Below, piece by piece: positions 1-64,000 of a stretch of DNA of 64,000 bases. Within the stretch, counting starts at the first letter, position 1. The number at the start of each line of letters is the position of its first letter. The DNA lies in assembly GCA_041660565.1 (NCBI GenBank), contig JBAZWC010000001.1, positions 302,481 to 366,480 of the forward strand. Direction: 5' to 3'. The position numbers and the translations under genes are program-made. The notes under the pieces are model-generated. The model had not been told where the DNA came from, did no database searches, and was given only the letters and a program-made list of their open reading frames with translations. This stretch comes from Patescibacteria group bacterium. Lineage in GTDB: Bacteria; Patescibacteriota; UBA1384; CAJBMM01.

Positions 1-23
1 ATAATAATTAAATCGATTTTAGG

Positions 24-70
24 TCTTCAACAATTTCGGGGAAAGTTGGTTGGTCAAAGTGCTTTCGGTT
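24..70. repeat. 46-bp direct repeat copy A (4 mismatches to copy B); reads as a second copy of the 3' end of the hydrolase gene (encodes ...HFDQPTFPEIVEDLKSI* in one frame)
   Basis: tcttcaacaatttcggggaaagttggttggtcaaagtgctttcggtt vs 1074-1120 tcctcaacaatttcggggaaggtgggttggtcaaagtgctttcggtc. Confidence 0.7.
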
Positions 71-722
71 TCTTATGTGTCGCAGGGTAGTATTTCATTG
101 GGACACCATTGTATCGCTCGTTTAATCCCTCGTATATTAATTTCTTTAACGGCTCATAATCAGAATTGTTGTCAATTTGAGCTAAAGCTTTACGATACGC
201 ATTCTTATTTTCTTTTTCAATCTTAACCGATATCCCAACAAGCCCATATCTTTCAAGAATTAAGTTAGCAGCTAGCCTAGCAGTTCTCCCGTTTCCCTCA
301 AAAAATGGGTGGATGAATGTAATTTTATGATGAATCCAAGCGGCAACTGTGACTACTTTGTCAATGCATTCTACCAATTCATTACTAATCTCATCAAACC
401 CGATTATTAGTCCTTTGCATTCTGGACCAATGTTATTAATTTTACTAATAAGTTCTGCATCGGCTTGTTTCATAAGACCTGGTATTTTTGTTGGATGCGG
501 TGGTAGATGTTTTGAACCTGAGATTTTGACCTCTTCGGTTCTGAATTGCCCCGCAATTTCAGGCCAGATATTTTTCCATATCTCTTTATGAATAGCGTTT
601 ACGGTTTCAAGATTTATTTTCTTGTCAGACCTGGCATATTTTCGCACAAAACCGGCTGCATGAATTACTCCAGCAGCGGCTTTTCGCTCCAGATCCTCTT
701 CATCTTTTGGTCTGGATTGCAT
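54..722 (-). CDS. Fic/DOC (Fido) family protein, catalytic part; probably the downstream half of a frameshifted class II Fic gene
   Basis: Fic core motif HPFFEGNGRTARL (HPFxxGNGR); no ribosome-binding site upstream of its ATG; upstream ORF in -1 frame. Confidence 0.75.
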   Translation of the reverse strand: MQSRPKDEEDLERKAAAGVIHAAGFVRKYARSDKKINLETVNAIHKEIWKNIWPEIAGQFRTEEVKISGSKHLPPHPTKIPGLMKQADAELISKINNIGPECKGLIIGFDEISNELVECIDKVVTVAAWIHHKITFIHPFFEGNGRTARLAANLILERYGLVGISVKIEKENKNAYRKALAQIDNNSDYEPLKKLIYEGLNERYNGVPMKYYPATHKKPKAL

Positions 723-730
723 AAGTTGCC

Positions 731-925
731 TTATCTTACTTTAGTGGCAAGTTTATCGAATTCTTTTCGGTCAATTTTACTGCCTTCTAAAGTGCTAGAA
801 TAGTACGCATGTTCAATATCCCACGATTTCTCGAGGTCGTTTTTTTGAGACGAGGTCATCTTCTTGATGGTTTCTCGTGCAATTTTAATATTTGATATAA
901 GCAGTGATGCTTGTTTTGCGGTCAT
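731..925 (-). pseudogene. N-terminal fragment of a Fic gene carrying the inhibitory-helix motif SSTLEG ([ST]xxxE[GN]); separated from the Fic core ORF by a -1 frame change at an AAA tract
   Basis: Translation ...HAYYSSTLEGSKIDRKEFDKL resembles Fic N-terminal regions; strong RBS GGAGGA-ATG; both frames open only across 5 nt around ...actAAAgtaag... Confidence 0.45.
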
Positions 926-951
926 TTATCCTCCGATTAATGATCTGACTA

Positions 952-980
952 AGTATATTCCAATTTTACGCATTTTTCAA
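952..980 (-). promoter_or_regulatory. sigma70-like promoter for Fic module (-35 TTGAAA, 17-bp spacer, -10 TATACT)
   Basis: Read on minus strand upstream of RBS GGAGGA. Confidence 0.4.
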
Positions 981-1057
981 TGTATCTTTACATAATTATC
1001 TGTTTTAATTCTAATACAATGACGTAAATAAGCAACAAATATCCCTAACTGTCATGA

Positions 1058-1654
1058 CTATAATGCTCGAATATCCTCAACAATTTCGGGGAAGGTGGGT
1101 TGGTCAAAGTGCTTTCGGTCATCAAAAACCCTAAGCGTTGCTTGTAGCAACTCCTTAACGTAATCTTTGCAATTTGAAAATGGCACAACTTTGTCATCTT
1201 TACTTTGATAAATAAATATCGTTTTAACCTGTTTGGCCAGGCCGTCTAGCGATTTGATTATATTAAAATCGACTAGCGGGTGTTTGGTTGGCGTGTTGTA
1301 AGGCGCGGCGACCAAGTAAACCGCCTTAATTTTTCTTGAGCTAACATTTTCTGATAGATATTTAGCGGTGAATATTCCACCCAGTGAGTGCCCAATTATA
1401 ATTACGTTGTCATCTAGTAATGGAATAATTTTTTCGAACATAATTTTCCATTCGGCGTATCGCGCATTTCGAGCGTTGGGCATTTTTGGAATTAAAACTT
1501 GGTAGTTGCCACCTAGTGCATCTGCCAAATTGTCCTTCCAGCTTTTTGCCACCATTTTTTCAAGTGTGACCTCTCTGTTTTTTAGGTTTTGAATATATTC
1601 CTCGTGCGTTTCAAACGCATTCCCACCATTTATCACTAATATTTGCTGTGTCAT
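1058..1654 (-). CDS. alpha/beta serine hydrolase, RBBP9/YdeN-like (GHSLGG nucleophile elbow)
   Basis: IIGHSLGG GxSxG motif, ~190 aa size typical of the family; 3' end carries repeat copy B. Confidence 0.6.
   Translation of the reverse strand: MTQQILVINGGNAFETHEEYIQNLKNREVTLEKMVAKSWKDNLADALGGNYQVLIPKMPNARNARYAEWKIMFEKIIPLLDDNVIIIGHSLGGIFTAKYLSENVSSRKIKAVYLVAAPYNTPTKHPLVDFNIIKSLDGLAKQVKTIFIYQSKDDKVVPFSNCKDYVKELLQATLRVFDDRKHFDQPTFPEIVEDIRAL
1074..1120. repeat. 46-bp direct repeat copy B (inside hydrolase gene 3' end)
   Basis: See copy A. Confidence 0.7.
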
Positions 1655-1655
1655 T

Positions 1656-2180
1656 TTACTTCCTTTCAGATGGATTTATTAATCCCATTTGGATTTCGTC
1701 TTGATATTTTTGATCATAAAACACTTGTTCCTTAAGCACGCCTTCTACCTCAAACCCAAGCGATTTGTACAGATTGATCGCTGGGAGGTTGTAGCTGTAC
1801 ACCGCTAGGAATATTTTGTGTAGTTTGAGCTTTTCAAAACCGTATTTGATGATGTATTCGCAGGCTTTTCTGCCAATACCAAGCCCTCTGTATTCATCTT
1901 CACCAATCATGATGAATAGTTCGGCGTGTTTATCTACCGGATTTTGGCCGGTTAATCCAACTAGACCAACCGGAATGCCGTTGGCCTTGACGGTGAAGCG
2001 TTTGTCATATTTATTTTTTTGATAGCGGTTGAACCATCTTACGTTGTCTTTGTGGGTTACGCCGTTTCTAATTTGCCACCCTAAGTTGGCTTTGACTTTG
2101 GGATTTTGTATCCATTTGGTTCGTAGTTTGATGTCTTCTAGCTTTAGCGGGCTAAAAGTTATTTTTAATTGCTCTGGCAT
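1656..2180 (-). CDS. GNAT family N-acetyltransferase
   Basis: GNAT acetyl-CoA fold motifs (RGLGIGRKA...), 174 aa; 1-nt gap to downstream gene. Confidence 0.7.
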   Translation of the reverse strand: MPEQLKITFSPLKLEDIKLRTKWIQNPKVKANLGWQIRNGVTHKDNVRWFNRYQKNKYDKRFTVKANGIPVGLVGLTGQNPVDKHAELFIMIGEDEYRGLGIGRKACEYIIKYGFEKLKLHKIFLAVYSYNLPAINLYKSLGFEVEGVLKEQVFYDQKYQDEIQMGLINPSERK

Positions 2181-2182
2181 TT

Positions 2183-3016
2183 TTATTCCTTATCTTTAAT
2201 TTCTTTCTTCTTTGGCAAATAGTTCTCGTTAGTAATTACTTTTTTACCGGTTTCTTGTTCTAGCTCAATTCTAGCATTTTTGGCGATACCACCGCCTTTT
2301 ATACCAGCAATTTTATTTGGCTCAAATCCAGTGGCTTTATCTGTTTCGGCTATCTTACGGGTAGATAGCTCTGCCAGCGCGGTGAAAATTAGCTCGGCTT
2401 CAGACATATGATCACGCAGATTTTGTTTTGAAAGTCCTTTAATTTGTTTGTGTTTACCAACAGTTAGCCCGCTCCATTCTTGATGAATCACATTTGTTAG
2501 AATAGCAAATTCGCTTTGCTCTTCTATTCCATTATTTTTCCAGTAATCGGTTAGTTTATTTCTAGTTTCTTGCCCCATCATCCTTTGTTGAATCCATTTT
2601 TCACTCCGACCGAATCGTTGCCAGTTTTCTCTAGCGCGATTTATCGCTTTTTCCGGATCTTGAATTTCTTGGATTCTCTCGTAGCCAACTTTAGACAACC
2701 AGAGCTTAAACGGTTCTGCTTTAGGTGATGGGATCGACTGAATAATACGCAGAATAGCCTGGGTTGTGGCGCAATCCGTCAAGTATTTTTTTCCATCTGA
2801 CGATTCTAGTTTCAGTTGTCGACAAAGTGTCGACAACTCTACACCATCCTCTGAATTTACACGGATTTTCATTTTGAACCAATAGTCTCGCGCATTAACA
2901 CTGTTAGTTAGCGTCTCGACTACGTCAACCACTGAGAAATACCATACCGATTCCTTACTATCCCAGACTCGTCTAATTTTCTTGCCTTCGAATAACGCTA
3001 TTTCAAGATCGGTCAT
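2183..3016 (-). CDS. BRO-N domain / DinD-like (DNA-damage-inducible protein D family) protein
   Basis: N-terminal pattern ...IRRVWDSKESVWYFSVVDVVETL...ARDYW typical of BRO-N; DinD-like size (277 aa). Confidence 0.5.
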   Translation of the reverse strand: MTDLEIALFEGKKIRRVWDSKESVWYFSVVDVVETLTNSVNARDYWFKMKIRVNSEDGVELSTLCRQLKLESSDGKKYLTDCATTQAILRIIQSIPSPKAEPFKLWLSKVGYERIQEIQDPEKAINRARENWQRFGRSEKWIQQRMMGQETRNKLTDYWKNNGIEEQSEFAILTNVIHQEWSGLTVGKHKQIKGLSKQNLRDHMSEAELIFTALAELSTRKIAETDKATGFEPNKIAGIKGGGIAKNARIELEQETGKKVITNENYLPKKKEIKDKE

Positions 3017-3095
3017 TTTGTCTCCAGTCTATATATTATACACATCTATTATAATATCATTTGCGTAAAACTACCATACAAATACCGAATCGTCC

Positions 3096-3232
3096 GACAG
3101 ACGTCCCCGACATTATATTCGGGGATCCAGAAATAGACTTTTTCATAGACTGCCCCGAAGCGCGTTCGGGGTGGCTGGCGCCAGATTCTAGACGAAGTCT
3201 ACCCCGTGCTGTGCCACGGGGCGGGAATGACA
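3096..3232. repeat. cluster of truncated palindromic-repeat fragments (..gtccccgacattatattcggggatccag..; catagactg..; ..gcgggaatgaca) at left junction of GC-rich island
   Basis: Matches to repeat families at 8657, 9419, 21101, 41704. Confidence 0.55.
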
Positions 3233-3260
3233 CGAGGAGTGCCCGGGATAACATAAATTG

Positions 3261-3297
3261 ATAAAGAAAAGGCCCCGGGCACGGATGTGCTGGGGCC
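3261..3297 (-). terminator. rho-independent terminator (stem ggccccgggcac/gtgctggggcc, T-run on minus strand)
   Basis: GC hairpin followed by ttttctttat on coding strand, just downstream of stop at 3343. Confidence 0.6.
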
Positions 3298-3342
3298 TTC
3301 TTGGGGCGGGTAGGTTACGTGGACATCTCCGTCTACGACGGC

Positions 3343-3900
3343 CTAGTGCGTCTCCAACGCCGACGCGGGGTCGGTCTGGCCGCCCAGGTTGCCTGTGCCA
3401 GGCGCGCCTCCAGCGAAACCAAGCTGATCGGTTGCGACTGGCGGGTCGTCGGGCTCGGGTTCGCCGGTAGGGACCTCGTGGGTCAGACCGAAGATCTCCT
3501 CGAGCGTGTCGCCGGTTCCAGGCTCTTTGGGCTTGGGTTCGGGCTCGCCGGTCTCGGGCTCGGCCTTCTTGACGACCTCGTAGCCGAGTGTTCCCAGCGT
3601 GAAGGCCAGTGCGTCAATGCCCGACTTGATGCACTCGGGAACCACGCGCTCGGTGGTCCCATCCGCATTGACGATCAGACTGACGCTGCAGCCGGCGCCC
3701 TGCATCACCCACAGCCCGATCTGCTTGACCACTTCCTCGGCGGCCTTCGCGTTGCCGAAGTCGCCAACCGGATACTGCGTCTCGGTCACGTCGCCGCACG
3801 CCACCTCGGGAATAACGGCGTACACCACACCCCCTACTGCGACGGCCCGAACGACCTGGCGTACGTCAGCCACCAACCTTGGTGCGATCAAGTACGGCAT
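3343..3900 (-). CDS. hypothetical protein, GC-rich foreign-looking gene A (start MPYLIAPRL...), acidic Pro/Glu-rich C-terminus
   Basis: RBS GGGAGG-5nt-ATG, GC3-rich codons, own terminator; opposite-strand ORF 3301..3939 judged artifact. Confidence 0.45.
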   Translation of the reverse strand: MPYLIAPRLVADVRQVVRAVAVGGVVYAVIPEVACGDVTETQYPVGDFGNAKAAEEVVKQIGLWVMQGAGCSVSLIVNADGTTERVVPECIKSGIDALAFTLGTLGYEVVKKAEPETGEPEPKPKEPGTGDTLEEIFGLTHEVPTGEPEPDDPPVATDQLGFAGGAPGTGNLGGQTDPASALETH

Positions 3901-4041
3901 GTGCTTCCTCCCTGTGGAGTAACTCACAGATGTTTGTGAGCCAAGCCTGCTATTGGCTTGGGTTAGACAAGAAATACTTCTTTTCTAACCTAAACCTTAA
4001 GTAAAACTATTATTATATTGTTCAGTTTCTAAACTGGATGT

Positions 4042-4070
4042 ATTTTAGTAATTATTTATAGTTTTGTCAA
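4042..4070 (-). promoter_or_regulatory. sigma70-like promoter for gene A (TTGACA-17-TAAAAT) followed by ~150-nt leader with two small hairpins
   Basis: Read on minus strand in AT-rich spacer. Confidence 0.4.
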
Positions 4071-4129
4071 TACTTATTTATATTTTATGTGATGGGGTCG
4101 ATGGTTTTTGCATATTCCAAAGCACGGTA

Positions 4130-4166
4130 GTAATGAAAACGGCCGGGGCGCGGATGCGCCCCGACC
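4130..4166 (-). terminator. rho-independent terminator (ggccggggcgcggatgcgccccgacc + T-run), same family as 3271 and 4795
   Basis: Hairpin with conserved loop gGATGc, followed by gttttcattac on minus strand. Confidence 0.6.
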
Positions 4167-4187
4167 GATTGTCAGGCTTGGTGCCGG

Positions 4188-4700
4188 CTACATGCCGGCG
4201 GAGGCCTCAGCGTGTGAGTTGCCTCTGACGTTCACCTGCATCGTGAACGTCACAACGGTACCGCTGGTGTAGATATACACGTCAGCGGTACTTCCATCCA
4301 GGTACGAGTGTACCGCCGGGGTGGTGTACCCCGCGGCTAGCGCAACCCCAGCGCCCATGCATCCAGACGACGCGAATCCGTCATCGGCCTGGATGTTGCC
4401 CGAGCACCGACCACTTGCCGTGACATGGAGCGGCATTGGCGTGCCGGTGCCAATCCAGTACCACGTGGTGGTCGATCGGGCCGTGGCCACAGCAGACGAC
4501 AAGTTTGGGAAGTACCCCTCTGCGTAGAGGGTGTTCCCGCTGACCCAGACGTCAGCGAACTCCTTCGACTGGCTGGTGATGACCAGCCCGCTCGGGACGC
4601 ATGTCCAGAAACCGGTTGGCAGACCACCGCCAGACGCCTTAGCCGACGGGACAACAATCTGCCCCGTTGCCATCAGAAGTGCTACAACCAGTGGATACAT
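4188..4700 (-). CDS. small secreted hypothetical protein, GC-rich gene B (signal peptide MYPLVVALLMATGQIVVPSAKA; G/T/S/A-rich, 4 Cys)
   Basis: RBS GGAGG-6nt-ATG; N-terminal hydrophobic signal; own promoter and terminator. Confidence 0.5.
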   Translation of the reverse strand: MYPLVVALLMATGQIVVPSAKASGGGLPTGFWTCVPSGLVITSQSKEFADVWVSGNTLYAEGYFPNLSSAVATARSTTTWYWIGTGTPMPLHVTASGRCSGNIQADDGFASSGCMGAGVALAAGYTTPAVHSYLDGSTADVYIYTSGTVVTFTMQVNVRGNSHAEASAGM

Positions 4701-4748
4701 CTACGTCCTCCGTAGGGTTTTTGTACTGCATCCAGGCGTACACGGCAT

Positions 4749-4777
4749 ATATTAGCATAAGTTTTTAATTTTGTCAA
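4749..4777 (-). promoter_or_regulatory. sigma70-like promoter for gene B (TTGACA-17-TAATAT)
   Basis: Near-consensus hexamers in AT-rich spacer. Confidence 0.5.
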
Positions 4778-4784
4778 CATTTTT

Positions 4785-4821
4785 GCAACAAAAAGGGCCG
4801 AGGCGCAGATGCGCCCCGGCC
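4785..4821 (-). terminator. rho-independent terminator (gggccgaggcgcagatgcgccccggcc + T-run)
   Basis: Third member of the conserved terminator family. Confidence 0.6.
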
Positions 4822-4833
4822 ATTCGGGCTATG

Positions 4834-5613
4834 TTAGCTCGCGGTCAGAGTGAACAGGGATGTGCCCTCGGTGAAGTAGGCGGCGTCCGCAATATCCAAC
4901 ATCAGTAGCTGATCGCCACCACCCCTCACAACCACCACCCCCTCGTTCTGTCCTTTGGCTTGATTGGCTACAACGCGGGTTCCGGGCAGAATCACCTTGG
5001 CGTCTGCCGGAATAACGACGCCGGTGACGTAGCACCTGACAAACCAAAGGAATTCCAGTAGCCCACCGGGGATGACGCGTTTTGGGATGTGATTCCCATG
5101 CACTGCCACCGGAACGCCGAGGTTAACGGGCACGTCGTCCGTGGTGATGAAATGCGTGGACAGATCTGGCACAACTGAGGCGCAAGGCAACGATTCACCA
5201 GCTGTCGTAGCTGGCTCCCAGTTGATCCATGACTTGATGTTCGCCTGCGTCGGAGCAAGCCGCTGATCAGCCAGTGCCTGCTCGAACGGCTCGCACAGTC
5301 CAATACCCGAACCATTTTCAAGCATCCGCCGGACAAGTCTGGAATACGCGTCCGACCGTAGCAATAGGTCCACGTACACCCCCATCGACACCATCAATAC
5401 CACCGTACTGGGTAGTTTGACAGCACCATCATCGGATATGCTCAGCTGATTGGGATCCAGCTGATATTGCACGCCCCCGTTATTGCCAAGCACCCGCAGT
5501 AACGCGCTGATATCGAACTGGTGCGGGACCCGATGGGTGACGCATCGCACATCACAATCCGGCCGGCGCGTCACATAGCCGGCTGGCGTGTCGCTTAGCC
5601 TTATCGCTGGCAC
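4834..5613 (-). CDS. hypothetical protein, GC-rich gene C (GTG start, RBS GGAGGA)
   Basis: 259-aa ORF, GC-rich, own terminator; opposite-strand/alternative-frame ORFs judged artifacts. Confidence 0.4.
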   Translation of the reverse strand: MPAIRLSDTPAGYVTRRPDCDVRCVTHRVPHQFDISALLRVLGNNGGVQYQLDPNQLSISDDGAVKLPSTVVLMVSMGVYVDLLLRSDAYSRLVRRMLENGSGIGLCEPFEQALADQRLAPTQANIKSWINWEPATTAGESLPCASVVPDLSTHFITTDDVPVNLGVPVAVHGNHIPKRVIPGGLLEFLWFVRCYVTGVVIPADAKVILPGTRVVANQAKGQNEGVVVVRGGGDQLLMLDIADAAYFTEGTSLFTLTAS

Positions 5614-5935
5614 CTTGGTTCCTCCGTTGCGCTATCTAAGCGCGGTGTGAATGTACTGCCGCGTACATTAAATCACTTTTTGTCATAAAAGTCCACTAAA
5701 ATAAAGTAACGGTTCACAACAATATGAGTGTTCTCGTTCGAGGAGTTCGGAAAACGACGAGAACTATCTACAAATTAGTTCTCGCTACGCTCGAACAAGA
5801 AAGTCTGTTTGATAACTGTGCACTTTTATAAAATATAATCTGACAAGGGGTTGACAGAATTAAATCATATCTGTTATTATTAGTGCATCACGAGAGAGAA
5901 ACGAACTGGCAACTACGTGTTGCCTGTAACGCCTC

Positions 5936-6460
5936 TCATTTTTTGTATTCTAATTTCGCTTTTTCGTTCTCGATAAAGGTTTTGTACGATTGAAATTTCT
6001 TTAGTAATGATGATTCCGATTTGCGGTTTGGGATAACTACCCTAAGCAATTTATTTTGATCAATTAGATATTCGTACAGACATCTAAAATCACCATCACT
6101 AGAGACAATGACCGCTTTGTCATAATTTGGATATTGCAGCACCGCCGAGTGCAACACTAATTCGGCATCTATATTGCCTTTGGTTTTGCCTAATCTATCG
6201 GTGGTGGTGGGCTTGAACACTAATTCGTAGCCAAACGATCTAAGTTGGCTGTATAGTTGCTCGTTGTCTTCAATGTATCCAATGAATAGAAATGCTTTTG
6301 AGACCCGGAATTTATTAGAAAGATAAACGCGGAATTTGCGGAAATCCAGATGCCAACCGGTGTAAATCTTTCTACCGCGCTGGTTAATGACGTCTTTGCC
6401 CGTGCCTAAGTTTAGATTTTGACTGTCAATGAAGGCGTAGACGATTTGATGATTTTTCAT
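5936..6460 (-). CDS. NYN (LabA-like) domain protein; start taken at internal ATG overlapping obg stop (ATGA)
   Basis: VYAFIDSQNL...VIVSSDGDF motifs of NYN domain; translational coupling with obg. Confidence 0.6.
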   Translation of the reverse strand: MKNHQIVYAFIDSQNLNLGTGKDVINQRGRKIYTGWHLDFRKFRVYLSNKFRVSKAFLFIGYIEDNEQLYSQLRSFGYELVFKPTTTDRLGKTKGNIDAELVLHSAVLQYPNYDKAVIVSSDGDFRCLYEYLIDQNKLLRVVIPNRKSESSLLKKFQSYKTFIENEKAKLEYKK

Positions 6461-7503
6461 ATTTTGATTGCTTTGATTATTTGACGTTTGAGTTCGGTAA
6501 GACCTAAGCCGGTGGCGCAAGAGATAAACATAGCGTTTGGCATCTCTTTGGCCAGTTTCTTTTGATCTTTTTCCGGAATTGCATCAATTTTGTTGATGGC
6601 CACAATGCGTGGCTTTTTAAGTAAAGTGGAGTTGAATTGCTTGGCCTCGTTTTCGAGAGTTTTTAGGTTTGCTTTAACGTCTGCGTCTGTACCATCTAGA
6701 ATAAATAATAATAATTTTGTGCGGTTGATGTGACGCAGAAATTCAACTCCAAGACCCTTGCCGCTGGCCGCGCCTTCAATAATTCCGGGGATATCGGCGA
6801 TAACCAGGTGATTTCCATCAATATCTGCCACCCCAAGATTTGGCTCTAGGGTGGTAAACGGATAGTTGGCAATTTTTGGCCGGGCGTTGGTGGTTACCGA
6901 TAAAAAGGTAGATTTTCCAGCGTTTGGCAAGCCAACCAGACCAACATCGGCAATTAGTTGCAGCTCTAGGTCTAGATTAAATTGCTGGCCCAACATACCG
7001 GTTTTAGCCCAGTGCGGAGCTTGTTTTATACTGGTAGCAAAGTGCGCGTTACCCCAACCGCCACGGCCGCCTTTAGCGATGATTTCGGTTTGACCTTCGG
7101 TTAGGATTTCGTATTTTTTAGGAGCGTCATTCACGTGCAGGCGGGATTCTATGTCTTTTATATCTGGATTCCGGATCAAGTCCGGAATGACAGGTCGTGA
7201 TGCTTCGTCAACAACTGAGATGATTGTGCCGAGGGGAACATGAATAATGCAGTCTTCGCCGTTTTTACCGTGCATCTTTTTACCCATTCCGCCTTGACCG
7301 TTCTGTGCCTCGTACATCTTTTTTGATCTAAAATCGCTTAGCGTGTGTAGATCTCGTTTGCCCACAATAACCACGTCTCCCCCATTACCCCCATCACCCC
7401 CATCCGGGCCTCCGTTGGGAATATATTTCTCACGCCGAAAAGAGACGGCTCCATCGCCGCCATTACCAGATTGAACGCTAATTTCACATTGATCGATAAA
7501 CAT
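6457..7503 (-). CDS. obg: GTPase Obg (ObgE/CgtA), no C-terminal extension
   Basis: Gly-rich Obg fold N-terminus, GLPNAGKST G1 and DIPG motifs. Confidence 0.9.
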   Translation of the reverse strand: MFIDQCEISVQSGNGGDGAVSFRREKYIPNGGPDGGDGGNGGDVVIVGKRDLHTLSDFRSKKMYEAQNGQGGMGKKMHGKNGEDCIIHVPLGTIISVVDEASRPVIPDLIRNPDIKDIESRLHVNDAPKKYEILTEGQTEIIAKGGRGGWGNAHFATSIKQAPHWAKTGMLGQQFNLDLELQLIADVGLVGLPNAGKSTFLSVTTNARPKIANYPFTTLEPNLGVADIDGNHLVIADIPGIIEGAASGKGLGVEFLRHINRTKLLLFILDGTDADVKANLKTLENEAKQFNSTLLKKPRIVAINKIDAIPEKDQKKLAKEMPNAMFISCATGLGLTELKRQIIKAIKI

Positions 7504-8630
7504 TAGTAAATAAATCCTTTTAATGGAATTGAATTGATACTGACAGTGCGCGAGCTAATAATGCCAAAGCCTTTGTAGTTTTCCTCACTCACCGTTACTG
7601 TACTACCATTTACGCTTTCTACAATAGCCACGTGACCCCAACCACTTTCACCGGTAACCATAATTGCACCGGCTTTGGGGGTTCGGCCGGTGGCGTAACC
7701 ATCGGCTCTGGCACCCGATAACCACTGCCCCGCGTTGCCCCAGCGGCCAACTGCGCGTCGTGACGCTACGTAGGAGGTACAATATCCACCCGGATAACCA
7801 CGGTATGATTTATAATCACGTGTACCAACTCGGGTTACACTGGTGGTTTTCTTTTTGGTACTAGAGCTGGAATTACCGGATGCAACCTGTTTTTTGGCGT
7901 TGTTGATATCGTTTAGAATAGCAACCCAGTTGGTTGGCCCGCCATCGATGTCTTCAGCTGGGACCGTAATCACATCACCCGGAGATAATTTGGGTAAACC
8001 ATTTTTCTTTAACTTGGCTTCATCTATGCCGTTTGCGGCAAACAACGAAGCGGTGTGAAGGTTGTTTTTGCCCGCAATGCCAGACCAGGTATCGCCTTGC
8101 TGCACGGTGTAGTTAATAGCAAAACCACCGTATTGGCTTTGGTTGTCCGCACTCATGGCCAAAATGGACGCTTGGGCAATGTAATCTTGCTCTTGAATTC
8201 CCGCCAATGAGTGTGCTACCTCCGTTGGATCAACGTTTAGCGTTGGGGTGAACTGACCAACATCGGTAATAATAGCGGCGGTAACATCGGGCGAGGTAGG
8301 TAAGAATTGATACAAATTGGTTTCAGATGTGGCCGATGAATGGATAAAGTTAGATCCAATAAGCGCGGCGGCCATTAGTGATATGTTGGCTTTGCGATTA
8401 AAAACACGTAGCGAATCTAGGTTTATCTTAGATCGATTAATTTGAAACTTGGGCACACGCACAGACGCGATGCCGTAATGATACTTAATTTGATAGCGAA
8501 AACTGCTGACAGTACTCCGAATTCGTCGTCGCTTTGTGTCGGCAATGATCTGCAATTTAATGTAGATTTTTTTGAACCAAGCAGTGGCGTTTTTCATTCT
8601 GTGTACATTTATGTTAAAGGAAAAATGCAT
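7503..8630 (-). CDS. LysM + CHAP domain peptidoglycan hydrolase (true start probably downstream of annotated ATG)
   Basis: LysM (YTVQQGDTWSGIAG...) and C-terminal CHAP (GYCTSYVA...GHVAIVESV); 1-nt overlap with obg start. Confidence 0.7.
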   Translation of the reverse strand: MHFSFNINVHRMKNATAWFKKIYIKLQIIADTKRRRIRSTVSSFRYQIKYHYGIASVRVPKFQINRSKINLDSLRVFNRKANISLMAAALIGSNFIHSSATSETNLYQFLPTSPDVTAAIITDVGQFTPTLNVDPTEVAHSLAGIQEQDYIAQASILAMSADNQSQYGGFAINYTVQQGDTWSGIAGKNNLHTASLFAANGIDEAKLKKNGLPKLSPGDVITVPAEDIDGGPTNWVAILNDINNAKKQVASGNSSSSTKKKTTSVTRVGTRDYKSYRGYPGGYCTSYVASRRAVGRWGNAGQWLSGARADGYATGRTPKAGAIMVTGESGWGHVAIVESVNGSTVTVSEENYKGFGIISSRTVSINSIPLKGFIY

Positions 8631-8656
8631 CTATGTCAAACTGACAAACCGGTGTT

Positions 8657-8725
8657 TGTCATCCCCGCCCCGCTAAGCGGGGCATTGGGACGCTAAGCGT
8701 CCCGACGTTCTATTCGGGGATCCAG
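8657..8725. repeat. double-hairpin palindromic element, family GTCATCCCCGCCCCGCTAAGCGGGGC..GGGACGCTAAGCGTCCC..ATTCGGGGATCCAG
   Basis: Copies at 21101-21231 (with insertion), 41763-41824 (reverse), fragment at 3096-3130. Confidence 0.7.
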
Positions 8726-8739
8726 AAATGAAGGTGGAA

Positions 8740-9201
8740 CTAATTGCTCACAAAATCTGATAAATGGTCAGAAATAGTCAGCGTAATATGCGACAAAACA
8801 TGGTCATGATCAGTGGGGTTTGATTCAGACACCAAATACGCTAATTCGTATAGATCGGCTGCACTTATGATTAGCCACTTGTCATTGTTGGCCAAAAACA
8901 CTAGCAATGCCATCACAGCAATTCTTTTGTTACCGTTTTGGAACGGATGGTTTTTGATTAGTGAATAAAACAAAATCGATGCTTGATCCACTAGATTTGG
9001 ATACAACAGCTTACCACCGAATGATTGTGACGGTTGTCCGAGCGCGGATTCTAACAATGAAACGTCCCGAGTTGAATAATCGGGAATCGGTTGATTGAAA
9101 GTCATTAGATCTCTAGCGAGATTAAAACACAAGTATTCGAAATCTTGCGAGTTTATCCAAGCCGTTTCAGACGGCGGCGAGTTTTTTGAATGTTGATTCA
9201 T
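8740..9201 (-). CDS. doc: Doc (death-on-curing) family toxin, Fic/Doc superfamily
   Basis: Doc motif HPFQNGNKRIAVMA (HxFx[DN]GNKR), 153 aa. Confidence 0.75.
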   Translation of the reverse strand: MNQHSKNSPPSETAWINSQDFEYLCFNLARDLMTFNQPIPDYSTRDVSLLESALGQPSQSFGGKLLYPNLVDQASILFYSLIKNHPFQNGNKRIAVMALLVFLANNDKWLIISAADLYELAYLVSESNPTDHDHVLSHITLTISDHLSDFVSN

Positions 9202-9307
9202 ACTCTTTTAGACCACGCTTAACCGCTCGATCAATAGTTTTGGCCTTTTTAGGGTTAACTTTTTGATAAGCTTTGACGTCAATGCTTGAAAAAACAACTT
9301 TGTTCAT
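9167..9307 (-). CDS. candidate small upstream partner ORF of Doc (possible Phd-like antitoxin; 46 aa, MNKVVFSSIDVKAYQKVNPKKAKTIDRAVKRGLKEYESTFKKLAAV), overlapping doc start by 35 nt in another frame
   Basis: Manually translated; too short for ORF track; typical TA operon geometry; promoter immediately upstream. Confidence 0.35.
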   Translation of the reverse strand: MNKVVFSSIDVKAYQKVNPKKAKTIDRAVKRGLKEYESTFKKLAAV

Positions 9308-9316
9308 AATAGATAT

Positions 9317-9345
9317 ATTCTAATGCAATTAACGATCGGTGTCAA
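9317..9345 (-). promoter_or_regulatory. promoter of doc operon (TTGACA-17-TAGAAT) with -35 embedded in palindrome TGTCAaacTGACA (possible operator)
   Basis: Read on minus strand; start codon ~9 nt after -10. Confidence 0.45.
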
Positions 9346-9418
9346 ACTGACAGGGGATAGAAAATTGATGATGGAGGATAGATTGATCTCGTTCGAGCGA
9401 ATGCGAGAACTATCCGCT

Positions 9419-9490
9419 GTCATTCCGGGCTCGACCCGGAATCTATGTAATTCTTTTATAGACTGGATTCCCGCCTTCGCGGGAATGACA
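9419..9490. repeat. hairpin repeat pair: GTCATTCCGGGCTCGACCCGGAATC + TTTATAGACTGGATTCCCGCCTTCGCGGGAATGACA
   Basis: Same units at 16210-16235, 37295-37372, 41704-41730, 62234-62268. Confidence 0.7.
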
Positions 9491-9562
9491 TTGTAAAAAC
9501 CCCTAATCAGCTAATAACCCTCCGGGCGTAGCCCTACGGGCGGAGCCTAATAACCTAATAAC

Positions 9563-11308
9563 CTACAGCGTCCGTGTATGGACCTCGGTTACAAAGCTAA
9601 TTAGTTCGTCTTTGAGCTCAATTTTAAGATCGCCAGGTATCTGCACGCCCGCCTCTTGCCCACTTAACATCTCTTTAACTTCTTCTTTACCCCGGCGTAG
9701 TCCTAACACTTTACCTTCACCAATTTGCTCTTTTTTACGCATCACTCTAAATTGCTCACCCATTTTAAGAATGCCATCTTCTACCAATACCCCAATTACT
9801 TGAGATTTGGTGTTTCCCTTAAATACGGCGATTACTTTGCAATGCGCGTGATCTATCACCACTTCTTCTGGCGGTAGCAATTTGCTTAAAGCGGTTTTGG
9901 CATCTTCAACTAAATCGTAAATGACATCGTATGAAGAAATGTTAACTTTTTCTTTGTCGGCTAATTGACGCATTGAGGCCGAAACCGGCACTCTAAACGC
10001 CACCACAATCGATTTGGAAGCACGGCTTTTGGTGATGTCTGATTCAGAGACCGGCCCAACACCTAAGCCAACCAGATTTATTTTGACTTCACTGTTTCCT
10101 AGATCTTCTAGCACCGTTTTTACCGCTTCTAGCGAGCCCTGCACATCTGCTTTGACCAAAATTGGCAGCTCTTTGCTCTCCATTTGCTCTTCGGTAACAG
10201 ATTGATCTAACCCGGATTTGTTAATAGTGTGAACCCGGCCCAGGTTTATAGATGCCGCAAAACGCAATGCGTTGTCTTTAGCCTGTTTTTCGGTATCTAC
10301 CACTACCATTTGATCACCAAAGTTTGGCAACTGACGCAATCCAGAGATAACCACCGGCTGGCTGGGTAGCGCGTTATCTATTGCCTCGCCATTAAAATCT
10401 TGCAACGTTCTAATTTTGCCATAAGTTTTACCCACGGTAATGACATCGCTGTTCTTTAATTGCCCGTTTTGTACTAAAACGGTGGCCATTGGGCCTTTGC
10501 CAATCTGCATATGAGATTCAACCACCACCCCGCTGGCGCCACCTTCAAACGACGCTTGGTAGTGTTTCATTTCCGCCACCAGCAAAATCATTTCCAATAA
10601 TTGGTCAATGCCCATGTTGGTTTTAGCCGAAATTGGCACTACAACCGTTTGGCCACCCCAATCTTCTGGCACTAACTCTAACTCGGCTAATTGCTGTTTA
10701 ATGCGGTCTGGGTTTGCGCCAGGCTGATCCATTTTAGTGATGGCCACAATAATTGGCACATTGGCTAATTTGGCATGGTCTATTGCTTCGATAGTTTGCG
10801 GCTTAACGCCATCGTCTGCGGCAATTACCAAAACCACAATATCGGTAATATTGGCTCCGTGCTGGCGCATGGCGGTAAATGCGGCGTGTCCCGGTGTATC
10901 CAAAAAGGTAATTACTTTTTTGTTATGCGTTACTTGGTAGGCCGCAATATGCTGAGTAATGCCACCGGATTCGGAGGCAACTACGTTGGATTTTCTGATT
11001 GTGTCTAAAAGCGTGGTTTTGCCATGATCAACATGTCCCATAATGGTAACCACCGGAGGGCGTTCTTTTAGACTTTGCTCATCATTTATAACCGCTTCGG
11101 TGTTTAATTTTGATGCCAGTTCGGCGGTAAAACCAAATTCTTCAGAGATAATGGCCGCGGTCTCAAAATCCAAATTCTCGTTAATGGTGGCCATAATGCC
11201 GTTTTTCATTAGCATCCCAATGATTTTGGTTACCGGCACATCTAACTTATCGGCTAAATCTTTAACCGGAACAATATTGGGTAAAACTATTGGTTTTTGA
11301 TCAGACAT
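9563..11308 (-). CDS. infB: translation initiation factor IF-2 (short form, 581 aa)
   Basis: [13 protein letters not shown]-domain, full IF-2 C-terminal domains. Confidence 0.9.
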
Positions 11309-11350
11309 GGTCTCCTGAATTTAAAATTTAAAATTAAAAATTAAAAATTG

Positions 11351-14149
11351 TTATTTATTATCTTGTTGGTAATCGTGGATTTTAATTTGTGGCTTTGGTG
11401 TTTCGACTTTAATTTTGACTGCCGGCTTTGATTCTTTAATCGGCTTAACGGATTTTGTCACTAGTTTTGATTTAGTCACAGGTTTTTGCGACTTGGTAAC
11501 CGGTTTAGACTTTTTTGCCGCCGGTTTTGATTTAGCAACAGATTTTTTTGGTGCCGGTTTGGCTTTTGCCTTGGTTGGTTTTTTTGCCAAGGCTTTTTTA
11601 GTAGTAGCAGCAGATTTCTTTACCGGGTTTGATTTCTTAACCGGAGATTTGGCGGCTTTAGTTTCTATGGCATCACCGGGCTCATCGTAAATAATTGTAA
11701 CCGAAGCCACTTTGTCGTCATTTGGCAATTTCATCATCGTTACGCCCTGCGTGTCTCTACCCAATCTCTTAATCGTATTCAATTTGGTGCGCAACACTTG
11801 GCCGCGCTGACTAATCATTAATACATCGCCATTATTTGAATTTAACACATACATGCCAATAATATGGCCGGTTCTGTCGGTGCAATTTGCCGCTCGCATC
11901 CCAATACCGCCTCGCTGTTGTAGCGTAAAGTGAGACAAAGCAGTGCGTTTGCCAAAGCCATTTTCCAGCACAATTAACAAATCCGGATCTGCATTTACGG
12001 TGTTAGAGACTACGTCCATGGCCATCACGCTATCATTGGCGCGCAACTTCATTCCACGCACTCCGGCAGCTGATCGCCCCATTACTCGCACATCGGTCTC
12101 ATCAAAGTAAATGGCTTGGCCGTTACTGGAAACTTCTATCACCTTGTCCGAACCGGTAGTGGTGCGCACCCAACGTAGCTCATCTGACTTATCTAGATTG
12201 ATGGCAATTAAACCGGTTTTGCGCACATTGGCGTAGTCGGCAATTTTGGATTTTTTAACCGTGCCCTTAACTGTGGCAAACAGGAAATACTGATAAGATT
12301 TCTTTTGCTCGGCGTTCAAGGTAAGCACCGAGGTAACTTTTTCGGTGGATGAAATTTGGATGATGTTTACTAGCGCTTGACCTTTAGCTTGGCGCGAAGA
12401 CGAAGGAATTTCGTACACTTTGGTCTGAAAAATGCGCCCTTTGTTGGTAAAGAAGAGCAAATCATCGTGCGTAGAGGCAATAATCAGCCGATCAACCTGA
12501 TCTTCATCTTTGGTGGTCATGCCAATTACCCCTTTTCCACCGCGAATCTGGCTTTGATAGGTAGAGGTAGGCACGCGCTTAATGTAGTTGTCTCGGGTAA
12601 TGGAAACCACCACTTGCTCGTCTGGAATAAGGTCGGTGGCCACAAATTTGTCTAGCGCATGTGGCACGATAGTGGTTTTGCGGGGATCACCGTATTTTTC
12701 TTTAATTTCAGCTAGCTCGGCTTTAATGATGGAGCGAATTTTTTCCGGATGCGCCAATAAATCTTCTAATCTGGCAATTTCTTTCTTCACTGCTTCATAT
12801 TCATCTTCGATTTTTTGACGTTCCAATGCCGCTAGTTGCGCCAAGCGCATTTCCAAAATGGCATCGGTTTGTAATTCGGACAATTTGAATTTTGCCATCA
12901 ACTGCACTTTGGCGTCGGCACGATCTTTAGACGCGCGAATGGTGTTAATTACCTCGTCCAAATGATCTAGGGCAATCTTTAAGCCCTCTAAAATATGTAA
13001 ACGATCTTTGGCTTTGCCCAACTCAAACTCGGTGCGACGGGTTAGCACTTCGACGCGGTGGACAATAAAGAACTCGAGCATTTCTTTGAGGGTCATGGTG
13101 CGCGGCTCTAAATTCGGTGTTAGCGCCAGCATGTTCACGTGAAATGCTACTTGCATTTGGGTTAGCTCATACAGTTGGTTCAAAATCTTTTTGGGATAGC
13201 CCGAAGTCTTTAATTCAACCACAATGCGCATACCGGTGCGGTCTGATTCATCACGTAAATCTGAAATGCCCTCTATTCGCTTTTCTTTGACTAAATCGGC
13301 AATTTTGCTTACCAAAGTGGATTTGTTTACTTGATATGGAATCTGGCTGATGATAATGCGATTTTGACCACGTTTGTCTTCTTCAATTTCGGCAACAGCG
13401 CGAATGATAATGCGCCCGCGACCGGTGGAAAATGCGGTTTTAATGTCATCTAGGTTATAAATAATGCCGCCGGTAGGAAAATCTGGACCTTTTATAAACT
13501 GCATTAATTCATCAATAGTGGCGTCGCCATTATCTATGAGGTGGATAATACCATCACACAGCTCGGTTAAGTTGTGAGGTGGAATGTTGGTGGCCATACC
13601 AACCGCAATACCAACCGAACCGTTAAGTAACAACTGTGGTATTTTAGCCGGTAATACTTTTGGCTCCTGCAAACGACCATCGTAGTTTGGCACCCAATTA
13701 ACAGTATTTTTGTCAATGTCTTGTAACATTTCGGCGGTAATTTTGGCCATGCGACATTCGGTATAACGCATTGCCGCCGCGCCATCACCATCTACTGAGC
13801 CAAAGTTACCTTGACCATCTACCATGGTGTAACGCATCGAAAAATCTTGTGCCATACGCACCACAGTATCGTAAATTGCCAAATCGCCGTGCGGGTGAAA
13901 ATCTTTCATCACCTGTCCCACCACAGCGGCGGATTTCTGATATCGGGCCGAGGCGGTTAAATTGAGCTTGTGCATGGCGTAAATAACACGGCGATGCACC
14001 GGTTTCATGCCGTCGCGAACATCTGGTAAAGCGCGCGCAACAATAACCGACATGGCGTAATCTAGATAGCTTTTCTGCACCTCGTCTTCGACGTGCTGAA
14101 TTTGTATCCGGCCGATGTTTGAATTTTCAATTTCTGTTTCTTCTGGCAT
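11351..14149 (-). CDS. gyrA: DNA gyrase subunit A with ~110-aa lysine/alanine/proline-rich histone-H1-like C-terminal tail
   Basis: GyrA N-terminus incl. active-site region, GyrA-box beta-pinwheel repeats; tail [26 protein letters not shown]... Confidence 0.95.
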
Positions 14150-14159
14150 TTCGTTTTCC

Positions 14160-16142
14160 TTATACGTCTAGGGTAGCTGAGTGGGCGTGGGTTTGGATAA
14201 ATCGCTTGCGCGGCGGTACTTCATCACCCATTAACATACTAAACAGCTCGTCGGCCTTCATGGCGTCAAATACACTTACTTGTAACAGAATACGGTTGGC
14301 GGGATCCATGGTGGTGTCCCATAGTTGCTCGGCGTTCATTTCACCCAAACCTTTGTAGCGCTGTACGATGTATCTGGATGATTTGACTACCGGCGTTTCC
14401 GCTTCTTCGCTTAAATCATCTTCCGGCACTACTGAATCGTCTTTAATGTTTAGCTTTTTGAACAGCGCCGCTTTTTCCTCGTCGTTATAGGCGTAATGTT
14501 TGTCTTTGCCTTTGGTTACAGCGTAAAGTGGCGGCTGAGCGATATAAACGTAGCCAGCATCAATAATTTCGCGAAAATATCGGAAGAAGAAAGTTAGGAG
14601 AAGCGTGCGGATGTGAGCTCCATCTACATCGGCATCTGTCATGATGACAATACGATGATAGCGCACCTTATTGATATCAAACATATCGCCAATGCCGGCC
14701 CCAATGGCCACAATTAACGCCTTGATTTCATCTGATGCTAACATGCGGTCTAATCTGGCACGCTCGACGTTTAGAATTTTTCCTTTAAGTGGCAAAATGG
14801 CTTGAAAACGACGGTCTCGTCCCATTTTGGCCGAACCACCAGCCGAGTCTCCCTCAACAATAAATATTTCTGATTTGGCGGCTGATTTTTCGGAACAGTC
14901 AGCCAATTTACCCGGCAAGGTCATGCCTTCTAGCGCGCCTTTACGAATAACGGTGTCGCGTGCCGCTCTTGCCGCCAAACGCGCCCGTGCCGACAAGGAA
15001 CATTTTTCGATAATACCCTTGGCTTCGTTTGGATGTTCTTCCATATAATAACCAAGCAGTTCAGTAGTGATGTTTTCTACCACCGCCCGAACATCGGCAT
15101 TACCCAATTTGGATTTGGTCTGGCCTTCAAATTGCGGCTCTGGTAATTTTACTGATACAACGGCCACCAAGCCCTCGCGCACATCTTCACCGGTCAACGC
15201 GCCATCTGCATCTTTTAATAAACCACTTTTCTTGGCGTAATCGTTAATTACCCGAGTTAACGCCGACCGAAAACCGGTTAAGTGTGTGCCACCCTCTACG
15301 GTGTGAATGTTGTTGGCAAAGGTGTAAACGTGCTCATTAAAATCATCGCTATAAGTCAGCGCCACCTCTACCATCAAATTGCCGGACTCTTTTTCACCAT
15401 AAAACGGCGGATCAATAATTGACTGCTTGTTTTGGTTCAAATGACGCACGTAACTGGCAATTCCACCTTCAAAATAAAACGAATACGTCTGCACTTCTTC
15501 GGTGCGCTGATCTCGAATGTTTAGTTTGATGCCTTTGGTTAGATACGCTTGCTGGCGTAAGTGATTTACAATAGTTGTCCAGTCAAACTCAATAACTTCA
15601 AAAATTTCGGCATCTGGCTTAAAGGTGATGGTAGTACCGGTGCCGGTTGAGGTACCGGACGCCGCGACATCGGCTACCGGTTTGCCACGATGATATTCTT
15701 GAGCGTAGATTTTGCCATCCCGAAATACTTCGGCTTTGACCCATTCGGACAAAGCATTAACTACGCTTACACCAACGCCGTGCAATCCACCTGAAACTTT
15801 ATATCCGCCATCACCAAATTTACCACCGGCGTGCAGAGTGGTTAAAACGGTTTCCAGCGCCGATTTGTGAGTGGTTGGATGAATATCTACCGGAATACCG
15901 CGCCCGTTATCTGCTACCGAGACGCTGTTATCGGGATTCATAATGATATCAATTTGATCGCAGAACCCGGCCATCGCTTCGTCGATGGAGTTATCTACCA
16001 CTTCCCAAATTAGGTGATGCAAGCCTTCAATGCCGGTGCCACCAATGTACATACCCGGACGTTTGCGTACAGGGTCTAAACCCTCTAAAACGGTAATGTT
16101 TTTGGCGTCATAGGTATGACCGGTCGCTTCGTTACTCATCAA
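14160..16142 (-). CDS. gyrB: DNA gyrase subunit B
   Basis: GHKL ATPase motifs, TOPRIM (EGDSAGG), PLKGKILNVE. Confidence 0.95.
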   Translation of the reverse strand: MMSNEATGHTYDAKNITVLEGLDPVRKRPGMYIGGTGIEGLHHLIWEVVDNSIDEAMAGFCDQIDIIMNPDNSVSVADNGRGIPVDIHPTTHKSALETVLTTLHAGGKFGDGGYKVSGGLHGVGVSVVNALSEWVKAEVFRDGKIYAQEYHRGKPVADVAASGTSTGTGTTITFKPDAEIFEVIEFDWTTIVNHLRQQAYLTKGIKLNIRDQRTEEVQTYSFYFEGGIASYVRHLNQNKQSIIDPPFYGEKESGNLMVEVALTYSDDFNEHVYTFANNIHTVEGGTHLTGFRSALTRVINDYAKKSGLLKDADGALTGEDVREGLVAVVSVKLPEPQFEGQTKSKLGNADVRAVVENITTELLGYYMEEHPNEAKGIIEKCSLSARARLAARAARDTVIRKGALEGMTLPGKLADCSEKSAAKSEIFIVEGDSAGGSAKMGRDRRFQAILPLKGKILNVERARLDRMLASDEIKALIVAIGAGIGDMFDINKVRYHRIVIMTDADVDGAHIRTLLLTFFFRYFREIIDAGYVYIAQPPLYAVTKGKDKHYAYNDEEKAALFKKLNIKDDSVVPEDDLSEEAETPVVKSSRYIVQRYKGLGEMNAEQLWDTTMDPANRILLQVSVFDAMKADELFSMLMGDEVPPRKRFIQTHAHSATLDV

Positions 16143-16209
16143 GTCCTTTTATGTGTTTACTAATTCATTTTACACTAGATTAGAGCCAAATTCAACTTAA
16201 ACATCTCTT

Positions 16210-16235
16210 GTCATTCCGGGCTCGACCCGGAATCT
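16210..16235. repeat. hairpin repeat GTCATTCCGGGCTCGACCCGGAATC
   Basis: Identical to 9419-9445. Confidence 0.7.
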
Positions 16236-16249
16236 ATATAAATGAATCA

Positions 16250-16281
16250 CCCGCGCCGGCCATAAGGCTAGCGCGGGTAAC
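16250..16281 (-). terminator. GC-rich hairpin terminator (acccgcgccggccataaggctagcgcgggt)
   Basis: 8-bp GC stem directly downstream of stop at 16292, T/A-rich tail on minus strand. Confidence 0.45.
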
Positions 16282-16291
16282 TTGACAGTGA

Positions 16292-16579
16292 TCACGCGAC
16301 GATTTCGCGCTCGAGGACCTGCATTCCGTTGACGCGTCTACAGGGGTTGCACTTCAAGGCAAAGATCAACCCGCACGACGTACACTGGATTGGCCAGACA
16401 TGCCCACCATATCGAACGGCGTCTCGGGCATCGATCGTGAAGTCACCATGCTCGCAGCAGTAACCATCAGTGGACGAGTCAAGAATAATACGCTTGTCCT
16501 TCACGCCAGACTGGTGCACAACGATCTCTCTCAAAGCCATCACCCCCTTCAATGCGAAGAGTAAGTCTCTCTTGTTCAC
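16292..16579 (-). CDS. small Cys-rich hypothetical protein (CCEHGDF...CTSCG...CNPC) in a GC-rich mini-island
   Basis: 95-aa ORF, GC-rich relative to flanks. Confidence 0.3.
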   Translation of the reverse strand: MNKRDLLFALKGVMALREIVVHQSGVKDKRIILDSSTDGYCCEHGDFTIDARDAVRYGGHVWPIQCTSCGLIFALKCNPCRRVNGMQVLEREIVA

Positions 16580-16903
16580 TACGAACAGCTTTTGGCTAAC
16601 TAGGCGCTGGTGGACATCGCAGAGGTCGAATTCGGCTCAGCGTCCCGCCGGCTTCTGCCGCACTTCTTGCAATACGCGGCCGGGGTGAAGTGATTGGTGC
16701 CGTCGAACCGACACGTCCACGAGGTGGCGTCAACAAAAACGCCTGACCGCCTCGCAACAGAGGTTTCGACCAACCTAGCCGACTCGATTCCAACAAGGTA
16801 TGGTGTGCCCAATCCCGTACTCCTGGAGATTTGATAGCGATATTATAACAGATTATTTGATTTATTAAAAGGGCAACCCTGCAAATCTATCTGACTTACA
16901 GGG

Positions 16904-17098
16904 CTAAACGACATCCAGGTTGTCCCAATCTACAAAGCGCACCATAGCGCTTCTAAGCACAAAGCCACACCAACCGCACCGAATCTTGCTCCCTCCTCGT
17001 TTCTTGCGGACATGACCGCAATGGCAACATACGTGCTGCAAATCTTCTGGTTGGATGAAATCCTCAACCAGAACGACGTCAACGCACAGTTCGTCCAT
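16904..17098 (-). CDS. small zinc-ribbon-like hypothetical protein (VCCHCGH...CGWCG); the N-terminal extension in the ORF track is encoded by a repeat element
   Basis: Start set at MDELC; CxxC...CxxC. Confidence 0.3.
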   Translation of the reverse strand: MDELCVDVVLVEDFIQPEDLQHVCCHCGHVRKKRGGSKIRCGWCGFVLRSAMVRFVDWDNLDVV

Positions 17099-17119
17099 AA
17101 TCCGACCTCCAATAGGCGT

Positions 17120-17277
17120 TGTCATTTCGACCCTGCGAGCGTTGTCGAGCTGTTGGCTTCCTGCCCTCTTAGGGCGTAAGCCCGGAGGGAGAAATCTCAA
17201 AATGAATTTTGAAGAGATTCTTTCTCAGATTTCTCCACCGTGGTCGAGTTGCGACTCTCCCCGAGTCGAAATGACAG
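17120..17277. repeat. MITE-like element, family TGTCATTTCGAC...GGAGAAATCT..AGATTTCTCC...GTCGAAATGACAG (terminal inverted repeats ~13 bp), with a nested extra hairpin
   Basis: Full copies at 22372-22497 and 24029-24150; half copies at 36174-36236 and 40847-40908. Confidence 0.7.
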
Positions 17278-17285
17278 TTTTTACA

Positions 17286-19439
17286 CTATTTTAGCACCAT
17301 CGCCGTTTGCCAATTGGTTTTGGTGTAAAGTTCAAAGTTAGTCTGAATGTTTTGGAAAGTTAGACCATTAGCATTTACCAAATTCAGTTTTAATTTATCG
17401 CCAATGGTACCGGGCTGTTTTACATAGCTGAACTGCGCCGTATTTACTCCATTTTTATCTTTCACTATCGGCATTTCGTATTCAAATTTGGTTACAGTGG
17501 TGGCTTTGACCGCCGTGGTTACCCACAAGCCAAACGTCTGATAATTATCAAATTTCTGGGTGGTCGTGCCCTCGTTCGGCGCCACTCCTTCAACCCCGTT
17601 TGTTTCACTCTTAACAAGCGTAGCGTTATCCGGCACCACTAACCGCAAATAGTTGTGATTATCGGTATCGGGCCACACGCCATTGCCGGTGTGGGTTCGA
17701 GTGATTTCAACTGAGTGCAAAATAGTATTGTGGCTGGTTGGTTTAATGGTTACCGCCACGGTCTGATTAATATTAAGACTACTCTTTAACCCGCCTAAAT
17801 TGGCGTTATTTACCATCAGAAAATCATCATTTTTTGGCAGTGGATTTATGAGCGATAATTGAGCTTTTGTATCTTTATTAGTGATAAAAAGAGGATCAAA
17901 TAACAAATGTTTCTCCATTGCCGCATCGTAAAATACTTGGGCAATTTTACCCGGATCAGTAGACATTTGTTTAAACATGGATTGCAGCAAAATTGGCACC
18001 ATATCTGCTAATATCGATTTTGGCTCGTTGGCCTGTTTGTTGGCGCTATTTTGCCAGTAGTCTTTTTCCACCGCTTGCGTGGTTACCGCGTTAAAGTTGT
18101 CTTTGTTCACCGTAATGTTATCTTTTGGAATAGTAACCGAACCCACCACGTCTAGCATTGACGAAATTAAGCTAGTGTCTATGGCCAGCACGCCATCAAC
18201 ATTAATGCCGGTTTCTTGGTTGTAAAACCACGCCACTTGCTTGGCAGCGGTGTCAAAATCTACCGACCAGTTGGAATCACGCATCAACCAGTCTTTAGTC
18301 ATCAATCCAATTTGCGCCGGCGGATCGATGTGATACATTTTGGCATAAGTGTTATCTAATTTGTAAATGTTGGTTTCGACCGCAAAACTGTTGATATTGC
18401 CGTTTTTGATCGACATAGTGGCAAAAGAGCCCAAAAATCCGCCGCTCGGACGCAATTCGGAGTTGTTTTGAAATAGCACCAGATATTTTTTAGTATTATC
18501 TTTGCCCAACAGCAACGGCAGTTCGGTTAGTAAGTTATTTAATGATTTGGCTTGATGCAACAACGTTGGCAGCTGTTCTACCAACTGTAAACGCGTTTTT
18601 TCCAGTGTTGGTTCAGTGGATGGAGTTTTGGCATACAAATCTACCTGAGACTGAGCATCGGTTAGCAACTCGACAATTTTTTGCGATTGCTGAATATTGT
18701 TATTATTTGACTCCATTATGCCACTTAACACCACACTAACTTTAGACATTGGATTACTTTCGGTACTGGCATTAGTTTCATTATTGATCTTGGCCGCGTT
18801 ACTGATGTTTTCGGCTATCGTCATCAAAATTGACCCGGACCGTGTAATATCGGTCGCCGCAACCAGTAACCCCGAGGCAGTGTAAATTTGATCATGCTGA
18901 GCGAATAATGAGGTAATTTCTGAGCCCTGGCCGGCTTCAAATATCACCAATTTTGCTTGCTCAAATTGACTGGTGGCACGATCAAAATGCACTCCAGCTT
19001 CTTTGAATTGTTGCTGTTTTACCAACTCTTCGGCTAATTTTAGCTCGGCAATGCCAGATTTAGCTCTGTCTGAAATGTTGGCCTGAGCGCTGCCAACCAA
19101 AGCCGAAACCGGCAAAATGTTCATAAATAAGATAGATAGCGCAACCAAAAATGACGTAAATGCGTATATTTTACGAGTGGCAATTTGACGTTTTTTGCTT
19201 TTTAATCGAGTTGAATGCCTGGCGATGTTTTCCGGATAACCCCTGAATTTAACCAATGATGGTTGTTTTTCGTTGTACCACTCTAACCGATCTTGAGAAT
19301 GGTCTGGAGCAGCGTTTTTAACCGACAATACATCGTGACGTTGGCTAGCGGCAAAAACGCGATGCACCGGAATCTCCACGGGGGCAGCTACCACCGTGCG
19401 ACGTATCGGTTTAATATCACTTAGACGCTTCCCCTCCAT
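17286..19439 (-). CDS. DUF4012-like membrane-anchored protein (motif NNSELRPSGGFLGSFA)
   Basis: N-terminal TM, conserved ELRPSGGF(L/I)GS motif recalled for DUF4012; polysaccharide locus context. Confidence 0.45.
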   Translation of the reverse strand: MEGKRLSDIKPIRRTVVAAPVEIPVHRVFAASQRHDVLSVKNAAPDHSQDRLEWYNEKQPSLVKFRGYPENIARHSTRLKSKKRQIATRKIYAFTSFLVALSILFMNILPVSALVGSAQANISDRAKSGIAELKLAEELVKQQQFKEAGVHFDRATSQFEQAKLVIFEAGQGSEITSLFAQHDQIYTASGLLVAATDITRSGSILMTIAENISNAAKINNETNASTESNPMSKVSVVLSGIMESNNNNIQQSQKIVELLTDAQSQVDLYAKTPSTEPTLEKTRLQLVEQLPTLLHQAKSLNNLLTELPLLLGKDNTKKYLVLFQNNSELRPSGGFLGSFATMSIKNGNINSFAVETNIYKLDNTYAKMYHIDPPAQIGLMTKDWLMRDSNWSVDFDTAAKQVAWFYNQETGINVDGVLAIDTSLISSMLDVVGSVTIPKDNITVNKDNFNAVTTQAVEKDYWQNSANKQANEPKSILADMVPILLQSMFKQMSTDPGKIAQVFYDAAMEKHLLFDPLFITNKDTKAQLSLINPLPKNDDFLMVNNANLGGLKSSLNINQTVAVTIKPTSHNTILHSVEITRTHTGNGVWPDTDNHNYLRLVVPDNATLVKSETNGVEGVAPNEGTTTQKFDNYQTFGLWVTTAVKATTVTKFEYEMPIVKDKNGVNTAQFSYVKQPGTIGDKLKLNLVNANGLTFQNIQTNFELYTKTNWQTAMVLK

Positions 19440-19484
19440 TAGTGCCTATCCTTTTACCCAATTGGTCAAATTAGTTAAATGGGA

Positions 19485-20111
19485 TTAATTGGAATCTTTT
19501 TTAAGATAAGTACCCAGCATTGCCAGGAAGGTGGTTAAAACCAATCCAATCACAACCGCTAAGGTAATATCTAGTGCCCAAAACGGCTGCACTTTAACAC
19601 TCACCGGGCCGGAAGCACGTAAAACATACTTTTCGTCAGTTTTGGCGGCATTAGTCTCGTCGGTTAAGCCTTGCAAAACCGTGTTGGCAGAGTTGAGCAA
19701 CTTTTCGGATTGAACCGAATCGGTTGATCGCAGGGTGATGTCCACAGTGGCTGGCTGAAACTGTTTAACCGTAAATAATTTGCCTAATTGAGTTGATGAG
19801 CGTAAATCTGGCAAATCAACATCGGCGTTGGCATAAATACTCTTAACAACGCTTGGTGAAATCATCCAGTTACCAACAGTTTGTGCAAACAAACCACCAG
19901 CTTGCTGAGCGTAATATCCATCATACAGATAGTATGGGGTGGTTTTTTGATCAATGATTGAAACACGGTCAATGGTTAGAGTTAACGAGGTGTCGTATCT
20001 GGTTTTTCCGGTAGCAATGAATAGCGCGGTTATAAGCACCACAAGCAGTGTACCAAAGATGATTAATTTCTTGGCGCGACCAAATATTTTGATGTAATCT
20101 ATTAGTTCCAT
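19485..20111 (-). CDS. Wzz/YveK-like polysaccharide chain-length determinant-type membrane protein (N- and C-terminal TM); start trimmed to MELIDYIKIF
   Basis: Wzz N-terminal pattern, 2 TM; ORF-track N-terminal extension is encoded by the terminator element; RBS AAAGGAT before chosen ATG. Confidence 0.45.
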   Translation of the reverse strand: MELIDYIKIFGRAKKLIIFGTLLVVLITALFIATGKTRYDTSLTLTIDRVSIIDQKTTPYYLYDGYYAQQAGGLFAQTVGNWMISPSVVKSIYANADVDLPDLRSSTQLGKLFTVKQFQPATVDITLRSTDSVQSEKLLNSANTVLQGLTDETNAAKTDEKYVLRASGPVSVKVQPFWALDITLAVVIGLVLTTFLAMLGTYLKKDSN

Positions 20112-20172
20112 TTTTATCCTTTCGTAAGTTAAATACTCTATTTCATTTATACCATCATCGCGCCACAATAGC

Positions 20173-20209
20173 AAAAGGAAACCGCCCGGGTGGCGAACCA
20201 CCAAGGCGG
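20173..20209 (-). terminator. conserved cassette terminator ggaaaccgcccgggtggcgaaccaccaaggcgg + T-run (copy 1)
   Basis: Imperfect hairpin followed by tttcctttt on minus strand; identical copy at 20617-20655. Confidence 0.55.
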
Positions 20210-20221
20210 ACAGGCACCGGT

Positions 20222-20536
20222 CTAGTAGACCCGGGAGAACAACGGCTCGATAACTGCGACATACTCGCCAATAGGCAAAGCTCGAGGCATTACGGATCCC
20301 TTCAGCAACTGGGCAATGTTGTACACGATGCCCTCGATTTCCTCGCGGCCAAACTCCGACGCAACGTCTGAGGGTTCGACAACCAGAGTAAGTCGCACAT
20401 CTTTTCGACCAAATACCGGTTCTACCCTCTCGACGGCAAATGTCCGACAGGAAACATCCGCAATGTACCTCAATAACTCATCCGACGGAGTCCATTGATG
20501 CTCTCCGTCATCGTACCCAGACACTAATACTCGCAT
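20222..20536 (-). CDS. hypothetical protein, GC-rich cassette gene P1 (MRVLVSGYDDGE...)
   Basis: RBS GGGAGAC-ATG; conserved promoter box upstream and conserved terminator downstream. Confidence 0.4.
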   Translation of the reverse strand: MRVLVSGYDDGEHQWTPSDELLRYIADVSCRTFAVERVEPVFGRKDVRLTLVVEPSDVASEFGREEIEGIVYNIAQLLKGSVMPRALPIGEYVAVIEPLFSRVY

Positions 20537-20553
20537 CAATGTCTCCCATGAAC

Positions 20554-20595
20554 CATGATGGCATTAAGATACTATTTTAGAACATCTTTGTCCAG
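20554..20595 (-). promoter_or_regulatory. conserved 42-bp cassette promoter/5' box (catgatggcattaagatactattttagaacatctttgtccag; TGGACA-17-TATCTT on minus strand), copy 1
   Basis: Identical sequence at 21025-21066. Confidence 0.5.
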
Positions 20596-20616
20596 ATCAA
20601 GTCAGAATAACAATTA

Positions 20617-20655
20617 ATAAAGGAAACCGCCCGGGTGGCGAACCACCAAGGCGGA
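20617..20655 (-). terminator. conserved cassette terminator, copy 2
   Basis: Same hairpin as 20173-20209 followed by tttcctttatt. Confidence 0.55.
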
Positions 20656-20683
20656 GTGAACCAGGAAGAACGTTGCCGAAGTC

Positions 20684-21007
20684 CTAGGAGAATGTCGCTG
20701 AGAACATCTTTGCGGTGGTTGCCACATCGATGGTGGTATAGGGCGAGAATTGCTTGGTGTAGTCTTGCACCAGCTCTCCAACACGCTTGATCTGCAGATC
20801 GACGTTTTGAAGACTACCCAGCTCATCCCACATGTCCGGATTAATGATCCCGAACACATTTACGCTACCACCTGCTGGTGTCTCGCCGTAGCAGATACCG
20901 CCTATCACCACTGAATCGACCAGCGAACACGTGCGCAAAATGGTCTGCACAAGATCACCGACGCCGTCTTGGCGTTCGCTGGGAATTCCATCAATGACTA
21001 CGATCAT
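20684..21007 (-). CDS. hypothetical protein, GC-rich cassette gene P2 (MIVVIDGIPSERQ...), weakly similar N-terminus to P1
   Basis: RBS GGAGGG-5nt-ATG; same flanks as P1. Confidence 0.4.
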   Translation of the reverse strand: MIVVIDGIPSERQDGVGDLVQTILRTCSLVDSVVIGGICYGETPAGGSVNVFGIINPDMWDELGSLQNVDLQIKRVGELVQDYTKQFSPYTTIDVATTAKMFSATFS

Positions 21008-21024
21008 AGTAGCCCTCCGGCACA

Positions 21025-21066
21025 GCATGATGGCATTAAGATACTATTTTAGAACATCTTTGTCCA
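21025..21066 (-). promoter_or_regulatory. conserved cassette promoter/5' box, copy 2
   Basis: Identical to 20554-20595. Confidence 0.5.
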
Positions 21067-21100
21067 GTTTTGTTTATGTGAATTTAATAATTATTATATT

Positions 21101-21231
21101 TGTCATCCCCGCCCCGCTAAGCGGGGCAAAGGAACGCTTAGCGTCCCGACGTCCGTAATCCGTTTGCAGACGATGGCCTCCGGCTCTACGAGCCGATAGG
21201 CTCGGAGAGAGGACACTATTCGGGGATCCAG
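21101..21231. repeat. double-hairpin element (GTCATCCCCGCCCCGCTAAGCGGGGC...ATTCGGGGATCCAG) with a ~55-bp internal insertion that is itself a hairpin (cctccggctctacgagccgataggctcggagagagg)
   Basis: Compare 8657-8725. Confidence 0.65.
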
Positions 21232-21251
21232 TAAAAAATCCATTGTTACCC

Positions 21252-22346
21252 TTAGTTATGCGAGACCAAAGCTAAGATCTTTTCTTTGAATTTGTCTTCC
21301 GAGAACTGCATAGCGCGAAGATGGCAATCCTCTGGCTTAAACTTAGACGAATCAAACGTTTTTAGCTGATCTGCCAGGTTTTCCGCGTCGAGTGAGTCAA
21401 TTAGAATACCGGTGTGTGGCGTGACGATTTCTGCCGCTCCACCAGCGTTTCGGGCGATTACCGGACATCCGGCCGCCAGCGCTTCTACCATAGTAATGCC
21501 AAAATCCTCGGTTTGCGGGGCTAAAAACGCCTTAGCTTGGTACAACCAGTCGTCACGAACTTGATCTGAAACCCGTCCTAAGAATTTGACCGTTGGCCCG
21601 GCTAATTCCTGAAGTCGCTCGCTGTCGTTACCATCACCGATAATCACCAATTTAGTTTGACTCAAATTGGCTGCTTTTATTGCTAAATCAACGTCTTTAT
21701 GCGGTTCGAGGCGCGAAACGATCACAAAAGCGTCTTTAGTGTCACGTTTTTTGATATCAAATCGATCAACGTCTACCGGCGGATTTATTACGGTGCTCGG
21801 TTTATGATAAAACTTGGTAATGCGATCTTGGGTGGTTTTTGAGTTTGCAATAATCACATCTGGCCGCGATGAAGCAATCACATCCCATCGACGCAGGCGA
21901 TGCAGCATAAGCGGCACCAACCCTTTTAACGCGCCGGCAAATCGCCCGCGTTCAATATGGCTTTTGATATCAAACCATAAAAATCGGGTGGGGGTGTGCA
22001 TGTAGCAAATATGTTTCGTATTGGGCTGAGTAATTACGCCTTTGATGAAGCTAGATGAATCTGAAATTACCACGTCAAATTCAGATAGATCAAAACTTTC
22101 CACCGCTCGCGGCATTTCGGCGCGATAGTAGTTAATAAGTTTCTGAATTGCGGGGCGTTTTTGCAGATATGAGGTGCGAATATCCCAATCTTTATACACG
22201 CCGTGAGTACTTTTTTCGTCGTACAGTAATGTAAACACCGGCGCACTTGGAAAAAGCTGATGCAGACTGATCAACACCTTTTCCGCCCCACCATTCTTGA
22301 TGAGGTAGTCGTGAGCTAGAGCGATTTTAGGATTATTGGTGTTCAT
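21252..22346 (-). CDS. glycosyltransferase family 4 (GT-B, GT1-type)
   Basis: C-terminal EX7E-like region ...FGITMVEALAAGCPVIA... Confidence 0.8.
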   Translation of the reverse strand: MNTNNPKIALAHDYLIKNGGAEKVLISLHQLFPSAPVFTLLYDEKSTHGVYKDWDIRTSYLQKRPAIQKLINYYRAEMPRAVESFDLSEFDVVISDSSSFIKGVITQPNTKHICYMHTPTRFLWFDIKSHIERGRFAGALKGLVPLMLHRLRRWDVIASSRPDVIIANSKTTQDRITKFYHKPSTVINPPVDVDRFDIKKRDTKDAFVIVSRLEPHKDVDLAIKAANLSQTKLVIIGDGNDSERLQELAGPTVKFLGRVSDQVRDDWLYQAKAFLAPQTEDFGITMVEALAAGCPVIARNAGGAAEIVTPHTGILIDSLDAENLADQLKTFDSSKFKPEDCHLRAMQFSEDKFKEKILALVSHN

Positions 22347-22371
22347 TTAGTTTATATCCAATTGTATTACC

Positions 22372-22497
22372 TGTCATTTCGACCCCTCGAGCGTTGTCGA
22401 GAGGTTGGAGAAATCTCGAAAAAAAACTGGGAGGGATTCTTTCTTAAGATTTCTCCACCGTGGTCGTGTTGACACACTTCCCGAGTCGAAATGACAG
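22372..22497. repeat. MITE-like element (TGTCATTTCGAC ... GTCGAAATGACAG), full copy
   Basis: Terminal inverted repeats plus internal hairpin GGAGAAATCT/AGATTTCTCC. Confidence 0.75.
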
Positions 22498-22518
22498 ATA
22501 CTGACATTTACCTAGCAA

Positions 22519-23976
22519 TCAACACCCGCTTCTATCTTTAAATATGATCATCCATGGGGTTTTGATGATGATGGCAATATCCGCCCACAAGCTCCAATGC
22601 TCGATGTAATAAGTGTCTAAACGCACTTCTTCTTCAAAAGACAAATCGGAGCTACCGGAAATTTGCGCCATACCGGTCATCCCCGGTTTTATAGCTAGCA
22701 CTTTACGGTGATGTTTCTGGTAATTGGCAATTTCTTTTGCCAAGTGCGGACGCGGCCCAACTAGGCTCATTTTGCCAAACAGCACATTCACTAGCTGAGG
22801 AATTTCATCTATTCTACTGGCCCGTAAAAATCGACCGAGTGGTGTTACTCTAGGATCATGTTTCATCTTAAACAACGGACCATCGCCACGCTCATTAGAC
22901 TGTTGGCGTAGTTTATCCTCTAGTTTCTCGGCGTTTTTCACCATCGATCTAAATTTATACATCTTAAACGGTTTACCGCGTGAAATGCGATCATGCGAGA
23001 AAAATATTGGCCCCAAATCTTGAAGCTTAACCAAAATTGCCGTAACCAAAATTACCGGCGATAAAATGATTAACAACAGCAAAGAGCCTACAATGTCCAT
23101 TGCGCGCTTGAAAATCTTGCCCCAACCATCAAGAGGTGTGCGGCGCAGCGCTAACAGTGGTACCCCACCAATGTTTTCGGCTTGAACGTTACTAGATAGC
23201 ACCTCAAATAAGTTTGGAGCAAAAATAAAATCAAGCCTAAGCTCGTTGGTTCGGTCTATTACATCAATCATTAATTCATCATCCAAATCTGGATCGGCTT
23301 GAATGATGATATCGGGCTTAAGTTTAGCTATGGCATCATCAATATCTGCCAGCGTGCCAACGCATTTCATTTCAATATGATGATCGGTGTTGCTGACGGT
23401 TTTAAGTACGCCAATCACTTTTAAACCGCGGCTTTTTTCACGCGATGTAGTGTCGATAATTGTCTTTGCCACTTTGGTATTGCCAATTAGCAAAACTCGT
23501 TTTTGCCCAATCCCTTCTTCTAAAAGCAAATTGAGTAAGAAACGATAAACCAGCCGAACGCCAAATGTAACGATGATTGAGGCGATCCAAAAATAAACAA
23601 TGGTCAAAAGAGAGATGTTATTTGACCAAGTGAACCAGTTTTCGTAGCGGTTTTCGATAAAAGGCGTACGTCCAAACAGCACCACCATCAGCATAATCAT
23701 AATGGTGGTAGAGGTAGCTGAAACTACTCGAATTAGTTGTTGGCCGCTCTTACGAGTTTCAGAAAGGATATACAAACGGTGAAAGGCGTAAAAAAAGATC
23801 AGTATCGGCAGATACCAAATTAGAAAATGATAATTATTTATTTGCACCCGAGTTTGATCAAGCGGCAAAATGTCTAAAGTAGTACGCAGATTTTTGGCTA
23901 CCAAGATGCTTAAAAAAACAGCCACAAAATCGAGCACAGGCAAGAGAGCGGTAAACCATAATTCAAGTTTTTTCAT
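22519..23976 (-). CDS. polyprenyl-phosphate sugar phosphotransferase (bacterial sugar transferase, WbaP/EpsL-like) with N-terminal TM domain
   Basis: C-terminal bacterial sugar transferase signature KMSLVGPRPH; multiple TM helices. Confidence 0.8.
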   Translation of the reverse strand: MKKLELWFTALLPVLDFVAVFLSILVAKNLRTTLDILPLDQTRVQINNYHFLIWYLPILIFFYAFHRLYILSETRKSGQQLIRVVSATSTTIMIMLMVVLFGRTPFIENRYENWFTWSNNISLLTIVYFWIASIIVTFGVRLVYRFLLNLLLEEGIGQKRVLLIGNTKVAKTIIDTTSREKSRGLKVIGVLKTVSNTDHHIEMKCVGTLADIDDAIAKLKPDIIIQADPDLDDELMIDVIDRTNELRLDFIFAPNLFEVLSSNVQAENIGGVPLLALRRTPLDGWGKIFKRAMDIVGSLLLLIILSPVILVTAILVKLQDLGPIFFSHDRISRGKPFKMYKFRSMVKNAEKLEDKLRQQSNERGDGPLFKMKHDPRVTPLGRFLRASRIDEIPQLVNVLFGKMSLVGPRPHLAKEIANYQKHHRKVLAIKPGMTGMAQISGSSDLSFEEEVRLDTYYIEHWSLWADIAIIIKTPWMIIFKDRSGC

Positions 23977-24028
23977 ATAAAGATATATTACCACTTTTAG
24001 CGCTAGAGATAAAGGATGCTCACGTTAT

Positions 24029-24150
24029 GTCATTTCGACCCTAGGAGATTGTCAAATCGACTATGTCGGAGAAATCTGAGAAAGAATCCCTTCAATTTTT
24101 TAAGGAGATTTCTCCAACCGTTCGTGGAAGCTCACGGGGTCGAAATGACA
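24029..24150. repeat. MITE-like element, full copy, in promoter region of sugar transferase gene
   Basis: Same family as 22372-22497. Confidence 0.75.
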
Positions 24151-24220
24151 AAGTAGAAGTAACACCCAGAAAATCCACGGACGAGCCGTGGATTTTCTAT
24201 TTAATAATTAGATTTAATTA

Positions 24221-24361
24221 TTATGCTTTGCCAATTTTAAACATTTTGGTGCCACATGTTCCGCAAGTTCCGGTTGAAGCTGGTTTGCCATTTTTCATGG
24301 TAATTTGAGTTGCACCTTGCATTTCTCTTTTGGCTTTGCACTTAACGCAATATCCTTCCAC
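24221..24361 (-). CDS. small zinc-ribbon protein (46 aa; VEGYCVKCKAKREMQGATQITMKNGKPASTGTCGTCGTKMFKIGKA), GTG start after RBS GGAGGTGA
   Basis: Manual translation; CxxC...CxxC; strong RBS; not in ORF track (<60 aa). Confidence 0.4.
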   Translation of the reverse strand: MEGYCVKCKAKREMQGATQITMKNGKPASTGTCGTCGTKMFKIGKA

Positions 24362-24477
24362 GTAAATCACCTCCTCTCGAAGTCATTTATGCTTACTTAA
24401 GCTCATAGTAGATTGAGCGTACCACGCTTGTCAAGAGGGAGAATGCGCTAGCCTGTGGATAAGAGAGGTTTTTAACC

Positions 24478-24590
24478 TCAAAATTCTAAATTCTAAGCAC
24501 TAGATTCTAAACAAATTCAAATGTTTTGAATTTAGTGCTTCTGATTTGTTTCGAATTTCGGATATAGTGCTTCGTGCTTACCAGTTATGG
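24478..24590. repeat. repeat cluster of GAATTTAGTGCTT / TTCTAAGCAC units
   Basis: Related copies at 34113-34155, 49410-49500 and in-frame inside glyA at 55305-55425. Confidence 0.55.
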
Positions 24591-24833
24591 CCATAACTGG
24601 TTGCCGTCTTTATCTTTAACGATAATGGCGTCGGTAGGACAACTTTGTGCCGCTTGAATGATAGTGTCTAGATCTTCGCCGTTTGCATCAATAATGATTG
24701 CTTTTTGCTCATCATCTAGTTCAAAAACCGCACCGGCGATAGTGACGCAACTGGCTGCACCAATACAAGCTTCGCGATCAATTTCGACCGTTACACCATC
24801 GGTTCTAGAAATTGGTTTGTTATTATTACTCAT
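24585..24833 (-). CDS. fdx: 4Fe-4S ferredoxin
   Basis: Cys clusters CIGAASC and CPTDA, 82 aa. Confidence 0.6.
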   Translation of the reverse strand: MSNNNKPISRTDGVTVEIDREACIGAASCVTIAGAVFELDDEQKAIIIDANGEDLDTIIQAAQSCPTDAIIVKDKDGNQLWP

Positions 24834-24866
24834 GTGGAAATTATATCATATTTTCTTAAATGCCAA

Positions 24867-26000
24867 TCAATCCAATTTGAGAATAGATTTAATTGACTCG
24901 GCAACTTTCTTGATCTCGTCTGACGTGTTAAACCGCCCCAAGCTAAACCGAATGCACGTAAAAGCATCTTGATAAGATATACCCATCGCCAGCAAAACAT
25001 GCGATGGATCGGTGGACGTGGCGCTACACGCCGAGCCGGCCGAAACGCAAATCCTACGTTGGTCTAGAGCATGAATTAGGTTTTGGGCATCGACGTCAGC
25101 AAATTTGATATTTAGAATATGAGGCACGTGGTTGCTTTCTGAGCCCACAACTAAAGTATTCGGCATTTTTAGCAGCTGGTCTTTTAATTGGTCATGTAAA
25201 CCGGAAATGCACTTAGACTCAGTTTGACAGTTTGCCTGGGCAATTTCGAGCGCCTTGGCCAATCCCACAATGCCGGCGACGTTTTCGGTGCCACCTCTGC
25301 GATGGTTTTCTTGCCCGCCACCGGTCATTACCGGACTAAAATCAACCTCATTCTTTACATAAAGCAATCCAACCCCTTTGGGACCGTAAATTTTTGATCC
25401 GTTTAGCGTAAGCAAGTCCACGCCTAGTTTCTTGACATCAAGATTTAGATAACCAGCCGCTTGACAAGCATCGGTATGAAAAATAGCGCCGGATTGATGC
25501 GATATCGTAGCGAGATCAGTAATCGGCTGCACCGACCCAACTTCGTTATTGGCATACATTACCGAGACAAATTTAGTCTTATCGCTTATCGTGTTCACTA
25601 ACGTAGACACTTCCACTATTCCCTCGGCTGTTGCCGGCAAGTATTTGACCGTAAATCCGCGTTTAAGTAAATTTTCGGCAGTCGACAGAACAGCCGGATG
25701 TTCAATTTGTGACACGATCAGCTCGCTACGTTTCGATTCGTCCGACATTACTCCTACCAGCGCTAAATAATCGCTTTCGGTACCTCCGGAGGTAAAAATG
25801 ATCTCATCTGGCGAGCAATTAAGTATTTTGGCGCATTTATCGCGTGCTGATTCCACCGCCTCGCGAGCTTCGGATCCAAGTTGGTGCATACTCGAAGCGT
25901 TGCCATACTGATTTGTCAGATACGGCATCATTTCGGCTAAAACACGGTCGTCGATCTTAGTTGTCGCCGCGTTATCTAAATAAATTATTGGATTTTTCAT
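24867..26000 (-). CDS. cysteine desulfurase (NifS/IscS-like, class V aminotransferase); C-terminus ...KLD* encoded by ATTGGA repeat
   Basis: PLP-dependent fold, SSMHQLG..., active-site Cys region SAGSACS; start set at MKNPIIYLD. Confidence 0.85.
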   Translation of the reverse strand: MKNPIIYLDNAATTKIDDRVLAEMMPYLTNQYGNASSMHQLGSEAREAVESARDKCAKILNCSPDEIIFTSGGTESDYLALVGVMSDESKRSELIVSQIEHPAVLSTAENLLKRGFTVKYLPATAEGIVEVSTLVNTISDKTKFVSVMYANNEVGSVQPITDLATISHQSGAIFHTDACQAAGYLNLDVKKLGVDLLTLNGSKIYGPKGVGLLYVKNEVDFSPVMTGGGQENHRRGGTENVAGIVGLAKALEIAQANCQTESKCISGLHDQLKDQLLKMPNTLVVGSESNHVPHILNIKFADVDAQNLIHALDQRRICVSAGSACSATSTDPSHVLLAMGISYQDAFTCIRFSLGRFNTSDEIKKVAESIKSILKLD

Positions 26001-26045
26001 ATTTAAATTAAAACACAAATAACCACAATTTGCAATCAAAGCTAC

Positions 26046-26081
26046 AAAAAAGAACTAGGGCGTTTCTTGCAAGAAACGCCC
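26046..26081 (-). terminator. terminator hairpin gggcgtttcttgcaagaaacgccc + T-run
   Basis: Perfect 11-bp stem; tagttctttttt on minus strand. Confidence 0.6.
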
Positions 26082-26126
26082 TACGTTGGCACAGAGCCAT
26101 CAGTCACAACCACTACGCGATCATCC

Positions 26127-26576
26127 CTAGGCGCAGTTTGTCGAAACAGACAACCAGCCGTGCATCTGGCCGGCTAGTTGACGGAAGAACTTCCGACATC
26201 TTTCGACGTCTACCCGCTGCGCTGTCCCGTTGGCGAGAGTATTCAGAGTCTCCTGAAACTGGATGAACAGGCGCGCGAAATCGTCGGGGGTATTCACCCC
26301 AAAGTCGTCCGGATGGGCGTTAACTACTCCCAGCGCACACCCACAGGCATCAAGCATCTCCACGGTTGGCGCGAACTTGGCGCCGGGATCAACGAACATC
26401 GAGTGCGCTTGCACGACATTCACAATCATCGCTCGCGCTTGGTTTACCGCCCCCTGCTGATCGGGAGATACTTGGCCGCTATTGAGGTATTGACCCAATG
26501 CACCAGAGGCCTTTGACGACATGAAGCCGTAGCGAAACGCTGTCGAACGGTCAAGGCTCATCATTGCGCTAGCCAT
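26127..26576 (-). CDS. hypothetical protein (MASAMMSLDRST...), mid/high-GC single-gene insert
   Basis: RBS GGGGGT-5nt-ATG; own promoter and terminator. Confidence 0.4.
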   Translation of the reverse strand: MASAMMSLDRSTAFRYGFMSSKASGALGQYLNSGQVSPDQQGAVNQARAMIVNVVQAHSMFVDPGAKFAPTVEMLDACGCALGVVNAHPDDFGVNTPDDFARLFIQFQETLNTLANGTAQRVDVERCRKFFRQLAGQMHGWLSVSTNCA

Positions 26577-26660
26577 CTTGGACCCCCAGTCGTAGCAACG
26601 TCGTCCCACACGCCCAGTGCGGCACGACTCTACCTTTGTAATGGTACTCCCCTTGACATC

Positions 26661-26688
26661 ATATTAGTTCATAGACAATCATTGTCAA
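26661..26688 (-). promoter_or_regulatory. promoter TTGACA-16-TAATAT, flanked by inverted repeat CTTGACA..23 bp..TGTCAAG (possible operator)
   Basis: Read on minus strand upstream of 26127..26576. Confidence 0.5.
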
Positions 26689-26695
26689 GCATTTA

Positions 26696-28759
26696 TTACG
26701 GCAATCGGGTTAGCCGGCGGCGGATTAGCCAACCAACGACTGAGATTATGATTAACGTAGCTCCACCACCGATTGACAAGTTGGTCGGGGTAAGTAGTTT
26801 CTGGGCTTGAGTTTTAGTTTCAGTTGGAACTACAACAGGAGCTTCTTTAAATGACGCGGTAACAGCCGTGGATGGGTTTGAAGTGTTATTGTGATTATCT
26901 GTAGCTTGTAGAGTAAACTGGTAGTCTGTGGCTAGTTTGAGTTTAGCATGATCTGCCAGTGTTAAATTGTAGCTAGTAACGGATTTCTCTAACTTTACCG
27001 TCTCTATGTTTGCACCCGACGCATCGTTAATATTCAAAATATATCCAGATAAATCGGCATCGATATCTGCAGTCCAAGATAGTTTAATGATAGATTTTGA
27101 GTAACTGGTAACAGCTAGGTTAACCGGAATACCCGGAGCTAGGTTATCTACTGAAGCAAAACTAACCGTATTAGAGCTTTTTGATTCAGAGGTACCTTTG
27201 TATGCTCTAACAAAGTAATAAAATGTAGTACCAACATCTGCTTTAGTATCGATATACTGTAATACTGTTTTTTCAGTTTTAGCTACGTTTACAAAATCTT
27301 TGGTTTGATCTGTAGTACTACGGTAAACCATATAACCGTTAATAGTAGATGAGGTAGATGCCTTCCACTTTAGAGTAGTATTTCCGCCTTGATCTCCGGG
27401 GAAATCTTCTGCAGTTAAACTAGATGGTACATTAATAAATGATACCGGAGTAGCTGGAGCAGCACCGGTACCAGCAGATACCCCAACTTGAGGTGCTGGG
27501 GTGTTGGCTACTACAACTTGAGGCGCGGCAGTTGCGCTTGTACCCGTGTTACTAGTACCGGTATTACCGGTGTTATTATTTCCGGTATTGCTACTGGCGG
27601 CTGTACTTGGAGTTGGAGTAGGGGTTGGGGTAGAATCACTGCCAACCACCGCATTCACCGTTAGAGTTGCTTCGTTGGAGGTAGCATTGCCGTAAGCGTT
27701 AGTAACTACGCATTTATATTTACTACCACTATCCGAGGTAGATAAAACACCGGTAGTATATGACGAGCTAGTTGCCCCCGAAACGTTGGCACTATTTTTT
27801 TGCCACTGATATGACAACGGCGCCGTGCCCGACGCAGAAACTGAAAATGTAGCGGTTTGCCCAGCGGTTACAGTTACACTAGATGGATGAGATGAAATAG
27901 ATGGCGCGGTACCTTGCGCAGGAGCATTAACTGAAAAAGCTACATAGACGTCTGAATACGCTACTCTGGAGTTATTAGACGTTCTCTCCAATCTCCCACG
28001 CAATATATGTGAGCCGTTAGCCACACCGGTGATTTGGTATGATCCATTTAATGTGGAATCGGTATATTCGGTACCGCTATCTATACTATAATGAGCATGA
28101 TATGTTGGAGCCATTTTAGTGGAAGTATAGCTTATTGTGACCGTACTAGAGGTTAGAGTCTGGCCACTGGTTGGAGAAGTGATGGTAAAAGGCGTCACCT
28201 GATACATACTAACCGCACCACTGTTTACCGCCAATTCTTCCGGGACTTCAAACAAAACACTACCACTACTAGCGTTCACGACTTTTGCTTTAGCGGTTCC
28301 ATTTGCCCCATACGCAGTCAGCTCAGTAATTAACTTTGCTGTAACATGAACGCTCCCGTGATATTTGTCAACGTAATCAAAAGCATTACTAGTAGCCACG
28401 CAATGATCATATTGACTGCCGCTAATGGTAACTTTACTAAAAACAATTGACTCCACGCTTGCCATAGCATTGGCTACGATACTCAAATTTCGATCCAATA
28501 TGTCAATTCTTACGTCTCCCGAAAAAGATGTGGGAGTAGCCGGATCGGCATAAGTATGCTGAGAAACCACTACGTCGTATGCAGTGGAAATATTATTGCC
28601 GTCTGTGGTGCCATCGTTGCTACAATATGTGTAAGTATCAGCCATCACCTTGGTACTTTTTGATAAAATCATCCCGGCAATCGATAAAACTAAAACAAAT
28701 CCTAAAAGCACCAGCGATGTCATAGATCGTGAAAAATATTTTTTATGCATTTGTACCAC
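26696..28759 (-). CDS. secreted surface protein with Ig-like (I-set) and two fibronectin type III domains, TPTPTP/N-G-T-rich linker, C-terminal TM anchor
   Basis: Signal/TM N-terminus; Ig motif YQWQKN...KYKCVVTNAYGNATSNEATLTV; FN3-like W..Y..Y repeats; C-terminal hydrophobic helix + RRRLTRLP. Confidence 0.65.
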   Translation of the reverse strand: MVQMHKKYFSRSMTSLVLLGFVLVLSIAGMILSKSTKVMADTYTYCSNDGTTDGNNISTAYDVVVSQHTYADPATPTSFSGDVRIDILDRNLSIVANAMASVESIVFSKVTISGSQYDHCVATSNAFDYVDKYHGSVHVTAKLITELTAYGANGTAKAKVVNASSGSVLFEVPEELAVNSGAVSMYQVTPFTITSPTSGQTLTSSTVTISYTSTKMAPTYHAHYSIDSGTEYTDSTLNGSYQITGVANGSHILRGRLERTSNNSRVAYSDVYVAFSVNAPAQGTAPSISSHPSSVTVTAGQTATFSVSASGTAPLSYQWQKNSANVSGATSSSYTTGVLSTSDSGSKYKCVVTNAYGNATSNEATLTVNAVVGSDSTPTPTPTPSTAASSNTGNNNTGNTGTSNTGTSATAAPQVVVANTPAPQVGVSAGTGAAPATPVSFINVPSSLTAEDFPGDQGGNTTLKWKASTSSTINGYMVYRSTTDQTKDFVNVAKTEKTVLQYIDTKADVGTTFYYFVRAYKGTSESKSSNTVSFASVDNLAPGIPVNLAVTSYSKSIIKLSWTADIDADLSGYILNINDASGANIETVKLEKSVTSYNLTLADHAKLKLATDYQFTLQATDNHNNTSNPSTAVTASFKEAPVVVPTETKTQAQKLLTPTNLSIGGGATLIIISVVGWLIRRRLTRLP

Positions 28760-28793
28760 CTACTAAAATAAGTGTACATCAACCCCCAAAATT

Positions 28794-29111
28794 TTACCAA
28801 ATCCCCAGCAGATCTTTGACCTCTTGACTGGCCATTATTGAAGGATCCCAAATTGGGTCAAAAACCACCACTACTTCCACGTTAGAATAGTTATTTTTGT
28901 TTAGTTGATCTTTCACTTCTTGAATTAGGCTAGATGCGTACGGGCAAAACGGCGTGGTAAGGGTCATGGTGATTTTAACGTGGCGATCTGTCACTTCGGC
29001 ACCATAAATTAGTCCCAAATCTACAATGTTGATGTTTAGTTCGGGATCAACAACTTTTGAAAGCATCGTATTAATTTTAGGATCTATTTTCATCCTCGTC
29101 ATCCCTGCCAA
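28794..29111 (-). CDS. sufT: SufT/DUF59 (MIP18-like) Fe-S assembly protein
   Basis: DUF59 pattern ...VDLGLIY...TTPFCP; suf operon context. Confidence 0.65.
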   Translation of the reverse strand: MAGMTRMKIDPKINTMLSKVVDPELNINIVDLGLIYGAEVTDRHVKITMTLTTPFCPYASSLIQEVKDQLNKNNYSNVEVVVVFDPIWDPSIMASQEVKDLLGIW

Positions 29112-29525
29112 TCAAGCCAATTTATCCAATTTTGATATACAATCTGACAACCCCTGCCAAGGCAACCAAGCGCACCCATGGCGATTTGGGAACTGAGCTA
29201 CGCCACTTAAACTAATCAAACTGTCTGGCGGATTAGACCCCTTTAAGACTTGGTCGACATCAGAAATTAGCTTTTGAGTTTCGTTTCGACTTTTGCCATT
29301 AACCTCACGACACATTAGCGATGCCGAAGCTTGGCAAATTAGACATCCGTCAACTTGGCATGACACCTTTAATTTACCCAAAGCGACCTTAGCCTGAAGC
29401 TTAATTTTATCACCGCAGCTAAGGTGCGACCGCTCAATTTCAACATCCGGATTTTTTATTCGATCCGCGCCGGTTGGAAACTGGGCTAAATCTAGTAATT
29501 CTTGTTGATAGATATCATTTGACAT
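29112..29525 (-). CDS. sufU: SufU/IscU-like Fe-S scaffold/sulfur acceptor; C-terminus KLDKLA* encoded by ATTGGA repeat
   Basis: Three Cys motifs SCGDKI, GCLICQAS, HGCAWL. Confidence 0.75.
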   Translation of the reverse strand: MSNDIYQQELLDLAQFPTGADRIKNPDVEIERSHLSCGDKIKLQAKVALGKLKVSCQVDGCLICQASASLMCREVNGKSRNETQKLISDVDQVLKGSNPPDSLISLSGVAQFPNRHGCAWLPWQGLSDCISKLDKLA

Positions 29526-30747
29526 ACAATTTATCCACCGCAGTTTTAACCGCAGCGATTAATTTATCCACATCAGACGAATCATTATATATCCCAAAAC
29601 TGGCTCTAACCGTACCCGGCAAACGCAGATGATCTGACAACGGCATGGCACAATGCTTTCCCGAACGCACTGTGATTTTGTTCTCATCCAAAACATGAGC
29701 TAAATCGTGAGGATGTACGTTCTTAATATTAAATGAGACAAGCGACAACTGGTTTTTGCCGTACACTTCCACTGCTGGAATTTCGGCCAGATTTGATATT
29801 AATTGATCTACCAAATCACGATCATGTTGTTGAATTTTATTCAAACCGATTTTATTGATGAACCGAATTGCTTCACCTAAACCAACCACCCCGGCAACAT
29901 CCACTGTGCCCGCTTCAAATCGATGTGGCAATTTTGTTAGCTCAAACCAATCAAACGTTACTTCAGAAATCATCCCACCGCCATAAATCAACGGAGACAT
30001 TTGCTCAAGTAGTTCTACGCGACCGTACAAGACGCCAATACCGGTTGGCCCATACATTTTATGCGCGCTGAACGCATAAAAATCGGCATCAAGTTTGGTC
30101 ACGTCAACCGGCATATGCCCAACCGCTTGCGCGCCGTCAACCACCACTTTTGCACCAAATTGGTGCGACATTTTAACGATTTGTTCAACTGGATTTTGGT
30201 GACCCAAAACATTTGAAACATGCCCCACAGCCACAATTTTGACTTTTTTAGATAGCTTTTTGGCTAAATCGTCCAAATCTATTTGACCGAATTGGTTAAG
30301 CTCGATTGCTACCAGCTCAGCGCCAGTTTGCTTTGCGATCACTTGCCAGGGCATCAAGTTAGCATGATGCACACCGCGGCTAACCAAAATAATATCACCT
30401 AGTTTTAATATATTTCTAGCAAAGCCAAACGCCACCAAATTTAGTGATTCGGTACAATTTTTGCTAAAAATAATCGATTTTGCGTCCCCTGCACCAATAA
30501 AATCTGCTACAATTTGACGATTATCAGCTAAAATTTGACTGGCAAGATTCCCAGCCGTAGAGACTCCGCGACCGGTATTGGCATTATTTTTTTGATAATA
30601 TGCGTCCATTTTCGCTAAAACCGACTTGGGCTTCTGCGATGTGGCTGCCGAATCTAAATAAGCGCTAGATGGATTAGATTTGAAATAGGGGAATTGTTTT
30701 TTCATTTTGGTCACTTTCTTAAAATAGTTCTCACTCCGTTCGAACAA
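29515..30747 (-). CDS. sufS: cysteine desulfurase SufS (group II); true start may be MKKQFPYFK at 30705
   Basis: PLP Lys region SAHKMYGPTGIGVLY, C-terminal RSGKHCA active Cys. Confidence 0.85.
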   Translation of the reverse strand: MFERSENYFKKVTKMKKQFPYFKSNPSSAYLDSAATSQKPKSVLAKMDAYYQKNNANTGRGVSTAGNLASQILADNRQIVADFIGAGDAKSIIFSKNCTESLNLVAFGFARNILKLGDIILVSRGVHHANLMPWQVIAKQTGAELVAIELNQFGQIDLDDLAKKLSKKVKIVAVGHVSNVLGHQNPVEQIVKMSHQFGAKVVVDGAQAVGHMPVDVTKLDADFYAFSAHKMYGPTGIGVLYGRVELLEQMSPLIYGGGMISEVTFDWFELTKLPHRFEAGTVDVAGVVGLGEAIRFINKIGLNKIQQHDRDLVDQLISNLAEIPAVEVYGKNQLSLVSFNIKNVHPHDLAHVLDENKITVRSGKHCAMPLSDHLRLPGTVRASFGIYNDSSDVDKLIAAVKTAVDKLYVK

Positions 30748-30772
30748 AAAATGATATTTCTTGTTCGAGGAT

Positions 30773-31474
30773 CTAGGCGTCCGAGAACTGTGTTTGACTA
30801 ACTTGATTAATAATTTTACTCACTCTGTTTCTACTTCTATTGTTGGCAAACATCTCGGCGGCGGAATACAATCCACCTAAAATTAACTCGCGCCTAGCTT
30901 GGTCCAGCGTTAGCCCCCGACATAATAAATAATTTATTTGATCTTGATTTAGCGGCCCGGTGGTAGCACCGTGCGTGCATTTTACATCATTGGTCAAAAT
31001 CTGTAAAAACGGTTTTGACGCGGCCTTTGCCCCTGGCGATAGCAGTAAATTGCTATTTTTTTGGTATGCTACGCTTTGTTGCCCATTCGCTGTTATTTCG
31101 ATTAGACCATCAAATTCGGAAGCGCTTTGATCTGACAACACCGACCGATATTCCAAATTTGATGTAGTAAGCGGGCTTTGGTGAATCTGGCGTGTTTTAA
31201 TAGATAGCACGTCTCCATTTTGTCCAATCCCGATAATTCGCACATCGGCCGTGGCATTTTGACCCGCCATCACCACTTCAAGATTGATTGAGCAATTAGT
31301 GATAATCCACAACTTGAAACCGGCGCTTTCTTCGACAACAAAAGACATATCGACCGACTCTGGCTGGCTCGAAAATCGCGATTCGATAACCGAAATCTGT
31401 TGCGACTTTTTAACCACCGCCTGATTCAGCATTGCACTTTTTCGCTTTCCATTTATATAACAACGGTTATCCAA
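30773..31474 (-). CDS. sufD: SufD-like protein, short (233 aa, C-terminal beta-helix part only)
   Basis: SufBD family C-terminal similarity; 8-nt overlap with sufB stop. Confidence 0.55.
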
Positions 31475-32846
31475 CTGAGCCCTCCATTTCCAAATCGATT
31501 AACCGGTTTAACTCAATGGCGTATTCAAACGGCAATTCTTTGGTAAACTGGCTAATAAATCCGTTGACGATCAGAGACGCGGCCGCACTTTCTGACAATC
31601 CTCGACTAGTTAGATAGAAAAGTTGAGCGTCACCAATCTTGCTCACCGACGCTTCGTGCTCCACAAACGCCGTTGGTTCGGCAACCTTGATGGTGGGGTA
31701 CGTATCTGATCGTGATCGATCGTCTAACAGCAATGCATCGCATCGAACTCGGTTCTTAACTCCGCTATACCCCCTACCAACGTTTACCGTCCCGCGAAAG
31801 CTGGTCCGGCCGCCATCTTTTGAAATCGATTTGGAAATTATTGTTGATGAGGTGTTGTTTGCCAAATGGATTGCCTTGGCGCCGGCATCTTGGTACTGAT
31901 CTTTGCCTGCATACGCAATGGACAAAATATCACCTTTTGCCCCGTTACCTAACAAATACACGCTCGGATATTTCATCGTTAACCGCGAGCCCAAATTGCC
32001 ATCCACCCACTCTACAAACGCATTTTCATACACAAATGCCCGTTTTGTCACCAAGTTGTAGATGTTTTTGGACCAATTCTGCACTGTGGTATAGCGAATA
32101 TGTGAACCGGGCAACGCGATTAGTTCCACCACCGCGGCGTGAAGCGAATACGTGGAATATACCGGCGCGGTGCACCCTTCTATATAATGAACATCACTTC
32201 CTTCATCTGCGATGATTAACGTGCGCTCAAACTGGCCAAAGCTTTCCGCGTTAATGCGAAAATATGCCTGCAACGGCAAGCGCACTTTGGTATTTTTAGG
32301 CACGTAGATAAAACTGCCTCCCGACCACACCGCCGAATTTAGGGCGGAAAATTTGTTGTCATTTGCCGGAACAACAGACGCAAAATATTTTTTGACGATT
32401 TCGGGATATTCTCTTAAACCCGTGTCCATATCGCAAAAGATCACTCCCTGGTCATCTAACTCTTTTTTGATGTGATGATAAACCACTTCGGATTCAAATT
32501 GCGCCGATACGCCGGCCAGAAATTGGCGTTCCGCTTGCGGAATACCAATTTTATCAAATGTTTGCTTGATATCGTCTGGAACATCGTCCCAACTGTTTTG
32601 CGGCTTGTCAGATGTGGACAAATAATAGGTGATTTGGTCAAAATTAATCTCGTCAATTAGTTTACTTTGTGCCCAAATTGGGAGTTTTTTGGCTAAAAAT
32701 TGAGTGTAAGATTTAAGCCGAAAATCTAGCATCCATTTTGGCTCATTTTTGCGACGCGAAATAGCCTTAACCGTTTCGGCGGTAAGTCCTTTTGGTGTTT
32801 GGTATTTAACTGCGCTTTTCATGGTTCCCTTGTCATTCCGGGTCAA
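31467..32846 (-). CDS. sufB: Fe-S cluster assembly protein SufB
   Basis: Strong SufB signature throughout (…[20 protein letters not shown]…). Confidence 0.9.
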
Positions 32847-32887
32847 TTGGCTTAATTGGATTGATTGGACTAATTGGAAAATTTAAA

Positions 32888-33616
32888 TTATTTATTAATT
32901 TCACTAAACCCAGTGCTATTTACCTTCTGCGATAAATCCGCACCACCGATTCTGACAATCGCTCCGTCTTGCATTACCAACACCCGATCAACTTTGACTA
33001 AATCTAGCAAGCGTTGGTAGTGGGTAATTATAATAATTGCTCGATCAGGTGCACGGTATTGGTTAATAACGTCGGCAACCAGATGAAGTGCATCTACGTC
33101 TAACCCGGAGTCAATTTCGTCTAAGATCAATAATTTTGGCTGCAATACCAATGCTTGCGCCAATTCCAACCGCTTTTTCTCGCCTCCAGACATCCCGTCG
33201 TTTACCGCACGATTAGCGTAGCTTTGATCTAAACCAACCGAGTTAAGCGCCGAAATTAAATTTGACCGAAAACTGGCGGCAGTTACTTTAAGATGAGGAT
33301 GATTTTTAACCGCGGCCCGCAGCATTGAAGCCACGGTTAGCCCCGGAATTTCTATGGGATGTTGCGATGCCACATATATCCCCAGTGCAGATCGTTTGTC
33401 TGCACTTAATTTGGTGAGGTCTTTATGATTAAAAATAATTCGCCCAGCAGAACAGTCGTAATTTGGCGAGCCCATAATGGAAGATACCAGCGTGCTTTTG
33501 CCTGAACCGTTTGGCCCCATTATCGCCACCACTTCGCCTGCTTCAATTTCAAGCGACAGATTCTCAATAATTTTTTTATCACTGGCGTTTACAGATAAAT
33601 TATTTATTTTTAGCAT
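32888..33616 (-). CDS. sufC: Fe-S cluster assembly ATPase SufC
   Basis: Walker A GPNGSGKST, ABC signature, Walker B LLILDE. Confidence 0.9.
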   Translation of the reverse strand: MLKINNLSVNASDKKIIENLSLEIEAGEVVAIMGPNGSGKSTLVSSIMGSPNYDCSAGRIIFNHKDLTKLSADKRSALGIYVASQHPIEIPGLTVASMLRAAVKNHPHLKVTAASFRSNLISALNSVGLDQSYANRAVNDGMSGGEKKRLELAQALVLQPKLLILDEIDSGLDVDALHLVADVINQYRAPDRAIIIITHYQRLLDLVKVDRVLVMQDGAIVRIGGADLSQKVNSTGFSEINK

Positions 33617-33640
33617 TATTCAACTTTCCAATTCATCCAA

Positions 33641-34018
33641 TCAATCCAATTTATCCAATTTGATTGAATGTAATTTTTCAATAATTTCCGCGTTTATTTT
33701 TCTCACTTGAGGAGATGTCTGACACCCTTTATTTTGACAACTGGCGCAATCGGTCAACGCAATCGGCCCATCAACGGCGGTGATTATTTGGGCAAAACTG
33801 ATGGTTTTTGGATCAACTGCCACCCAATATCCCCCTCCCACACCTTCTTTACTCGAAATCAATCCAGCCTGACGCAATTTGTTAGCTAATTGTCGCAATA
33901 TTGATAACGGCAAGTTCGCTTCCCCTGCCACCACATTTAAGCTAATTGGATGGCTAGAATTTGATAATTTAGACATCAGCACCAGCGCATAATCTTGTTT
34001 TTTGGAGAGTTTCAACAT
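33641..34018 (-). CDS. Rrf2 family transcriptional regulator (IscR/SufR-like); C-terminus KLDKLD* encoded by ATTGGA repeat
   Basis: Rrf2 wHTH N-terminus MLKLSKKQDYALVLM..., C-terminal Cys triad. Confidence 0.75.
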   Translation of the reverse strand: MLKLSKKQDYALVLMSKLSNSSHPISLNVVAGEANLPLSILRQLANKLRQAGLISSKEGVGGGYWVAVDPKTISFAQIITAVDGPIALTDCASCQNKGCQTSPQVRKINAEIIEKLHSIKLDKLD

Positions 34019-34194
34019 ATCTAATACCTATTTGTATCTAGTTTTACAGATGTAATAGACGCTTGTCAAATTGGTCTGATTGGATTAATTGGAGCAATTG
34101 GATTGATTGGATTTGAATTTGTTTCGTATTTCGAATTTTGTGCTTAGTGCTTTGTTGACTTGCGCCAACTCGATCCTTAATTCATACTGATATT

Positions 34195-34617
34195 ATGTGG
34201 CAGTGCAAACATTGTAGAGAACGCTTTGTGGAAAAGCCCGAACATCACCTGTGCGTAACCGACGAGTTAAGCGGGTATTTCCGAGGGCGGCGCACCTTAC
34301 TGCAACCGCTATTTCAAAATATGCTCGCTAAGCTAAATCGCTTTAACGGCATTACGGTGCAACCGTTTGATCAGCTTATTGCGATAAAATCCAGCCAGCC
34401 GTTTGCATATGTACATATTGGTGATGGTAGCATCGACGTTTTCGTAGATCTTCCACAAGACAAGCCGATATCACCCAACCTTAAATCAGCAAATCGGTTG
34501 CAGGTGGGAAAAACCAGCCATTATTTTACAATTAAATCTGTTGCCGATTTAACCCCAGACATAATGCACGCCTTAATGTGGGCAAAGGAAAAAGTGGATT
34601 ATCAGCAAAATGAATAA
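34195..34617 (+). CDS. hypothetical protein with N-terminal Cys/His cluster (CxxC...HHLC)
   Basis: ORF only; first gene of a 5-gene plus-strand cluster. Confidence 0.35.
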   Translation: MWQCKHCRERFVEKPEHHLCVTDELSGYFRGRRTLLQPLFQNMLAKLNRFNGITVQPFDQLIAIKSSQPFAYVHIGDGSIDVFVDLPQDKPISPNLKSANRLQVGKTSHYFTIKSVADLTPDIMHALMWAKEKVDYQQNE

Positions 34618-35581
34618 CTATCTACTCGATTATTTTAAGAATTACAAAAAATCGCCGGAGTTTAAGCGGCTGCATAGCCAACTGCGTACTCAGCAAGCGC
34701 AAGTTCAGCAGACTTTTCACCATACCCACAAACATGCCAAAAAATTATTACGTAAACATCGCATTGTGCTTGGACATTTACGCCACGGTAGCACCAAGGC
34801 TTTTGCCGGCGCTGCGCTGGCCAGTAGTTTGTTTGTTGCGCCTATTCATACTCAGACCATACATACAGACAAGGCACAAGCCAAAATCCCCGAGGTGTCT
34901 CAAACATCATTGGTTCCCGGCCCAACTAATCCAAATGTTCACCAAATGACCCAAGATGAATTTAAGGATGCTCTACAGCGCATTATTGGCACTTCGTTAG
35001 CACGAGAGGGCAAACTTACAGACAGTCAGCTTAGCCAAATTGAAACGTTAATCCAACAACAATTTAATCTAGAAATCAGTAATAAAACCGCCTCCGGGTT
35101 TGAACTGAAAGATCATTATGGATATATGGGTGCCGAGCAGCATCTACCAACCAAACCGGGTGACACTGCCTCGAATCACGTTAACTCGCGAGACCCGCTT
35201 GCCATTTTAACCGGAATTACCCCAGGGCGCGGAGCATGGGGATACGCACCCGCCGGTCCCGAAGAACTTAATTACTTTGTGGCACAAACATGGCTTTCAG
35301 ATCAGTTTGGCACCGCCGCATCCAAAAACCTGGCTGGGCAACGCTATCTGGTTATTCAGGCTCCGAACGCCCGCAATGGCAACCGAGTTAGCGTTCAAGT
35401 TACAGACATCAGAGACGCCGGCCCCGGAATTAGCACTCGAAAAGTATTTGGCGGCTCCCCAGAAGTAATGGATGCACTTGGTAGCGCCATTTCTGGCGGT
35501 CCACGCAACGATCAAGTCATTGCCCTGCCAATTTTAACCGACGTTCCTTCAAATCAATTAGGACCAAGGAGTTTCAAATGA
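34610..35581 (+). CDS. membrane-anchored protein with C-terminal RlpA-like double-psi beta-barrel (DPBB) domain
   Basis: Basic N-term + TM; C-terminal ...NARNGNRVSVQVTDIRDAGPG...EVMDALG resembles RlpA motif NGxSVVVRxNDRGP...DLSxAAxxLG. Confidence 0.4.
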   Translation: MNNYLLDYFKNYKKSPEFKRLHSQLRTQQAQVQQTFHHTHKHAKKLLRKHRIVLGHLRHGSTKAFAGAALASSLFVAPIHTQTIHTDKAQAKIPEVSQTSLVPGPTNPNVHQMTQDEFKDALQRIIGTSLAREGKLTDSQLSQIETLIQQQFNLEISNKTASGFELKDHYGYMGAEQHLPTKPGDTASNHVNSRDPLAILTGITPGRGAWGYAPAGPEELNYFVAQTWLSDQFGTAASKNLAGQRYLVIQAPNARNGNRVSVQVTDIRDAGPGISTRKVFGGSPEVMDALGSAISGGPRNDQVIALPILTDVPSNQLGPRSFK

Positions 35582-35922
35582 GCCAACTATTTTACGCCCA
35601 TCTGGTACCATTAGATGAAGCGTTACATCTTTTAGATCAGTATGAGCTTGAAAGTGATGAACGCGATCAACTAGAAGAAATGGTTTACGCCATTTTTGAC
35701 CACAACATTATGAATTTGATCATGCAAAAGGTGCCTAAAGAACATCATGATAATTTGGTAGAGATGATTGCTGTTTCCCCCTTTGATCTTGCCATCATTG
35801 ATTATCTGAAAACTCACGCTCCCGACATTGAAACTGATATAATGGATGTGGGCAAACAAGTTCATTATCAGTTAATCCCGGTTTTAGCGAAGCCGGCGAA
35901 CAAAGATGGAGGTAAAAAGTGA
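35578..35922 (+). CDS. acidic hypothetical protein
   Basis: ORF with 4-nt overlaps to neighbours (operon). Confidence 0.35.
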   Translation: MSQLFYAHLVPLDEALHLLDQYELESDERDQLEEMVYAIFDHNIMNLIMQKVPKEHHDNLVEMIAVSPFDLAIIDYLKTHAPDIETDIMDVGKQVHYQLIPVLAKPANKDGGKK

Positions 35923-36161
35923 TATTAGTTGATGAGTTTGACTGCTCGGAGTGCGGAAAATCAATTGATATTGGCGAACCATTCGTTGCCTCTGCCACCT
36001 ACCCAGCGCGATCAGCATTTCAGTCCGATGCAGTTGGTTTAGGTTACCTATCTAATAACGGCGAGGTGTTGTGCGGTAATTGTGCTAAAAAAAGGTTTGG
36101 AGAGGAAGATTTGGCAAAATTCAAAGGCACTACATTCCATTTCCCAAAACACAAAAAATAA
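35919..36161 (+). CDS. small zinc-ribbon protein (CSEC...CGNC)
   Basis: Two CxxC pairs; operon overlap. Confidence 0.35.
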   Translation: MILVDEFDCSECGKSIDIGEPFVASATYPARSAFQSDAVGLGYLSNNGEVLCGNCAKKRFGEEDLAKFKGTTFHFPKHKK

Positions 36162-36173
36162 TTAACTTCAGAT

Positions 36174-36236
36174 TGTCATTTCGACTCGGGGAGAGTGTCA
36201 ACTCGACCACAGTGGAGAAACCTCAAGAAAGAATCC
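36174..36236. repeat. half copy of MITE-like element (TGTCATTTCGAC...GGAGAAAC..AGAATCC)
   Basis: Aligns to left half of 22372-22497. Confidence 0.6.
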
Positions 36237-36878
36237 ATTCCAGTGAAACACATAAATAATAGCTATTTTGTGGTAATTACTTTATTTGTTCTCGCCGTTG
36301 CGGCCGTAATTGCCATAGTCCTAACGTCAGATCATCAGCAGTCTGCCGAAGCCACTATTTGGCGAGTTGATGCCCCGACAAAAGGCAAAACAAGCGCCAA
36401 AGTTAAGATGGTGGAATTTGGCGATTTTGCTTGCGTCGCCTGCGCCGATTTCAGGGCGATAAAAAACGCCCTGCTAGAACAATATCCAAACGACCTACAA
36501 TATCAATTTCGCTTTTTCCCCACCGCTAATCATCCCAATTCGTACTCGGCGGCGGTAACCGCCGAAATTGCCAACCAGCACGACCAATTTTGGGTAATGT
36601 CTGACCTCTTATACGAAAACCATGCAAACTGGCAAGATTCAACCAACTTTCGCAGCATTTTTGCCAACTTTGCAGTGTTAGTGGGAATTGATCAGAGTAC
36701 ATTTACCAGTGATTTTGACAAACTAAAAACAGCTGACGATGTGGTAGATAAAGACGTGGCAGACGGCAATGCACTGTCGATTACCGAAACGCCGGCTATT
36801 TTTCTAAATGACACCCGTTACGGCGGCACCTTAACTCAGACCGATTTGGCCAAAGCAATAGATTCTCTATTAAAATAG
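36195..36878 (+). CDS. DsbA-like thiol:disulfide oxidoreductase, membrane-anchored (CVAC active site); annotated N-terminus lies in the repeat, true start probably GTG near 36223
   Basis: Thioredoxin-fold CxxC FGDFACVACADF after a TM helix. Confidence 0.65.
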   Translation: MSTRPQWRNLKKESIPVKHINNSYFVVITLFVLAVAAVIAIVLTSDHQQSAEATIWRVDAPTKGKTSAKVKMVEFGDFACVACADFRAIKNALLEQYPNDLQYQFRFFPTANHPNSYSAAVTAEIANQHDQFWVMSDLLYENHANWQDSTNFRSIFANFAVLVGIDQSTFTSDFDKLKTADDVVDKDVADGNALSITETPAIFLNDTRYGGTLTQTDLAKAIDSLLK

Positions 36879-36909
36879 TCTTTTTCTAACTCCAATTGGA
36901 TAAATTGGA

Positions 36910-37284
36910 CTAATTGGAATGATTGGATTCTTTTATTGTGACCGATGGTTCGGAACTATAAACCGGCGCCACCGGGCTTGAAAAATGTCCATGATTTACG
37001 TTAGCTGATGTTGAAACCGGAATATCCAGTGCAAACGCCAGCGAATTTGCCGTAGCCACACCTATTCGGGTACCGGTGAAAGACCCGGGGCCGGGATTAA
37101 CCACAATTGCATTTAGATTAGACAGTACAATTTTATTTTGTTTTAACAATTGATCAATTTTTGGCAACAGCTCCGACCCTAAATTACGCCCGGATTCCCA
37201 CGCAATTTGGTCAACTACTTGCTTGTCGATTATGATTTCGAGTTTAGTTGTTTCAGTTGTAGTGTCTATTGATAATATTTTCAT
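36910..37284 (-). CDS. tsaB: TsaB (YeaZ)-like protein, N-terminal domain only (124 aa)
   Basis: SIDTTTE...NPGPGSFTGTRIGVA motif. Confidence 0.6.
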   Translation of the reverse strand: MKILSIDTTTETTKLEIIIDKQVVDQIAWESGRNLGSELLPKIDQLLKQNKIVLSNLNAIVVNPGPGSFTGTRIGVATANSLAFALDIPVSTSANVNHGHFSSPVAPVYSSEPSVTIKESNHSN

Positions 37285-37294
37285 TCTTTTCCTT

Positions 37295-37372
37295 TGTCAT
37301 CCCGGGCTCGACCCGGGATCCAGACTATAAAAGACTTTATTATATAGATTCCGTGTCAAGCACGGAATGACA
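37295..37372. repeat. hairpin pair TGTCATCCCGGGCTCGACCCGGGATCCAGACTATAAAAG + ATTCCGTGTCAAGCACGGAATGACA; second hairpin encodes the last 9 codons and stop of tsaE
   Basis: Family of 9419-9490; tsaE ends ...CHSVLDTESI* inside hairpin. Confidence 0.65.
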
Positions 37373-37789
37373 TGCTCGTGTTATTGTTTCAAACAATCTT
37401 AAGCTTTCTTCATCCTCACCATGATTCTCGATTAAAACCTGTCGTTTTTGACCAATCCGGCTTAGTGTAAGATGAATATGACCAAAAGATTCGATTACTG
37501 GCTGTTTTTCCGGCCATTCAACAATCGAAATCACATCTTTTGACCCAAGCAACTCGTCTAAACCAATCGATTTTACATCGTCTATTTTTCCGGTACGATA
37601 CAAATCTATATGCGCTAAAATATTTTGATCTGCTAACTGGTACTCGTTTATCATTACAAATGTTGGGCTTGATACGCTTGACTGAACGCCCAATTCTTTT
37701 GCAATCGATTGCGTTAGCGTGGTTTTGCCCGCACCAAGCTCTCCGGTCAAAAAAATCACCTCACCACCAATACAACTCCGTCCTATCAA
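37340..37789 (-). CDS. tsaE: tRNA t6A biosynthesis ATPase TsaE (YjeE)
   Basis: P-loop GELGAGKTT, SPTF motif. Confidence 0.8.
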   Translation of the reverse strand: MIGRSCIGGEVIFLTGELGAGKTTLTQSIAKELGVQSSVSSPTFVMINEYQLADQNILAHIDLYRTGKIDDVKSIGLDELLGSKDVISIVEWPEKQPVIESFGHIHLTLSRIGQKRQVLIENHGEDEESLRLFETITRACHSVLDTESI

Positions 37790-37817
37790 TTGGCCCAGTT
37801 TATCTGTATCAGCTAAA

Positions 37818-39482
37818 TTATTTAGTTTTAGATAAAAAGAAGATTTTATAAATCACCACCTCGGTTACTATCAGACCTAAATAATACCACGTTTGATCTG
37901 ATTTGTCACTGGATTGCGTATCTGTTTGTTGATACGTGGTCGCCGTTATAAACTCGGTTGGTGCAATAACTGATGTCGAATTAACGACCGACGCGTACAC
38001 AGTTGTCGTTTTTACCACTGCCGGTTCAATCATCTGCCAATCAGTCGCGGCAATTACCCAGTCTCCGCTACTTTTTTGATATCTAAGCCCAAAAATCGCA
38101 ATTTTATCTTTAATTTTAGGGAGATTTGACGGATAATTTAACCATTCCGCTTCAACAATCGTCCCATCTACCAACTTAATTTTCCAGCCCGATTTTGCCA
38201 CACTGGTCAAAACCCCACTCACCCCAATCCAAGCGGAATCGACGTTGGCCGACCCGTTAAGCACTTCGATGCTGTACGCCCCATGCATCAAAATACTGTT
38301 GCCCTTACTGTTTACCGTGCCGTAAATTACCACATTCGATCCCCGCACCATCCCAGGCGGCGGCCGACCAACGGTCCAATCTAAAATATACGGTTTATCT
38401 AACATAATTAACGCCTTGTCTTCGGCAATTACGCCCGGCTCAGCCAGTAGATATCCTCGCCAGATTCCTTTTTCTCTTGGCGCAAGCTCAGCATAATCAT
38501 TTGGCTTGATTGAGTGTAATGAGGGCATGACGATTTTAAAATGATATTCGCTAGTAATTCCCACTACATCGGTTGCGATAATCACCCCGGAATATCTAAC
38601 CGATGGGACAAGCGAGCTAATAGTGTTGGTATGGCTTTTGGTTAAAGATTTATAATTTTTAGTGATTGCTTTAAGATCGCTTTGCATTGGTGTCAGAACA
38701 ATTTGCGTGGTTGTTTTTTCATCGGTATGCCAATGCAATTTTATTTGATCAACCTGAATTTCGACATTTAGTTGATCGATTGCCGGCGGAGTATGATCGA
38801 TTATAATTTTTCCTACAACTTGAGGCGATCCTGAAACGTCGATTGATGAAGTGGCAATACCAGAGATAATGTATTCTCCATCTGGAGCATTTATCGGAAT
38901 AAGTTGAGCGATATCCCAACCTTGATCCAAAACCAAAGCAGTTTGATTATATAAATTACTGTCGCTTTTGGCTGATAGAGTAACCGACGCCGCATTTGAC
39001 GAGCCAAAAAAGTGAGACTGGTTAGCACTAAACTCGCTGTAAATTGTAAATGCTGGCGGATCAACCATTGTTATTACAATGTCGTTGATTTGGGTTGATA
39101 CAATTTCTGCACCACCATTTGATAATAATCGATATGACAAATCGTTTTTCACAAAATCTGGCACTGAGGTAAAAATAGTATTTGATGTAAGACACAAATA
39201 GTAAGTTTTACCATCCGAGATAAACTGAACGTATTTATCAGACGCGGCCACTAAAGCAGAAGGCGCGGCCAAAAGTGGTTGAACAGCCCCATCCCCAAGA
39301 CGCACAAAAATCGCCTCGTATCCCAGGCGATTATCGTTCCAAACCAATTTGTCCCCGGCCCACAGTGGATTTGACTGAATATCGGCGGTGTTAAGCGTCC
39401 AAAACGCCAACGTGGAACGAGAAAAGAAAATCCAAACCAGCCCCACTGCCACAAAAATAATCCCCCGTGAGAGATTTCTCAT
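37818..39482 (-). CDS. hypothetical envelope protein (N-terminal signal anchor, C-terminal TM)
   Basis: 554-aa ORF, hydrophobic termini. Confidence 0.4.
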   Translation of the reverse strand: MRNLSRGIIFVAVGLVWIFFSRSTLAFWTLNTADIQSNPLWAGDKLVWNDNRLGYEAIFVRLGDGAVQPLLAAPSALVAASDKYVQFISDGKTYYLCLTSNTIFTSVPDFVKNDLSYRLLSNGGAEIVSTQINDIVITMVDPPAFTIYSEFSANQSHFFGSSNAASVTLSAKSDSNLYNQTALVLDQGWDIAQLIPINAPDGEYIISGIATSSIDVSGSPQVVGKIIIDHTPPAIDQLNVEIQVDQIKLHWHTDEKTTTQIVLTPMQSDLKAITKNYKSLTKSHTNTISSLVPSVRYSGVIIATDVVGITSEYHFKIVMPSLHSIKPNDYAELAPREKGIWRGYLLAEPGVIAEDKALIMLDKPYILDWTVGRPPPGMVRGSNVVIYGTVNSKGNSILMHGAYSIEVLNGSANVDSAWIGVSGVLTSVAKSGWKIKLVDGTIVEAEWLNYPSNLPKIKDKIAIFGLRYQKSSGDWVIAATDWQMIEPAVVKTTTVYASVVNSTSVIAPTEFITATTYQQTDTQSSDKSDQTWYYLGLIVTEVVIYKIFFLSKTK

Positions 39483-39540
39483 ATTATAATTGTAGAGCTA
39501 TTCAATTTTTCAGACAAGTGCCTGAGTCGCCATGAATTTT

Positions 39541-39610
39541 AAATTTTAAAGGCAAAATTTTAAATGAATAAGTACCGAATGATTAAATTTTATAAAAGTT
39601 CCTTATTTAG
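39541..39610. repeat. ~65-bp repeat, inverted copy of 54776-54838 (ctaaataaggaac..aaatttaatcattcggtact.attcatt..)
   Basis: Near-identical in reverse complement. Confidence 0.6.
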
Positions 39611-39662
39611 TCATTTAAAATTAGCAACCATTCATTTGAAATTGAAAATTGAAAATTGAAAA

Positions 39663-40685
39663 TTAAATTATAAGCATGCAATCGCCAAAAGAGAGAAAAC
39701 GATAATTTGATTTTTGGGCGTGATCGTATAAATCAAATAACTTAGTTCGCCCCGTAAGCGCCGAAACCAACATCAGCAGCGTAGATTTTGGCTGATGAAA
39801 GTTAGTCAATAAGCAATCGACCACTTTGAACCGATAGCCCGGGGTAATAAACAAATTTGTCTCCCCAAAATACGGCTGATTTCCGGCTGATTCAAGCGCC
39901 CTGGCCACAGTGGTCCCAACTGCCACCACCCTGCCCCCATTGGCTTTTGTCTGATGTATGAGGTCAATTACCGCCTGAGACACCTCTACCGCCTCTGAGT
40001 GCATTACGTGATCGTTCGTATTTTCCACCCTCACCGGCAAAAACGTGCCCAGCCCAACATGCAAAATCACTTCCGCGGTTTTAACTCCGCCTTGCTTCAG
40101 CTTCTCCAATAACTCCGGTGAAAAGTGCAAACTGGCGGTAGGTGCGGCCACGCTACCCAATATTTTGGCGGTAATGGGTTGATATAACTCGTCTTCAAAA
40201 CCGGCTAGTTGCGGGTTGTGAATGTAAGGTGGCAGAGGCAGGTGACCAAATTCTTCGCAAAACAGGATGAAATCGGGGGATGATAAATTGGTTTGAATAA
40301 TAAACCGCCCCATCCCATCGGTTAATTTATTAATTATTTCACAATGAACATCATCAAATCTTATCTTTTCTCCAATCTCGATGTTTTTCCCCCTAAGTAA
40401 ACACTCAAATTGTCCATCTTTACTCAGTGATTTTAAAATTAACGCTTCGATTTCTTTGCCGTCACTCTGGCGAACTCCCATCAACCGCGCGTGCCTCACT
40501 TTCGAGACGTTAAAGACAAGCAAATCTCCTGAGCGAATAAACGAGGGCAAATCTGCCACCGTTCTATCTAAAATTCGATCTGCTTCTCTGCTATACACCA
40601 GCATTTTTGCTCGCTCACGCGGTCGCACCGGTGCTTGAGCAATTTTATTCTCGGGCAAATTATAATCAAACAGGTCAACTTTCAT
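39663..40685 (-). CDS. queA: S-adenosylmethionine:tRNA ribosyltransferase-isomerase QueA
   Basis: QueA family similarity across length (…LPLPPYI…). Confidence 0.85.
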   Translation of the reverse strand: MKVDLFDYNLPENKIAQAPVRPRERAKMLVYSREADRILDRTVADLPSFIRSGDLLVFNVSKVRHARLMGVRQSDGKEIEALILKSLSKDGQFECLLRGKNIEIGEKIRFDDVHCEIINKLTDGMGRFIIQTNLSSPDFILFCEEFGHLPLPPYIHNPQLAGFEDELYQPITAKILGSVAAPTASLHFSPELLEKLKQGGVKTAEVILHVGLGTFLPVRVENTNDHVMHSEAVEVSQAVIDLIHQTKANGGRVVAVGTTVARALESAGNQPYFGETNLFITPGYRFKVVDCLLTNFHQPKSTLLMLVSALTGRTKLFDLYDHAQKSNYRFLSFGDCMLII

Positions 40686-41395
40686 CTCAAATACACTACC
40701 TGACCTTCTATTAGTTCAATTGGATCTGACGTTGCATTATTTTTCTTGGATACCTGACGCTCAACTCTTTCCGGAATATATTTTATCGGTTTTTGGCTGA
40801 TTTGGTCAAACCACGACTGATCCGTTTCGTCTCTGCCTTTAACCATTGTCATTTCGACCCGTGGAGCTGGCTCGAGCGACCGCGTTGGAGAAATCTGAGA
40901 AAGAATCCTTACAGGTCTTTCTGCGGGTTCGTTCCATTCTCGATTGAGACTGACACTGGAATCAAAGCGCATTAACGGAAAGGTAATCACATTCCCAGCC
41001 ATCATCAAATGCATCACACCAAGATTTACACGTTGATGTAGTTTGGAAGGATACCTAATTGTCATCTTTTCGATCTGTAATTTATCAACCGCAAATCGAA
41101 CTATCTGCCATTTTCTGACTAAATTAATCTCAAATTTGTCCTGATCAAAAATTAGCAATGAATTTAGCCAACGCCAATAATATTGCATAAGATTATAGAG
41201 GTCGAGACACACGAAAGCTAGCGCGATCACAAAAATTATCCCGGCCAAATTCGGGTTTGAAACCAACAGATTGTTCACAACTAGTAATATCAATACAATC
41301 GATGCAATTTTTATAATTGATCTTAGCACGGCCGTTACCAATCCAAGCCAATGTGGATGTAAAGTAATTGTGTTTGAACTAATATTTTTATTCAT
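40682..41395 (-). CDS. hypothetical membrane protein containing an in-frame half-MITE (encodes ...RSLEPAPRVEMTMVKGRDET...)
   Basis: 2 TM N-terminus; repeat at 40847-40908 lies inside ORF. Confidence 0.4.
   Translation of the reverse strand: MNKNISSNTITLHPHWLGLVTAVLRSIIKIASIVLILLVVNNLLVSNPNLAGIIFVIALAFVCLDLYNLMQYYWRWLNSLLIFDQDKFEINLVRKWQIVRFAVDKLQIEKMTIRYPSKLHQRVNLGVMHLMMAGNVITFPLMRFDSSVSLNREWNEPAERPVRILSQISPTRSLEPAPRVEMTMVKGRDETDQSWFDQISQKPIKYIPERVERQVSKKNNATSDPIELIEGQVVYLR
40847..40908. repeat. half copy of MITE-like element inside coding sequence
   Basis: TGTCATTTCGACCC...GGAGAAATCTGAGAAAGAATCC. Confidence 0.6.
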
Positions 41396-41486
41396 GACAA
41401 TTCAATATATCACACTCGGAATAACAAAAAAACGCCTTCCGCGCTGTTTAAAAATTTAAAATTTAAAATTTAAAATTTTGGAGATG

Positions 41487-41562
41487 TGGTAGCGGTGGGT
41501 AGAATTGAACTACCGACCTCGGCCTTATGAAGACCTTGCTCTAACCGCTGAGCTACACCGCC
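41487..41562 (-). tRNA. tRNA-Met/Ile2 (anticodon CAT), elongator type
   Basis: Manual fold: GGCGGTG acceptor, D, anticodon loop TTCATAA, TTCAATT T-loop, CCA encoded. Confidence 0.65.
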
Positions 41563-41576
41563 ATAAGTATTAAATT

Positions 41577-41651
41577 TGGTGGCGGGGGTAGGATTCGAAC
41601 CTACGACCTTGAGGTTATGAGCCTCACGAGCTGCCGCTGCTCCACCCCGCT
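41577..41651 (-). tRNA. tRNA-fMet initiator (anticodon CAT), A1·C72 unpaired, CCA encoded
   Basis: AGCGGGGTGGAGCAGC...CTCATAA...GGTTCGAATCC...CCCCGCCACCA, close to E. coli tRNAfMet. Confidence 0.65.
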
Positions 41652-41703
41652 ACATTATTTATATGTTACCATATTTTTATTTTTTTAGCAATCTATTTTT
41701 CTC

Positions 41704-41824
41704 GTCATTCCCGCGAAGGCGGGAATCCAGCCTATAATAAAATTCATATTTTTCTGGATCCCCGAATATAATGTCGGGACGCTTAGCGCCCCTAAGTCCC
41801 GCTTAGCGGGACGGGGATGACAAA
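41704..41824. repeat. composite repeat: GTCATTCCCGCGAAGGCGGGAATCCAGCCTATAAT + reverse copy of double-hairpin element
   Basis: Matches 9475-9490 and revcomp of 8657-8725. Confidence 0.65.
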
Positions 41825-41903
41825 GGGCATAACGTCGTTGACTCTATTTGAAGTAAGTGGTACAACTAACTTTGGAAACTTAATCGCTTCACGGGGGTGA
41901 GTG

Positions 41904-42221
41904 ATGGAGATTGCGCTGGTTGAGGTGTACCCACCCGATAACTGTCTTGGTCGGGTGGCAGCGTTCAGAATAGATCAAGAATCGGATACGTTGGAGGGAA
42001 TCCAACTGGCTCAAGACTATACTCGCGAACATGGCACAGATAAGGATCGCGGCCGTGGCCTGCAAGGCCCGCAGAACGGATTCGTGGTGATGGTCGCCAG
42101 AGACGAATATGGGCTTTGGGTGCGCATTAACACCGGGGAGATTGACCCGGACAATGTCTCGCAACTCAAAGCGCATGTTTGCAAGGACTTCTCTTATGCT
42201 TTGAACGGCACTAGCCCGTAG
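41904..42221 (+). CDS. hypothetical protein, GC-rich, paralog 1 (…YPPDNC…LAQDYTREHG…QNGF…)
   Basis: RBS GGGGGTGAGTG-ATG; ~30% identity to next gene; opposite-strand ORF judged artifact. Confidence 0.4.
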   Translation: MEIALVEVYPPDNCLGRVAAFRIDQESDTLEGIQLAQDYTREHGTDKDRGRGLQGPQNGFVVMVARDEYGLWVRINTGEIDPDNVSQLKAHVCKDFSYALNGTSP

Positions 42222-42298
42222 GCCAACCGCCTGCGGGTTGAACTTTGCCATAAAAAATGGTATAACTAACACAACGCTAGCACGACGGAGGGAAACAA

Positions 42299-42652
42299 TT
42301 GAGGATCACGGAGGTTGTGCTGTACCCGACGATGCCTTGCCGTCGCCTGGCATCGTTGAAGTTTGGCCCGTTATCCGATCTGACCGAAGCTGTCTGCCTG
42401 GCGCAGATCTTCACCAGAAGGCATGGCAATGGCGACTTCCTGCCAGATGGACAGATAGGCGTCCAGAACGGGTTCCAGATTCTGCCGTACGAGTCAATAA
42501 ATCGTGCCTGCTCAGTGGTCATATACTCAACAAATGACACCTGTAGGAAACAGTGCAAGGCACTTATCAGCGGCCTTCGAACATCAGGCATTGTCAAAAC
42601 GCCAACCGTCCGCAACGAGATCGAGATCAACAACCCACCATACTGGGCTTAA
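42299..42652 (+). CDS. hypothetical protein, GC-rich, paralog 2 (TTG start; …YPTMPC…LAQIFTRRHG…QNGF…)
   Basis: RBS GGAGGG-6nt-TTG; paralogy on plus-strand frame. Confidence 0.4.
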   Translation: MRITEVVLYPTMPCRRLASLKFGPLSDLTEAVCLAQIFTRRHGNGDFLPDGQIGVQNGFQILPYESINRACSVVIYSTNDTCRKQCKALISGLRTSGIVKTPTVRNEIEINNPPYWA

Positions 42653-42710
42653 ACCGCCCAACTCACGCCCGTGGAGCCATCCGGCTCTGCGGGTTGCCTT
42701 TTTTGAGACC

Positions 42711-42795
42711 AGTTAGGGGGCTTAGGGAATTTTAGGGAAGTTAGGGGTACCATCGGCCCTCCCAATGCCCCTAATCACCCCACCCCCCCTAACCA
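42711..42795 (+). repeat. TTAGGG/CCCTAA palindromic element E1
   Basis: G-rich arm (ttaggggg cttaggg..ttaggg..ttagggg) then C-rich arm (ccctaa units). Confidence 0.7.
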
Positions 42796-42798
42796 CCT

Positions 42799-44598
42799 TC
42801 AGTTCTTCAATAATTTTAGAAACACTTCGGTAGGAATATCTACCTTACCGATTCTTTTTAACCTTTTTTTACCGGCTTTTTGTTTGTCTAATAATTTATT
42901 TTTTCGAGTTACATCTCCACCATATAATTTGGCAGTAACGTTTTTGCCTACCGCCGGAATGTCTTCACGAGCGATTATTTTGCCGCCAATGGCTGCTTGC
43001 AACATCACCTCAAATAATTGGCGTGGGATTAAAGTTTTAAGTTTGGCTAAAATGATGCGGCCTTTTTCGATTGCGGTTGATCGGTGCACAATTTGACTAA
43101 GCGAATCTACTTCTTCGCCGCCGACTAGGATGTTCAGTTTAACCAAATCACCGGTGCGATATTCAAGCATCTCGTAGTTCATTGAGCCGTATCCCGAAGT
43201 AATGCTTTTAAGGCGATCGTAAAAGTCGACAATTAACTCAGAAATTGGCAACTGATATTTTAGAATGGCACGATCTTCATCTAAATAATCTAAGTTAACA
43301 TAGATGCCACGCTTGTTTCCCGCCATCTCCATTACCGCACCAATGTTACTTTTTGGCAGCACTATTTCTACCACTGCCCACGGCTCGGCTATTTCAGCAA
43401 TTTTAGTAACTTCTGGCAGTTCGGATGGGGTGTGGATAATGATGGTCGATTCGACACCGTCAGCTTGTTTGTTTATGGTGATTTGGTACGAAACACTGGG
43501 CGAAGTGGCAATTAAATCCAAATTATATTCGCGCTCTAACCGTTCTTTAACGATTTCCATATGTAATAAACCAAGAAAGCCGCATCTAAACCCAAATCCC
43601 AGCGCTTCAGAGACTTCCGGTTCATAAATTAACGCAGCGTCGTTTAGTTTTAGCTTGCCCAACGCTTCACGTAATTCGGGATATTGGTTTGCATCAACGG
43701 AGAAAATGCCAGCGTAAACCAGCGGCTTGACTTGACGATATCCTTCAAGCGCAGCTACATTTTGGTCTGATTCAAGCGTTACCGTATCACCAACGCGCGC
43801 CAAACTAACATCTTTGAAACCAGTGATAATATAGCCAATTTGCCCGGCACAGATTGTATTTGATGGTTTAAGAGTTGGCGAAAAATATCCCACCTCAATT
43901 ACGTCGGTTTCACTTTTGACCTGTATCATCCTGATTTTTTGATGCGCTTTTAACGCGCCACTGGTTATTCGAACATACGCAATCACCCCGCGATACGGGT
44001 CAAAAATGCTATCAAAAATGAGTGCCTTTAGCTCATTACTGGGATCAATTTTTGGAGCAGGAGTACGTTCAATTACGGCGGCTAGAATTTCATTTACGCC
44101 TTGACCAGTTTTTCCTGATGCAAATATAATTTCATCTTTAGAGATTCCGAGCAGTTTAACAATTTCTTCACTAACCTTTTCCGGCTCGGCTGATGGTAAA
44201 TCAATCTTATTGACTACCGGAATAATGGTTAAATTATGCTCCATTGCCATATACAAATTGGCCAGAGTTTGCGCCTCAATTCCTTGCGCCGCATCAACAA
44301 GGAGGATCGCGCCCTCAACCGCGGCCAAGCTGCGCGACACTTCGTAAGAGAAATCGACGTGTCCGGGGGTATCGATTAGATTTAGCTCATATTCCTGGCC
44401 TTGGAATTGGTAGTGCATTCGCACTGGTTGCAATTTGATGGTAATACCACGCTCGCGCTCGATATCCATAGTATCGAGAAGCTGTTCTTTCATTTCGCGC
44501 TTGGCTACGGTATTGGTTACTTCTAAAAGACGATCGGCAAGAGTGGACTTGCCGTGATCAATGTGTGCAATAATACAAAAGTTTCGAATATTGTTCAT
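42799..44598 (-). CDS. lepA: elongation factor 4 (LepA)
   Basis: GTPase motifs AHIDHGKST, DTPGH; LepA C-terminal domain. Confidence 0.9.
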   Translation of the reverse strand: MNNIRNFCIIAHIDHGKSTLADRLLEVTNTVAKREMKEQLLDTMDIERERGITIKLQPVRMHYQFQGQEYELNLIDTPGHVDFSYEVSRSLAAVEGAILLVDAAQGIEAQTLANLYMAMEHNLTIIPVVNKIDLPSAEPEKVSEEIVKLLGISKDEIIFASGKTGQGVNEILAAVIERTPAPKIDPSNELKALIFDSIFDPYRGVIAYVRITSGALKAHQKIRMIQVKSETDVIEVGYFSPTLKPSNTICAGQIGYIITGFKDVSLARVGDTVTLESDQNVAALEGYRQVKPLVYAGIFSVDANQYPELREALGKLKLNDAALIYEPEVSEALGFGFRCGFLGLLHMEIVKERLEREYNLDLIATSPSVSYQITINKQADGVESTIIIHTPSELPEVTKIAEIAEPWAVVEIVLPKSNIGAVMEMAGNKRGIYVNLDYLDEDRAILKYQLPISELIVDFYDRLKSITSGYGSMNYEMLEYRTGDLVKLNILVGGEEVDSLSQIVHRSTAIEKGRIILAKLKTLIPRQLFEVMLQAAIGGKIIAREDIPAVGKNVTAKLYGGDVTRKNKLLDKQKAGKKRLKRIGKVDIPTEVFLKLLKN

Positions 44599-45209
44599 TA
44601 ATTTACCACTGTTGCGGTTATTTGACCTTGCTCAAGCTTTAGATTTGTTATTTTACCAATAATTCGACTATTTATCAAGTTTGATAGCGAATCTGCTAAT
44701 CCGGCACGCACTTCGGTAGTCGCTAAAGGCAGCAACCGCACCCCAGCTACGGTAAGATCGTTTACACTGACAGTTAGCTTACCATTAGAATCAACCTTTG
44801 GGATCCAATAAAATATTAACGGCAGATCGGTAGGTGTGGTGTAAGTACCGGTAGTTTCTATTTGAGTGGCAGTTGTTTTGGACGAAAGGTTTTTGGTGTT
44901 TGGGATATTTAATTGAGTGATAATGTAGTTTATTTGACTATCGGTAATATAGACAAAATATTCTTGACTATTATTAGATGGTTTTGGCAGTATCACCTGA
45001 AACCATTTGGCCGAAAATGAGGTTGAGTTCCATGCTTTTTTGCTTAAGCTATCGCGAAATGGCACAATAATCCAGATTGTGAAAAATATTAGACCCATAA
45101 TTAGTAACACAATCAGCACAAACAAAGCCCACGGAGACAACCGCAAATAAGAATGCAAATTGGTTTTTTGGGTTTTTAGACTTGACATTTTGTAACCCTT
45201 TTGATACAT
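44598..45209 (-). CDS. hypothetical membrane-anchored protein
   Basis: Single N-terminal TM. Confidence 0.35.
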   Translation of the reverse strand: MYQKGYKMSSLKTQKTNLHSYLRLSPWALFVLIVLLIMGLIFFTIWIIVPFRDSLSKKAWNSTSFSAKWFQVILPKPSNNSQEYFVYITDSQINYIITQLNIPNTKNLSSKTTATQIETTGTYTTPTDLPLIFYWIPKVDSNGKLTVSVNDLTVAGVRLLPLATTEVRAGLADSLSNLINSRIIGKITNLKLEQGQITATVVN

Positions 45210-45212
45210 TAT

Positions 45213-45767
45213 CTATAGATTTGGACGTAGCGGTGCCGATTTACCTGAAGTCATTGCGACCTGGTATTTAAGCGCTGGACGTCCATTTTTTGTTGAAAAA
45301 CATTCCTTGTATATTGTTTCAAATGACAATATCAAGTCAGTTTTGTATTGCTTATGAAGTGTTTTAATCGCTCGGTCATGAGCCTCGGATAGCTTACCAA
45401 GGAGAGAGAAACTTACCATCGGATCAGGTATTTTTTTATCAGCGCATAAAGCATTTATAATTTTAATAATATTTTTTTCCTGACCAGGGTATTCTATATC
45501 TATGATGACATCAGGCTCATGTATCAAATCCGGTTTAAATAATAAATAACAGGCAGCACTAAAAACATAGATTACAAAATCTCGGGGCCGCCCTACCTGC
45601 CGAAAGATATCCTGCAACCGTCTTTTGGTGCGAGCAGATATCTTAACTGAACGAAACTGCTTGGACTTACCCATGTAAGATACACACGCCAAAACCGTGT
45701 CTTTTTGTGTTTGCTCAACTTTGCCCGATTGGTCAATATATATTTTCATAGAGGATTTATTCCTCAA
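45213..45767 (-). CDS. hypothetical protein
   Basis: ORF overlapping murJ start. Confidence 0.35.
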   Translation of the reverse strand: MRNKSSMKIYIDQSGKVEQTQKDTVLACVSYMGKSKQFRSVKISARTKRRLQDIFRQVGRPRDFVIYVFSAACYLLFKPDLIHEPDVIIDIEYPGQEKNIIKIINALCADKKIPDPMVSFSLLGKLSEAHDRAIKTLHKQYKTDLILSFETIYKECFSTKNGRPALKYQVAMTSGKSAPLRPNL

Positions 45768-47400
45768 GCTTTTTCTTCCTAATCAGCCAGCCAAGCTCTT
45801 CCATATTGAACCATTTTGCCATTAAGGCGTAGCTGCCAAGGCCAACCACCGCTGCCCCAAACGCCTGAATCATAATGCCAAGAACGGTTCTGGTGCCAAA
45901 TCCTTCAAACCCAAACGGCACAATATCATTCAAATTTAACCCATTGCCAATTATGCGTAGGGTGAGCCAAGATAAGGCTCCGGAGATAATGGCGATAAAG
46001 CTGATCGGCAAAATTCGACGGTACACCTTTGTCATATCACCCCTCCACTGCGACGGTAGCCAAATAATCATTAATACCGCTTGCACCCACATTCCAAAAC
46101 TATACGCCAGAGCCAGTGATGCCACATCATAACCAGATGCATTACTAAACCAAGACAGCTGAGGCAAAACAACCGCCGCGCCCACCGTGGCCAAACAACC
46201 AATAACGCTGGCGTACATTGGTTTCTTGGTGTCTTGCAAAGCATAAAACGCCCTGGCGGTGATAAATACTACCGCCTGAGCCACGAACGAGATGCAAAAC
46301 CAAGACAATGTGTTGATAGCGCGAATAGTATCTTCCCATGAAGTATGATGGTTAAGACCAATGTATAATCGCATAATTTGAGCGCGAAGCAAGAAGACTA
46401 AAATGGTAGCGGGTATTAGTACAAATAAGCTTACACGCAAGGTGCGGAGATAATAGTGCTGGTATTTGTCATGATCTTTTTCGGCTACGGCGTCGGTGAG
46501 CGTAGGGAAAACCGCGGTAGCCATCGATGAACCGAAAATCAGCGCCGGGGTAGTTTGAAAATTATTAGCAAAGTTAAAGATAGTCCATGCACCAGCGGAC
46601 ATCGTAGCAGCAATACGAGTAAATGATAACAGTACAATTTGCATCATCCCGAGTGATAATGTGCGCGGGATCATTAGCATCACCACTTTACCCACATTTT
46701 TATCAAACATATTTACTTTTGGATTTAATCTAATGCCCACTCCAATAAGCGATGGGAGCTGAACACCAAAGTGAAGCGCTGCGCCAACCACCACCGCCCA
46801 CGCCACCGCATTGATGCCATATTTTGGTAGCAGCAATGCGCCCACAATGATAGATAGATTATAAACCAGCGGCGCTACGCTATACGTAAAGAAACGACGA
46901 TGTGCGTTTAGCACGGCGGAAACTGTGTATGATAGACAGAAAAAGAATGGCGAAAGTAGCATAATTCGCGCCAAATTGATCGTTTCGGTTTGCCGCGCCA
47001 TGGTATTGACTGCGCTGAGTGGGGTAAGTAGCGGAATAATTATAGGCATTAGAAAAAACAAAATCACCAAGGCAATGGTGACAAAAAAAGTTAGCGTTCC
47101 CAAAACCGTATTTGCCATATTAGTAGCGTCGGATTGTGATTTGTTTTTGAGCAAATCGGTATAAATTGGAATAAATGCCGATGCAATTGCACCCAGTACC
47201 AGTAGATTAAAAATTAAATCTGGGATACGAAAGGCGGTAAAATACGGATCAAGCTGAGATAAAGATTGAGCACGGTTAGACAACAAAATATCCCGCAGCA
47301 ATCCAAGAACATTGCTTAAGAACAGTGTAATGGTCAACAAAACTGTCGCAGATTTTAAGCTGTGCTCACCGTTAACTAGACCTTTTATCCGATCAACCAT
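45757..47400 (-). CDS. murJ: lipid II flippase MurJ (MviN)
   Basis: MurJ N-terminal pattern, ~14 TM. Confidence 0.8.
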   Translation of the reverse strand: MVDRIKGLVNGEHSLKSATVLLTITLFLSNVLGLLRDILLSNRAQSLSQLDPYFTAFRIPDLIFNLLVLGAIASAFIPIYTDLLKNKSQSDATNMANTVLGTLTFFVTIALVILFFLMPIIIPLLTPLSAVNTMARQTETINLARIMLLSPFFFCLSYTVSAVLNAHRRFFTYSVAPLVYNLSIIVGALLLPKYGINAVAWAVVVGAALHFGVQLPSLIGVGIRLNPKVNMFDKNVGKVVMLMIPRTLSLGMMQIVLLSFTRIAATMSAGAWTIFNFANNFQTTPALIFGSSMATAVFPTLTDAVAEKDHDKYQHYYLRTLRVSLFVLIPATILVFLLRAQIMRLYIGLNHHTSWEDTIRAINTLSWFCISFVAQAVVFITARAFYALQDTKKPMYASVIGCLATVGAAVVLPQLSWFSNASGYDVASLALAYSFGMWVQAVLMIIWLPSQWRGDMTKVYRRILPISFIAIISGALSWLTLRIIGNGLNLNDIVPFGFEGFGTRTVLGIMIQAFGAAVVGLGSYALMAKWFNMEELGWLIRKKKLEE

Positions 47401-47460
47401 TTACCCTCATACATTTTGTTGTAGTAAGATCTATTTTACCTGAAAGAGAACAAAAAGACC

Positions 47461-47555
47461 AATAAGGGGGCGTAAGGGTTGTAAGGGCAGTTGGGGGTGT
47501 CATAACCTCCCCTAACATCCCAAACTCCCCTAAACTCCCTAATCGTCCCCTCCCC
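47461..47555 (+). repeat. TTAGGG/CCCTAA palindromic element E2 (abuts ftsH stop codon)
   Basis: gtaaggg..gtaaggg..ttggggg / cccctaa..ccctaa..ccctaa. Confidence 0.7.
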
Positions 47556-49343
47556 CTAGCTAAATAGTCCTTCAAACGTAGCTCGGTCAACTGATTCTTG
47601 TTCAAGCAACAACGCTGAAAGTTTGTCTAATACAGCGCGATTTTTAGAAAGCAATTTTTTAGCCATTAATTGCGCTTCGTCCACAATTTTGTAGACCTCT
47701 TTGTCGATTTTGGCTGCCACTTCTTCGGAATAATTGCGCTGCTCTGAAATTTCGCGGCCAAGGAAGATCATCTCTTCGTGCTCACCAAAAGTACGAGGCC
47801 CAAGTTCTTTACTCATACCGTAGCGCATCACCATATCTCGGGCAATTTTGGTGGCGTTTTTCAGATCATTTGACGCACCGGTGGTCATCTCATTAAATAT
47901 CAATTCTTCAGCCACCCAGCCACCCATCATCACCACTAAATCAGCCTTAAAATGATTTTCGCTGACATAATGGCGATCGTCCAGTGGAGTGGTTAAAGTA
48001 TATCCACCAGCCATACCACGCGGAATGATGGTGATTTTTTCTACCTTGTCGGCCTCTGGCATTAGTTGCGCCAAAACGGCATGACCGCTTTCGTGATATG
48101 CAGTCATTTTGCGCTCTGCGTCGGTATAACGATGTGATTTGCGCTCAGGCCCCATGGCCACGCGCTCTACCGCTTCACGGATATAATGCTGAGTAACAAT
48201 TTTTTTACCGTCTCTAACAGCTAAGATGGCCGCTTCATTAACCACATTCTTAAGATCGGCGCCAGAGAAACCGGTAGTGATGGCAGCAATACGAGCCAAA
48301 TCAATTTCTTTTGATAACGGCTTATTTTGAGAGTGAATTTCCAAAATTGCCACGCGCTCGTCTTTATTAGGCAAATTAACCATCACCCTACGATCAAATC
48401 GTCCGGGACGAAGCAAAGCAGGATCAAGCACGTCTGGACGGTTAGTTGCGCCCATAATAATCACGTTGGCTTCGGTTTCAAACCCATCCATTTCAACCAG
48501 AATTTGGTTTAAGGTCTGTTCGCGCTCATCATGACTACCGCCTAAGCCCGAGCCACGTTGTCGCCCAATAGCGTCTAATTCATCGATAAAAACGATACAC
48601 GGAGCGTTACGCTTGGCTTTTTGAAACAGATCGCGCACGCGGCTAGCGCCAACACCCACGAACATCTCCACAAATTCGGAGGCAGACATGGCAAAAAACG
48701 GTACGCGAGCTTCGCCGGCAACCGCTTTGGCCAGCATTGTTTTACCGGTTCCGGGAGGTCCAACCAAAAGAACGCCTTTGGGAATCTCGGCGCCCATCGC
48801 CAAAAACTTGCCAGGCGAGCGCAAAAATTCCACCACTTCTTCTAGTTCTTGCTTTGGTTCTACTAAACCGGCCACATCTTTAAAACTCAAATGCTTGTTA
48901 GATTCGTACGCCTTAACCTTAGATTTACCAAAAGACATCGCTTTCATATTTGAGCCCTGAGCTTGGCGCATCATAATGTAAAAGAAACCAATAATTAATA
49001 CCACCGGCACGATGGCAGAGAGCAGAGTAATCCACAGGCCGCTATTGCTGGATGGCTGAATATCTATGCTGACTTTATCTGGAGTGATATTATAGTCTTT
49101 AAGCTGAGCCGAGCTTTCTTTTTGTGATGTTAATTGGCTACCGTTTTTAAGCGTAGCGTTGACAGTATTTTCTCCAACAACCGTAATTTGCTTAACGTTG
49201 TTATTGGTTACTTCATTCGATATTTCTGAGATTGGGACAGTTTGAGAAGTGGCTTGGCGGGGGCGTAAATAACCAAACAAAGCTATGCCCACAAACAGGG
49301 CAATAAATATATAGAGAATTTGTTTTGAACAACCTTGTTTCAA
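47556..49343 (-). CDS. ftsH: ATP-dependent zinc metalloprotease FtsH
   Basis: AAA motifs [11 protein letters not shown]; HESGH zinc site. Confidence 0.9.
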
Positions 49344-49409
49344 CGTATCTCCTCGATGAGTTAATTGATAATGTTTAGTTATAATAGACGTAGTGTGGGG
49401 TCATAACGT

Positions 49410-49500
49410 ATTAAGCACTAAATTCTAAGCACTAAGCACTAAATAAATCCAAAATAAAAAATTCAAAAGTTTAGAATTTAGTATTTATAATTTAGAATTT
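49410..49500. repeat. TAAGCACTAAATTC / GAATTTAG repeat cluster
   Basis: taagcactaaattctaagcactaagcactaaat...tttagaatttagtatttataatttagaattt. Confidence 0.55.
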
Positions 49501-49526
49501 ATTTGCTATCGCGAGCGATAGCAAAT
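49501..49526. repeat. perfect 12-bp-stem hairpin atttgctatcgc-ga-gcgatagcaaat abutting tRNA-Lys 3' end
   Basis: Exact palindrome. Confidence 0.6.
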
Positions 49527-49604
49527 TGGTGGGTCGTCTGGGATTCGAACCCAGGACACCCTGCTTAAAAGGCAGGTGCTCTAACCAGGCTGAGCTAACG
49601 ACCC
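49527..49604 (-). tRNA. tRNA-Lys (anticodon TTT), CCA encoded
   Basis: GGGTCGT acceptor; anticodon stem CCTGC/GCAGG, loop CTTTTAA; TTCGAAT T-loop. Confidence 0.75.
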
Positions 49605-49649
49605 TAACGATAAAGATTATAACACAAAAGAAAGGGAATTGCCAAGACC

Positions 49650-49752
49650 GTTAGGGATTTTTAGGGAGTTTAGGGTTGTTAGGGTGGTTCCTTCCCTAAT
49701 TGGTCCCCCGCTCTCCCAATCACTCCAATCTCCCTAATTCCCCCAATTGCCC
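49650..49752 (+). repeat. TTAGGG/CCCTAA palindromic element E3
   Basis: ttagggatttttagggagtttagggttgttagggtggttccttccctaat...ccctaattcccccaa. Confidence 0.75.
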
Positions 49753-49773
49753 TATTTCTGTTATAATGGCACT

Positions 49774-50919
49774 ATGAAAATACTTGTTTGCACCGAAACC
49801 TATCTTCCAACCATTAACGGCGTCGTTAACTCAATTGAACTGTTTAGGCATCAACTTGAAAAAAATGGCCATCAAGTGGATATTGTCGCCCCACACTCTG
49901 CCGCCGAAAGCTTTAAGTCTAGATCTCACGTTTTTCGCCTACCATCGCTACCTCTGATCGGGCAGCCAACGCATCCGGTAGCATGGCCAAGCAAATCCCA
50001 CATCTCAGCCATCATCAGCGAAACCAAACCAGACGTTGTCCACTGTCAAGGTATGTTTGCCTGTGGCTGGCTGGGTCTAAAAGGTGCGCAAAAGGCCAAT
50101 TTGCCACATGTTTTAACTTATCACACTCATCTTGAGGGATATTCGCACTATGCCGGGCCATTATCGTTCTTAGCCAAACCAATTATGCGCTGGTGGACTA
50201 AAAAAATGTGCAACCAATTTGATTTGGTCATCACCCCATCCCCCAGCATGGCTAAGATGCTCAAGAGTTACAAAGTCAAAACCGACATTGTAGCGCTCCC
50301 AACCGGTATTGAGCTAAAGGATTACCGTTTTAATGATAAGAAAAAATTGCGAGCAATGCTTAAATTTAACCCAGATGAGGTTTATATTTTATCCGCCGGG
50401 CGGTTATCTGAAGAAAAAAATGTCAAACAATTATTAATCGATTTTGGGCGCATTCACGTGCGCAATCCTAAAGTCAAATTATTATTAGCAGGTGATGGCC
50501 CCGAGCGCAAAGCGTATGAAACGATAGTAGAAGCTAGAGGATTGCAATCGGTGGTTACGTTTTTGGGCGCACTAAAACACGAAGATCTAATAAATTACTT
50601 TGTTGCCTGTGATATATTTGCCTTTCCATCGCTAACAGACACCCAAGGCATCGTATTAATTGAAGCGATGGCGGCCGGATGTCCCAGCGTGGTGTACGAT
50701 ATGCTAGGCCCGGGCGATATTGTTAAGCACGAGGTAAACGGGTTAAAGGCAAAAGTGGGCACGGATCAGTTTTTCCAACACTTATTTGCGCTTGTTTCAG
50801 ACCAAGATTTAAGAGAAAAAATCAGCATCGGTGGCTTAAGAGACGTTAGAAACTACTCTATCGAAAAAACCGCTGATCAATTGCAACAGATCTACGCTGT
50901 TTTATGTAAGAGGCCATAG
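49774..50919 (+). CDS. glycosyltransferase family 4 (GT-B); leaderless-looking start 5 nt after TATAAT
   Basis: GT1/GT4 C-terminal motif ...GIVLIEAMAAGCPSVV...; start MKILVCTE. Confidence 0.8.
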   Translation: MKILVCTETYLPTINGVVNSIELFRHQLEKNGHQVDIVAPHSAAESFKSRSHVFRLPSLPLIGQPTHPVAWPSKSHISAIISETKPDVVHCQGMFACGWLGLKGAQKANLPHVLTYHTHLEGYSHYAGPLSFLAKPIMRWWTKKMCNQFDLVITPSPSMAKMLKSYKVKTDIVALPTGIELKDYRFNDKKKLRAMLKFNPDEVYILSAGRLSEEKNVKQLLIDFGRIHVRNPKVKLLLAGDGPERKAYETIVEARGLQSVVTFLGALKHEDLINYFVACDIFAFPSLTDTQGIVLIEAMAAGCPSVVYDMLGPGDIVKHEVNGLKAKVGTDQFFQHLFALVSDQDLREKISIGGLRDVRNYSIEKTADQLQQIYAVLCKRP

Positions 50920-50920
50920 G

Positions 50921-51018
50921 GTGTGTTAGGGAGTTTAGGGTTGTTAGGGTGGTTCCTTCCCTAATAGGTTCTACGCTCTCCCAACATCCCTAACGTCCCT
51001 AACTACCCTAACCGTCCT
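50921..51018 (+). repeat. TTAGGG/CCCTAA palindromic element E4 (45-bp core identical to E3)
   Basis: ttagggagtttagggttgttagggtggttccttccctaat shared with E3. Confidence 0.75.
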
Positions 51019-51088
51019 TTTCCTATTGACCACAACGACTACTTATTCCATACTATACTTATAGATCAAATAATGTGGGGCAGGATAA

Positions 51089-51613
51089 ATGGGCGCAACA
51101 TCACCAAGTTGGGACGCAGTAATTGTATTAGTTTACGTTATTGGTGTTGGATATAGTCTAATTTTGCATCGAGAACGAATTGCCGGGCAAATTGCCTCGG
51201 CCTATATTTCATTGGCCGTTACCTCGGTTATCACCACTCCGGTGTATAATTTTTTACATCATAACAGCTTCTTAATGAATCAACTTTGGGTACAAAATGA
51301 CGCCACAACGCAAATGGTTTCGGGTCTGTTGTTTCTTGCTTTAACCATCATTCTTTCCAGCTTTCTGTCGGTGATACCAACCGGGCGAAAATCTGACAGC
51401 CTGTCTATGTTTGAGTCTACTTTGTTTAGCTTTTTGTGGGTAACGTTGTTAATTTCAACAATACTATCATTCCTACCGGTGGACAGATTGGTTTTATTTA
51501 GCAATCAGTCCAAACTCATCACTCTAATTTGGCAATATCACACCGCTTGGTTAATTATCCCGGCGTTTTTGTTAATTTACTCCGGCTTTAGACGCGGGAA
51601 TCTTAATTATTAG
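51089..51613 (+). CDS. hypothetical integral membrane protein
   Basis: ~5 TM helices. Confidence 0.4.
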   Translation: MGATSPSWDAVIVLVYVIGVGYSLILHRERIAGQIASAYISLAVTSVITTPVYNFLHHNSFLMNQLWVQNDATTQMVSGLLFLALTIILSSFLSVIPTGRKSDSLSMFESTLFSFLWVTLLISTILSFLPVDRLVLFSNQSKLITLIWQYHTAWLIIPAFLLIYSGFRRGNLNY

Positions 51614-51714
51614 ACCAATTAGGGAAATTAGGGTCATTTGGGACATTAGGGGTTCTTTCCCTAATAGGTTCTACACTATCCCAATCCCCCTAATCACCCC
51701 AATCTCCCAAATCG
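51612..51714 (+). repeat. TTAGGG/CCCTAA palindromic element E5
   Basis: aattagggaaattagggtcatttgggacattagggg...ccctaat...cccctaatcaccccaatctccc. Confidence 0.75.
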
Positions 51715-51760
51715 TTTTCCTGTTGTAAAAAAACTATTTTTCGTTTATAATATGGTTTAG

Positions 51761-52054
51761 GTGATTATGAACAATTTACAACTAAAGCAAATCTGTTTGG
51801 AAATTCAAAGCAATTTGCGTTGTGTACATTGTGGCAAGCCATATCAGGCTAACAATATTCACCTACGTAGCGCTTTTAAGAACAATTACTTGTTTCATTT
51901 AGTTTGTGAAAATCATAGCGCTATGGCCACCATCACCGTGGTTGGCGAAAAATCACAAAACGTCTTAAAGGTAGTTACGCCGGATGATGTAATGCAATTT
52001 AGAACTCAACTGTCCAAGTTCAAGGGTGATTTTAACAAAGTTTTTAAAAAGTAA
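51761..52054 (+). CDS. hypothetical protein (CVHCG...)
   Basis: Promoter TTGTAA-17-TATAAT and RBS AGGTGA upstream. Confidence 0.4.
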   Translation: MIMNNLQLKQICLEIQSNLRCVHCGKPYQANNIHLRSAFKNNYLFHLVCENHSAMATITVVGEKSQNVLKVVTPDDVMQFRTQLSKFKGDFNKVFKK

Positions 52055-52177
52055 TTCCTCCTCAACCGCCCTACGGGCACCTTCTCCTCCAGAGGAGAAG
52101 GGTTCCAAGGTTTTTCCCTCTCCTCCCTGAGGAGAGGGTGGCTGGAAGCCGGGTGAGGAGCCGACATAAGGAATAAT

Positions 52178-52864
52178 ATGAGCCTACAACTAAACGCAGA
52201 TACCCGCAAAATAACTGGCAAAAAAGTTAAGTCTATTAGACGTGACGGTCTAATTCCATTGGTAATGTATGGAAAAGGCTTGCCAACTCATCACCTGCAA
52301 TCCAACGCCAAACTGTTCTCCAAGTTATTTAAAGAAAGCGGTACCTCTAGCTTAGTTGATATTGCTATTGAAGACGCCAAACCAATTAAAGCTTTAATCA
52401 AATCGGTCAGCCTTGATCCGGTATCCAATGAAATTCTTCACGCTGACTTGTTACAGGTAAATATGAAAGAAAAAATCCGCACCGAAATTCCAATTGAATT
52501 TGTGGGTGATTCCAGTGTAGTTACCGAGCAAGATGGTAAATTGGTGTTCAACTTAGACGCTCTTGAGATTGAATGTTTGCCAGACGATTTGGTACCAAAC
52601 TTTGAAGTAAATGTTTCATCTCTAACTGAATTTGATCAAGCAATTCACGTATCTGACATAAAAATCCCAGACGGCATGGAAATTCTAACCGATCCGGAAT
52701 TGGTAATTGTAGTTGCGCAGGCTCCGTTAACCGAAGCTGAACTTGAAGCCGAACTAGCAGAGCCAGAAAAGACCGAGGAAGAGGCAGTCGCTGAAATGGC
52801 CGCCGAAGAACCAGCCGCCGAAGGTGAAGAATTGGGGGAAACCAAAGACGATTTGGGTAATTAG
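52178..52864 (+). CDS. rplY: ribosomal protein L25 / general stress protein Ctc with acidic C-terminal tail
   Basis: L25/Ctc fold pattern (…RRDGLIPLVMYGKG…). Confidence 0.8.
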   Translation: MSLQLNADTRKITGKKVKSIRRDGLIPLVMYGKGLPTHHLQSNAKLFSKLFKESGTSSLVDIAIEDAKPIKALIKSVSLDPVSNEILHADLLQVNMKEKIRTEIPIEFVGDSSVVTEQDGKLVFNLDALEIECLPDDLVPNFEVNVSSLTEFDQAIHVSDIKIPDGMEILTDPELVIVVAQAPLTEAELEAELAEPEKTEEEAVAEMAAEEPAAEGEELGETKDDLGN

Positions 52865-52946
52865 GGGCATTTGGGACATTAGGGTTCTTACCCTAATGAG
52901 TACCCCGCACCCCCAATCACCCTAATCTCCCTAATTCCCCAAACGT
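52855..52946 (+). repeat. TTAGGG/CCCTAA palindromic element E6 (overlaps rplY stop)
   Basis: ttaggggcatttgggacattagggttcttaccctaat...ccctaatctccctaattcccc. Confidence 0.75.
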
Positions 52947-52969
52947 TTTCTTTATGCTATATTGGCATT

Positions 52970-54736
52970 ATGAAACAAATACGCACAAACACACCCAAAA
53001 CCAAAGAAATGTCTTCTCAAATTGAGAAAATGCGCCACACTCTAAGCCACTGCTTAGCGGCTGCGGTGCTAAACTTGTATCCCAAAACCAAGCTGGGTAT
53101 AGGCCCGGTAATTGAAAACGGGTTCTATTATGATTTTCTGTTCGAATCTCCCCTATCACCCGACGATCTAATCAAAATCGAAAACGAGATGCGATCAGTT
53201 ATCAAACAAAAAATGTCTTTGCGCCAATTTAATTTGAGCCGCGATGAAGCATTGGCAAAGGAAAAAGATCAACCATTCAAATTTGAATTGATTAAAGACC
53301 TAGGCGATAAGGAATTAAGTTTTTATAGCTTGGAATCCCCCAATCAACCCAATTCTTTCGTTGACCTCTGCGCTGGGCCGCACCTTGAATCTACCGACCA
53401 AGTTGGCGCGTTTAAGCTAACCCATCTTGCCGGCGCATACTGGAAAGGTGACGAAAAAAATCAGATGCTCACCCGTATCTACGGCGTAGCGTTTGAGACC
53501 CAGGAAGAACTAGACCAATACCTCAAGCAAATCGACGAAGCCACCAAACGCGATCATCGCAAATTAGGTGTAACGCTTGATCTATTTACCTTTTCCGACC
53601 TCGTTGGTGCCGGTTTGCCATTGTGGACACCAAAAGGGACTATTGTTCGCGATTTACTTGATGATTTTGTGTGGAGTTTGCGTCGTGCTAAGGGATACGA
53701 AAAAGTGGAAATCCCCCACATCACCAAAAAAGATTTATATGTTAAAAGTGGGCACTGGGATAAGTTTAAGGACGAATTATTTAGAATTAACACCCGTGAA
53801 GGCCACGAATTTGCGATGAAGCCAATGAACTGCCCACACCACACTCAAATTTTTGCCCGCAAAAGTTGGAGCTACAAAGAAATGCCGCAACGCTACGCCA
53901 ACACTACGTTTGTGTATCGTGATGAGCAAACCGGTGAATTAAACGGACTGTCCCGCGTTAGAGCCATCACTCAAGACGATGCCCACGTGTTTTGCCGCGA
54001 AGACCAGATAAAAGACGAGATACTGGCAATCTGGGATATTGTAGATGATTTTTATGGTAAATTTGGCATCAAAACAGCTGCTCGTCTATCACTTGGCGAC
54101 CAATCTCAACCAGATAAATATCTTGGTGATGCCAAAACCTGGGATAAAATGGAAAACACGTTACGAGAAGTAGTCAAAATCAAAAAAACCACCGCATCTG
54201 AGGCTATTGGTGAAGCGGCGTTTTACGGGCCAAAAATTGACTTTATGGGTATTGATTCCTTGGGCCGAGAGTGGCAAGTGGCAACCATCCAACTGGATAT
54301 GAATATGCCAACGCGATTTGGCTTGAGTTTCACCAATGCTGACGGCCACGATGAGACCCCAATTATGATTCACGCCGCCATTATGGGCTCAATTGAACGA
54401 TTCATGTCCATTTTAATTGAACATTACGCCGGCGTATTTCCGGTCTGGCTAGCGCCGGTGCAAGCGGTGGTGGTACCAATTGCAGATCGGCATAACGGCT
54501 ATGCCACTACCATTGTCGATCAGTTAAAAGCAAGTGGAGTTCGGGTTAACCTAGACCTCAGACGTGAGACTTTGGGCAAAAGAATCCGAGATCTAGAAAT
54601 GCAAAAAGTGCCTTTTGTCTTGGTTATTGGCGATAAAGAAGTCGAATCAAAGAAAATTGCCGTCCGCTCCCGTGATGATGGCGACCTCGGAGCAAAAAGC
54701 GTAAAAGAACTTATAAAGACCAATTTTCAATTTTAA
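52970..54736 (+). CDS. thrS: threonyl-tRNA synthetase (588 aa, short N-terminus)
   Basis: Class II aaRS motifs, editing-domain HxxxH region, anticodon-binding domain. Confidence 0.9.
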   Translation: MKQIRTNTPKTKEMSSQIEKMRHTLSHCLAAAVLNLYPKTKLGIGPVIENGFYYDFLFESPLSPDDLIKIENEMRSVIKQKMSLRQFNLSRDEALAKEKDQPFKFELIKDLGDKELSFYSLESPNQPNSFVDLCAGPHLESTDQVGAFKLTHLAGAYWKGDEKNQMLTRIYGVAFETQEELDQYLKQIDEATKRDHRKLGVTLDLFTFSDLVGAGLPLWTPKGTIVRDLLDDFVWSLRRAKGYEKVEIPHITKKDLYVKSGHWDKFKDELFRINTREGHEFAMKPMNCPHHTQIFARKSWSYKEMPQRYANTTFVYRDEQTGELNGLSRVRAITQDDAHVFCREDQIKDEILAIWDIVDDFYGKFGIKTAARLSLGDQSQPDKYLGDAKTWDKMENTLREVVKIKKTTASEAIGEAAFYGPKIDFMGIDSLGREWQVATIQLDMNMPTRFGLSFTNADGHDETPIMIHAAIMGSIERFMSILIEHYAGVFPVWLAPVQAVVVPIADRHNGYATTIVDQLKASGVRVNLDLRRETLGKRIRDLEMQKVPFVLVIGDKEVESKKIAVRSRDDGDLGAKSVKELIKTNFQF

Positions 54737-54775
54737 ATTTCCAATTTTTAATGAAAAGATAGCCAATTTTTAAAT

Positions 54776-54838
54776 GACTAAATAAGGAACCATTTAAAAT
54801 TTAATCATTCGGTACTCATTCATTAATAATTTAAAATT
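54776..54838. repeat. ~65-bp repeat, inverted partner of 39541-39610
   Basis: See 39541. Confidence 0.6.
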
Positions 54839-54883
54839 ATTATTGTCTCCCAATTAATCCCATCAATCCAATTGAGAATAACT

Positions 54884-56359
54884 ATGAGTAACGCAACAGA
54901 CATTTTGCAGCTAATCAAACTTGAAGAAACGCGCCAACAAGAAGGCATGGAGCTAATTCCGTCTGAAAATTACGCGTCTAAGAACATTCGCGGCGCTTTG
55001 GGCTCGGTTTTAACCAATAAATATTCCGAAGGCTATGCTGGCGCACGTTATTACGGTGGCCAAGAGGTCATTGACCAAATTGAAACCAAGGCCATTGAAC
55101 TTGCTCGGCAACTGTTCAAATATCAATTTGTAAACGTGCAACCATATTCCGGCACACCGGCCAATTTAGCGGTTTATAATGCTTTGTTACAACCGGGCGA
55201 TACTATACTTTCGATGGCGCTTGATATGGGCGGCCACCTAAGCCACGGACACAAACTTAGTTTACCGGGAAAACTTTATAATATTGTTAGTTATGGACTA
55301 CATGAAGAAAATTCGAAAAACGAAATACGAAATACAAAACAAATCCAAAATTCAAAAAAAGAAATTCAAAAAAATGGTACTTTTCGTGCTTCGGATTTCG
55401 AATTTAGTGCTTATGATGCCGGACGCATAGATTACAATCAAGTTGCAGAATTAGCCAAAACCCATAAGCCAAAACTGATTGTTGCTGGTGGTAGTGCGTA
55501 TCCTTATATAATAGATTTTAAGAGATTCAGAGAAATTGCCGACAGCGTTGGTGCTATTTTGATGGTAGATATGGCGCATATTGCCGGACTAGTGGCTGGT
55601 GGCGTGCACCCATCACCCTACCCGTATGCGCACGTTGTAACCTCAACCACCCATAAGACAATGCGCGGGCCAAGAGGTGGATTTATTTTGACCGATGATG
55701 AAGAAATGGCAAAAAAAATTAACCGCGCAGTTTTTCCCGGAATTCAAGGCGGCCCGCACGATAATAACATTGCCGGTATTGCCATTTGCTTTGCCGAAGC
55801 CCTAGATCCAGAGTTTAAGGACTATGCCAAACAAGTTATTCTTAACGCAAAAGCCTTAGCAGATACTGTAGGGGCACCGTCCTCGCTACCGCATCGGATG
55901 ACCGGTGGTCAACATGAATTGCCCGAGGTTCCAGCCATGGCGGGCGGACATATGAGTCCGCCCCTACACCCCCTAAAAAGAAATTCCTTCAATTCAAATT
56001 TCAAATTTCAAATTTCAAATTGTCCTCCCTCTAATTGGAACCCAACCACAGAGAATCACCTACTCTTACTAGACGTCACGCCTTTTGGCCTAGGTGGCTT
56101 ACGCGCCCAAGATCTACTAGACAGCGTTGGCATTACTGTAAATAAACAAGTTTTGCCGGGTGATACCAGAAAACCGGCCGACCCATCGGGTATTCGGCTT
56201 GGATCACCGGCAATGACTACCAGAGGATTCAAAGAAGAACAATTTAACCAAACCGGAAAATGGATTATTGACGTATTATCAAATCCGGAAGACCTTAAGT
56301 TGCACCGCGCTATTCACCAAGAGGTAAAAGCACTGTGTAAAAGGTTCCTGGTGCCTTAG
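54884..56359 (+). CDS. glyA: serine hydroxymethyltransferase with two in-frame insertions derived from repeat elements (~38 aa at 55305-55425; ~43 aa at 55912-56045)
   Basis: SHMT signature incl. PLP-Lys region TSTTHKTMRGPRGG; protein ~75 aa longer than typical; inserts carry GAATTTAGTGCTT repeat and hairpin ggcgggcggacatatgagtccgcccc + (ttcaaat)4. Confidence 0.85.
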   Translation: MSNATDILQLIKLEETRQQEGMELIPSENYASKNIRGALGSVLTNKYSEGYAGARYYGGQEVIDQIETKAIELARQLFKYQFVNVQPYSGTPANLAVYNALLQPGDTILSMALDMGGHLSHGHKLSLPGKLYNIVSYGLHEENSKNEIRNTKQIQNSKKEIQKNGTFRASDFEFSAYDAGRIDYNQVAELAKTHKPKLIVAGGSAYPYIIDFKRFREIADSVGAILMVDMAHIAGLVAGGVHPSPYPYAHVVTSTTHKTMRGPRGGFILTDDEEMAKKINRAVFPGIQGGPHDNNIAGIAICFAEALDPEFKDYAKQVILNAKALADTVGAPSSLPHRMTGGQHELPEVPAMAGGHMSPPLHPLKRNSFNSNFKFQISNCPPSNWNPTTENHLLLLDVTPFGLGGLRAQDLLDSVGITVNKQVLPGDTRKPADPSGIRLGSPAMTTRGFKEEQFNQTGKWIIDVLSNPEDLKLHRAIHQEVKALCKRFLVP

Positions 56360-56458
56360 GGGAATTAGGGACATTAGGGTGATTGGGGGGACAAGGTACC
56401 ATTAGGGTTTTGGTTCCCCCAATGTCCCAAATTTCCCTAATGCCCCCAACCGTCTTTC
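56357..56458 (+). repeat. TTAGGG/CCCTAA palindromic element E7 (perfect G4 motif GGGGaattaGGGacattaGGGtgattGGGGGG); overlaps last codons/stop of 56437..56982
   Basis: Direct reading. Confidence 0.75.
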
Positions 56459-56982
56459 CTCTTTTGGTCTTTTCTGGCATTAAAAAGTTTTTCACTATAA
56501 CCGCCTTCAGTTTTAAACTTTTCTTCTAGGGAAAGAAGCTGTTTATCTAATAAAAAGGTGGTTAAACTTACAAAGGTTACTAACATATTAGCCGCTAGAG
56601 TTGGGTCATTCGGAAAATTAGGTGTATTCAAGGTGTTTTCAGTTACCCAAATTGCCCTAAACTCTCTAAAAACCCTTACATTTTGGTCGTCCTTGCTAAA
56701 CAAAGGCAAATTTCTCTGTCTCAGAAAATCTTGGAAGTCTAACAACAGCTCCTCTTGGGACGCTTTTGCAACGCCCACCAGTTTTATATAACTCTTTAAT
56801 GACTTTTCCATATAACCTTCAGCTATGTTTTGCCTACCGCTGCGCGCCGCTTGCACCATTTGTTCAACCAGCCTACTGTTTTCTCTGCTATTAACAAACT
56901 GTTTGCAAAATTTGACTGTTAAATCATATACAACAGTCGCCATCATAAAGGAAGCTAGTGTTTTATAACCAGGCTGGGCCAT
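56437..56982 (-). CDS. four-helix-bundle protein of the 23S rRNA intervening-sequence protein family
   Basis: Motif SGRQNIAEGYMEKS...ASQEEL matches NIAEG...S.EL signature. Confidence 0.55.
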   Translation of the reverse strand: MAQPGYKTLASFMMATVVYDLTVKFCKQFVNSRENSRLVEQMVQAARSGRQNIAEGYMEKSLKSYIKLVGVAKASQEELLLDFQDFLRQRNLPLFSKDDQNVRVFREFRAIWVTENTLNTPNFPNDPTLAANMLVTFVSLTTFLLDKQLLSLEEKFKTEGGYSEKLFNARKDQKRKDGWGH

Positions 56983-56991
56983 GGTTCCTTT

Positions 56992-57112
56992 CTTAGGGGA
57001 ATTAGTAGGCCAATTGGGGGAATTAGGGTCATTTGGGTCATTGGGGGTTCCACCCCTAATTGGTTTATTGTTCCCCCAATCTCCCTAATCTCCCCAAGCC
57101 CCCTAACCGTTT
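56992..57112 (+). repeat. TTAGGG/CCCTAA palindromic element E8 (abuts stop of giant gene)
   Basis: ttaggggaattagtaggccaattgggggaattagggtcatttgggtcattggggg...ccctaat...ccctaaccg. Confidence 0.75.
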
Positions 57113-57115
57113 CTC

Positions 57116-60100
57116 TTATTTAACTCTAACGGTTCCGCCGCCGTTTACACGCACCGAACCAGAGTTTACCCGCACCCCAGAGTAGTTTGCCGCTTTAGTA
57201 CTAGCGGTGTCATCTACCGGAAAACCGGCCAGACCGGCAGGCCAGGCACCGGCATCAGTGCCAACAATGGCAAGACCCCCTAAGCCCAAACCTAAGCTAC
57301 TTACGCTATTTGAAGGCAAACTGGAATTTGCCGTGGTGTAAAAAACAATTTGTTTTTGCGTAGCTAACGAAATACTGGTTACCCCACTTGCCGTGCCGAC
57401 CCAAAGGGCAGATTGGTTCTTAACCGGTGAGCCGGTGGACCAGGTGGGATCGTCTGAGGCAACGGAAGAGTTGGCACCAAGAGTGCCGTTGTACCCTAAG
57501 CCAGAGGAATCAGCCGCAACTTGCCCGGAGCCTTCATTAAGCTTCCACCAACCGAGAATATTGGCGGATGGATTATCAGTCCTACCAAGCCCGCCGTTAT
57601 AGAGGGCAGCTACTTCGGCACCAGTTATTGCCCTTGAGTAGATACGCACATCATCAATTGATCCATTAATAAATGCAGAAGATCGGCCAATTTCTAAGGT
57701 ACCATTAGCCGTATTCAAAGTTTCAGTTGCAGTCCCGGAAACCATTCCATCCATATAAATTGTTTGGCTGCTTGCGCCACTAACAAGTACAATATGATGC
57801 CAAGCACCATCATCGACACTATTCGTCGTGGTGGCAGAACCGGCATCGGTACCATCAACAGCGCAGTTCATTTTATGTGCAGTCACACCAGCAATTTTAC
57901 ATATTCGGTTGGCAGCCCACCTAAGGGCTCCGCCACTGTTTGTGGTAGTTTTAATCCAGAATGATTCAGTTATCGCCGATTGACCTGGAATTGATCCGGT
58001 GATGACATAGTCAGATCCATCAAAGGTTAAATCTTCCCCCAAATCCCCTGTTTTCATCAACCCCACCGACGTAGCACTGGCCGAGGTGCCACCGATAGCA
58101 GGAGAAACGCGCATGGGATCGGTAGTGGTAACGGTAGCGTCAGCACCCAGAGTACCGTTGTTGGCGTTACCGGAAGAATCGTACACGGTCTGCCCATTTA
58201 TCCCATTAGCCCCACCGTACCGTTCGTCCAGGTGCCAAAGGCCAATGGTGTTTGCATCTGTGGTAAAAGGAACAACAGTGGGAGTAAAATATTTCGTATT
58301 AAGAACTGTCCCCGAATAACGTATTGAATTAGAAATACGCACTTCATCAATTGGACCGTTAAACCTTCCGGCTGAGGGACTACCACTTCCAATATATAGC
58401 GTTTCAGATGAGGTGTATTTGATATTTGCATTCATGTTACAATTGGCACGTAAAGTTCCATCCACAAATATCCTATATTTAAGATTGGATTGATCAATAG
58501 TACCGGCAACATGATGCCATACGCCATCGGCCTGTGAGCTATTAGTAGGACATTCTTCAGTTACCCCATACTGATTCACAAAAAATAAGGTGACTGTGCC
58601 ATTTGAAGACCATCTGTTCATCCGAAAGCCGTACGCACCATAGTTTAATGGGTAAATAGAACTACCAGATGTTGTATTAAACCACATCTCTATAGTAAAA
58701 ACGGTTGGTCTCAAACCGGCATTACCTGCAACCGGAACATAATCATCAGTTCCGTCAAACATAAGCGCGTTACCAAATGACTTGCTGTTGTAGTTTGATG
58801 TTCCGGTGGAGCCAGTGTTAACGTAATGCTCCACAAAACCACTAGCTTGGGTAGAGTGTTCCTGGATGGTTTCAACACCTAAGTTCGTACCAAGAGCAAC
58901 AGTGTTGCTGGTATTATCTGCAAGAGATGTACCGGTGGTGACAGATATGGAATTAATGGTATTGGAACGCAGAGCAGGGGTGGAAGCGGTGGAATAGGTA
59001 ACATCTGCTGTTCCTACTTGGTCGGCGGTGTCTGCATTTACAGCTGTGTAAACATCTAACCCGGCGTGAGTGGTATTAGCACCGTATACCGTGCCAGCAT
59101 TGGTCATAAATACTTTGGTATAGGTGTCTGAGGCGGTTGGGGCATATTTGTACATTGGTGAATCGGTGGGTGCATTGTTGTTAAGACCTATTCCGGTTAA
59201 GTTATTCAAGACATTTAAGTCAGAGGCGGTGGCAAGCGCAACGTATTGTTTTGGAGGAGCTGTGCCTATTACAGTAGGTGAAATATCATTAACGGTAGTG
59301 GAGTTAAGAGCAGTTCCACCAGCTGCGGGATACGCCGAGGCGGCACCACGATTAGCTAGAGTAGATTGATAAATTGAATTGCCAGATGAAGTAAATCGTA
59401 AAGCGGTATCATCATCTAACCGAATATCGGTTAAACCATCAGCGCTGGCAACGTAAATACGACCGTTTAGAGCTTTTACCTTGAGTGTATTATTTGAGCC
59501 GATTAAATTATTACTGGCTTTGGCAAAGCGCGCCCACAGTTTGTTAGTTGATGCGTCTATGATGTCGAGGCCACCGTTGTTGGCCACCAAATTAGTTTTT
59601 GAAGGATAACTACGGAGTTTACCACGGGTTGTACCAAAGGATTCGATAGCCAAGGCGTTGATGCGGTAGGTGTCGTAGGTGGAATAGTTTCCTTGAGGGT
59701 TCCAACGTACGTAGATTCCGGTGGCACCAAGCTGTTGGAGGGAGGAAGAGATCTGTTGTCGGGTGGACCAGGCGTCTAAGGTGGGAGTGGGGCCACCGGT
59801 AGAACCTCGGTACTGGTAGAAGACCGGAGTTTCTTGCTCCACGATGGCGGAGTAAGCGGCTACCGTGGGCTCTGTTGTGGCGTGGAGGAGAGAGTTGTTG
59901 GTGACCCAGTTGGAGGTTGAGTTGAAGCCAAAGTTAGTAAGGGTACCATTGTTGCCTGAGCCGGATGAGTCTACGGCGGTGGTTCCGGCAGCGGTGGTAT
60001 CGTCTAGTTTCCACCAACCAACTAGGCCGGAGTTGGAGACATAGGGAGTGTTGGTGTAAAGAGCTGATGCTTCTGTAGCGCTAATAGATCGACTGTATAT

Positions 60101-63100
60101 TCGGACATCATCAAGCTGACCGTTTAGGTAATTTTGATAATTTGCTGGAACACCTCTCACCCCAAGGGAAAGGTAATTAACCGTATCGACACCAAATGTT
60201 GTGGTCTGAGTTAGCGATCCTTGGTTTAAGGAGCCATCAATATAGATACTAATCGTATTATTGCCAATTACACTTGTATCGGTAGTAATTACGGCTGATA
60301 CCTGGTGCCAGTTACCATCATTCAAGCTCGAACTACTTGAAGATCGCGACATACTATTTCCACTCCCTGTTCCATCTTTTGTACTCACAATTATGATCCC
60401 GGCGTTGATTTTTACCCCCCACCCACCAGTGGAGGCCAAATAGTCTCCTTTAGCCACCAGTGTTTGTAGGGAGGCACTTGCAGTTTTAAACCACGTAGAA
60501 ACGGTAAAAGTCGTGTTTGCAAAGCGATAGGGTGTTTCGTTTGTTACGGCGATATAATCATCCGATCCATCAAACTTCAGACCATACGAATTATAGGAAA
60601 GCGCACTGGATTTTTCGTTGAGGTTGCCATAGTAAAGGTAGTAATCAGCATCAGTACTAGAGGCAGCAATAGGAGCGATGGTCTTGAACTGGGTTTGGTT
60701 GATAGAGTCTACCTTGCCACCGTTGGTGACCCAGGTTCCGGCGTGACCGGTCATATCGCCGTTGTTAGTACCAGTTTGATCTATTACGGTGTTGCCGGTA
60801 CCATCGTCCATATGCCAGAGTCCGGCGGTGTACTGATCTTTGGCAAAAGGCGTAGTTTGCGGGGTAAAGTTACTTCTATACCGTACTCTACTACTGACTC
60901 TCACTTCGTCAATCTGACCGTTCCAAAACCTACTGCCAGAACTCACTTTTTGACGACCGATTATCAAAGCTCCGGTTGAAGCAGCACCTGCCGTAAACAA
61001 ACTGGAACTACCTTGATAAACACCATCAATATATAATTGTAATTTTCCATTCGTGTACGTGCATCCTAAATGCGCCCACGTTCCAATTGATACGGTACTA
61101 CCGTAGGCACTAACACTAGCATCTGAACTATTTCTCATCGCGCAGTAGTACTTTGCTGTGCCGCTTACATCAGCTATACCAAATTGATACGGTGGGTTTG
61201 ACGGTCCTCCACCCTCATCTTTACTGACGGCGGTCTGTAAAGCACCTGATCCGGGTGTCGGAACGGTGTTAGTTTTTAACCAAGCTTCGTATGTTCGATC
61301 TCCAGTTGTGTTAAGGGATGCGTTGTTGGGAATAGTAACGTAGCTACTGGTGCCATTAAAACTAACCGTGTGGCCGTGGGGGAGGAAGCGGGGAACTTCC
61401 TGGGTGGTGGAGATGGCACCGTCGGTGGACCAGGTGGGGGAGTTGGTAAATACACCGTTGTTTTGGTTACCAGACGAATCGGCGGCGATTGTACCGGAGC
61501 CTTCATCGAGGTGCCAGAGGCCAACAGTGTTTGCATCAGAAACAAAAGGAGTTGTGCGAGGTATGAATGTTCCATTGTATCGAGCAATGTTTGAGATTCG
61601 AAATTCATCCTCAATACCACCGAAGCCATAGCTAGTGCCTAGGTTCATCAAGAGTAGGTCTGTTGCTGAGGGCAGATATGCAGAGTAGGTAGCTGAACCA
61701 TCAAGTTGTCCATTTAAGTACATTTTAAGGGTATTGGCCGAACCATTTCCAGAAATTGCTAAGTGATACCAAATGTTAGGGTCGATTATGTGAGATCCCG
61801 ATATATTACGATAACTAGTACCGGTTCCAATGTGACAGAACATTTTCTGTGAATAAAAATTACAGCCAAACCCATCATGAGAGGATACCGGATTTCCTTT
61901 GGAAAATAGGTATGTACCGAAATCGGAATCAGTTTTTTTGAACCACAATTCAAAGGTATAGTTGGCTGAAAGAGAGGCATCAACATTAGCTGGAATTGTA
62001 ATTGATTCGTTTGAGTTACTAGTTGTAGAAACGCCACTGGTGGTAAGTGCGGGTTGGTAGACGATGCGGGTGTCGTTGCCATCTGAACGCATTTGGTTGT
62101 TATCCATCAAAGTACCACGGTTGGTGGTTGACTCCACGCCGTAGCCCGGGGCGAGGATGGAAGCGACGTTATTGGTAAGATTGAGTTTTTGGCGGAATTG
62201 GTAGCCTGGGAGGGCCCAATTGGAAGATGTGTTCATAGACTGGATTCCCGCCTGCGCGGGAATGACACCATCGGTCCAGAGGGGTCCGTTGGTGGTGCCA
62301 TCGGCAGCTGGGGAGTTGGTACTTCCATTCATGAGGGTGCCGGTGTTGCCGTTACCGGAGGAGTCTACAGGGGTAGTGCCGGTAGCATCGTCAAGGTGCC
62401 AGAGTCCTACCGTTGACGCATCGGTGGCAAAGCGGCGGGAGGGGGTGAAGTTGGAGGTATAGCGGGCAGTGTTAGAGATACGGACTTCGTCAATTTGACC
62501 GGTCCAAAAATAATTATCTCCGTTGGGATTACTTGCCAGTTTAGTATTATCAATGCTTATTGCCGATCCTGAACCAGCAGTAAACGCATCTAATGCGCCA
62601 TTTATGTATAGGCTTAAACCAGCGCTATTATACACACCTGCAACATGGTACCATTGATTGACGCTAATAGTGGTGGCGCCTTGTGCAATGGTACCACCTT
62701 GGACAAATCGAAATTTTGTGCCATTTCTATCAAGGTACATTTTCTCTGATCCTGCCAGACTTGAATCAATAATTTTAATATACGCTCCACCTACTGTGCT
62801 AGTACGAACCCAAGCCTCAAAGGTTATCGTACTACTATTCAAAGATAGGCTTTGTGTCGTATAGTCATTACTCCCATCAAACTGCAGGCCACTGGACGGG
62901 ACGGTTTTAACCTCGTAAGACTTTTTGGAGGTGGTGGAGGATTGGGCACCAAGGGTTAAGTTGCCTGCTCCGGTTTTGCCACCTGGGGTATTGAAGCTTG
63001 GGGTATCGGGGTTATCCCCCACAAACCCATCCATAATGGCGTTAGAGCCGGAGACAAAGATAGGACCGTTGGCTGAGCCATCGGCAGCGGGAGAGTTGGA

Positions 63101-63970
63101 AGCGCCGTTCATCAACGTTCCAGTATTAGCGTATTGGGATGAGTCTTTGACATAGCAAGGGTTGGCGGCTTCACAGGAGCCTTCATCAAAGTGCCAGAGA
63201 CCAACGGTATTGGCATCTTCCGATAACCGACGAGAAGGAGTGAAGTTTGTGGTGTATCGTGCGGTATTGCTAATTCTAGCTTCATCATAATATGCACTAG
63301 TTGAAGAACTACCGGAGCTATTTGCCGCAAACGTCATTGCTCCTGTGCCAGTATTAGTTGGGCAATTTACAATAGACCTGGTTGAACCAGCTTGACTGCC
63401 GTTTTTATACAACTTTAAGGTCTTATCATTCTGATTGATAACATAAGCTAAATGCTGCCAAGCATTGGCTGTAGCGGAGGCTTGGGCGTTATCAGCGCAA
63501 GCTGTACTCCCAGAATAAAAAGTAATGCTAAACATGCCCGCTGCGTACAAGACATACAGTTTATTGTTTGATCCATTATTCTTAATAAAAACATAACCGG
63601 TTGTATTAATTGGTTTGATCCACATTTCCACCGTATAACTACCACTTCCCGGTCTAAGTGATTCAGAGTCAGGTATCGTAACATAATCATCACTCCCATC
63701 AAACTTAAGGGCGCTGGACTTTCGGGTGATGCCGTTCTGCCAGTTTGGATCAATACCTAACTGTTGTTGAGTGTCGGGACTGGAGTCCTGGGATGTATCA
63801 TAAAGGGTAGTGTCGTTGACGGTGTTGGAAGCTAGGTGGGTATTGCCATCGGCATCGGTAGAGGAGGAGGTGTAGGCACCCGATACCGGGGAACTAAGGT
63901 TGGGAATGGTGCCAATTATGATAGCAAAGACGAGGAGAACGGCAGTGGCGGCCGTCAAACCCCGCGGCAA
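57116..63970 (-). CDS. giant (2284 aa) surface protein: N-terminal signal/TM + at least 8 LamG-like (concanavalin A-like lectin, Laminin_G_3-type) repeats, each L(K/Q)FDG(S/T)DDY...DE(V/A)RISN(T/S)ARY...(L/V)GLWH(L/F)DEG
   Basis: Repeated motifs LKFDGSDDYVTIPD, LQFDGSNDY, VSFNGTSSYVTIPN, LMFDGTDDYVPVAG, LTFDGSDYVITGS and DEVRISNTARY / DDVRIYSRAI(T/S) ends; antisense ORFs judged artifacts. Confidence 0.8.
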   Translation of the reverse strand: MPRGLTAATAVLLVFAIIIGTIPNLSSPVSGAYTSSSTDADGNTHLASNTVNDTTLYDTSQDSSPDTQQQLGIDPNWQNGITRKSSALKFDGSDDYVTIPDSESLRPGSGSYTVEMWIKPINTTGYVFIKNNGSNNKLYVLYAAGMFSITFYSGSTACADNAQASATANAWQHLAYVINQNDKTLKLYKNGSQAGSTRSIVNCPTNTGTGAMTFAANSSGSSSTSAYYDEARISNTARYTTNFTPSRRLSEDANTVGLWHFDEGSCEAANPCYVKDSSQYANTGTLMNGASNSPAADGSANGPIFVSGSNAIMDGFVGDNPDTPSFNTPGGKTGAGNLTLGAQSSTTSKKSYEVKTVPSSGLQFDGSNDYTTQSLSLNSSTITFEAWVRTSTVGGAYIKIIDSSLAGSEKMYLDRNGTKFRFVQGGTIAQGATTISVNQWYHVAGVYNSAGLSLYINGALDAFTAGSGSAISIDNTKLASNPNGDNYFWTGQIDEVRISNTARYTSNFTPSRRFATDASTVGLWHLDDATGTTPVDSSGNGNTGTLMNGSTNSPAADGTTNGPLWTDGVIPAQAGIQSMNTSSNWALPGYQFRQKLNLTNNVASILAPGYGVESTTNRGTLMDNNQMRSDGNDTRIVYQPALTTSGVSTTSNSNESITIPANVDASLSANYTFELWFKKTDSDFGTYLFSKGNPVSSHDGFGCNFYSQKMFCHIGTGTSYRNISGSHIIDPNIWYHLAISGNGSANTLKMYLNGQLDGSATYSAYLPSATDLLLMNLGTSYGFGGIEDEFRISNIARYNGTFIPRTTPFVSDANTVGLWHLDEGSGTIAADSSGNQNNGVFTNSPTWSTDGAISTTQEVPRFLPHGHTVSFNGTSSYVTIPNNASLNTTGDRTYEAWLKTNTVPTPGSGALQTAVSKDEGGGPSNPPYQFGIADVSGTAKYYCAMRNSSDASVSAYGSTVSIGTWAHLGCTYTNGKLQLYIDGVYQGSSSLFTAGAASTGALIIGRQKVSSGSRFWNGQIDEVRVSSRVRYRSNFTPQTTPFAKDQYTAGLWHMDDGTGNTVIDQTGTNNGDMTGHAGTWVTNGGKVDSINQTQFKTIAPIAASSTDADYYLYYGNLNEKSSALSYNSYGLKFDGSDDYIAVTNETPYRFANTTFTVSTWFKTASASLQTLVAKGDYLASTGGWGVKINAGIIIVSTKDGTGSGNSMSRSSSSSSLNDGNWHQVSAVITTDTSVIGNNTISIYIDGSLNQGSLTQTTTFGVDTVNYLSLGVRGVPANYQNYLNGQLDDVRIYSRSISATEASALYTNTPYVSNSGLVGWWKLDDTTAAGTTAVDSSGSGNNGTLTNFGFNSTSNWVTNNSLLHATTEPTVAAYSAIVEQETPVFYQYRGSTGGPTPTLDAWSTRQQISSSLQQLGATGIYVRWNPQGNYSTYDTYRINALAIESFGTTRGKLRSYPSKTNLVANNGGLDIIDASTNKLWARFAKASNNLIGSNNTLKVKALNGRIYVASADGLTDIRLDDDTALRFTSSGNSIYQSTLANRGAASAYPAAGGTALNSTTVNDISPTVIGTAPPKQYVALATASDLNVLNNLTGIGLNNNAPTDSPMYKYAPTASDTYTKVFMTNAGTVYGANTTHAGLDVYTAVNADTADQVGTADVTYSTASTPALRSNTINSISVTTGTSLADNTSNTVALGTNLGVETIQEHSTQASGFVEHYVNTGSTGTSNYNSKSFGNALMFDGTDDYVPVAGNAGLRPTVFTIEMWFNTTSGSSIYPLNYGAYGFRMNRWSSNGTVTLFFVNQYGVTEECPTNSSQADGVWHHVAGTIDQSNLKYRIFVDGTLRANCNMNANIKYTSSETLYIGSGSPSAGRFNGPIDEVRISNSIRYSGTVLNTKYFTPTVVPFTTDANTIGLWHLDERYGGANGINGQTVYDSSGNANNGTLGADATVTTTDPMRVSPAIGGTSASATSVGLMKTGDLGEDLTFDGSDYVITGSIPGQSAITESFWIKTTTNSGGALRWAANRICKIAGVTAHKMNCAVDGTDAGSATTTNSVDDGAWHHIVLVSGASSQTIYMDGMVSGTATETLNTANGTLEIGRSSAFINGSIDDVRIYSRAITGAEVAALYNGGLGRTDNPSANILGWWKLNEGSGQVAADSSGLGYNGTLGANSSVASDDPTWSTGSPVKNQSALWVGTASGVTSISLATQKQIVFYTTANSSLPSNSVSSLGLGLGGLAIVGTDAGAWPAGLAGFPVDDTASTKAANYSGVRVNSGSVRVNGGGTVRVK
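62234..62268. repeat. hairpin element CATAGACTGGATTCCCGCCTGCGCGGGAATGACAC inserted in frame in giant LamG gene (encodes GVIPAQAGIQSM)
   Basis: Matches 9462-9490 family. Confidence 0.7.
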
Positions 63971-64000
63971 GGGATTTCTATTAGAAACTAAGGATTTTCT

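What the first reader, a model, noticed from the sequence alone, without database searches (positions are those of the whole stretch)
17103..24150. MITE-like family with 13-bp terminal inverted repeats (TGTCATTTCGAC...GTCGAAATGACAG)
Full copies of ~125 bp occur at 22372-22497 and 24029-24150, with terminal inverted repeats and an internal hairpin GGAGAAATCT..AGATTTCTCC. A 158-bp copy with a nested extra hairpin is at 17120-17277. Half copies are at 36174-36236 and in frame inside a CDS at 40847-40908. The copies sit in promoter regions (sugar transferase, GT4), so they may carry regulatory signals. ORF-track peptides containing RVEMT come from translating this element.
Basis: seen in the sequence. 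Interest (0 to 1): 0.6.

Follow-up and report, generated by a model that had tools for sequence, protein, structure and literature searches.

The report
Hairpin repeats partnered with Ssn nucleases
The "mini-transposon" copies are real, but they are pairs of a small DNA hairpin repeat that in many other bacteria brackets the gene of a small single-strand-DNA nuclease (Ssn, described in 2025), so this is a new member of a recently described kind.

Summary
The window, from a Patescibacteria (CPR) MAG, contains exactly eight units of one repeat: three 123-158 bp inverted doublets and two singlets.

The "13-bp TIR" is the conserved 5' part of a hairpin unit: TGTC|ATTTC-GA-[variable stem-loop]-GA-GAAAT|CT. 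This has the 5' GTCAT and 3' ATC signature of the NTS/SRM repeats bound and cut as ssDNA by the GIY-YIG nuclease SsnA (Chenal et al. 2025).

- The same termini occur in many phyla.
- In 80 metagenome loci encoding SsnA-like genes, most genes are bracketed by TGTCATTTCGA...GAGAAATCT units facing outward.
- Spacing between facing units is bimodal: 0-80 nt (empty doublets, as here) or 200-450 nt (the nuclease gene).
- These nucleases are 42% identical to the N. gonorrhoeae SsnA orthologue.
- The basal stem covaries across about 900 units.

There is no target-site duplication, no transposase and no Rfam match. The window also holds about 11 units of other SRM subfamilies, three of which match the Neisseria NTS consensus apart from the first base in two.

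Not shown: an ssn gene in this genome (none in the window), cleavage, mobility, or any regulatory role. The family does not fit the published SRM search pattern.

The parts
17120..17277 (.). Doublet copy 1 (158 bp). Type-A unit 17120-17197 on the + strand, with an extra 33 nt (about 17157-17189) in its variable loop. Type-B unit 17276->17215 on the - strand. Lies 9 nt downstream of the stop of the DUF4012 gene (17286-19439, -).
   Evidence: Logan contig L122 breaks at 17220
22372..22497 (.). Doublet copy 2 (126 bp). Type-A unit 22372-22416 (+), 30-nt spacer, type-B unit 22496->22434 (-). Lies between the sugar-transferase stop (22519) and the GT4 start (22346), both on the - strand.
   Evidence: folds as ssDNA at -26 to -29 kcal/mol, z -4.4 to -5.5
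24028..24150 (.). Doublet copy 3 (123 bp), flipped relative to copies 1 and 2. Type-B unit 24028-24090 (+), type-A unit 24150->24106 (-). Lies upstream of the sugar-transferase gene.
   Evidence: (I4, I8); Logan contig L121 breaks at 24055
36174..36236 (+). Type-B singlet. The right arm is mutated (GAAAC instead of GAAAT). Intergenic, just upstream of the thioredoxin-like ORF 36195-36878.
   Evidence: (D7, I2)
40847..40908 (+). Type-B singlet lying inside the annotated orphan ORF 40682-41395 (- strand, WC773_01705). Read on the - strand it gives the in-frame peptide ...SQISPTRSLEPAPRVEMTM...
9418..9490 (.). Context: doublet of other SRM subfamilies. TGTCATTCCGGGCTCGACCCGGAATC (+, from 9418), and TGTCATTCCCGCGAAGGCGGGAATCCAG (-, 9490->9463). 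The latter fits the published SRM pattern and equals the Neisseria NTS consensus except for its first base.
41703..41822 (.). Context: doublet made of an exact NTS-consensus unit CGTCATTCCCGCGAAGGCGGGAATCCAG (41703-41730, +) and a long ATCCCCG-type unit (41822->41754, -). Related long units lie at 8657-8728 (+) and 21099-21150 (partial).
   Evidence: (I1, I6)
37295..37372 (.). Context: doublet TGTCATCCCGGGCTCGACCCGGGATCCAG (+) with TGTCATTCCGTGCTTGACACGGAATC (-). Further single short units lie at 7165-7192 (-), 16209-16236 (+) and 62240-62267 (-).

Best explanation
The copies are doublets and singlets of a hairpin-forming DNA repeat unit: 5'-TGTC|ATTTC-GA-[variable stem-loop]-GA-GAAAT|CT-3'. 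The unit belongs to the superfamily of Ssn-related motifs (NTS/SRM), the ssDNA hairpins recognised by the small single-domain GIY-YIG nucleases of the Ssn family.

Shown:
- The unit has the oriented 5' GTCAT flank, a base-paired stem that covaries, and a C directly after the stem.
- Identical termini tightly bracket SsnA-like genes in many phyla, with the GTCAT ends facing outward.
- The window's roughly 125-bp elements have that same arrangement with a 30-nt spacer in place of the gene.

Inferred:
- When the DNA is single-stranded (replication, or DNA uptake or transfer), each unit folds, is bound by a cognate Ssn encoded elsewhere in the genome, and is nicked a few nucleotides 5' of GTCAT.
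- A doublet carries one cleavable unit on each strand, so either strand is a substrate.
- The consequence would be modulation of recombination with incoming ssDNA, as in Neisseria, and/or spread of the repeats by the nuclease, as REPINs are thought to be spread by RAYTs.
- Any effect on neighbouring gene expression would be secondary.
For: 1. Anatomy. All 8 units start with TGTCATTTCGAC. Seven end in GGAGAAATCT; the singlet at 36174 has GGAGAAACCT.
2. Stem covariation. Across about 900 units from 200 loci the basal stem covaries: TTTC with GAAA 454/478, TTCC with GGAA 58/72, TCTC with GAGA 46/52, TCCC with GGGA 11/15, CTTC with GAAG 9/12.
3. Distribution. The pattern TTTCTCC-N20-36-GTCGAAATGACA hit more than 120 genome stretches in Clostridia, Bacteroidota, Planctomycetota, Chloroflexota, Acidobacteriota, Nitrospira, Patescibacteria and others. 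Of 144 matches, 122 are preceded by GA, against about 9 expected by chance.
4. Association from the repeat side. The only small protein family recurring in those loci is a GIY-YIG protein (3 loci). Two of the three genes have the units on both sides and the third (L110) on its upstream side only; in L100 the order is unit-ORF-unit.
5. Association from the gene side. Of 80 metagenome loci encoding relatives of that protein, about 60 have a unit on the gene strand within 250 nt upstream of the start codon, in the tightest cassettes ending 4-5 nt before it. About 65 have one on the opposite strand at or within about 300 nt after the stop. Most are TGTCATTTCGA...GAGAAATCT.
6. Spacing between facing units is bimodal: 0-80 nt or 200-450 nt.
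7. The nuclease is an Ssn. It is 42% identical over 88 residues (pairwise E 3e-26; tblastn E 1e-9) to a 94-aa N. gonorrhoeae protein. That protein has Y6, Y17 and E64, the residues mutated in the SsnA paper, and sits among 16 NTS copies in 3.2 kb (PMC11893778).
8. The window also holds 4 matches to the published SRM pattern against 0.4 expected. One equals the NTS consensus outright and two differ only at the first base.
9. SsnA biochemistry (PMC11893778): only ssDNA is bound and cut, only one strand is a substrate, the cut lies upstream of the motif, the C after the palindrome is critical, and loop extensions are tolerated.
Against: - No GIY-YIG gene lies in the 64-kb window (phmmer and an 80-sequence HMM). 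I could not scan the rest of the MAG, so a cognate nuclease in this genome is unproven.
- The units do not fit the published degenerate SRM pattern, because of the GA/GA bulges and long loops.
- Single units fold no better than shuffles with nearest-neighbour DNA parameters (z about 0). Those parameters give no credit to tandem G.A pairs.
- In a doublet the inter-unit pairing (12-bp outer stem plus 11-bp central stem) is thermodynamically favoured over the two separate hairpins.
- No cleavage, mobility or phenotype data exist for this subfamily.
Confidence: 0.75

Rival explanations
1. A classical MITE: a deletion derivative of an insertion sequence, moved in trans by a DDE-type transposase that recognises the 12-13 bp terminal inverted repeats.
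For: The elements are short, multi-copy and intergenic, with perfect 12-bp inverted ends starting TG...CA. A short-read assembly breaks at two of the three doublets, copies 1 and 3.
Against: There is no target-site duplication at any of the three doublets. Units occur singly, with only one 'TIR'. The same ends recur nearly unchanged across phyla, which is not expected of lineage-specific IS ends. Unbiased clustering of ORFs in 120 loci found no transposase. Facing units 1-2.5 kb apart enclose ordinary genes. The gene that does sit between identical ends is a GIY-YIG nuclease.
Confidence: 0.07
2. A structured RNA element, such as an mRNA stabiliser, attenuator, processing site or small RNA, that acts after transcription within the polysaccharide-gene operon.
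For: The whole doublet folds strongly (z -4.4 to -5.5). All three doublets are intergenic in a minus-strand gene row. The stems covary. REP/BIME elements are known to have such side effects (general knowledge).
Against: There is no Rfam match, even at E <= 1. Copy 3 is inverted relative to copies 1 and 2 while the flanking genes keep their orientation. No T-run follows the outer stem. In ssn cassettes the two units lie on opposite strands, so an mRNA would carry one sense and one antisense copy. The conserved GA...GA and GTCAT features are strand-specific yet present on both strands of a doublet. SsnA does not act on RNA (PMC11893778).
Confidence: 0.1
3. REP/REPIN-type elements serviced by a RAYT (an IS200/IS605-like Y1 HUH transposase), or PATEs derived from IS200/IS605.
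For: The architecture is the same: a short palindromic unit with a conserved oriented 5' flank, inverted doublets that form a long hairpin, and a small flanked gene in some genomes.
Against: No recurring Y1 transposase-like ORF appears in 200 loci; the only recurring small ORF is GIY-YIG. IS200/IS605 ends carry their hairpins on the same strand, whereas here they are on opposite strands. The conserved flank is GTCAT rather than the GTAG-type tetranucleotide of REPs (general knowledge).
Confidence: 0.05

Closest known systems
NTS / Ssn-related motifs (SRM) with SsnA GIY-YIG ssDNA nucleases (Chenal et al., Nat Commun 2025, PMC11893778)
   Same: Both are oriented hairpin repeats with 5' GTCAT overlapping the stem and a C right after it. 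Both are present in many copies, mostly intergenic, and flank a roughly 95-110-aa single-domain GIY-YIG gene on both sides. The nuclease clade found here is 42% identical to the gonococcal SsnA orthologue and has the same catalytic positions. NTS-consensus copies co-occur in this window.
   Different: The stem is only 5 bp, followed by tandem GA/GA mismatches and a long variable stem-loop. The published SRM pattern therefore does not match. The units are organised as A+B heterodoublets ('empty cassettes') and carry 5' half-site duplications, neither of which is mentioned in the paper's main text. The host is a Patescibacteria MAG. The cognate gene was not seen in the window and no biochemistry exists.
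REP / REPIN elements with RAYT transposases (Nunvar 2010; Bertels and Rainey 2011; general knowledge)
   Same: Both have palindromic units with an oriented conserved flank, inverted doublets that fold into one long hairpin, singlets alongside doublets, and a single-copy enzyme gene flanked by the units.
   Different: The partner enzyme is a GIY-YIG nuclease, not a Y1 HUH transposase, and the sequence signature differs.
Bacterial MITEs such as the Neisseria Correia element (general knowledge)
   Same: Both are 100-160 bp with inverted ends, intergenic and multi-copy, with occasional outward promoter-like hexamers at the ends.
   Different: There is no target-site duplication and no transposase-encoding parent. 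Each end is a self-contained hairpin unit that also occurs alone.
Rickettsia palindromic elements (RPE; general knowledge)
   Same: Both are palindromic repeats that can lie in frame inside ORFs, as the 40847 unit may.
   Different: The ORF here is an orphan, so insertion into a functional protein is unproven, and there is no sequence relationship.

Membership tests
Ssn-related motif (SRM/NTS) repeats | Hairpin-forming imperfect palindrome of 20-50 nt | tested here: met
   Units are 45-50 nt. The ATTTC/GAAAT basal stem shows compensatory variants across about 900 units. Inner stems differ between copies but stay paired, e.g. CTCGA/TCGAG versus CGTG/CACG.
Ssn-related motif (SRM/NTS) repeats | Conserved oriented 5' flank (H)GTC(W)(Y) overlapping the start of the stem | tested here: met
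   TGTCAT is present in 8 of 8 units.
Ssn-related motif (SRM/NTS) repeats | C immediately 3' of the palindrome (critical for SsnA binding in N. meningitidis) | tested here: met
   GAAAT|C is present in 7 of 8 units. The unit at 36174 has GAAAC|C.
Ssn-related motif (SRM/NTS) repeats | Match to the published search pattern HGTCWYN(0-2)YYVSBRHN(0-5)WNVSBRGN(0-2)RNCYNB | tested here: not met
   None of the 8 focal units matches, nor do minimal GA-type units from ssn flanks. Four other sites in the window match, against 0.4 expected. The pattern is a search heuristic rather than a biochemical definition.
Ssn-related motif (SRM/NTS) repeats | Units flank an ssn (cd10448-type, single-domain GIY-YIG) gene | tested here: inconclusive
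   Met in other genomes: of 3 genome loci, two carry units on both sides and one upstream only, and about 60-65 of 80 metagenome loci carry the same TGTCATTTCGA...GAGAAATCT units. The protein is 42% identical to the gonococcal SsnA orthologue. Not met in the window. The rest of this MAG could not be searched.
Ssn-related motif (SRM/NTS) repeats | Bound and cut by the cognate Ssn as ssDNA only, and on one strand only | not testable with these tools
   Needs purified protein and oligonucleotides.
Classical MITE | Terminal inverted repeats | tested here: met
   12-bp perfect inverted ends on all three doublets.
Classical MITE | Target-site duplication flanking each copy | tested here: not met
   The flanks are GGCGT/GTTTT, TTACC/GATAC and CGTTA/AAGTA, with no shared direct repeat.
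Classical MITE | Parent IS with the same ends encoding a transposase | tested here: not met
   No transposase appears in 200 loci. The gene between identical ends is a GIY-YIG nuclease.
REP/REPIN-RAYT | Associated Y1 (HUH) RAYT gene flanked by the units | tested here: not met
   Unbiased ORF clustering found no such recurring family. No explicit Y1 profile was run, so the test is weak.
IS200/IS605-derived PATE | Both end hairpins on the same strand | tested here: not met
   The units of doublets and of ssn cassettes are on opposite strands.
Any Rfam RNA family | Covariance-model match | tested here: not met
   Nothing on the elements at the gathering threshold or at E <= 1.

The most novel reading that the evidence does not exclude
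The unit-ssn-unit cassette is an autonomous mobile element of a new mechanistic class: a GIY-YIG ssDNA nickase acting on end hairpins that lie on opposite strands. The 125-bp doublets in this CPR genome would be its non-autonomous derivatives. On this reading the 20-22-nt 5' half-site duplications are footprints of the copying mechanism. The high density of about 19 units of at least 4 subfamilies in 64 kb of a small Patescibacteria genome would reflect active proliferation rather than a host function.
Probability: 0.25. Interest if true: 0.75.

Novelty: new member of a known kind. Interest (0 to 1): 0.45.

Why it matters
It replaces a generic "MITE" label with a specific, testable partner: an Ssn-type ssDNA nuclease.

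- The 2025 SRM search pattern misses a large GA-bulged class of these repeats.
- It documents "empty cassette" doublets and half-site duplications. These bear on the open question of whether Ssn elements are selfish mobile DNA or domesticated recombination controllers.
- For CPR bacteria, which depend on DNA uptake and have tiny genomes, a dense set of ssDNA-nuclease targets could matter for genome stability.
- For biotechnology, each new unit/nuclease pair is a candidate site-specific ssDNA cutter.

Tried and rejected
- **Cyanobacterial origin.** This was my first guess, from the short periodic repeats. I rejected it: HIP1 count is 0 and the proteins are annotated as from a Patescibacteria group bacterium.
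- **Hammerhead-like or other ribozyme reading of GUC...CGAAA.** The register and the CUGANGA core do not fit, and Rfam gives nothing.
- **Tn7-like end with repeated 22-bp transposase sites.** I dropped this once the internal repeat proved to be a half-site duplication common next to ssn genes.
- **Plasmid BLAST of the element.** No match.
- **Supplementary data of the Ssn paper.** Not held.
- **Recovering the source contig.** Only short Logan contigs were returned.
- **Homologues of the orphan ORF 40682-41395.** None found, so the in-frame insertion claim could not be tested against orthologues.
- **The 33-nt nested insert.** No other copy in the window.
- **Promoter and terminator scans.** Nothing above shuffles at the elements.
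- **ssn relatives in viral contigs.** Only 2 loci, so the cassette is not typically phage-borne.
- **Later literature on Ssn/SRM.** No follow-up papers found.


Full report
**1. Observation**

The 12-mer TGTCATTTCGAC occurs exactly 8 times in 64 kb. The five loci align as one family (A1). Profile searches with nhmmer find 8 units and no further diverged copy.

Each roughly 125-bp 'full copy' consists of two different units in inverted orientation, with their TGTCAT ends facing outward:
- Type A is about 45 nt: TGTCATTTCGACCC-[stem-loop]-GGTTGGAGAAATCTC.
- Type B is about 50 nt plus a tail: TGTCATTTCGAC-N10-TGTCAAnTCGAC-N5-GGAGAAATCT-GAGAAAGAATCC.

Copy 3 is flipped relative to copies 1 and 2 (I4, I8). 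The two 'half copies' are complete type-B singlets. The extra 33 nt of copy 1 lies in the variable loop of its A unit and is unique in the window.

An independent Logan assembly of run SRR18595301 is 100% identical to the window. It breaks at 17220 and 24055, inside copies 1 and 3. That is the behaviour of a multi-copy repeat.

**2. Host and context**

Exact look-ups name the proteins 'MAG... [Patescibacteria group bacterium]', on a contig of 516,109 bp. The window is therefore from a CPR bacterium, not a cyanobacterium as I first guessed (HIP1 count 0).

The doublets are intergenic in a minus-strand row of genes: gyrB, DUF4012, sugar transferase, GT4 and class-V aminotransferase. The 40847 unit lies in the annotated orphan ORF WC773_01705. 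That ORF has no homologue among 5.8 billion proteins, so 'in-frame insertion into a CDS' remains unverifiable.

**3. The family is not local**

The hosts include Clostridia, Bacteroidota, Planctomycetota, Chloroflexota, Acidobacteriota, Nitrospira, Ignavibacteria, Hydrogenedentota, Spirochaetes and Patescibacteria, often with several copies per locus.

I estimate about 74 chance matches for the whole collection. However, 122 of 144 matches are preceded by GA, against about 9 expected, and most show the full architecture.

The minimal unit elsewhere is TGTC|ATTTC-GA-NN-loop-NN-GA-GAAAT|CT. Variants ATTCC/GGAAT, ATCTC/GAGAT, ATCCC/GGGAT and ACTTC/GAAGT pair with their own complement, not with the majority arm. 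This is compensatory variation that demonstrates a base-paired stem.

The GA...GA mismatches are conserved only on the GTCAT strand. The unit is therefore oriented.

**4. Link to a known system**

A full-text search for related end sequences found Chenal et al. 2025 (PMC11893778). That paper reports:
- The Neisseria repeat NTS is CGTCATTCCCGCGMAVGCGGGAATCYRG.
- NTS and its relatives (SRM) flank ssnA, a 94-aa single-domain GIY-YIG protein.
- SsnA binds the hairpin only as ssDNA, on one strand only, and cuts a few nucleotides upstream.
- The three bases before the palindrome govern cutting.
- The C after the palindrome is most important for binding.
- Loop extensions are tolerated.

The focal unit shares the 5' GTCAT, the hairpin and the 3' ATC.

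**5. Test of the link, from the repeat side**

In the 120 genome loci, the only small protein family that recurs across loci is a GIY-YIG protein (L017, L100, L110). Two of the three genes have the units on both sides, and L110 has one on its upstream side only. In L100 the order is TGTCATTTCGAGCGAAGCGAGAAATCT, then ORF, then AGATTTCTCC...GGTCGAAATGACA.

**6. Test of the link, from the gene side**

- In about 60 of the 80, a unit lies on the gene strand within 250 nt upstream of the start codon.
- In about 65, a unit lies on the opposite strand within about 300 nt after the stop.
- The large majority are exactly TGTCATTTCGA...GAGAAATCT.

In the tightest cassettes the left unit ends 4-5 nt before ATG, with GGGAG about 9 nt upstream. 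The right unit starts at the stop codon.

The distance between facing units is bimodal: 0-80 nt or 200-450 nt. The window's doublets, with 20-40-nt spacers, are thus the 'empty' form of the cassette.

**7. Is the protein an Ssn?**

A tblastn search of PLSDB happened to hit two N. gonorrhoeae chromosomes filed as plasmids. The hit encodes a 94-aa protein, MQPAVYILASQRNGTLYIGVTSDL..., with Y6, Y17 and E64. These are the positions mutated in the SsnA paper. The gene is embedded in 16 NTS copies within 3.2 kb, so it is the SsnA orthologue.

It is 42% identical to the L100 protein over 88 ungapped residues (pairwise E 3e-26). The clade contains at least 8000 clusters at 90% identity, all PF01541.

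A Planktothrix plasmid homologue is likewise flanked by GA-type units (ATTCT-GA-...-GA-AGAAT) with 23-nt half-site duplications.

**8. Other SRM subfamilies in the window**

A scan for GTCAT followed by a stem and then C finds 30 sites, against 12.5 in shuffles. About 19 are convincing units of at least 4 subfamilies. The published SRM pattern matches 4 sites against 0.4 expected. One of them is identical to the Neisseria NTS consensus and two differ from it only at the first base.

None of the focal units fits that pattern, nor do the minimal GA-type units from ssn flanks. The pattern has no room for the GA bulges or the long loops.

**9. What is not shown**

- No GIY-YIG gene lies in the window, and I could not search the rest of the MAG.
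- Single units fold no better than shuffles with standard DNA parameters.
- The whole doublet folds strongly by pairing unit with unit (-26 to -29 kcal/mol, z -4.4 to -5.5).
- Nothing here demonstrates cleavage, mobility or a phenotype.

**10. Rivals**

- Classical MITE: there is no target-site duplication, no transposase in 200 loci, and facing units 1-2.5 kb apart enclose ordinary genes.
- RNA element: there is no Rfam hit, orientation is inconsistent with transcription, and no terminator tail is present.
- REP/RAYT or IS200/IS605: the architecture is alike, but the partner gene is GIY-YIG and the end hairpins are on opposite strands.
- Regulatory role: only marginal ATGACA -35-like matches occur at the element ends, no more frequent than in shuffles.

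**11. Verdict**

This is a real repeat family, correctly spotted and structurally MITE-like. It is best understood as doublets of an Ssn-related hairpin motif. It is a new, GA-bulged member of a kind described in 2025, found here in a CPR genome at high density.

The 'empty cassette' doublets and the half-site duplications (period mode 20-22 nt) are absent from the main text of the paper. They keep open the more interesting reading that ssn cassettes are mobile elements with non-autonomous derivatives.

Noticed in passing
window 42713-42792, 49652-49761, 50917-51027, 51605-51726, 52838-52943, 56347-56464, 57000-57121: Intergenic arrays with a 9-nt period, (TTAGGGnnn)x3-5, followed after a short loop by the complementary (nnnCCCTAA/CCCAAT) array. 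Each forms a large imperfect hairpin between genes. They are unrelated to the focal family and their function is unknown.
   Followed up: no
window 19465-19493, 29108-29132, 32841-32893, 33619-33663, 34065-34117, 36890-36942, 54834-54876: A second 9-nt-period family (AATTGGAnn / its complement CCAATnnn), again intergenic and in inverted pairs (D4, D11, D17, I10, I16). At 32832 it abuts a truncated TGTCATTCCGGG unit.
   Followed up: no
window 7165-7192, 9418-9490, 16209-16236, 37295-37372, 41703-41822, 62240-62267, 8657-8728, 21099-21150: About 11 further GTCAT-hairpin-ATC units of at least three other subfamilies. One is identical to the Neisseria NTS consensus and two differ only at the first base. 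Several are arranged as inverted doublets with 20-40-nt spacers.
   Followed up: partly
loci L115, L124, L146, L157, L163, L204 and many others; window type-B units: The left half-site (TGTCAT NNN GA NN, 13 nt) plus 5-10 nt of spacer is often tandemly duplicated 1-3 times 5' of a complete unit, with a period mode of 20-22 nt. About 15% of the units in the ssn-containing loci show it. The window's type-B unit carries a degenerate copy. This could be a footprint of the nuclease or copying mechanism. It is not mentioned in the main text of PMC11893778.
   Followed up: partly
loci L136, L151, L175, L192 (metagenome): ssn cassettes are extremely compact. The right arm of the upstream hairpin (GGGAG) sits about 9 nt before ATG like a Shine-Dalgarno sequence. 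The downstream unit starts at the stop codon. The hairpin could therefore occlude the nuclease's own ribosome-binding site.
   Followed up: no
L204 (Planktothrix agardhii plasmid NZ_LR882964.1, 18847-19131): An Ssn homologue with flanking GA-type units sits between an MmeI-type restriction-modification gene and DISARM drmA, that is, in a defence-island context.
   Followed up: no
PLSDB records NZ_CP119140.1 and NZ_CP119142.1: Two 2.17-Mb Neisseria gonorrhoeae chromosomes are filed as 'plasmids'. This was useful here because they carry the ssnA orthologue and its NTS cluster.
   Followed up: yes
window 24167-24199: A 14-bp perfect hairpin (TAGAAAATCCACGG...CCGTGGATTTTCTG), terminator-like on both strands, lies directly beside doublet copy 3.
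   Followed up: no
window 39555-39664 and 54722-54832: An AT-rich segment of about 110 nt is present twice in inverted orientation, 15 kb apart (I12, I19, I20). It is another unexplained repeat.
   Followed up: no
Viral-contig loci L205-L286: ssn relatives are almost absent from IMG/VR: 2 loci, against more than 543 in metagenome contigs. The unit pattern still occurs in 105 viral stretches, a few with 4-7 copies.
   Followed up: no

Follow-up and report, generated by a model that had tools for sequence, protein, structure and literature searches.

Two tandem single-gene cassettes with identical promoter and terminator blocks in a Patescibacteria polysaccharide locus

In T4-type phages, promoter-early stem-loops (PeSLs) are conserved motifs that combine a sigma70 promoter with a stem-loop and border ORFans (Arbiol et al. 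2010, PMC2839356; Comeau et al. 2014, PMC4122927). PeSL recombination deletes, inserts or replaces ORFans, with circles of about 400 bp (PMC2839356, PMC4122927), and the authors who described these elements have themselves likened PeSL + ORFan cassettes to integrons (PMC2839356). Morons, which are defined within phage or prophage genomes, each bring a promoter and a terminator with them and stand out by a deviant GC content (Cumby, Davidson & Maxwell 2012, PMC3594210); their flanks differ from one moron to another and are not thought to drive mobility (PMC2839356).

Here we describe a pair of cassettes on a 516-kb contig of a metagenome-assembled Patescibacteria genome, of which a stretch of 64 kb, hereafter the window, was analysed. 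To our knowledge, PeSLs have been documented only in T4-type phages. The two cassettes have identical frames (a promoter box and a terminator) and unrelated payloads, the genes termed P1 and P2. With confidence only slightly above even, we favour the reading that the two are autonomous transcription units, each with a single gene and of foreign origin, in which unrelated genes occupy one frame, and that they were inserted at the junction between a GT4 gene and a Wzz-like gene by PeSL-like recombination.

Promoter boxes, terminators and the genes between them

Both cassettes are read on the minus strand, in the order box-P2-terminator-box-P1-terminator (Table 1). An identical 42-nt upstream box had been reported by the initial annotation and is confirmed here, with its second copy moved from 21025-21066 to 21026-21067. 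The identity begins at the -35 hexamer and ends about 12 nt beyond the -10, and a sigma70-type promoter (TGGACA-17-TATCTT) is predicted at both copies. The box is unstructured as RNA (z = 0.16, copy 1) and holds a small inverted repeat, AAGAT-N13-ATCTT, across the spacer and the -10. The identical imperfect-hairpin terminator of the same annotation also stands, at 100% identity over 37 nt and with small coordinate corrections: the 33-nt string quoted there maps to 20177-20209 and 20622-20654, and the identical block opens at the first base of the hairpin stem. The terminator consists of an 11-bp stem (6+5 bp, with one U/C mismatch), a UUCG loop and a U-tract; the 28-nt hairpin has a folding energy of -20.4 kcal/mol (z = -3.0 for copy 1 and -3.9 for copy 2). 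A wider 46-nt terminator repeat is 91% identical. In the window the box and the 37-nt terminator block each occur twice and no more, where 100 dinucleotide shuffles give an expectation of 0.00, and degenerate copies of either block are absent. From these signals we infer that each cassette is transcribed from its own promoter and ended by its own terminator.

Table 1. Positions of the cassette components, the adjoining repeat and the similar islets in the window
Feature	Position	Strand	Remarks
Promoter box, copy 2	21026-21067	minus	predicted to drive P2; 100% identical to 20554-20595; sigma70-like site
Hexamers, copy 2	21066-21061 (-35), 21043-21038 (-10)	minus	TGGACA, 17-nt spacer, TATCTT
Shine-Dalgarno of P2	21013-21018	minus	GGAGGG, 5 nt ahead of ATG 21007; outside conserved box
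P2 ORF	20684-21007	minus	107 aa, ATG at 21007
Terminator, copy 2	20619-20655	minus	hairpin 20627-20654, then UUUCCUUUA; 100% identical to 20174-20210; terminator-like site
Linker	20596-20618	minus	AT-rich, unique, terminator 2 to promoter 1; read from sequence
Composite terminator/promoter motif	20554-20655	minus	102 nt; terminator 2 + linker + box 1
Promoter box, copy 1	20554-20595	minus	predicted to drive P1; -35 20594-20589, -10 20571-20566
Shine-Dalgarno of P1	20542-20547	minus	GGGAGA, 5 nt ahead of ATG 20536
P1 ORF	20222-20539	minus	105 aa from TTG; ATG 20536 (104 aa) more likely, better placed
Terminator, copy 1	20174-20210	minus	hairpin 20182-20209, then UUUCCUUUU
Miniature hairpin-rich repeat	21101-21231	plus	TGTCATCCCCGCCCCG...TATTCGGGGATCCAG; between GT4 gene and cassette 2
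Repeat family copy	8657-8725	plus	
Repeat family copy	41754-41822	minus	
Repeat family copy, rearranged	3116-3232		
Islet	3270-5650		three orphan genes; terminators 71-87% alike; contiguous with native genes in independent contig
Islet	41901-42652		two paralogues; related promoters
Islet	26040-26690		one gene; own promoter + terminator

Between terminator 2 and box 1, the distance from the end of the stem to the -35 is 32 nt, with 75% A+T, and the terminator-linker-box junction occurs solely in the tandem arrangement. A single mobile terminator-linker-promoter element was also considered and rejected, as the outer copies would be half-sites that carry no remnant of the other half.

The two open reading frames nearly fill their payloads. 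Lengths equal to that of P1 were matched in 11 of 2000 shuffles and to that of P2 in 28 of 2000, giving a joint chance of about 8e-5. Both have the codon-position signal GC1 > GC2 < GC3 (0.60/0.38/0.58 in P1 and 0.56/0.39/0.61 in P2); GC3 reaches 0.58-0.61, compared with 0.42-0.47 for five native genes, and the payloads have 52-53% GC against 41-46% in the neighbours. On composition and length, P1 and P2 thus look coding and foreign. The description of both as GC-rich ORFs of about 105 aa holds for their sizes (104/105 and 107 aa), and for GC-richness in a relative sense only (about 52% against about 42-45%). The predicted proteins are acidic (pI 4.7 for P1 and 4.1 for P2) and have no predicted membrane segments.

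A weak N-terminal similarity between P1 and P2, proposed earlier, is not significant: BLASTP between the two proteins gives E = 16, and at the DNA level the payloads align no better than noise. Neither protein matches a family in Pfam, NCBIfam, PHROGs or PADLOC, and 5.8 billion proteins, searched by word index, yielded self-matches only, namely an 83-aa JGI gene call for P1 (the NCBI annotation lacks P1) and the NCBI hypothetical protein WC773_01585 for P2. A full HMMER pass with P2 over 1.84 billion representatives added one weak non-self match to the self-match, a 1704-aa repeat protein whose gene adjoins that of an RND pump on a contig of 9.8 kb; as it has ten near-identical repeats scoring about 27 bits each, the summed E-value is inflated, and the match is probably spurious and was rejected as a sign of homology. 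Sequence searches of the PDB gave at best E = 0.02, and exact-protein look-ups with five start variants of P1 and P2 found no record. The single-sequence AlphaFold models are poor (pLDDT 54 and 50) and back no particular protein function; Foldseek with the low-confidence P1 model found no match below E = 0.1. An accessory role through binding other proteins, for example in immunity or anti-defence, would be a guess.

Genomic setting, the adjoining repeat and similar islets

The cassette pair separates a GT4 gene from a Wzz-like gene in a Patescibacteria polysaccharide cluster of the cell envelope. The neighbours named by the initial annotation are as claimed: a DUF4012 protein (Pfam, E = 7.6e-30), a GT4 glycosyltransferase, a Bac_transf sugar transferase and a Wzz-like membrane protein, the last a sub-threshold assignment (E = 0.051) that misses the Pfam cut-off. 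A possible TTGCTA-17-TATAAA promoter for the Wzz-like and DUF4012 genes appears to overlap the tail of terminator copy 1. In distant relatives a single ORF of about 210 aa lies between the GT4 and DUF4012 genes and the 1.1-kb insert is absent; the closest GT4 relatives found have at most 41% identity across the full-length protein, too distant for dating the insertion.

The window is core chromosome, with gyrA/gyrB, IF-2, Obg, SUF, LepA, FtsH, ThrRS and SHMT, and its larger ORFs with Pfam matches are housekeeping or envelope genes, apart from Fic and Bro-N proteins at the far left end. Profile searches found no phage structural, phage replication or prophage genes in the 64 kb, which counts against the favoured reading. 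Among window ORFs of at least 200 aa there were no matches to integrase, recombinase or transposase families, and no toxin gene is present in the window. BLASTN and TBLASTN against 50,697 phage records yielded no similarity, BLASTN against plasmids gave no match, and Rfam gave no match within 20000-21400, even with E values up to 1 admitted.

The segment at 21101-21231 had been called a repeat element, correctly so, since other family copies are present in the window. It belongs to a 69-nt hairpin-rich family, this copy carrying an extra 62-nt insert, and has a folding energy of -62 kcal/mol (z = -4.0). The repeat adjoins the cassettes as a neighbour; membership of the cassette is not supported.

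More copies of the box and the terminator, which the initial annotation had proposed to look for, were found neither in the window nor in public collections, the source genome being absent from the genome and metagenome sets. Exact-pattern scans for both blocks found none in metagenome contigs (a collection without the source genome) or viral contigs, and a scan of genome contigs for the terminator only, again in a collection without the source genome, also found none. The two copies of each block are thus all that are known, which counts against a cassette system. The window does hold at least four further GC-rich orphan islets of similar build, whose frames are less alike; the five or more GC-rich orphan islets of the window make up about a tenth of the 64 kb.

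Proposed origin and alternative explanations

Divergence after tandem duplication was rejected: the frames are identical while the payload DNA aligns only at noise level, and a duplication followed by divergence therefore cannot explain the locus. With that route ruled out, unrelated genes must have entered one standard promoter/terminator frame. As proposed here, the same sigma70-type core promoter would drive each unit, which would have its own ribosome-binding site and encode a small, acidic, soluble orphan protein, and the shared intrinsic terminator would close each unit and insulate it from its neighbours.

The most likely route would be homologous recombination within the short frames, as in the hyperplastic regions where T4-type phages carry PeSL + ORFan cassettes. 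One crossover may have joined a circle of about 460 bp (box-P2-terminator-linker) to a resident box-P1-terminator unit, and integration of this kind would produce the interleaved order box-P2-terminator-box-P1-terminator. The reverse reaction would free either gene as a full circle, of 472 bp for P2 or 445 bp for P1. That the precedent comes from T4-type phages, whose recombination system acts on patches under 50 bp, counts against the proposal for a bacterium with frames of 37-42 nt. We infer the recombination route and a phage or mobile-element source for the genes, and by analogy cassette exchange is plausible. Any adjacent single-gene units show a terminator and then a promoter, and here only the sequence identity is special, which counts against the proposal.

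A broader possibility, which we consider doubtful, is a recombinase-free cassette platform in Patescibacteria chromosomes, in which frames would serve as homology arms for one-gene minicircles of about 450 bp. Brought in by phage or DNA uptake, these would insert, replace one another and leave again by homologous recombination, and the islets would be the products. If true, this would extend PeSL-type systems beyond T4-type phages for the first time and offer a testable route by which streamlined Patescibacteria acquire orphan genes and express them with neither integrases nor transposases; P1, P2 and the other islet proteins would then be candidates for accessory factors in phage or host interaction. 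Should the frames mediate traffic, the PeSL mechanism would reach the chromosome of an ultra-small, host-dependent bacterium; if they mediate none, what is left is a pair of orphan genes of foreign origin whose promoter and terminator were duplicated locally, an oddity of limited reach.

Among the alternatives to two foreign units in a common frame, one that we regard as unlikely is that P1 and P2 form a functionally coupled pair (toxin/antitoxin-like, defence or anti-defence), co-regulated by one promoter/operator, with the frame kept by selection or gene conversion. Identical promoters imply the same strength and a common regulator, for which the inverted repeat in the box would be in keeping, and the proteins are alike in being small and acidic and in a nearly equal base composition of their genes. 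Such pairs, however, are normally co-transcribed, and here a strong terminator stands between the two; PADLOC, Pfam, NCBIfam and PHROGs provide no match, and the identical terminators and the sharing of a frame by unrelated genes would be left unexplained.

Slightly less likely again is that the locus is decaying, functionless foreign DNA, with chance or dead ORFs and with blocks that reflect an inconsequential local duplication. The orphan status of both proteins, their low-confidence structure models and the fact that P1 is called by JGI and not by NCBI would suit this explanation. It is difficult to reconcile with ORFs that nearly fill their payloads at the joint chance given above, that agree in strand with the promoter and terminator, and that follow a Shine-Dalgarno by 5 nt and show GC periodicity by codon position, or with promoter and terminator blocks that are intact and identical.

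We consider improbable a variable-gene system served by dedicated machinery of its own, whether integron-like or some other form of site-specific capture, in which the hairpin would be the recombination site. At first sight the 445-472-bp units, with their orphan payloads of about 100 aa facing one way and their 3' hairpins, resemble chromosomal integrons. A regular-expression scan of both strands of 20100-21300, however, found no attC core pair RYYYAAC...GTTRRRY; a lone GTTRRRY (plus strand, 20128) and a lone RYYYAAC (minus strand, 20134) fall outside the cassettes. The 28-nt hairpin with its U-tract is a plain terminator, the box shows no complementarity to the terminator block, the cassettes appear to have their own promoters, integrase, recombinase and transposase matches are lacking among window ORFs of at least 200 aa, and only two units are present, other copies being absent from the collections searched. 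On these grounds the integron-like array suggested by the initial annotation is not upheld.

Very improbable, finally, is an assembly artefact in which the assembler strung together two alleles of a single-cassette locus present in a mixed population. In its favour, the genome was assembled from a metagenome and 37-42-nt repeats bound the payloads, but the linker is unlike the sequence upstream of box 2 or downstream of terminator 1, so that a collapsed-repeat path could not create the junction of terminator 2 and box 1. Larger k-mers, common in metagenome assemblers, exceed 37-42 nt, and the repeats are shorter than these. Independent Logan contigs match the flanks base for base and break only within the repeats; one of them (L010) breaks exactly k-1 = 30 nt inside terminator copy 1, as expected at a true repeat, which supports a real tandem order. 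The tandem order of the cassettes is real on this evidence.

Comparison with known systems

Of the conserved frame with diversified payload put forward by the initial annotation, the two self-contained cassettes stand and have a precedent in the PeSL + ORFan cassettes of T4-type phages; the integron and toxin/immunity parallels do not. The locus resembles integron arrays, and attC clusters that have no integrase, in its short tandem cassettes that all point one way, in payloads that are mostly orphan ORFs of about 100 aa, in an imperfect hairpin recurring at the 3' ends and, as proposed here, in circular cassette intermediates. Integron cassettes are generally promoterless and expressed from Pc, whereas each cassette here has its own sigma70-like promoter; the hairpin is a terminator, and any recombination would be homologous and not site-specific. 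Polymorphic toxin/immunity modules also consist of tandem small ORFs, orphan or fast-evolving, in one orientation, but the conserved part here is regulatory and not coding, and shared coding 5' or 3' segments are absent. That assignment was abandoned because no toxin gene lies nearby and P1 and P2 match no family in the four databases searched.

Correia elements of Neisseria and REP/BIME sequences are short intergenic repeats that give terminators or promoters to unrelated neighbouring genes. The repeats described here likewise appear to supply a promoter and a terminator to unrelated genes; they differ in that box and terminator are not inverted repeats of each other, have no terminal repeats or target duplications, and are confined to one locus in the window, where the true miniature repeat is the element at 21101-21231. 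Morons come closer: at the sequence level each unit has its own putative promoter and terminator, the GC content departs from that of the surrounding genes, and the units look as though they had been added into a set of genes that go together. Phage or prophage residence aside, for the window holds no prophage genes, the locus fits the moron definition.

The closest known analogue is the PeSL + ORFan cassette of T4-type phages. The host here is a Patescibacteria chromosome, with the cassettes among core genes, and not a T4-type phage; two copies are known (in 64 kb searched) against dozens in phages, and the frames of the other islets are only loosely similar. The copies are 100% identical, whereas phage PeSLs follow a consensus; the stem-loop here amounts to a full intrinsic terminator, placed 32 nt upstream of the -35; and mini-circles, indels and replacements are known from phages, the present case being known from one assembled sequence. 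The likenesses concern both architecture and proposed mechanism. At 20554-20655 an intergenic stem-loop terminator, an AT-rich stretch and a sigma70-like promoter follow one another and lead to the gene's own Shine-Dalgarno; the units would be transcriptionally insulated; and their size is near that of the ~400-bp ORFan210 mini-circle. Short frame homology is the proposed vehicle in both, so that a dedicated recombinase would not be needed, and in both a conserved motif, here the 42-nt and 37-nt blocks, borders small unrelated ORFans.

Identical frames around unrelated payloads

The locus holds two minus-strand cassettes, each composed of a box (a 42-nt promoter repeat), one gene (P1 in cassette 1, P2 in cassette 2) and a terminator (a 37-nt hairpin repeat); box and terminator together form the frame, and the DNA between them is the payload. 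The repeated promoter boxes and terminators described in the initial annotation are real, with the coordinates of box 2 shifted by 1 nt: the boxes are identical over 42 nt, and the terminators share 37 identical nt (91% over 46 nt). Box and terminator each occur exactly twice in the 64-kb window with up to 3 mismatches allowed (0.00 expected from dinucleotide shuffles), and short-word BLAST found no degenerate copies of either. As judged from its sequence, the box is a core promoter: identity runs from 1 base 5' of the -35 hexamer to about 12 nt past the -10 hexamer, and a consensus scan called TGGACA-17-TATCTT at both copies. The box RNA is unstructured (z = 0.16), and an Rfam search of 20000-21400 with E values up to 1 allowed matched no family. 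The identity of the 3' block starts at the stem's first base, and its predicted fold (a 6+5-bp stem with one U/C mismatch, a UUCG loop, then UUUCCUUU; -20.4 kcal/mol; z = -3.0 and -3.9 for the two copies) is that of an intrinsic terminator. Ribosome-binding sites, coding regions and short untranslated stretches are unique to each cassette. Since identity is confined to promoter and terminator, the identical sequence coincides with two regulatory modules, and so exact a match is unusual. An exact 12-nt copy of box positions 6-17 (CAAAGATGTTCT on the minus strand) also lies at 20701-20712, within P2's last ten codons; the chance expectation for such a match in this 1-kb locus is about 0.004, and the copy may be left over from an earlier box or from a recombination joint.

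The tandem cassettes are unlikely to be an assembly artefact: the linker between them is unique and matches neither outer flank, so no collapsed-repeat path could have made the tandem order, and the flanks are identical base for base in independent Logan assembly contigs (run SRR18595301). One of these contigs begins exactly 30 nt inside the 37-nt terminator repeat, which we read as the break of a k = 31 graph (the value we take Logan to use) at a sequence with two left-hand contexts; the other ends within the 131-nt repeat element.

P1 and P2 are regarded as coding on account of their length (an ORF as long arises in 11 of 2000 dinucleotide shuffles for P1 and 28 of 2000 for P2, and each nearly fills its payload), their strand, which is the one dictated by promoter and terminator, a Shine-Dalgarno sequence exactly 5 nt 5' of the ATG in both, and codon-position GC, which follows the coding pattern GC1 > GC2 < GC3 (0.60/0.38/0.58 in P1, 0.56/0.39/0.61 in P2). 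A foreign source is suggested by GC3, which is higher in both ORFs than in five native genes (0.42-0.47). The encoded proteins are acidic (pI 4.7 for P1 and 4.1 for P2), with no membrane segment predicted in either. The two proteins are not similar to each other, and the weak N-terminal similarity once claimed for the pair is not significant (BLASTP E = 16). Both are orphans: among 5.8 billion proteins each matched only itself (for P2, the NCBI entry 'MAG: hypothetical protein WC773_01585 [Patescibacteria group bacterium]', which lies on a contig of 516,109 bp). Neither protein had a match in four profile libraries, among PDB sequences or in phage records, and searches of phage and plasmid records with the locus DNA were likewise empty. 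A full HMMER pass of P2 over 1.84 billion representatives gave one extra match, a 1704-aa repeat protein that we refuse as a homologue because its near-identical repeats, at about 27 bits each, inflate the summed E-value. Single-sequence structure models of P1 and P2 are of too low a quality to be of use (pLDDT 54 and 50).

Features of the cassette locus (in minus-strand order), of the other islets and of intergenic repeats, counted from the start of the window
Feature	Position	Strand	Details
GT4 stop codon	21252	-	First in order
Hairpin-rich repeat element	21231-21101		131 nt; read after GT4 stop
AT-rich DNA			33 nt; between repeat element and box 2
Box 2	21067-21026	-	Then Shine-Dalgarno GGAGGG
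P2	21007-20684	-	29 nt to terminator 2
Terminator 2	20655-20619	-	
Unique AT-rich linker	20618-20596	-	Joins terminator 2 to box 1
Box 1	20595-20554	-	Then Shine-Dalgarno GGGAGA
P1	20536/20539-20222	-	11 nt to terminator 1
Terminator 1	20210-20174	-	About 60 nt further, Wzz-like gene, then DUF4012 gene
Islet	3270-5650	-	54-60% GC; between Bro-N gene and NYN-domain gene; genes of 259, 170 and 185 aa
Islet	16250-17100		Three Cys-rich ORFs of 64-82 aa; own promoters and terminators
Islet	26040-26690		One 160-aa gene; TTGACA-17-TAATAT and terminator
Islet	41901-42652	+	Paralogue pair (106 and 117 aa; 38% identical); own promoters and terminators
69-nt family	8657-8725 (+), 21101-21231 (+), 41754-41822 (-), 3116-3232		Copy at 3116-3232 rearranged
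TGTCAT-start families	9418, 16209, 37295; 17120, 22372, 24028, 36174, 40847; 17227, 22447		
TTAGGG-type arrays	42713-42792, 49652-49755, 50917-51011, 51605-51711, 52838-52943, 56347-56449, 57000-57106		
AATTGG / CCAATT family	19465-19493, 32841-32893, 34065-34117, 36890-36942, 29108-29132, 33628-33661, 54850-54874		

Chromosomal setting, islets and intergenic repeats

The window is core chromosome, carrying genes for Obg, IF-2, GyrA/GyrB, two cysteine-desulfurase-type aminotransferases, SufB/D, QueA, LepA, MurJ, FtsH, ribosomal protein L25, ThrRS and SHMT, and no window ORF of at least 200 aa matched integrase, transposase or phage structural families. The only mobile-element-flavoured genes noticed in it, a Fic/DOC-family gene (54-722) and a Bro-N-domain gene (2183-3016), adjoin the islet at 3270-5650. 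A 2284-aa ORF at 57116-63970 (minus strand) contains internal DNA repeats and encodes at least 7 Laminin_G_3 (concanavalin A-like lectin) domains; its product is probably a giant adhesin of the cell surface. In one Saccharibacteria MAG and one WWE3 MAG a single ORF of about 210 aa lies between GT4 and DUF4012, and the 1.1-kb gap is absent; these compact relatives fit an insertion of the cassette pair here, and at 41% identity or less over the full-length GT4 protein they are too distant to prove it.

A GC profile and ORF table revealed four further islets (GC-rich patches of orphan ORFs) in the window, all with raised GC3 (0.55-0.80); none of their ORFs had a significant Pfam match, and those scanned against NCBIfam had none. 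In the islet at 3270-5650, which an independent Logan contig joins to its native neighbours, each gene ends with a GC hairpin and T-tract (the three terminators being 71-87% alike), and TTGACA-17-TAATAT / TAAAAT promoters, 71% alike, precede two of the genes; its 259-aa protein is an orphan, and the hydrophobic N-terminus of its 170-aa protein may, by eye, be a signal peptide. The paralogues at 41901-42652 have GTTGA and TGGTAYAACTAAC in common in their promoters, with a hairpin between the genes. Together with the P1/P2 locus the islets occupy about one tenth of the window. They reveal a wider habit of this genome, in which small foreign orphan genes stand as single-gene units with frames related within each islet, and the P1/P2 locus is its sharpest case.

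Several intergenic repeat families were also observed. A 69-nt miniature family (TGTCATYCCCGYCCCG...TATTCGGGGATCCAG) carries a pair of internal GC hairpins with ATCCCCG/CGGGGAT as closing sequences; GC-rich orphan islets lie directly beside three of the four copies, which looks non-random (p about 0.003 by a rough intergenic-gap count), the copy at 21101 has a 62-nt structured insert, and no exact match was found among viral contigs. Other families starting with TGTCAT (TGTCATTCCGGGCTCGACCCGGAATC and TGTCATTTCGACCC...), some copies of which read through into spurious ORFs, look like REP/MITE-type elements with a common 5' end. TTAGGG-type motif arrays with a 9-nt period, followed by inverted CCCTAA-type arrays, stand at gene ends and might serve as terminators in both directions or as arrays bound by proteins; at least one, at 56340-56455, forms a long imperfect palindrome (-54 kcal/mol, z = -3.4), and 49640-49765 reaches only z = -1.3. 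A second 9-nt-period family, AATTGG / CCAATT plus 3 variable bases, has little predicted structure (z = -0.4), and one copy sits between the DUF4012 and Wzz-like genes.

Origin of the frame and comparison with known systems

One crossover would yield the interleaved pattern A-x-B-A-y-B, in which x and y are unrelated: a circle A-x-B-linker would recombine with a resident A-y-B unit, inside A or B. Alternatively, the pair may have arrived together from a donor in which several genes already used one frame; by crossover or by block import, unrelated genes must have been put into a standard frame by some process. A single mobile terminator-linker-promoter element does not fit: one outer copy consists of a box and the other of a terminator, each a clean half-site without remains of its partner. 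Divergence after duplication is rejected, as the frames are 100% identical while the 320-nt payloads are at noise.

Among known systems, the cassette formed by a promoter-early stem-loop (PeSL) and an ORFan in T4-type phages is the closest match. Each PeSL is a conserved intergenic composite that combines a strong sigma70-like promoter, AT-rich DNA upstream of it and a transcription-terminating stem-loop. Small ORFans in hyperplastic regions are flanked by PeSLs, and PeSL-PeSL recombination explains the insertions, deletions and replacements that distinguish sister phages and gives mini-circles of about 400 bp with one ORFan and a chimeric PeSL (PMC2839356; PMC4122927). Their authors liken the cassettes to integrons and set them apart from morons, which lack conserved flanks (PMC2839356; PMC4122927). 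The present locus resembles them in its 102-nt composite at 20554-20655 (hairpin, 32-nt linker of 75% A+T, promoter) and in the distances between its repeats (445 and 472 bp), which are close to mini-circle size. Two copies are known here, in a 64-kb window of a larger genome. However, the host is a bacterial chromosome with no phage genes in the window, which places the locus outside the PeSL class. As in morons (definition in PMC3594210), each gene has, as read from the sequence, its own promoter, its own terminator and deviant GC, but the locus is not in a prophage. The initial annotation saw the cassette logic correctly; the two analogues that it named do not hold, as none of the integron features looked for occurs at the locus or, for an integrase, among window ORFs of at least 200 aa, and the test for polymorphic toxin/immunity modules was negative, and the PeSL, already in the literature, is the better one. 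We file the locus, on the evidence of a single pair, as PeSL-like, moron-like orphan cassettes in a Patescibacteria chromosome.

Follow-up and report, generated by a model that had tools for sequence, protein, structure and literature searches.

The ATTGG-type runs at gene boundaries in this Patescibacteria genome are copies of one element of about 40 bp (85-93 % pairwise identity), and the tails and stop codons that several unrelated proteins have in common are this element translated in one frame (AAA TTG GAT ... TGA). The runs are the GG-core branch of a larger, lineage-specific family of nonamers with G-rich cores. Patescibacteria have among the smallest and most tightly packed genomes of any bacteria. 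In the window (the whole stretch of DNA that was analysed, 64,000 nucleotides), a third of the spacers hold this one family of phased nonamers, and for one gene in six the end falls inside a unit. Should the arrays be functional, they would be a pointer to how transcription units are bounded in unculturable organisms; if they are selfish, then streamlined genomes still tolerate the spread of repeats into essential genes. We lean slightly towards the full statement that this is a dispersed non-coding repeat which supplies tails and stops and also has an RNA-structural role at gene boundaries. Its descriptive part, that is the repeat family and where the tails and stops come from, seems highly probable to us; the RNA-structural role is tentative.

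Phased nonamer arrays

The motif ATTGG-N4-ATTGG-N4-ATTGG has 10 matches in the window, as compared to 0.00 in 100 dinucleotide shuffles, and TTGG-N5-TTGG occurs 27 times on the two strands (3.6 in simulated sequence). The distance from one TTGG core to the next is exactly 9 in every array, and four of the ATTGG arrays were called by TRF. A sequence-only reading had named seven ATTGG sites. Units at 9 bp spacing are present at all seven, but the boundaries of the runs needed correction: at 24855-24900, for instance, only 24863-24880 is repeat.

At its left end, each element starts with the fixed sequence TCAAA; about four degenerate 9-bp units come after it, each made up of TTGG and five more bases, usually A-Y-N-R-A. 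The cores are invariant and the spacer positions are variable, with units differing at 2-4 of 9 positions. The common left flank, the order of the units, and the high pairwise identity suggest that whole arrays were copied, and that they did not grow separately by slippage. The only other copy of the locus, L081, is 100 % identical and so offers no strain polymorphism. We rejected the identification of the arrays as MITEs: the left flank, TCAA(A), is fixed and the right end is variable, and the arrays have neither terminal inverted repeats nor flanking (target-site) duplications. No transposase was found among the ORFs of the window.

Table 1. Nonamer arrays and inverted pairs in the window. 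The strand given for each array is the strand that reads TTGG.
Feature	Position	Strand	Description
Degenerate ATTGG-type array	19449-19490	+	Site additional to the seven named
A1	24863-24880	-	Two units only, TCAAA TTGGATTGA TTGGC
A2	29108-29134	-	Three units, sufU/sufT junction
A3	32846-32880	+	Four units, sufC-sufB spacer
A4	33625-33663	-	Four units, Rrf2/sufC junction
A5	34070-34113	+	Five units, divergent spacer between Rrf2 (-) and DUF5655 gene (+)
A6	36895-36929	+	Four units, between convergent genes
A7	54846-54875	-	Three degenerate units, TTGGATTGA TGGGATTAA TTGGGAGAC
B1	42711-42795		TTAGGG-type inverted pair, G-arm then C-arm, 8 nt past LepA stop
B8	47462-47556		Inverted pair; on - strand, G-type arm begins with FtsH TAG triplet
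B2	49651-49758		Inverted pair upstream of glycosyltransferase gene
B3	50915-51018		Inverted pair; glycosyltransferase TAG in first unit (CCA TAG GGT)
B4	51607-51715		Inverted pair, starts 4 nt past TAG of ORF 51089-51613
B5	52848-52944		Inverted pair; L25 stop at TAG of second unit
B6	56350-56452		Inverted pair between convergent genes; SHMT TAG in first G-arm unit
B7	57011-57108		Inverted pair, 9 nt past stop of giant LamG-repeat protein gene (-)

Because the genome is about 90 % coding, the elements fill much of the spacer DNA and adjoin stop codons; of the window's 42 spacers that are 20 nt or longer, 13 contain arrays. The two sub-families are clustered in different regions, with ATTGG arrays at 19-37 kb and TTAGGG arrays at 42-57 kb, and the most similar copies are neighbors. 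A3 and A4 are identical at 36 of 42 positions when compared in inverted orientation, and B2 and B3 are near-identical direct copies (about 55 of 60 nt match) on both sides of the glycosyltransferase gene. Other repeat families of the same genome also lie in frame inside ORFs, namely those for Obg and SHMT.

The GGG-core branch (TTAGGG/TTGGG) forms eight inverted pairs of nonamer arrays at 42.7-57.1 kb of the window. The larger family, with its inverted-pair architecture, had been missed in the sequence-only reading. A pair consists of a G-arm, a conserved linker of about 25 nt, a C-arm, and then a conserved pyrimidine/U-rich right flank, and exactly four G-tracts are present in 14 of the 16 arms. 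A manual, unit-by-unit comparison of the arm sequences showed a mismatch at the variable core base in about half of the mirrored units. This imperfect complementarity fits better with selection on the number of G-tracts, or on a binding site, than with selection on the stem. The orientation of the paired elements does not track the direction of the upstream gene (B7). We also considered integron attC sites, which have the core order 5'-RYYYAAC ... GTTRRRY-3' and follow cassette genes. We rejected this identity because both strands of our pairs read GTTAGGG ... CCCTAAC and because the genes beside them have housekeeping functions (L25, ThrRS, SHMT, and FtsH).

Protein tails and stop codons

The KLDKLD-type tails that had been noticed earlier are indeed read from the ORFs: Rrf2 ends with ...HSIKLDKLD, SufU with ...CISKLDKLA, and the NifS-like desulfurase with ...SILKLD. 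(The gene identities of the tailed proteins are backed by Pfam matches.) Translated from its left boundary, the consensus of the element gives K-L-D-K-L-D-stop, and the arrays contain the final codons and the TGA of each gene (K-L-D of the desulfurase in A1, K-L-D-K-L-A of SufU in A2, and K-L-D-K-L-D of Rrf2 in A4). Two of the three sense frames of the element contain stop codons; the three sense overlaps are all in one frame, the one with the earliest stop.

The tail of TsaB, which had been attributed to the opposite orientation, is also as described: the protein ends with ...IKESNHSN from TCC AAT CAT TCC AAT TAG, and its S-N-H-S-N and TAG are on the opposite strand of A6. Similarly, the ORF at 19485-20204 (- strand) has its TAA stop inside CCAATTAATCC of the array at 19449-19490, and its protein ends with ...KKDSN. 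The two antisense overlaps in the window have one frame in common, and a ribosomal protein S5 from an unrelated CPR-like contig (L111) ends with ...KSNSTN in the same antisense frame. Among the inverted pairs, ribosomal protein L25 is translated through the first unit of B5 as D-L-G-N, and a 23S-IVP-like gene (- strand) has its TAG in the C-arm of B6, with a protein that ends with GWGH. Across the window, the stop codon is inside a unit for 10 of 61 ORFs, and five further stops are 4-16 nt from an array, as with A6, which starts 16 nt past the stop of a thioredoxin/DsbA-like gene (+ strand).

We propose that where the 3' end of an ORF meets an element, one or two units would be translated, and translation would then end at a TGA, TAA, or TAG that belongs to the element. 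Reading in the frame AAA-TTG-GAT would give KLD(KLD) and the stop, and the antisense frame TCC-AAT would give SN(xSN) and the stop. As the tails are a readout of the frames of the element, they are probably a by-product and not a functional peptide. Annotators should expect such repeat-derived C-terminal tails (KLD... or SN...) and should not take them for conserved motifs.

Some arrays are close to starts: the ATG of a ferredoxin gene is 29 nt downstream of A1, that of sufC is 11 nt past the end of A4, and A7 is just upstream of the ATG of the SHMT gene (54884). A5 does not overlap any ORF, and A3 is antisense to the suf operon, so that the mRNA there reads CCAAT. The repeat was also claimed to provide the TTG start of sufT. 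A TTG does follow directly 3' of the TGA of sufU in A2, but it is only a candidate start: it is the first possible one, and in-frame ATGs 9 and 18 nt downstream seem equally plausible.

Comparison with relatives

It had been proposed that the repeat overwrites the 3' ends of genes and contributes the stop codon, and that alignments of orthologs would reveal this. The element does supply stops, but the alignments separate SufU from Rrf2. The conserved domain of SufU stops at ...LPWQGLSDCI, and SKLDKLA lies beyond it, where the homologs have unrelated tails of 1-13 residues. In Rrf2, however, IKLDKL aligns with the native family motif ISLADM (I119 and L121 are invariant in the alignment), and the Pfam match extends to residue 124 of 125, so overwriting is not supported for this gene. 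Rrf2, SufC, SufU, and SufB have no close orthologs (the best identities are 41, 51, 41, and 67 %, respectively), so insertion of an array and loss of a stop codon into an adjoining array are both compatible with the data.

TsaB is the sole tailed gene with usable relatives. In five syntenic relatives (TsaE-TsaB), which are 45-51 % identical, the array is absent and the proteins end with VTVRR, VTVRTD, VTMKKSFSQ, and similar, never with ESNHSN. There were no nonamer arrays in the contigs of these relatives (4.8-20 kb around TsaB).

Predicted folding

Six of the inverted pairs were folded, and the predicted hairpins range from -31 to -52 kcal/mol, with z from -2.8 to -5.2 in four of the six. B3 (-50.2 kcal/mol) and B5 (-40.4 kcal/mol) both have z of -5.2. 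Single ATTGG arrays mostly have a local fold that is no better than that of shuffled sequences (z of +0.6 to -1.9; A4 alone reaches -2.8). The predicted RNA duplex of A4 with A3 is at -45.8 kcal/mol, with z of -8.5. These models suggest that a structural role for the ATTGG arrays would require pairing at long range or between copies.

What the arrays might do

In our preferred explanation, the elements most likely work at gene boundaries through the nucleic-acid structures that they form. Copies of G type and C type may pair locally, as in the TTAGGG hairpins, or at a distance, as with A4 and A3 around sufC, and the pairing could shape the 3' ends, stability, or processing of transcripts, as with REP/BIME-type elements. 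New copies were probably copied from nearby ones. It seems unlikely that the arrays are instead functionless, that is, selfish or neutral repeats from slippage, local recombination, or gene conversion that are kept only where they do little harm (in spacers, or in last codons in the soonest-stopping frame). The regional clustering, the likeness of neighbors, the use of tolerated frames only, the lineage-specificity (with arrays absent from the relatives' contigs), and the several other repeat families of the genome with their in-frame insertions all fit with this idea. However, a streamlined genome should shed useless DNA, and here arrays remain in a third of the spacers; also, the conserved cores, linker, and flank and the constancy of four tracts imply constraint, and there is no sign of a transposase, of terminal inverted repeats, or of target-site duplications. 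Distinctly unlikely, in our view, is that a sequence-specific DNA- or RNA-binding protein recognizes the arrays as phased sites, with one subunit per TTGG or TTAGGG core, typically four, and with the overlap of gene ends being incidental. Parallels would be the short operators that ribbon-helix-helix repressors bind in tandem (MetJ boxes and omega heptads) and the triplet arrays bound by TRAP/HutP. Recognition sites typically have, as here, an invariant core of 4-6 nt and spacers that vary freely; the number of units is held close to four; the copies come both as direct arrays and as inverted pairs; A5 sits clear of any ORF in a divergent promoter spacer; and the imperfect arms speak against selection purely on the stem. 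But the annotated genes of the window include no candidate binding protein, with a 9-bp period each site would face a different side of the DNA helix from the one before it, two different cores would have to be read, and the neighboring genes are functionally unrelated and so do not form a regulon.

The G-tracts themselves raise another idea, which we consider quite improbable: that the family exists to form G-quadruplexes, with the four-tract arms folding just past the stop codon, either in the RNA or in the displaced sense strand, so as to pause or terminate transcription, and with the ATTGG arrays as decayed or weak versions. There are 15 canonical quadruplex motifs (G3+N1-7) in place of an expected 0.74, always with one on each strand of an element; the four tracts needed, no more and no fewer, are present in 14 of 16 arms; and repeats that form quadruplexes in vitro (GGGNATC, discussed below) have the same four-unit bias and placement. 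Against this, the tracts of the ATTGG arrays are GG only, their loops are 7 nt long, and the prediction finds no quadruplex in them; six-nucleotide loops weaken quadruplexes; and when the complete pair is modeled in ViennaRNA, the quadruplex (-4 to -9) is far less stable than the hairpin (-40 to -52 kcal/mol). Very improbable, we think, is a more elaborate reading in which four-unit G-core arrays serve this lineage as the punctuation of a minimal genome, either recognized by a dedicated factor or working as hairpin/quadruplex switches. Their tasks would be to delimit coding units, to terminate or insulate transcription bidirectionally, and to guide the processing of polycistronic RNA (for example, double-strand cleavage at the 40-bp A4/A3 duplex might excise the sufC cistron), and the stop codons in the units would be selected so that gene and signal can overlap.

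Comparison with known repeat systems

Rickettsia palindromic elements and Correia or ERIC-type MITEs are non-coding repeats that enter ORFs and can supply C-terminal residues or stops. Those elements are single palindromic units with terminal inverted repeats, whereas the present ones are phased tandem nonamers.

The G-rich heptamers of Xanthomonas and Nostoc (GGGNATC and GGGGA(C/T)T, of STRR type) are likewise short tandem units with G cores in non-coding DNA, with a preference for four units and no tie to insertion sequences (Rehm et al. 2015, PMC4692102). GGGNATC repeats form quadruplexes in vitro, are biased to four units, and lie within 50 bp of a stop on the coding strand (PMC4692102). 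Our arrays have a similar placement, with an intergenic bias, positions close to or overlapping stops on the coding strand, and a preference for four units (PMC4692102). The TTAGGG arms also match the heptamers' motif definition (four or more G3+ tracts and loops of 1-7 nt), and the ATTGG arrays do not. The heptamers are identical 7-mers (PMC4692102); the present units are 9 bp with a degenerate spacer, and the ATTGG branch has only GG cores. Inverted pairs with a conserved linker, and the Patescibacteria host, also set our arrays apart.

The TAACTGA repeats of marine Beggiatoaceae, cyanobacteria, and Bacteroidetes are another case of tandem, stop-carrying units at gene boundaries (MacGregor 2015, PMC4679880). 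In both systems, in-frame stops limit the overlap with the ends of coding sequences to a few codons, and both adjoin essential genes of unrelated function (PMC4679880). The TAACTGA repeats are identical 7-mers that lie mostly just upstream of starts and have no inverted-pair form (PMC4679880), whereas our arrays are mainly at stops.

Finally, the REP/BIME elements of Enterobacteria and Pseudomonas are multicopy extragenic repeats of about 35-40 bp, found, as are our arrays, at the 3' ends of genes and between the cistrons of operons, and in pairs of alternating orientation with conserved linkers (Nunvar et al. 2010, PMC2817692). A REP is in itself an imperfect palindrome with a conserved tetranucleotide, and a RAYT transposase mobilises it. 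No RAYT gene (IS200/IS605-like tyrosine transposase) is present among the Pfam-annotated ORFs of the window. A single array of ours is not palindromic, has an internal periodicity of 9 bp, and, in the ATTGG branch, lacks the stem-loop that each unit of about 35-40 bp would have in a REP. The BIME-like arrangement, with alternating orientation and a linker, is found in the eight pairs of the TTAGGG branch and, in the ATTGG branch, only at long range (A4/A3). With no new mechanism involved, the arrays are a local form of a known type of bacterial repeat.

Repeats of 9 bp at gene boundaries

A sequence-only reading of this region had reported runs of ATTGG-type nonamers at seven gene boundaries. 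By reading the sequence directly, we found that the repeats are present at all seven sites (arrays A1 to A7 in the table), and we found an eighth, degenerate copy. The ATTGG/CCAAT cores are spaced by exactly 9 bp. The window has 10 occurrences of three ATTGG cores in phase, as compared to 0.00 in 100 shuffles, and TTGG-N5-TTGG occurs 27 times, as compared to 3.6 times in simulated sequence. In an alignment in which every copy reads TTGG, they have a common left flank (TCAA(A)) and a common order of units (TTGGATAAA, TTGGATTGA, TTGGAYNAA, TTGGAAA), and local alignments of 24-42 nt between pairs of copies are 85-93% identical. Thus, these runs are copies of one element of about 40 bp and not independent products of slippage. 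No strain variation was seen, as the sole other contig with this locus (L081) is 100% identical. Our simple ORF map of the window, which belongs to an uncultivated Patescibacteria (CPR) genome, has 61 ORFs and is about 90% coding, and Pfam confirmed the identities of the genes that the sequence-only reading had named. Of the eight ATTGG copies, five adjoin Fe-S genes.

Genes and repeats in the window
Feature	Position	Strand	Basis or content
Ferredoxin	24585-24833	-	Pfam
NifS-like	24867-26000	-	Pfam
DUF59/SufT-like	28794-29111	-	Pfam
sufU	29112-29525	-	Pfam
sufS	29515-30705	-	Pfam
sufD	30773-31432	-	Pfam
sufB	31467-32822	-	Pfam
sufC	32888-33616	-	Pfam
Rrf2	33641-34018	-	Pfam
Thioredoxin/DsbA-like	36195-36878	+	Pfam
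Short TsaB	36910-37284	-	Pfam
A1	24863-24880		2 units
A2	29108-29134		3 units
A3	32846-32880		4 units
A4	33625-33663		4 units
A5	34070-34113		5 units
A6	36895-36929		4 units
A7	54846-54875		3 units (degenerate)
Eighth ATTGG copy	19449-19490		Degenerate
TGTCAT(T/C)CC repeats	8658-8725, 9419-9495, 16210-16240, 21102-21165, 37296-37371, 41704-41821, 62266 (-)
TGTCATTTCGAC...AAAGAATC repeat	17121, 17275(-), 22373, 22495(-), 24029, 24149(-), 36175, 40848
AT-rich heptamer arrays	11318-11349, 24481-24511, 39535-39669, 41451-41478, 49412-49501, 54721-54752

The ATTGG runs are real, but the sequence-only reading missed a larger family of nonamers that form inverted pairs. A period scan identified 25 period-9 arrays in the window, as compared to about 1 in shuffles. 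Eight composite elements (B1 to B8) lie at 42711-57108. In each, a G-type arm made up of TTAGGG/TTTGGG/TTGGGGG nonamers is joined by a conserved linker (GGTTCYTTCCCTAATWGGTTC...) to a C-type arm, after which comes a conserved right flank (CGTYTTTCCT). There are exactly four G-tracts in 14 of the 16 arms, and canonical quadruplex motifs number 15 (one per strand per element), where 0.74 would be expected. We folded six of the eight elements and obtained hairpins of -31 to -52 kcal/mol, with z of -2.8 to -5.2 in four of the six. With quadruplexes allowed, ViennaRNA still favoured the hairpin for the whole element.

Shared protein tails and stop codons

The C-termini of Rrf2, SufU, the NifS-like protein, and TsaB are as originally described. 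If the element consensus is translated in the frame AAA-TTG-GAT, then TGA is met in the second unit; another sense frame is closed by a TAA within the first unit; and the third is open. All three overlaps in the sense orientation (Rrf2, SufU, and the NifS-like protein) use the AAA-TTG-GAT frame, which is why these unrelated proteins have KLD(KLD) followed by a stop in common. Overlaps with antisense copies use the frame TCC-AAT, which yields the end of TsaB (...ESNHSN) and of the ORF at 19485-20204 (...DSN).

For 10 of the 61 ORFs, the stop codon lies within a unit: it is TGA for the NifS-like protein, SufU, and Rrf2; TAG or TAA within antisense copies for TsaB and ORF 19485; and the TAG of a (T)TAGGG unit for FtsH, a glycosyltransferase, L25, SHMT, and a 23S-IVP-like protein. 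A whole unit is translated before the stop in L25 (...DLGN) and in the IVP-like protein (...GWGH). Another five stops are 4-16 nt away from an array, and arrays are present in 13 of the 42 spacers of at least 20 nt. TAG accounts for 21 of the 61 stops in the window, so its use at arrays is not by itself unusual. We rejected an alternative genetic code with UGA as a sense codon: Rrf2 and SufC would fuse in frame, and ORF lengths under the standard code are normal.

The tails and stops do derive from the repeat. The sequence-only reading went further and proposed that the repeat overwrites the 3' ends of genes, and here comparison with orthologues gave a mixed answer. Our search of genome contigs with SufB returned only matches of 63-67% identity, from unrelated phyla, and the best identities for Rrf2, SufC, and SufU were 41%, 51%, and 41%, so these searches found no close orthologues of the suf genes. 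Syntenic relatives were found for TsaB only. These five relatives are 45-51% identical; all five have the gene order TsaE-TsaB, and the closest ones have QueA-hypothetical-TsaE-TsaB. They end with VTVRR, VTVRTD, VTMKKSFSQ, and similar, with no ATTGG array 3' of TsaB, and the 4.8-12.6 kb available for each is free of such nonamer arrays. This supports a repeat-derived origin for the ESNHSN tail. For SufU, distant alignments place the end of the conserved domain at ...LPWQGLSDCI; beyond this, the homologues have unrelated tails of 1-13 residues, which implies that SKLDKLA is extra. In contrast, the nearest homologues of Rrf2 have ISLADM at the position of its IKLDKL; I119 and L121 do not vary in this alignment, and the Pfam match extends to residue 124 of 125. 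Since the repeat-encoded residues occupy the position of a native motif, overwriting is not demonstrated for Rrf2. Nor could we confirm that the array provides a TTG start for sufT: two ATGs, 9 and 18 nt further downstream, are equally possible, and counted from the TTG, the Pfam domain starts at residue 12. Overall, the original interpretation was partly right but too narrow.

Other repeats and features

Other repeat families are also present. Obg (6457-7503) contains an in-frame composite palindromic repeat of the GTCAT type (GTCATTCCGGACTTGATCCGGAATC...GAATCCCGCCTGCACGTGAATGAC; 7125-7191, - strand), whose translation lengthens the protein by about 27 residues (SRPVIPDLIRNPDIKDIESRLHVNDAP) at a position flanked by conserved segments; Pfam matches Obg in two separate parts. 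Small palindromic MITE-like families that start with TGTCAT(T/C)CC (such as GTCATTCCCGCGAAGGCGGGAATCC and GTCATCCCCGCCCCGCTAAGCGGGGC) occupy many spacers, and one copy lies within a giant LamG protein gene. Similar hairpins are found on other CPR-like contigs (L111 at 3560-3650, and spacers of the syntenic relative L305). A repeat of the form TGTCATTTCGAC...GGAGAAATCT-A-AAAGAATC has eight copies, frequently arranged in inverted pairs. As one of them (at 36175) overlaps the region of the GTG predicted to start the DsbA-like ORF, this start is doubtful. Spacers also hold arrays of about 4-5 AT-rich heptamers, of which several are perfect (AAATTGA, AAAATTT, AATTAAA). Two syntenic relatives (L305 and L306) instead have heptamer arrays of TTTGCAT/AAATGCA. 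SHMT (54884-56359; 491 amino acids) matches Pfam in three stretches and has two in-frame insertions (55300-55375 and 55900-56040) that are partly from low-complexity or heptamer repeats, one of which is a perfect TTCAAAT x4 that encodes FNSNFKFQISN.

The giant ORF (57116-64000, - strand) is over 2293 amino acids, extends beyond the window edge, and has seven Laminin_G_3/concanavalin-like lectin domains. The cumulative GC skew reaches its minimum at about 57000-58000, adjoining element B7 and the start of this gene, and rises afterwards. An island at 2000-6000 has a higher G+C content (0.49-0.53 versus about 0.43) and contains a Bro-N domain protein, GC-rich hairpins, and three ORFs that match nothing in Pfam; the island may have a foreign or mobile origin. 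At 42634-42700 (+ strand) there is a strong hairpin that resembles an intrinsic terminator (12 pairs, then TTTTTT), with no ORF upstream. A small RNA may have its 3' end there; at the gathering threshold, Rfam had no match at this position.

Possible roles of the arrays

Our data do not settle the role of the arrays. We prefer a reading in which they would be REP/BIME-like boundary elements, acting through pairing of the G-arm with the C-arm. In favour of constraint, the cores are invariant although the spacers vary, the arms follow a four-tract rule, the linker and flank are both conserved, and a streamlined genome has these arrays in abundance. These features argue against a functionless (selfish or neutral) spread, whereas the clustering of sub-families by region, the lineage-specificity of the arrays, and the close similarity of neighbouring copies (B2/B3 around one gene, A3/A4 around sufC) argue for it. 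The absence of a mobility gene among the Pfam-annotated ORFs of the window was also counted in its favour. A role as a quadruplex is plausible only for the TTAGGG branch. Single ATTGG arrays have neither quadruplex potential nor a significant local fold, and local hairpins are similarly unsupported for them. A4 and A3 lie in opposite orientations around sufC and are identical at 36 of 42 positions, and a predicted RNA duplex between them (-45.8 kcal/mol, z -8.5) could form if they are co-transcribed. Rfam found three tRNAs only in the window and no match at the arrays. Scans for consensus terminators and promoters did not flag the arrays, and counts in the suf region were near the shuffle expectation.

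Another rival to the boundary-element reading is a phased protein-binding site. Among specific identities, we rejected operators of the adjacent Rrf2 regulator: TsaB, SHMT, and an unrelated ORF have arrays as well; the units repeat directly and do not form a palindrome; and regional clustering among unrelated genes is also seen in the TTAGGG branch. DnaA boxes were rejected as well, because although TTATCCAAT resembles TTATCCACA, the last two bases, which are critical, differ, and the genes among which the arrays are scattered are unrelated. Integron attC sites were rejected too: the order of the cores is reversed here, and the flanked genes are housekeeping genes.

Relation to other contigs and to known repeats

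Other metagenome contigs also have degenerate arrays of the AATTGGTTN type, in some cases paired in inverted orientation, so the phenomenon is not unique to this genome. Most matches listed by our pattern scan of metagenomes were simple 9-bp repeats or coding repeats of a collagen-like type; among those listed, only a subset resembles the window's family (L111, L161, L165, L189, L191, L097, L106, and L156). Scanning viral contigs for TTAGGG-N3 arrays gave generic matches and only one clear inverted pair (L293). L111, an unrelated CPR-like contig, has ATTGG-type arrays at 2467-2498 and 3522-3570. It carries an array of this family at the junction of the ribosomal protein genes S5 and L15 (L15 directly follows S5), with unit TTGGTCTGA and flank GTCAAATTGG in common with the window's copies. 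The S5 stop lies within CCAATTAG, and the protein ends with ...KSNSTN.

We found no paper on such repeats in Patescibacteria or linking Patescibacteria with quadruplexes. Among the closest published parallels, of which there are three, are the G-rich heptamer repeats of Xanthomonas and Nostoc, which have a bias towards four units and lie less than 50 bp from the stop on the coding strand, with some overlapping the stop (PMC4692102). The others are the TAACTGA repeats, whose overlap with gene ends is limited by their own in-frame stops (PMC4679880), and REP/BIME elements (PMC2817692). The window's family differs from these: its unit is degenerate and 9 bp long, its cores are of two types, its inverted pairs have a conserved linker, and its host belongs to the Patescibacteria.
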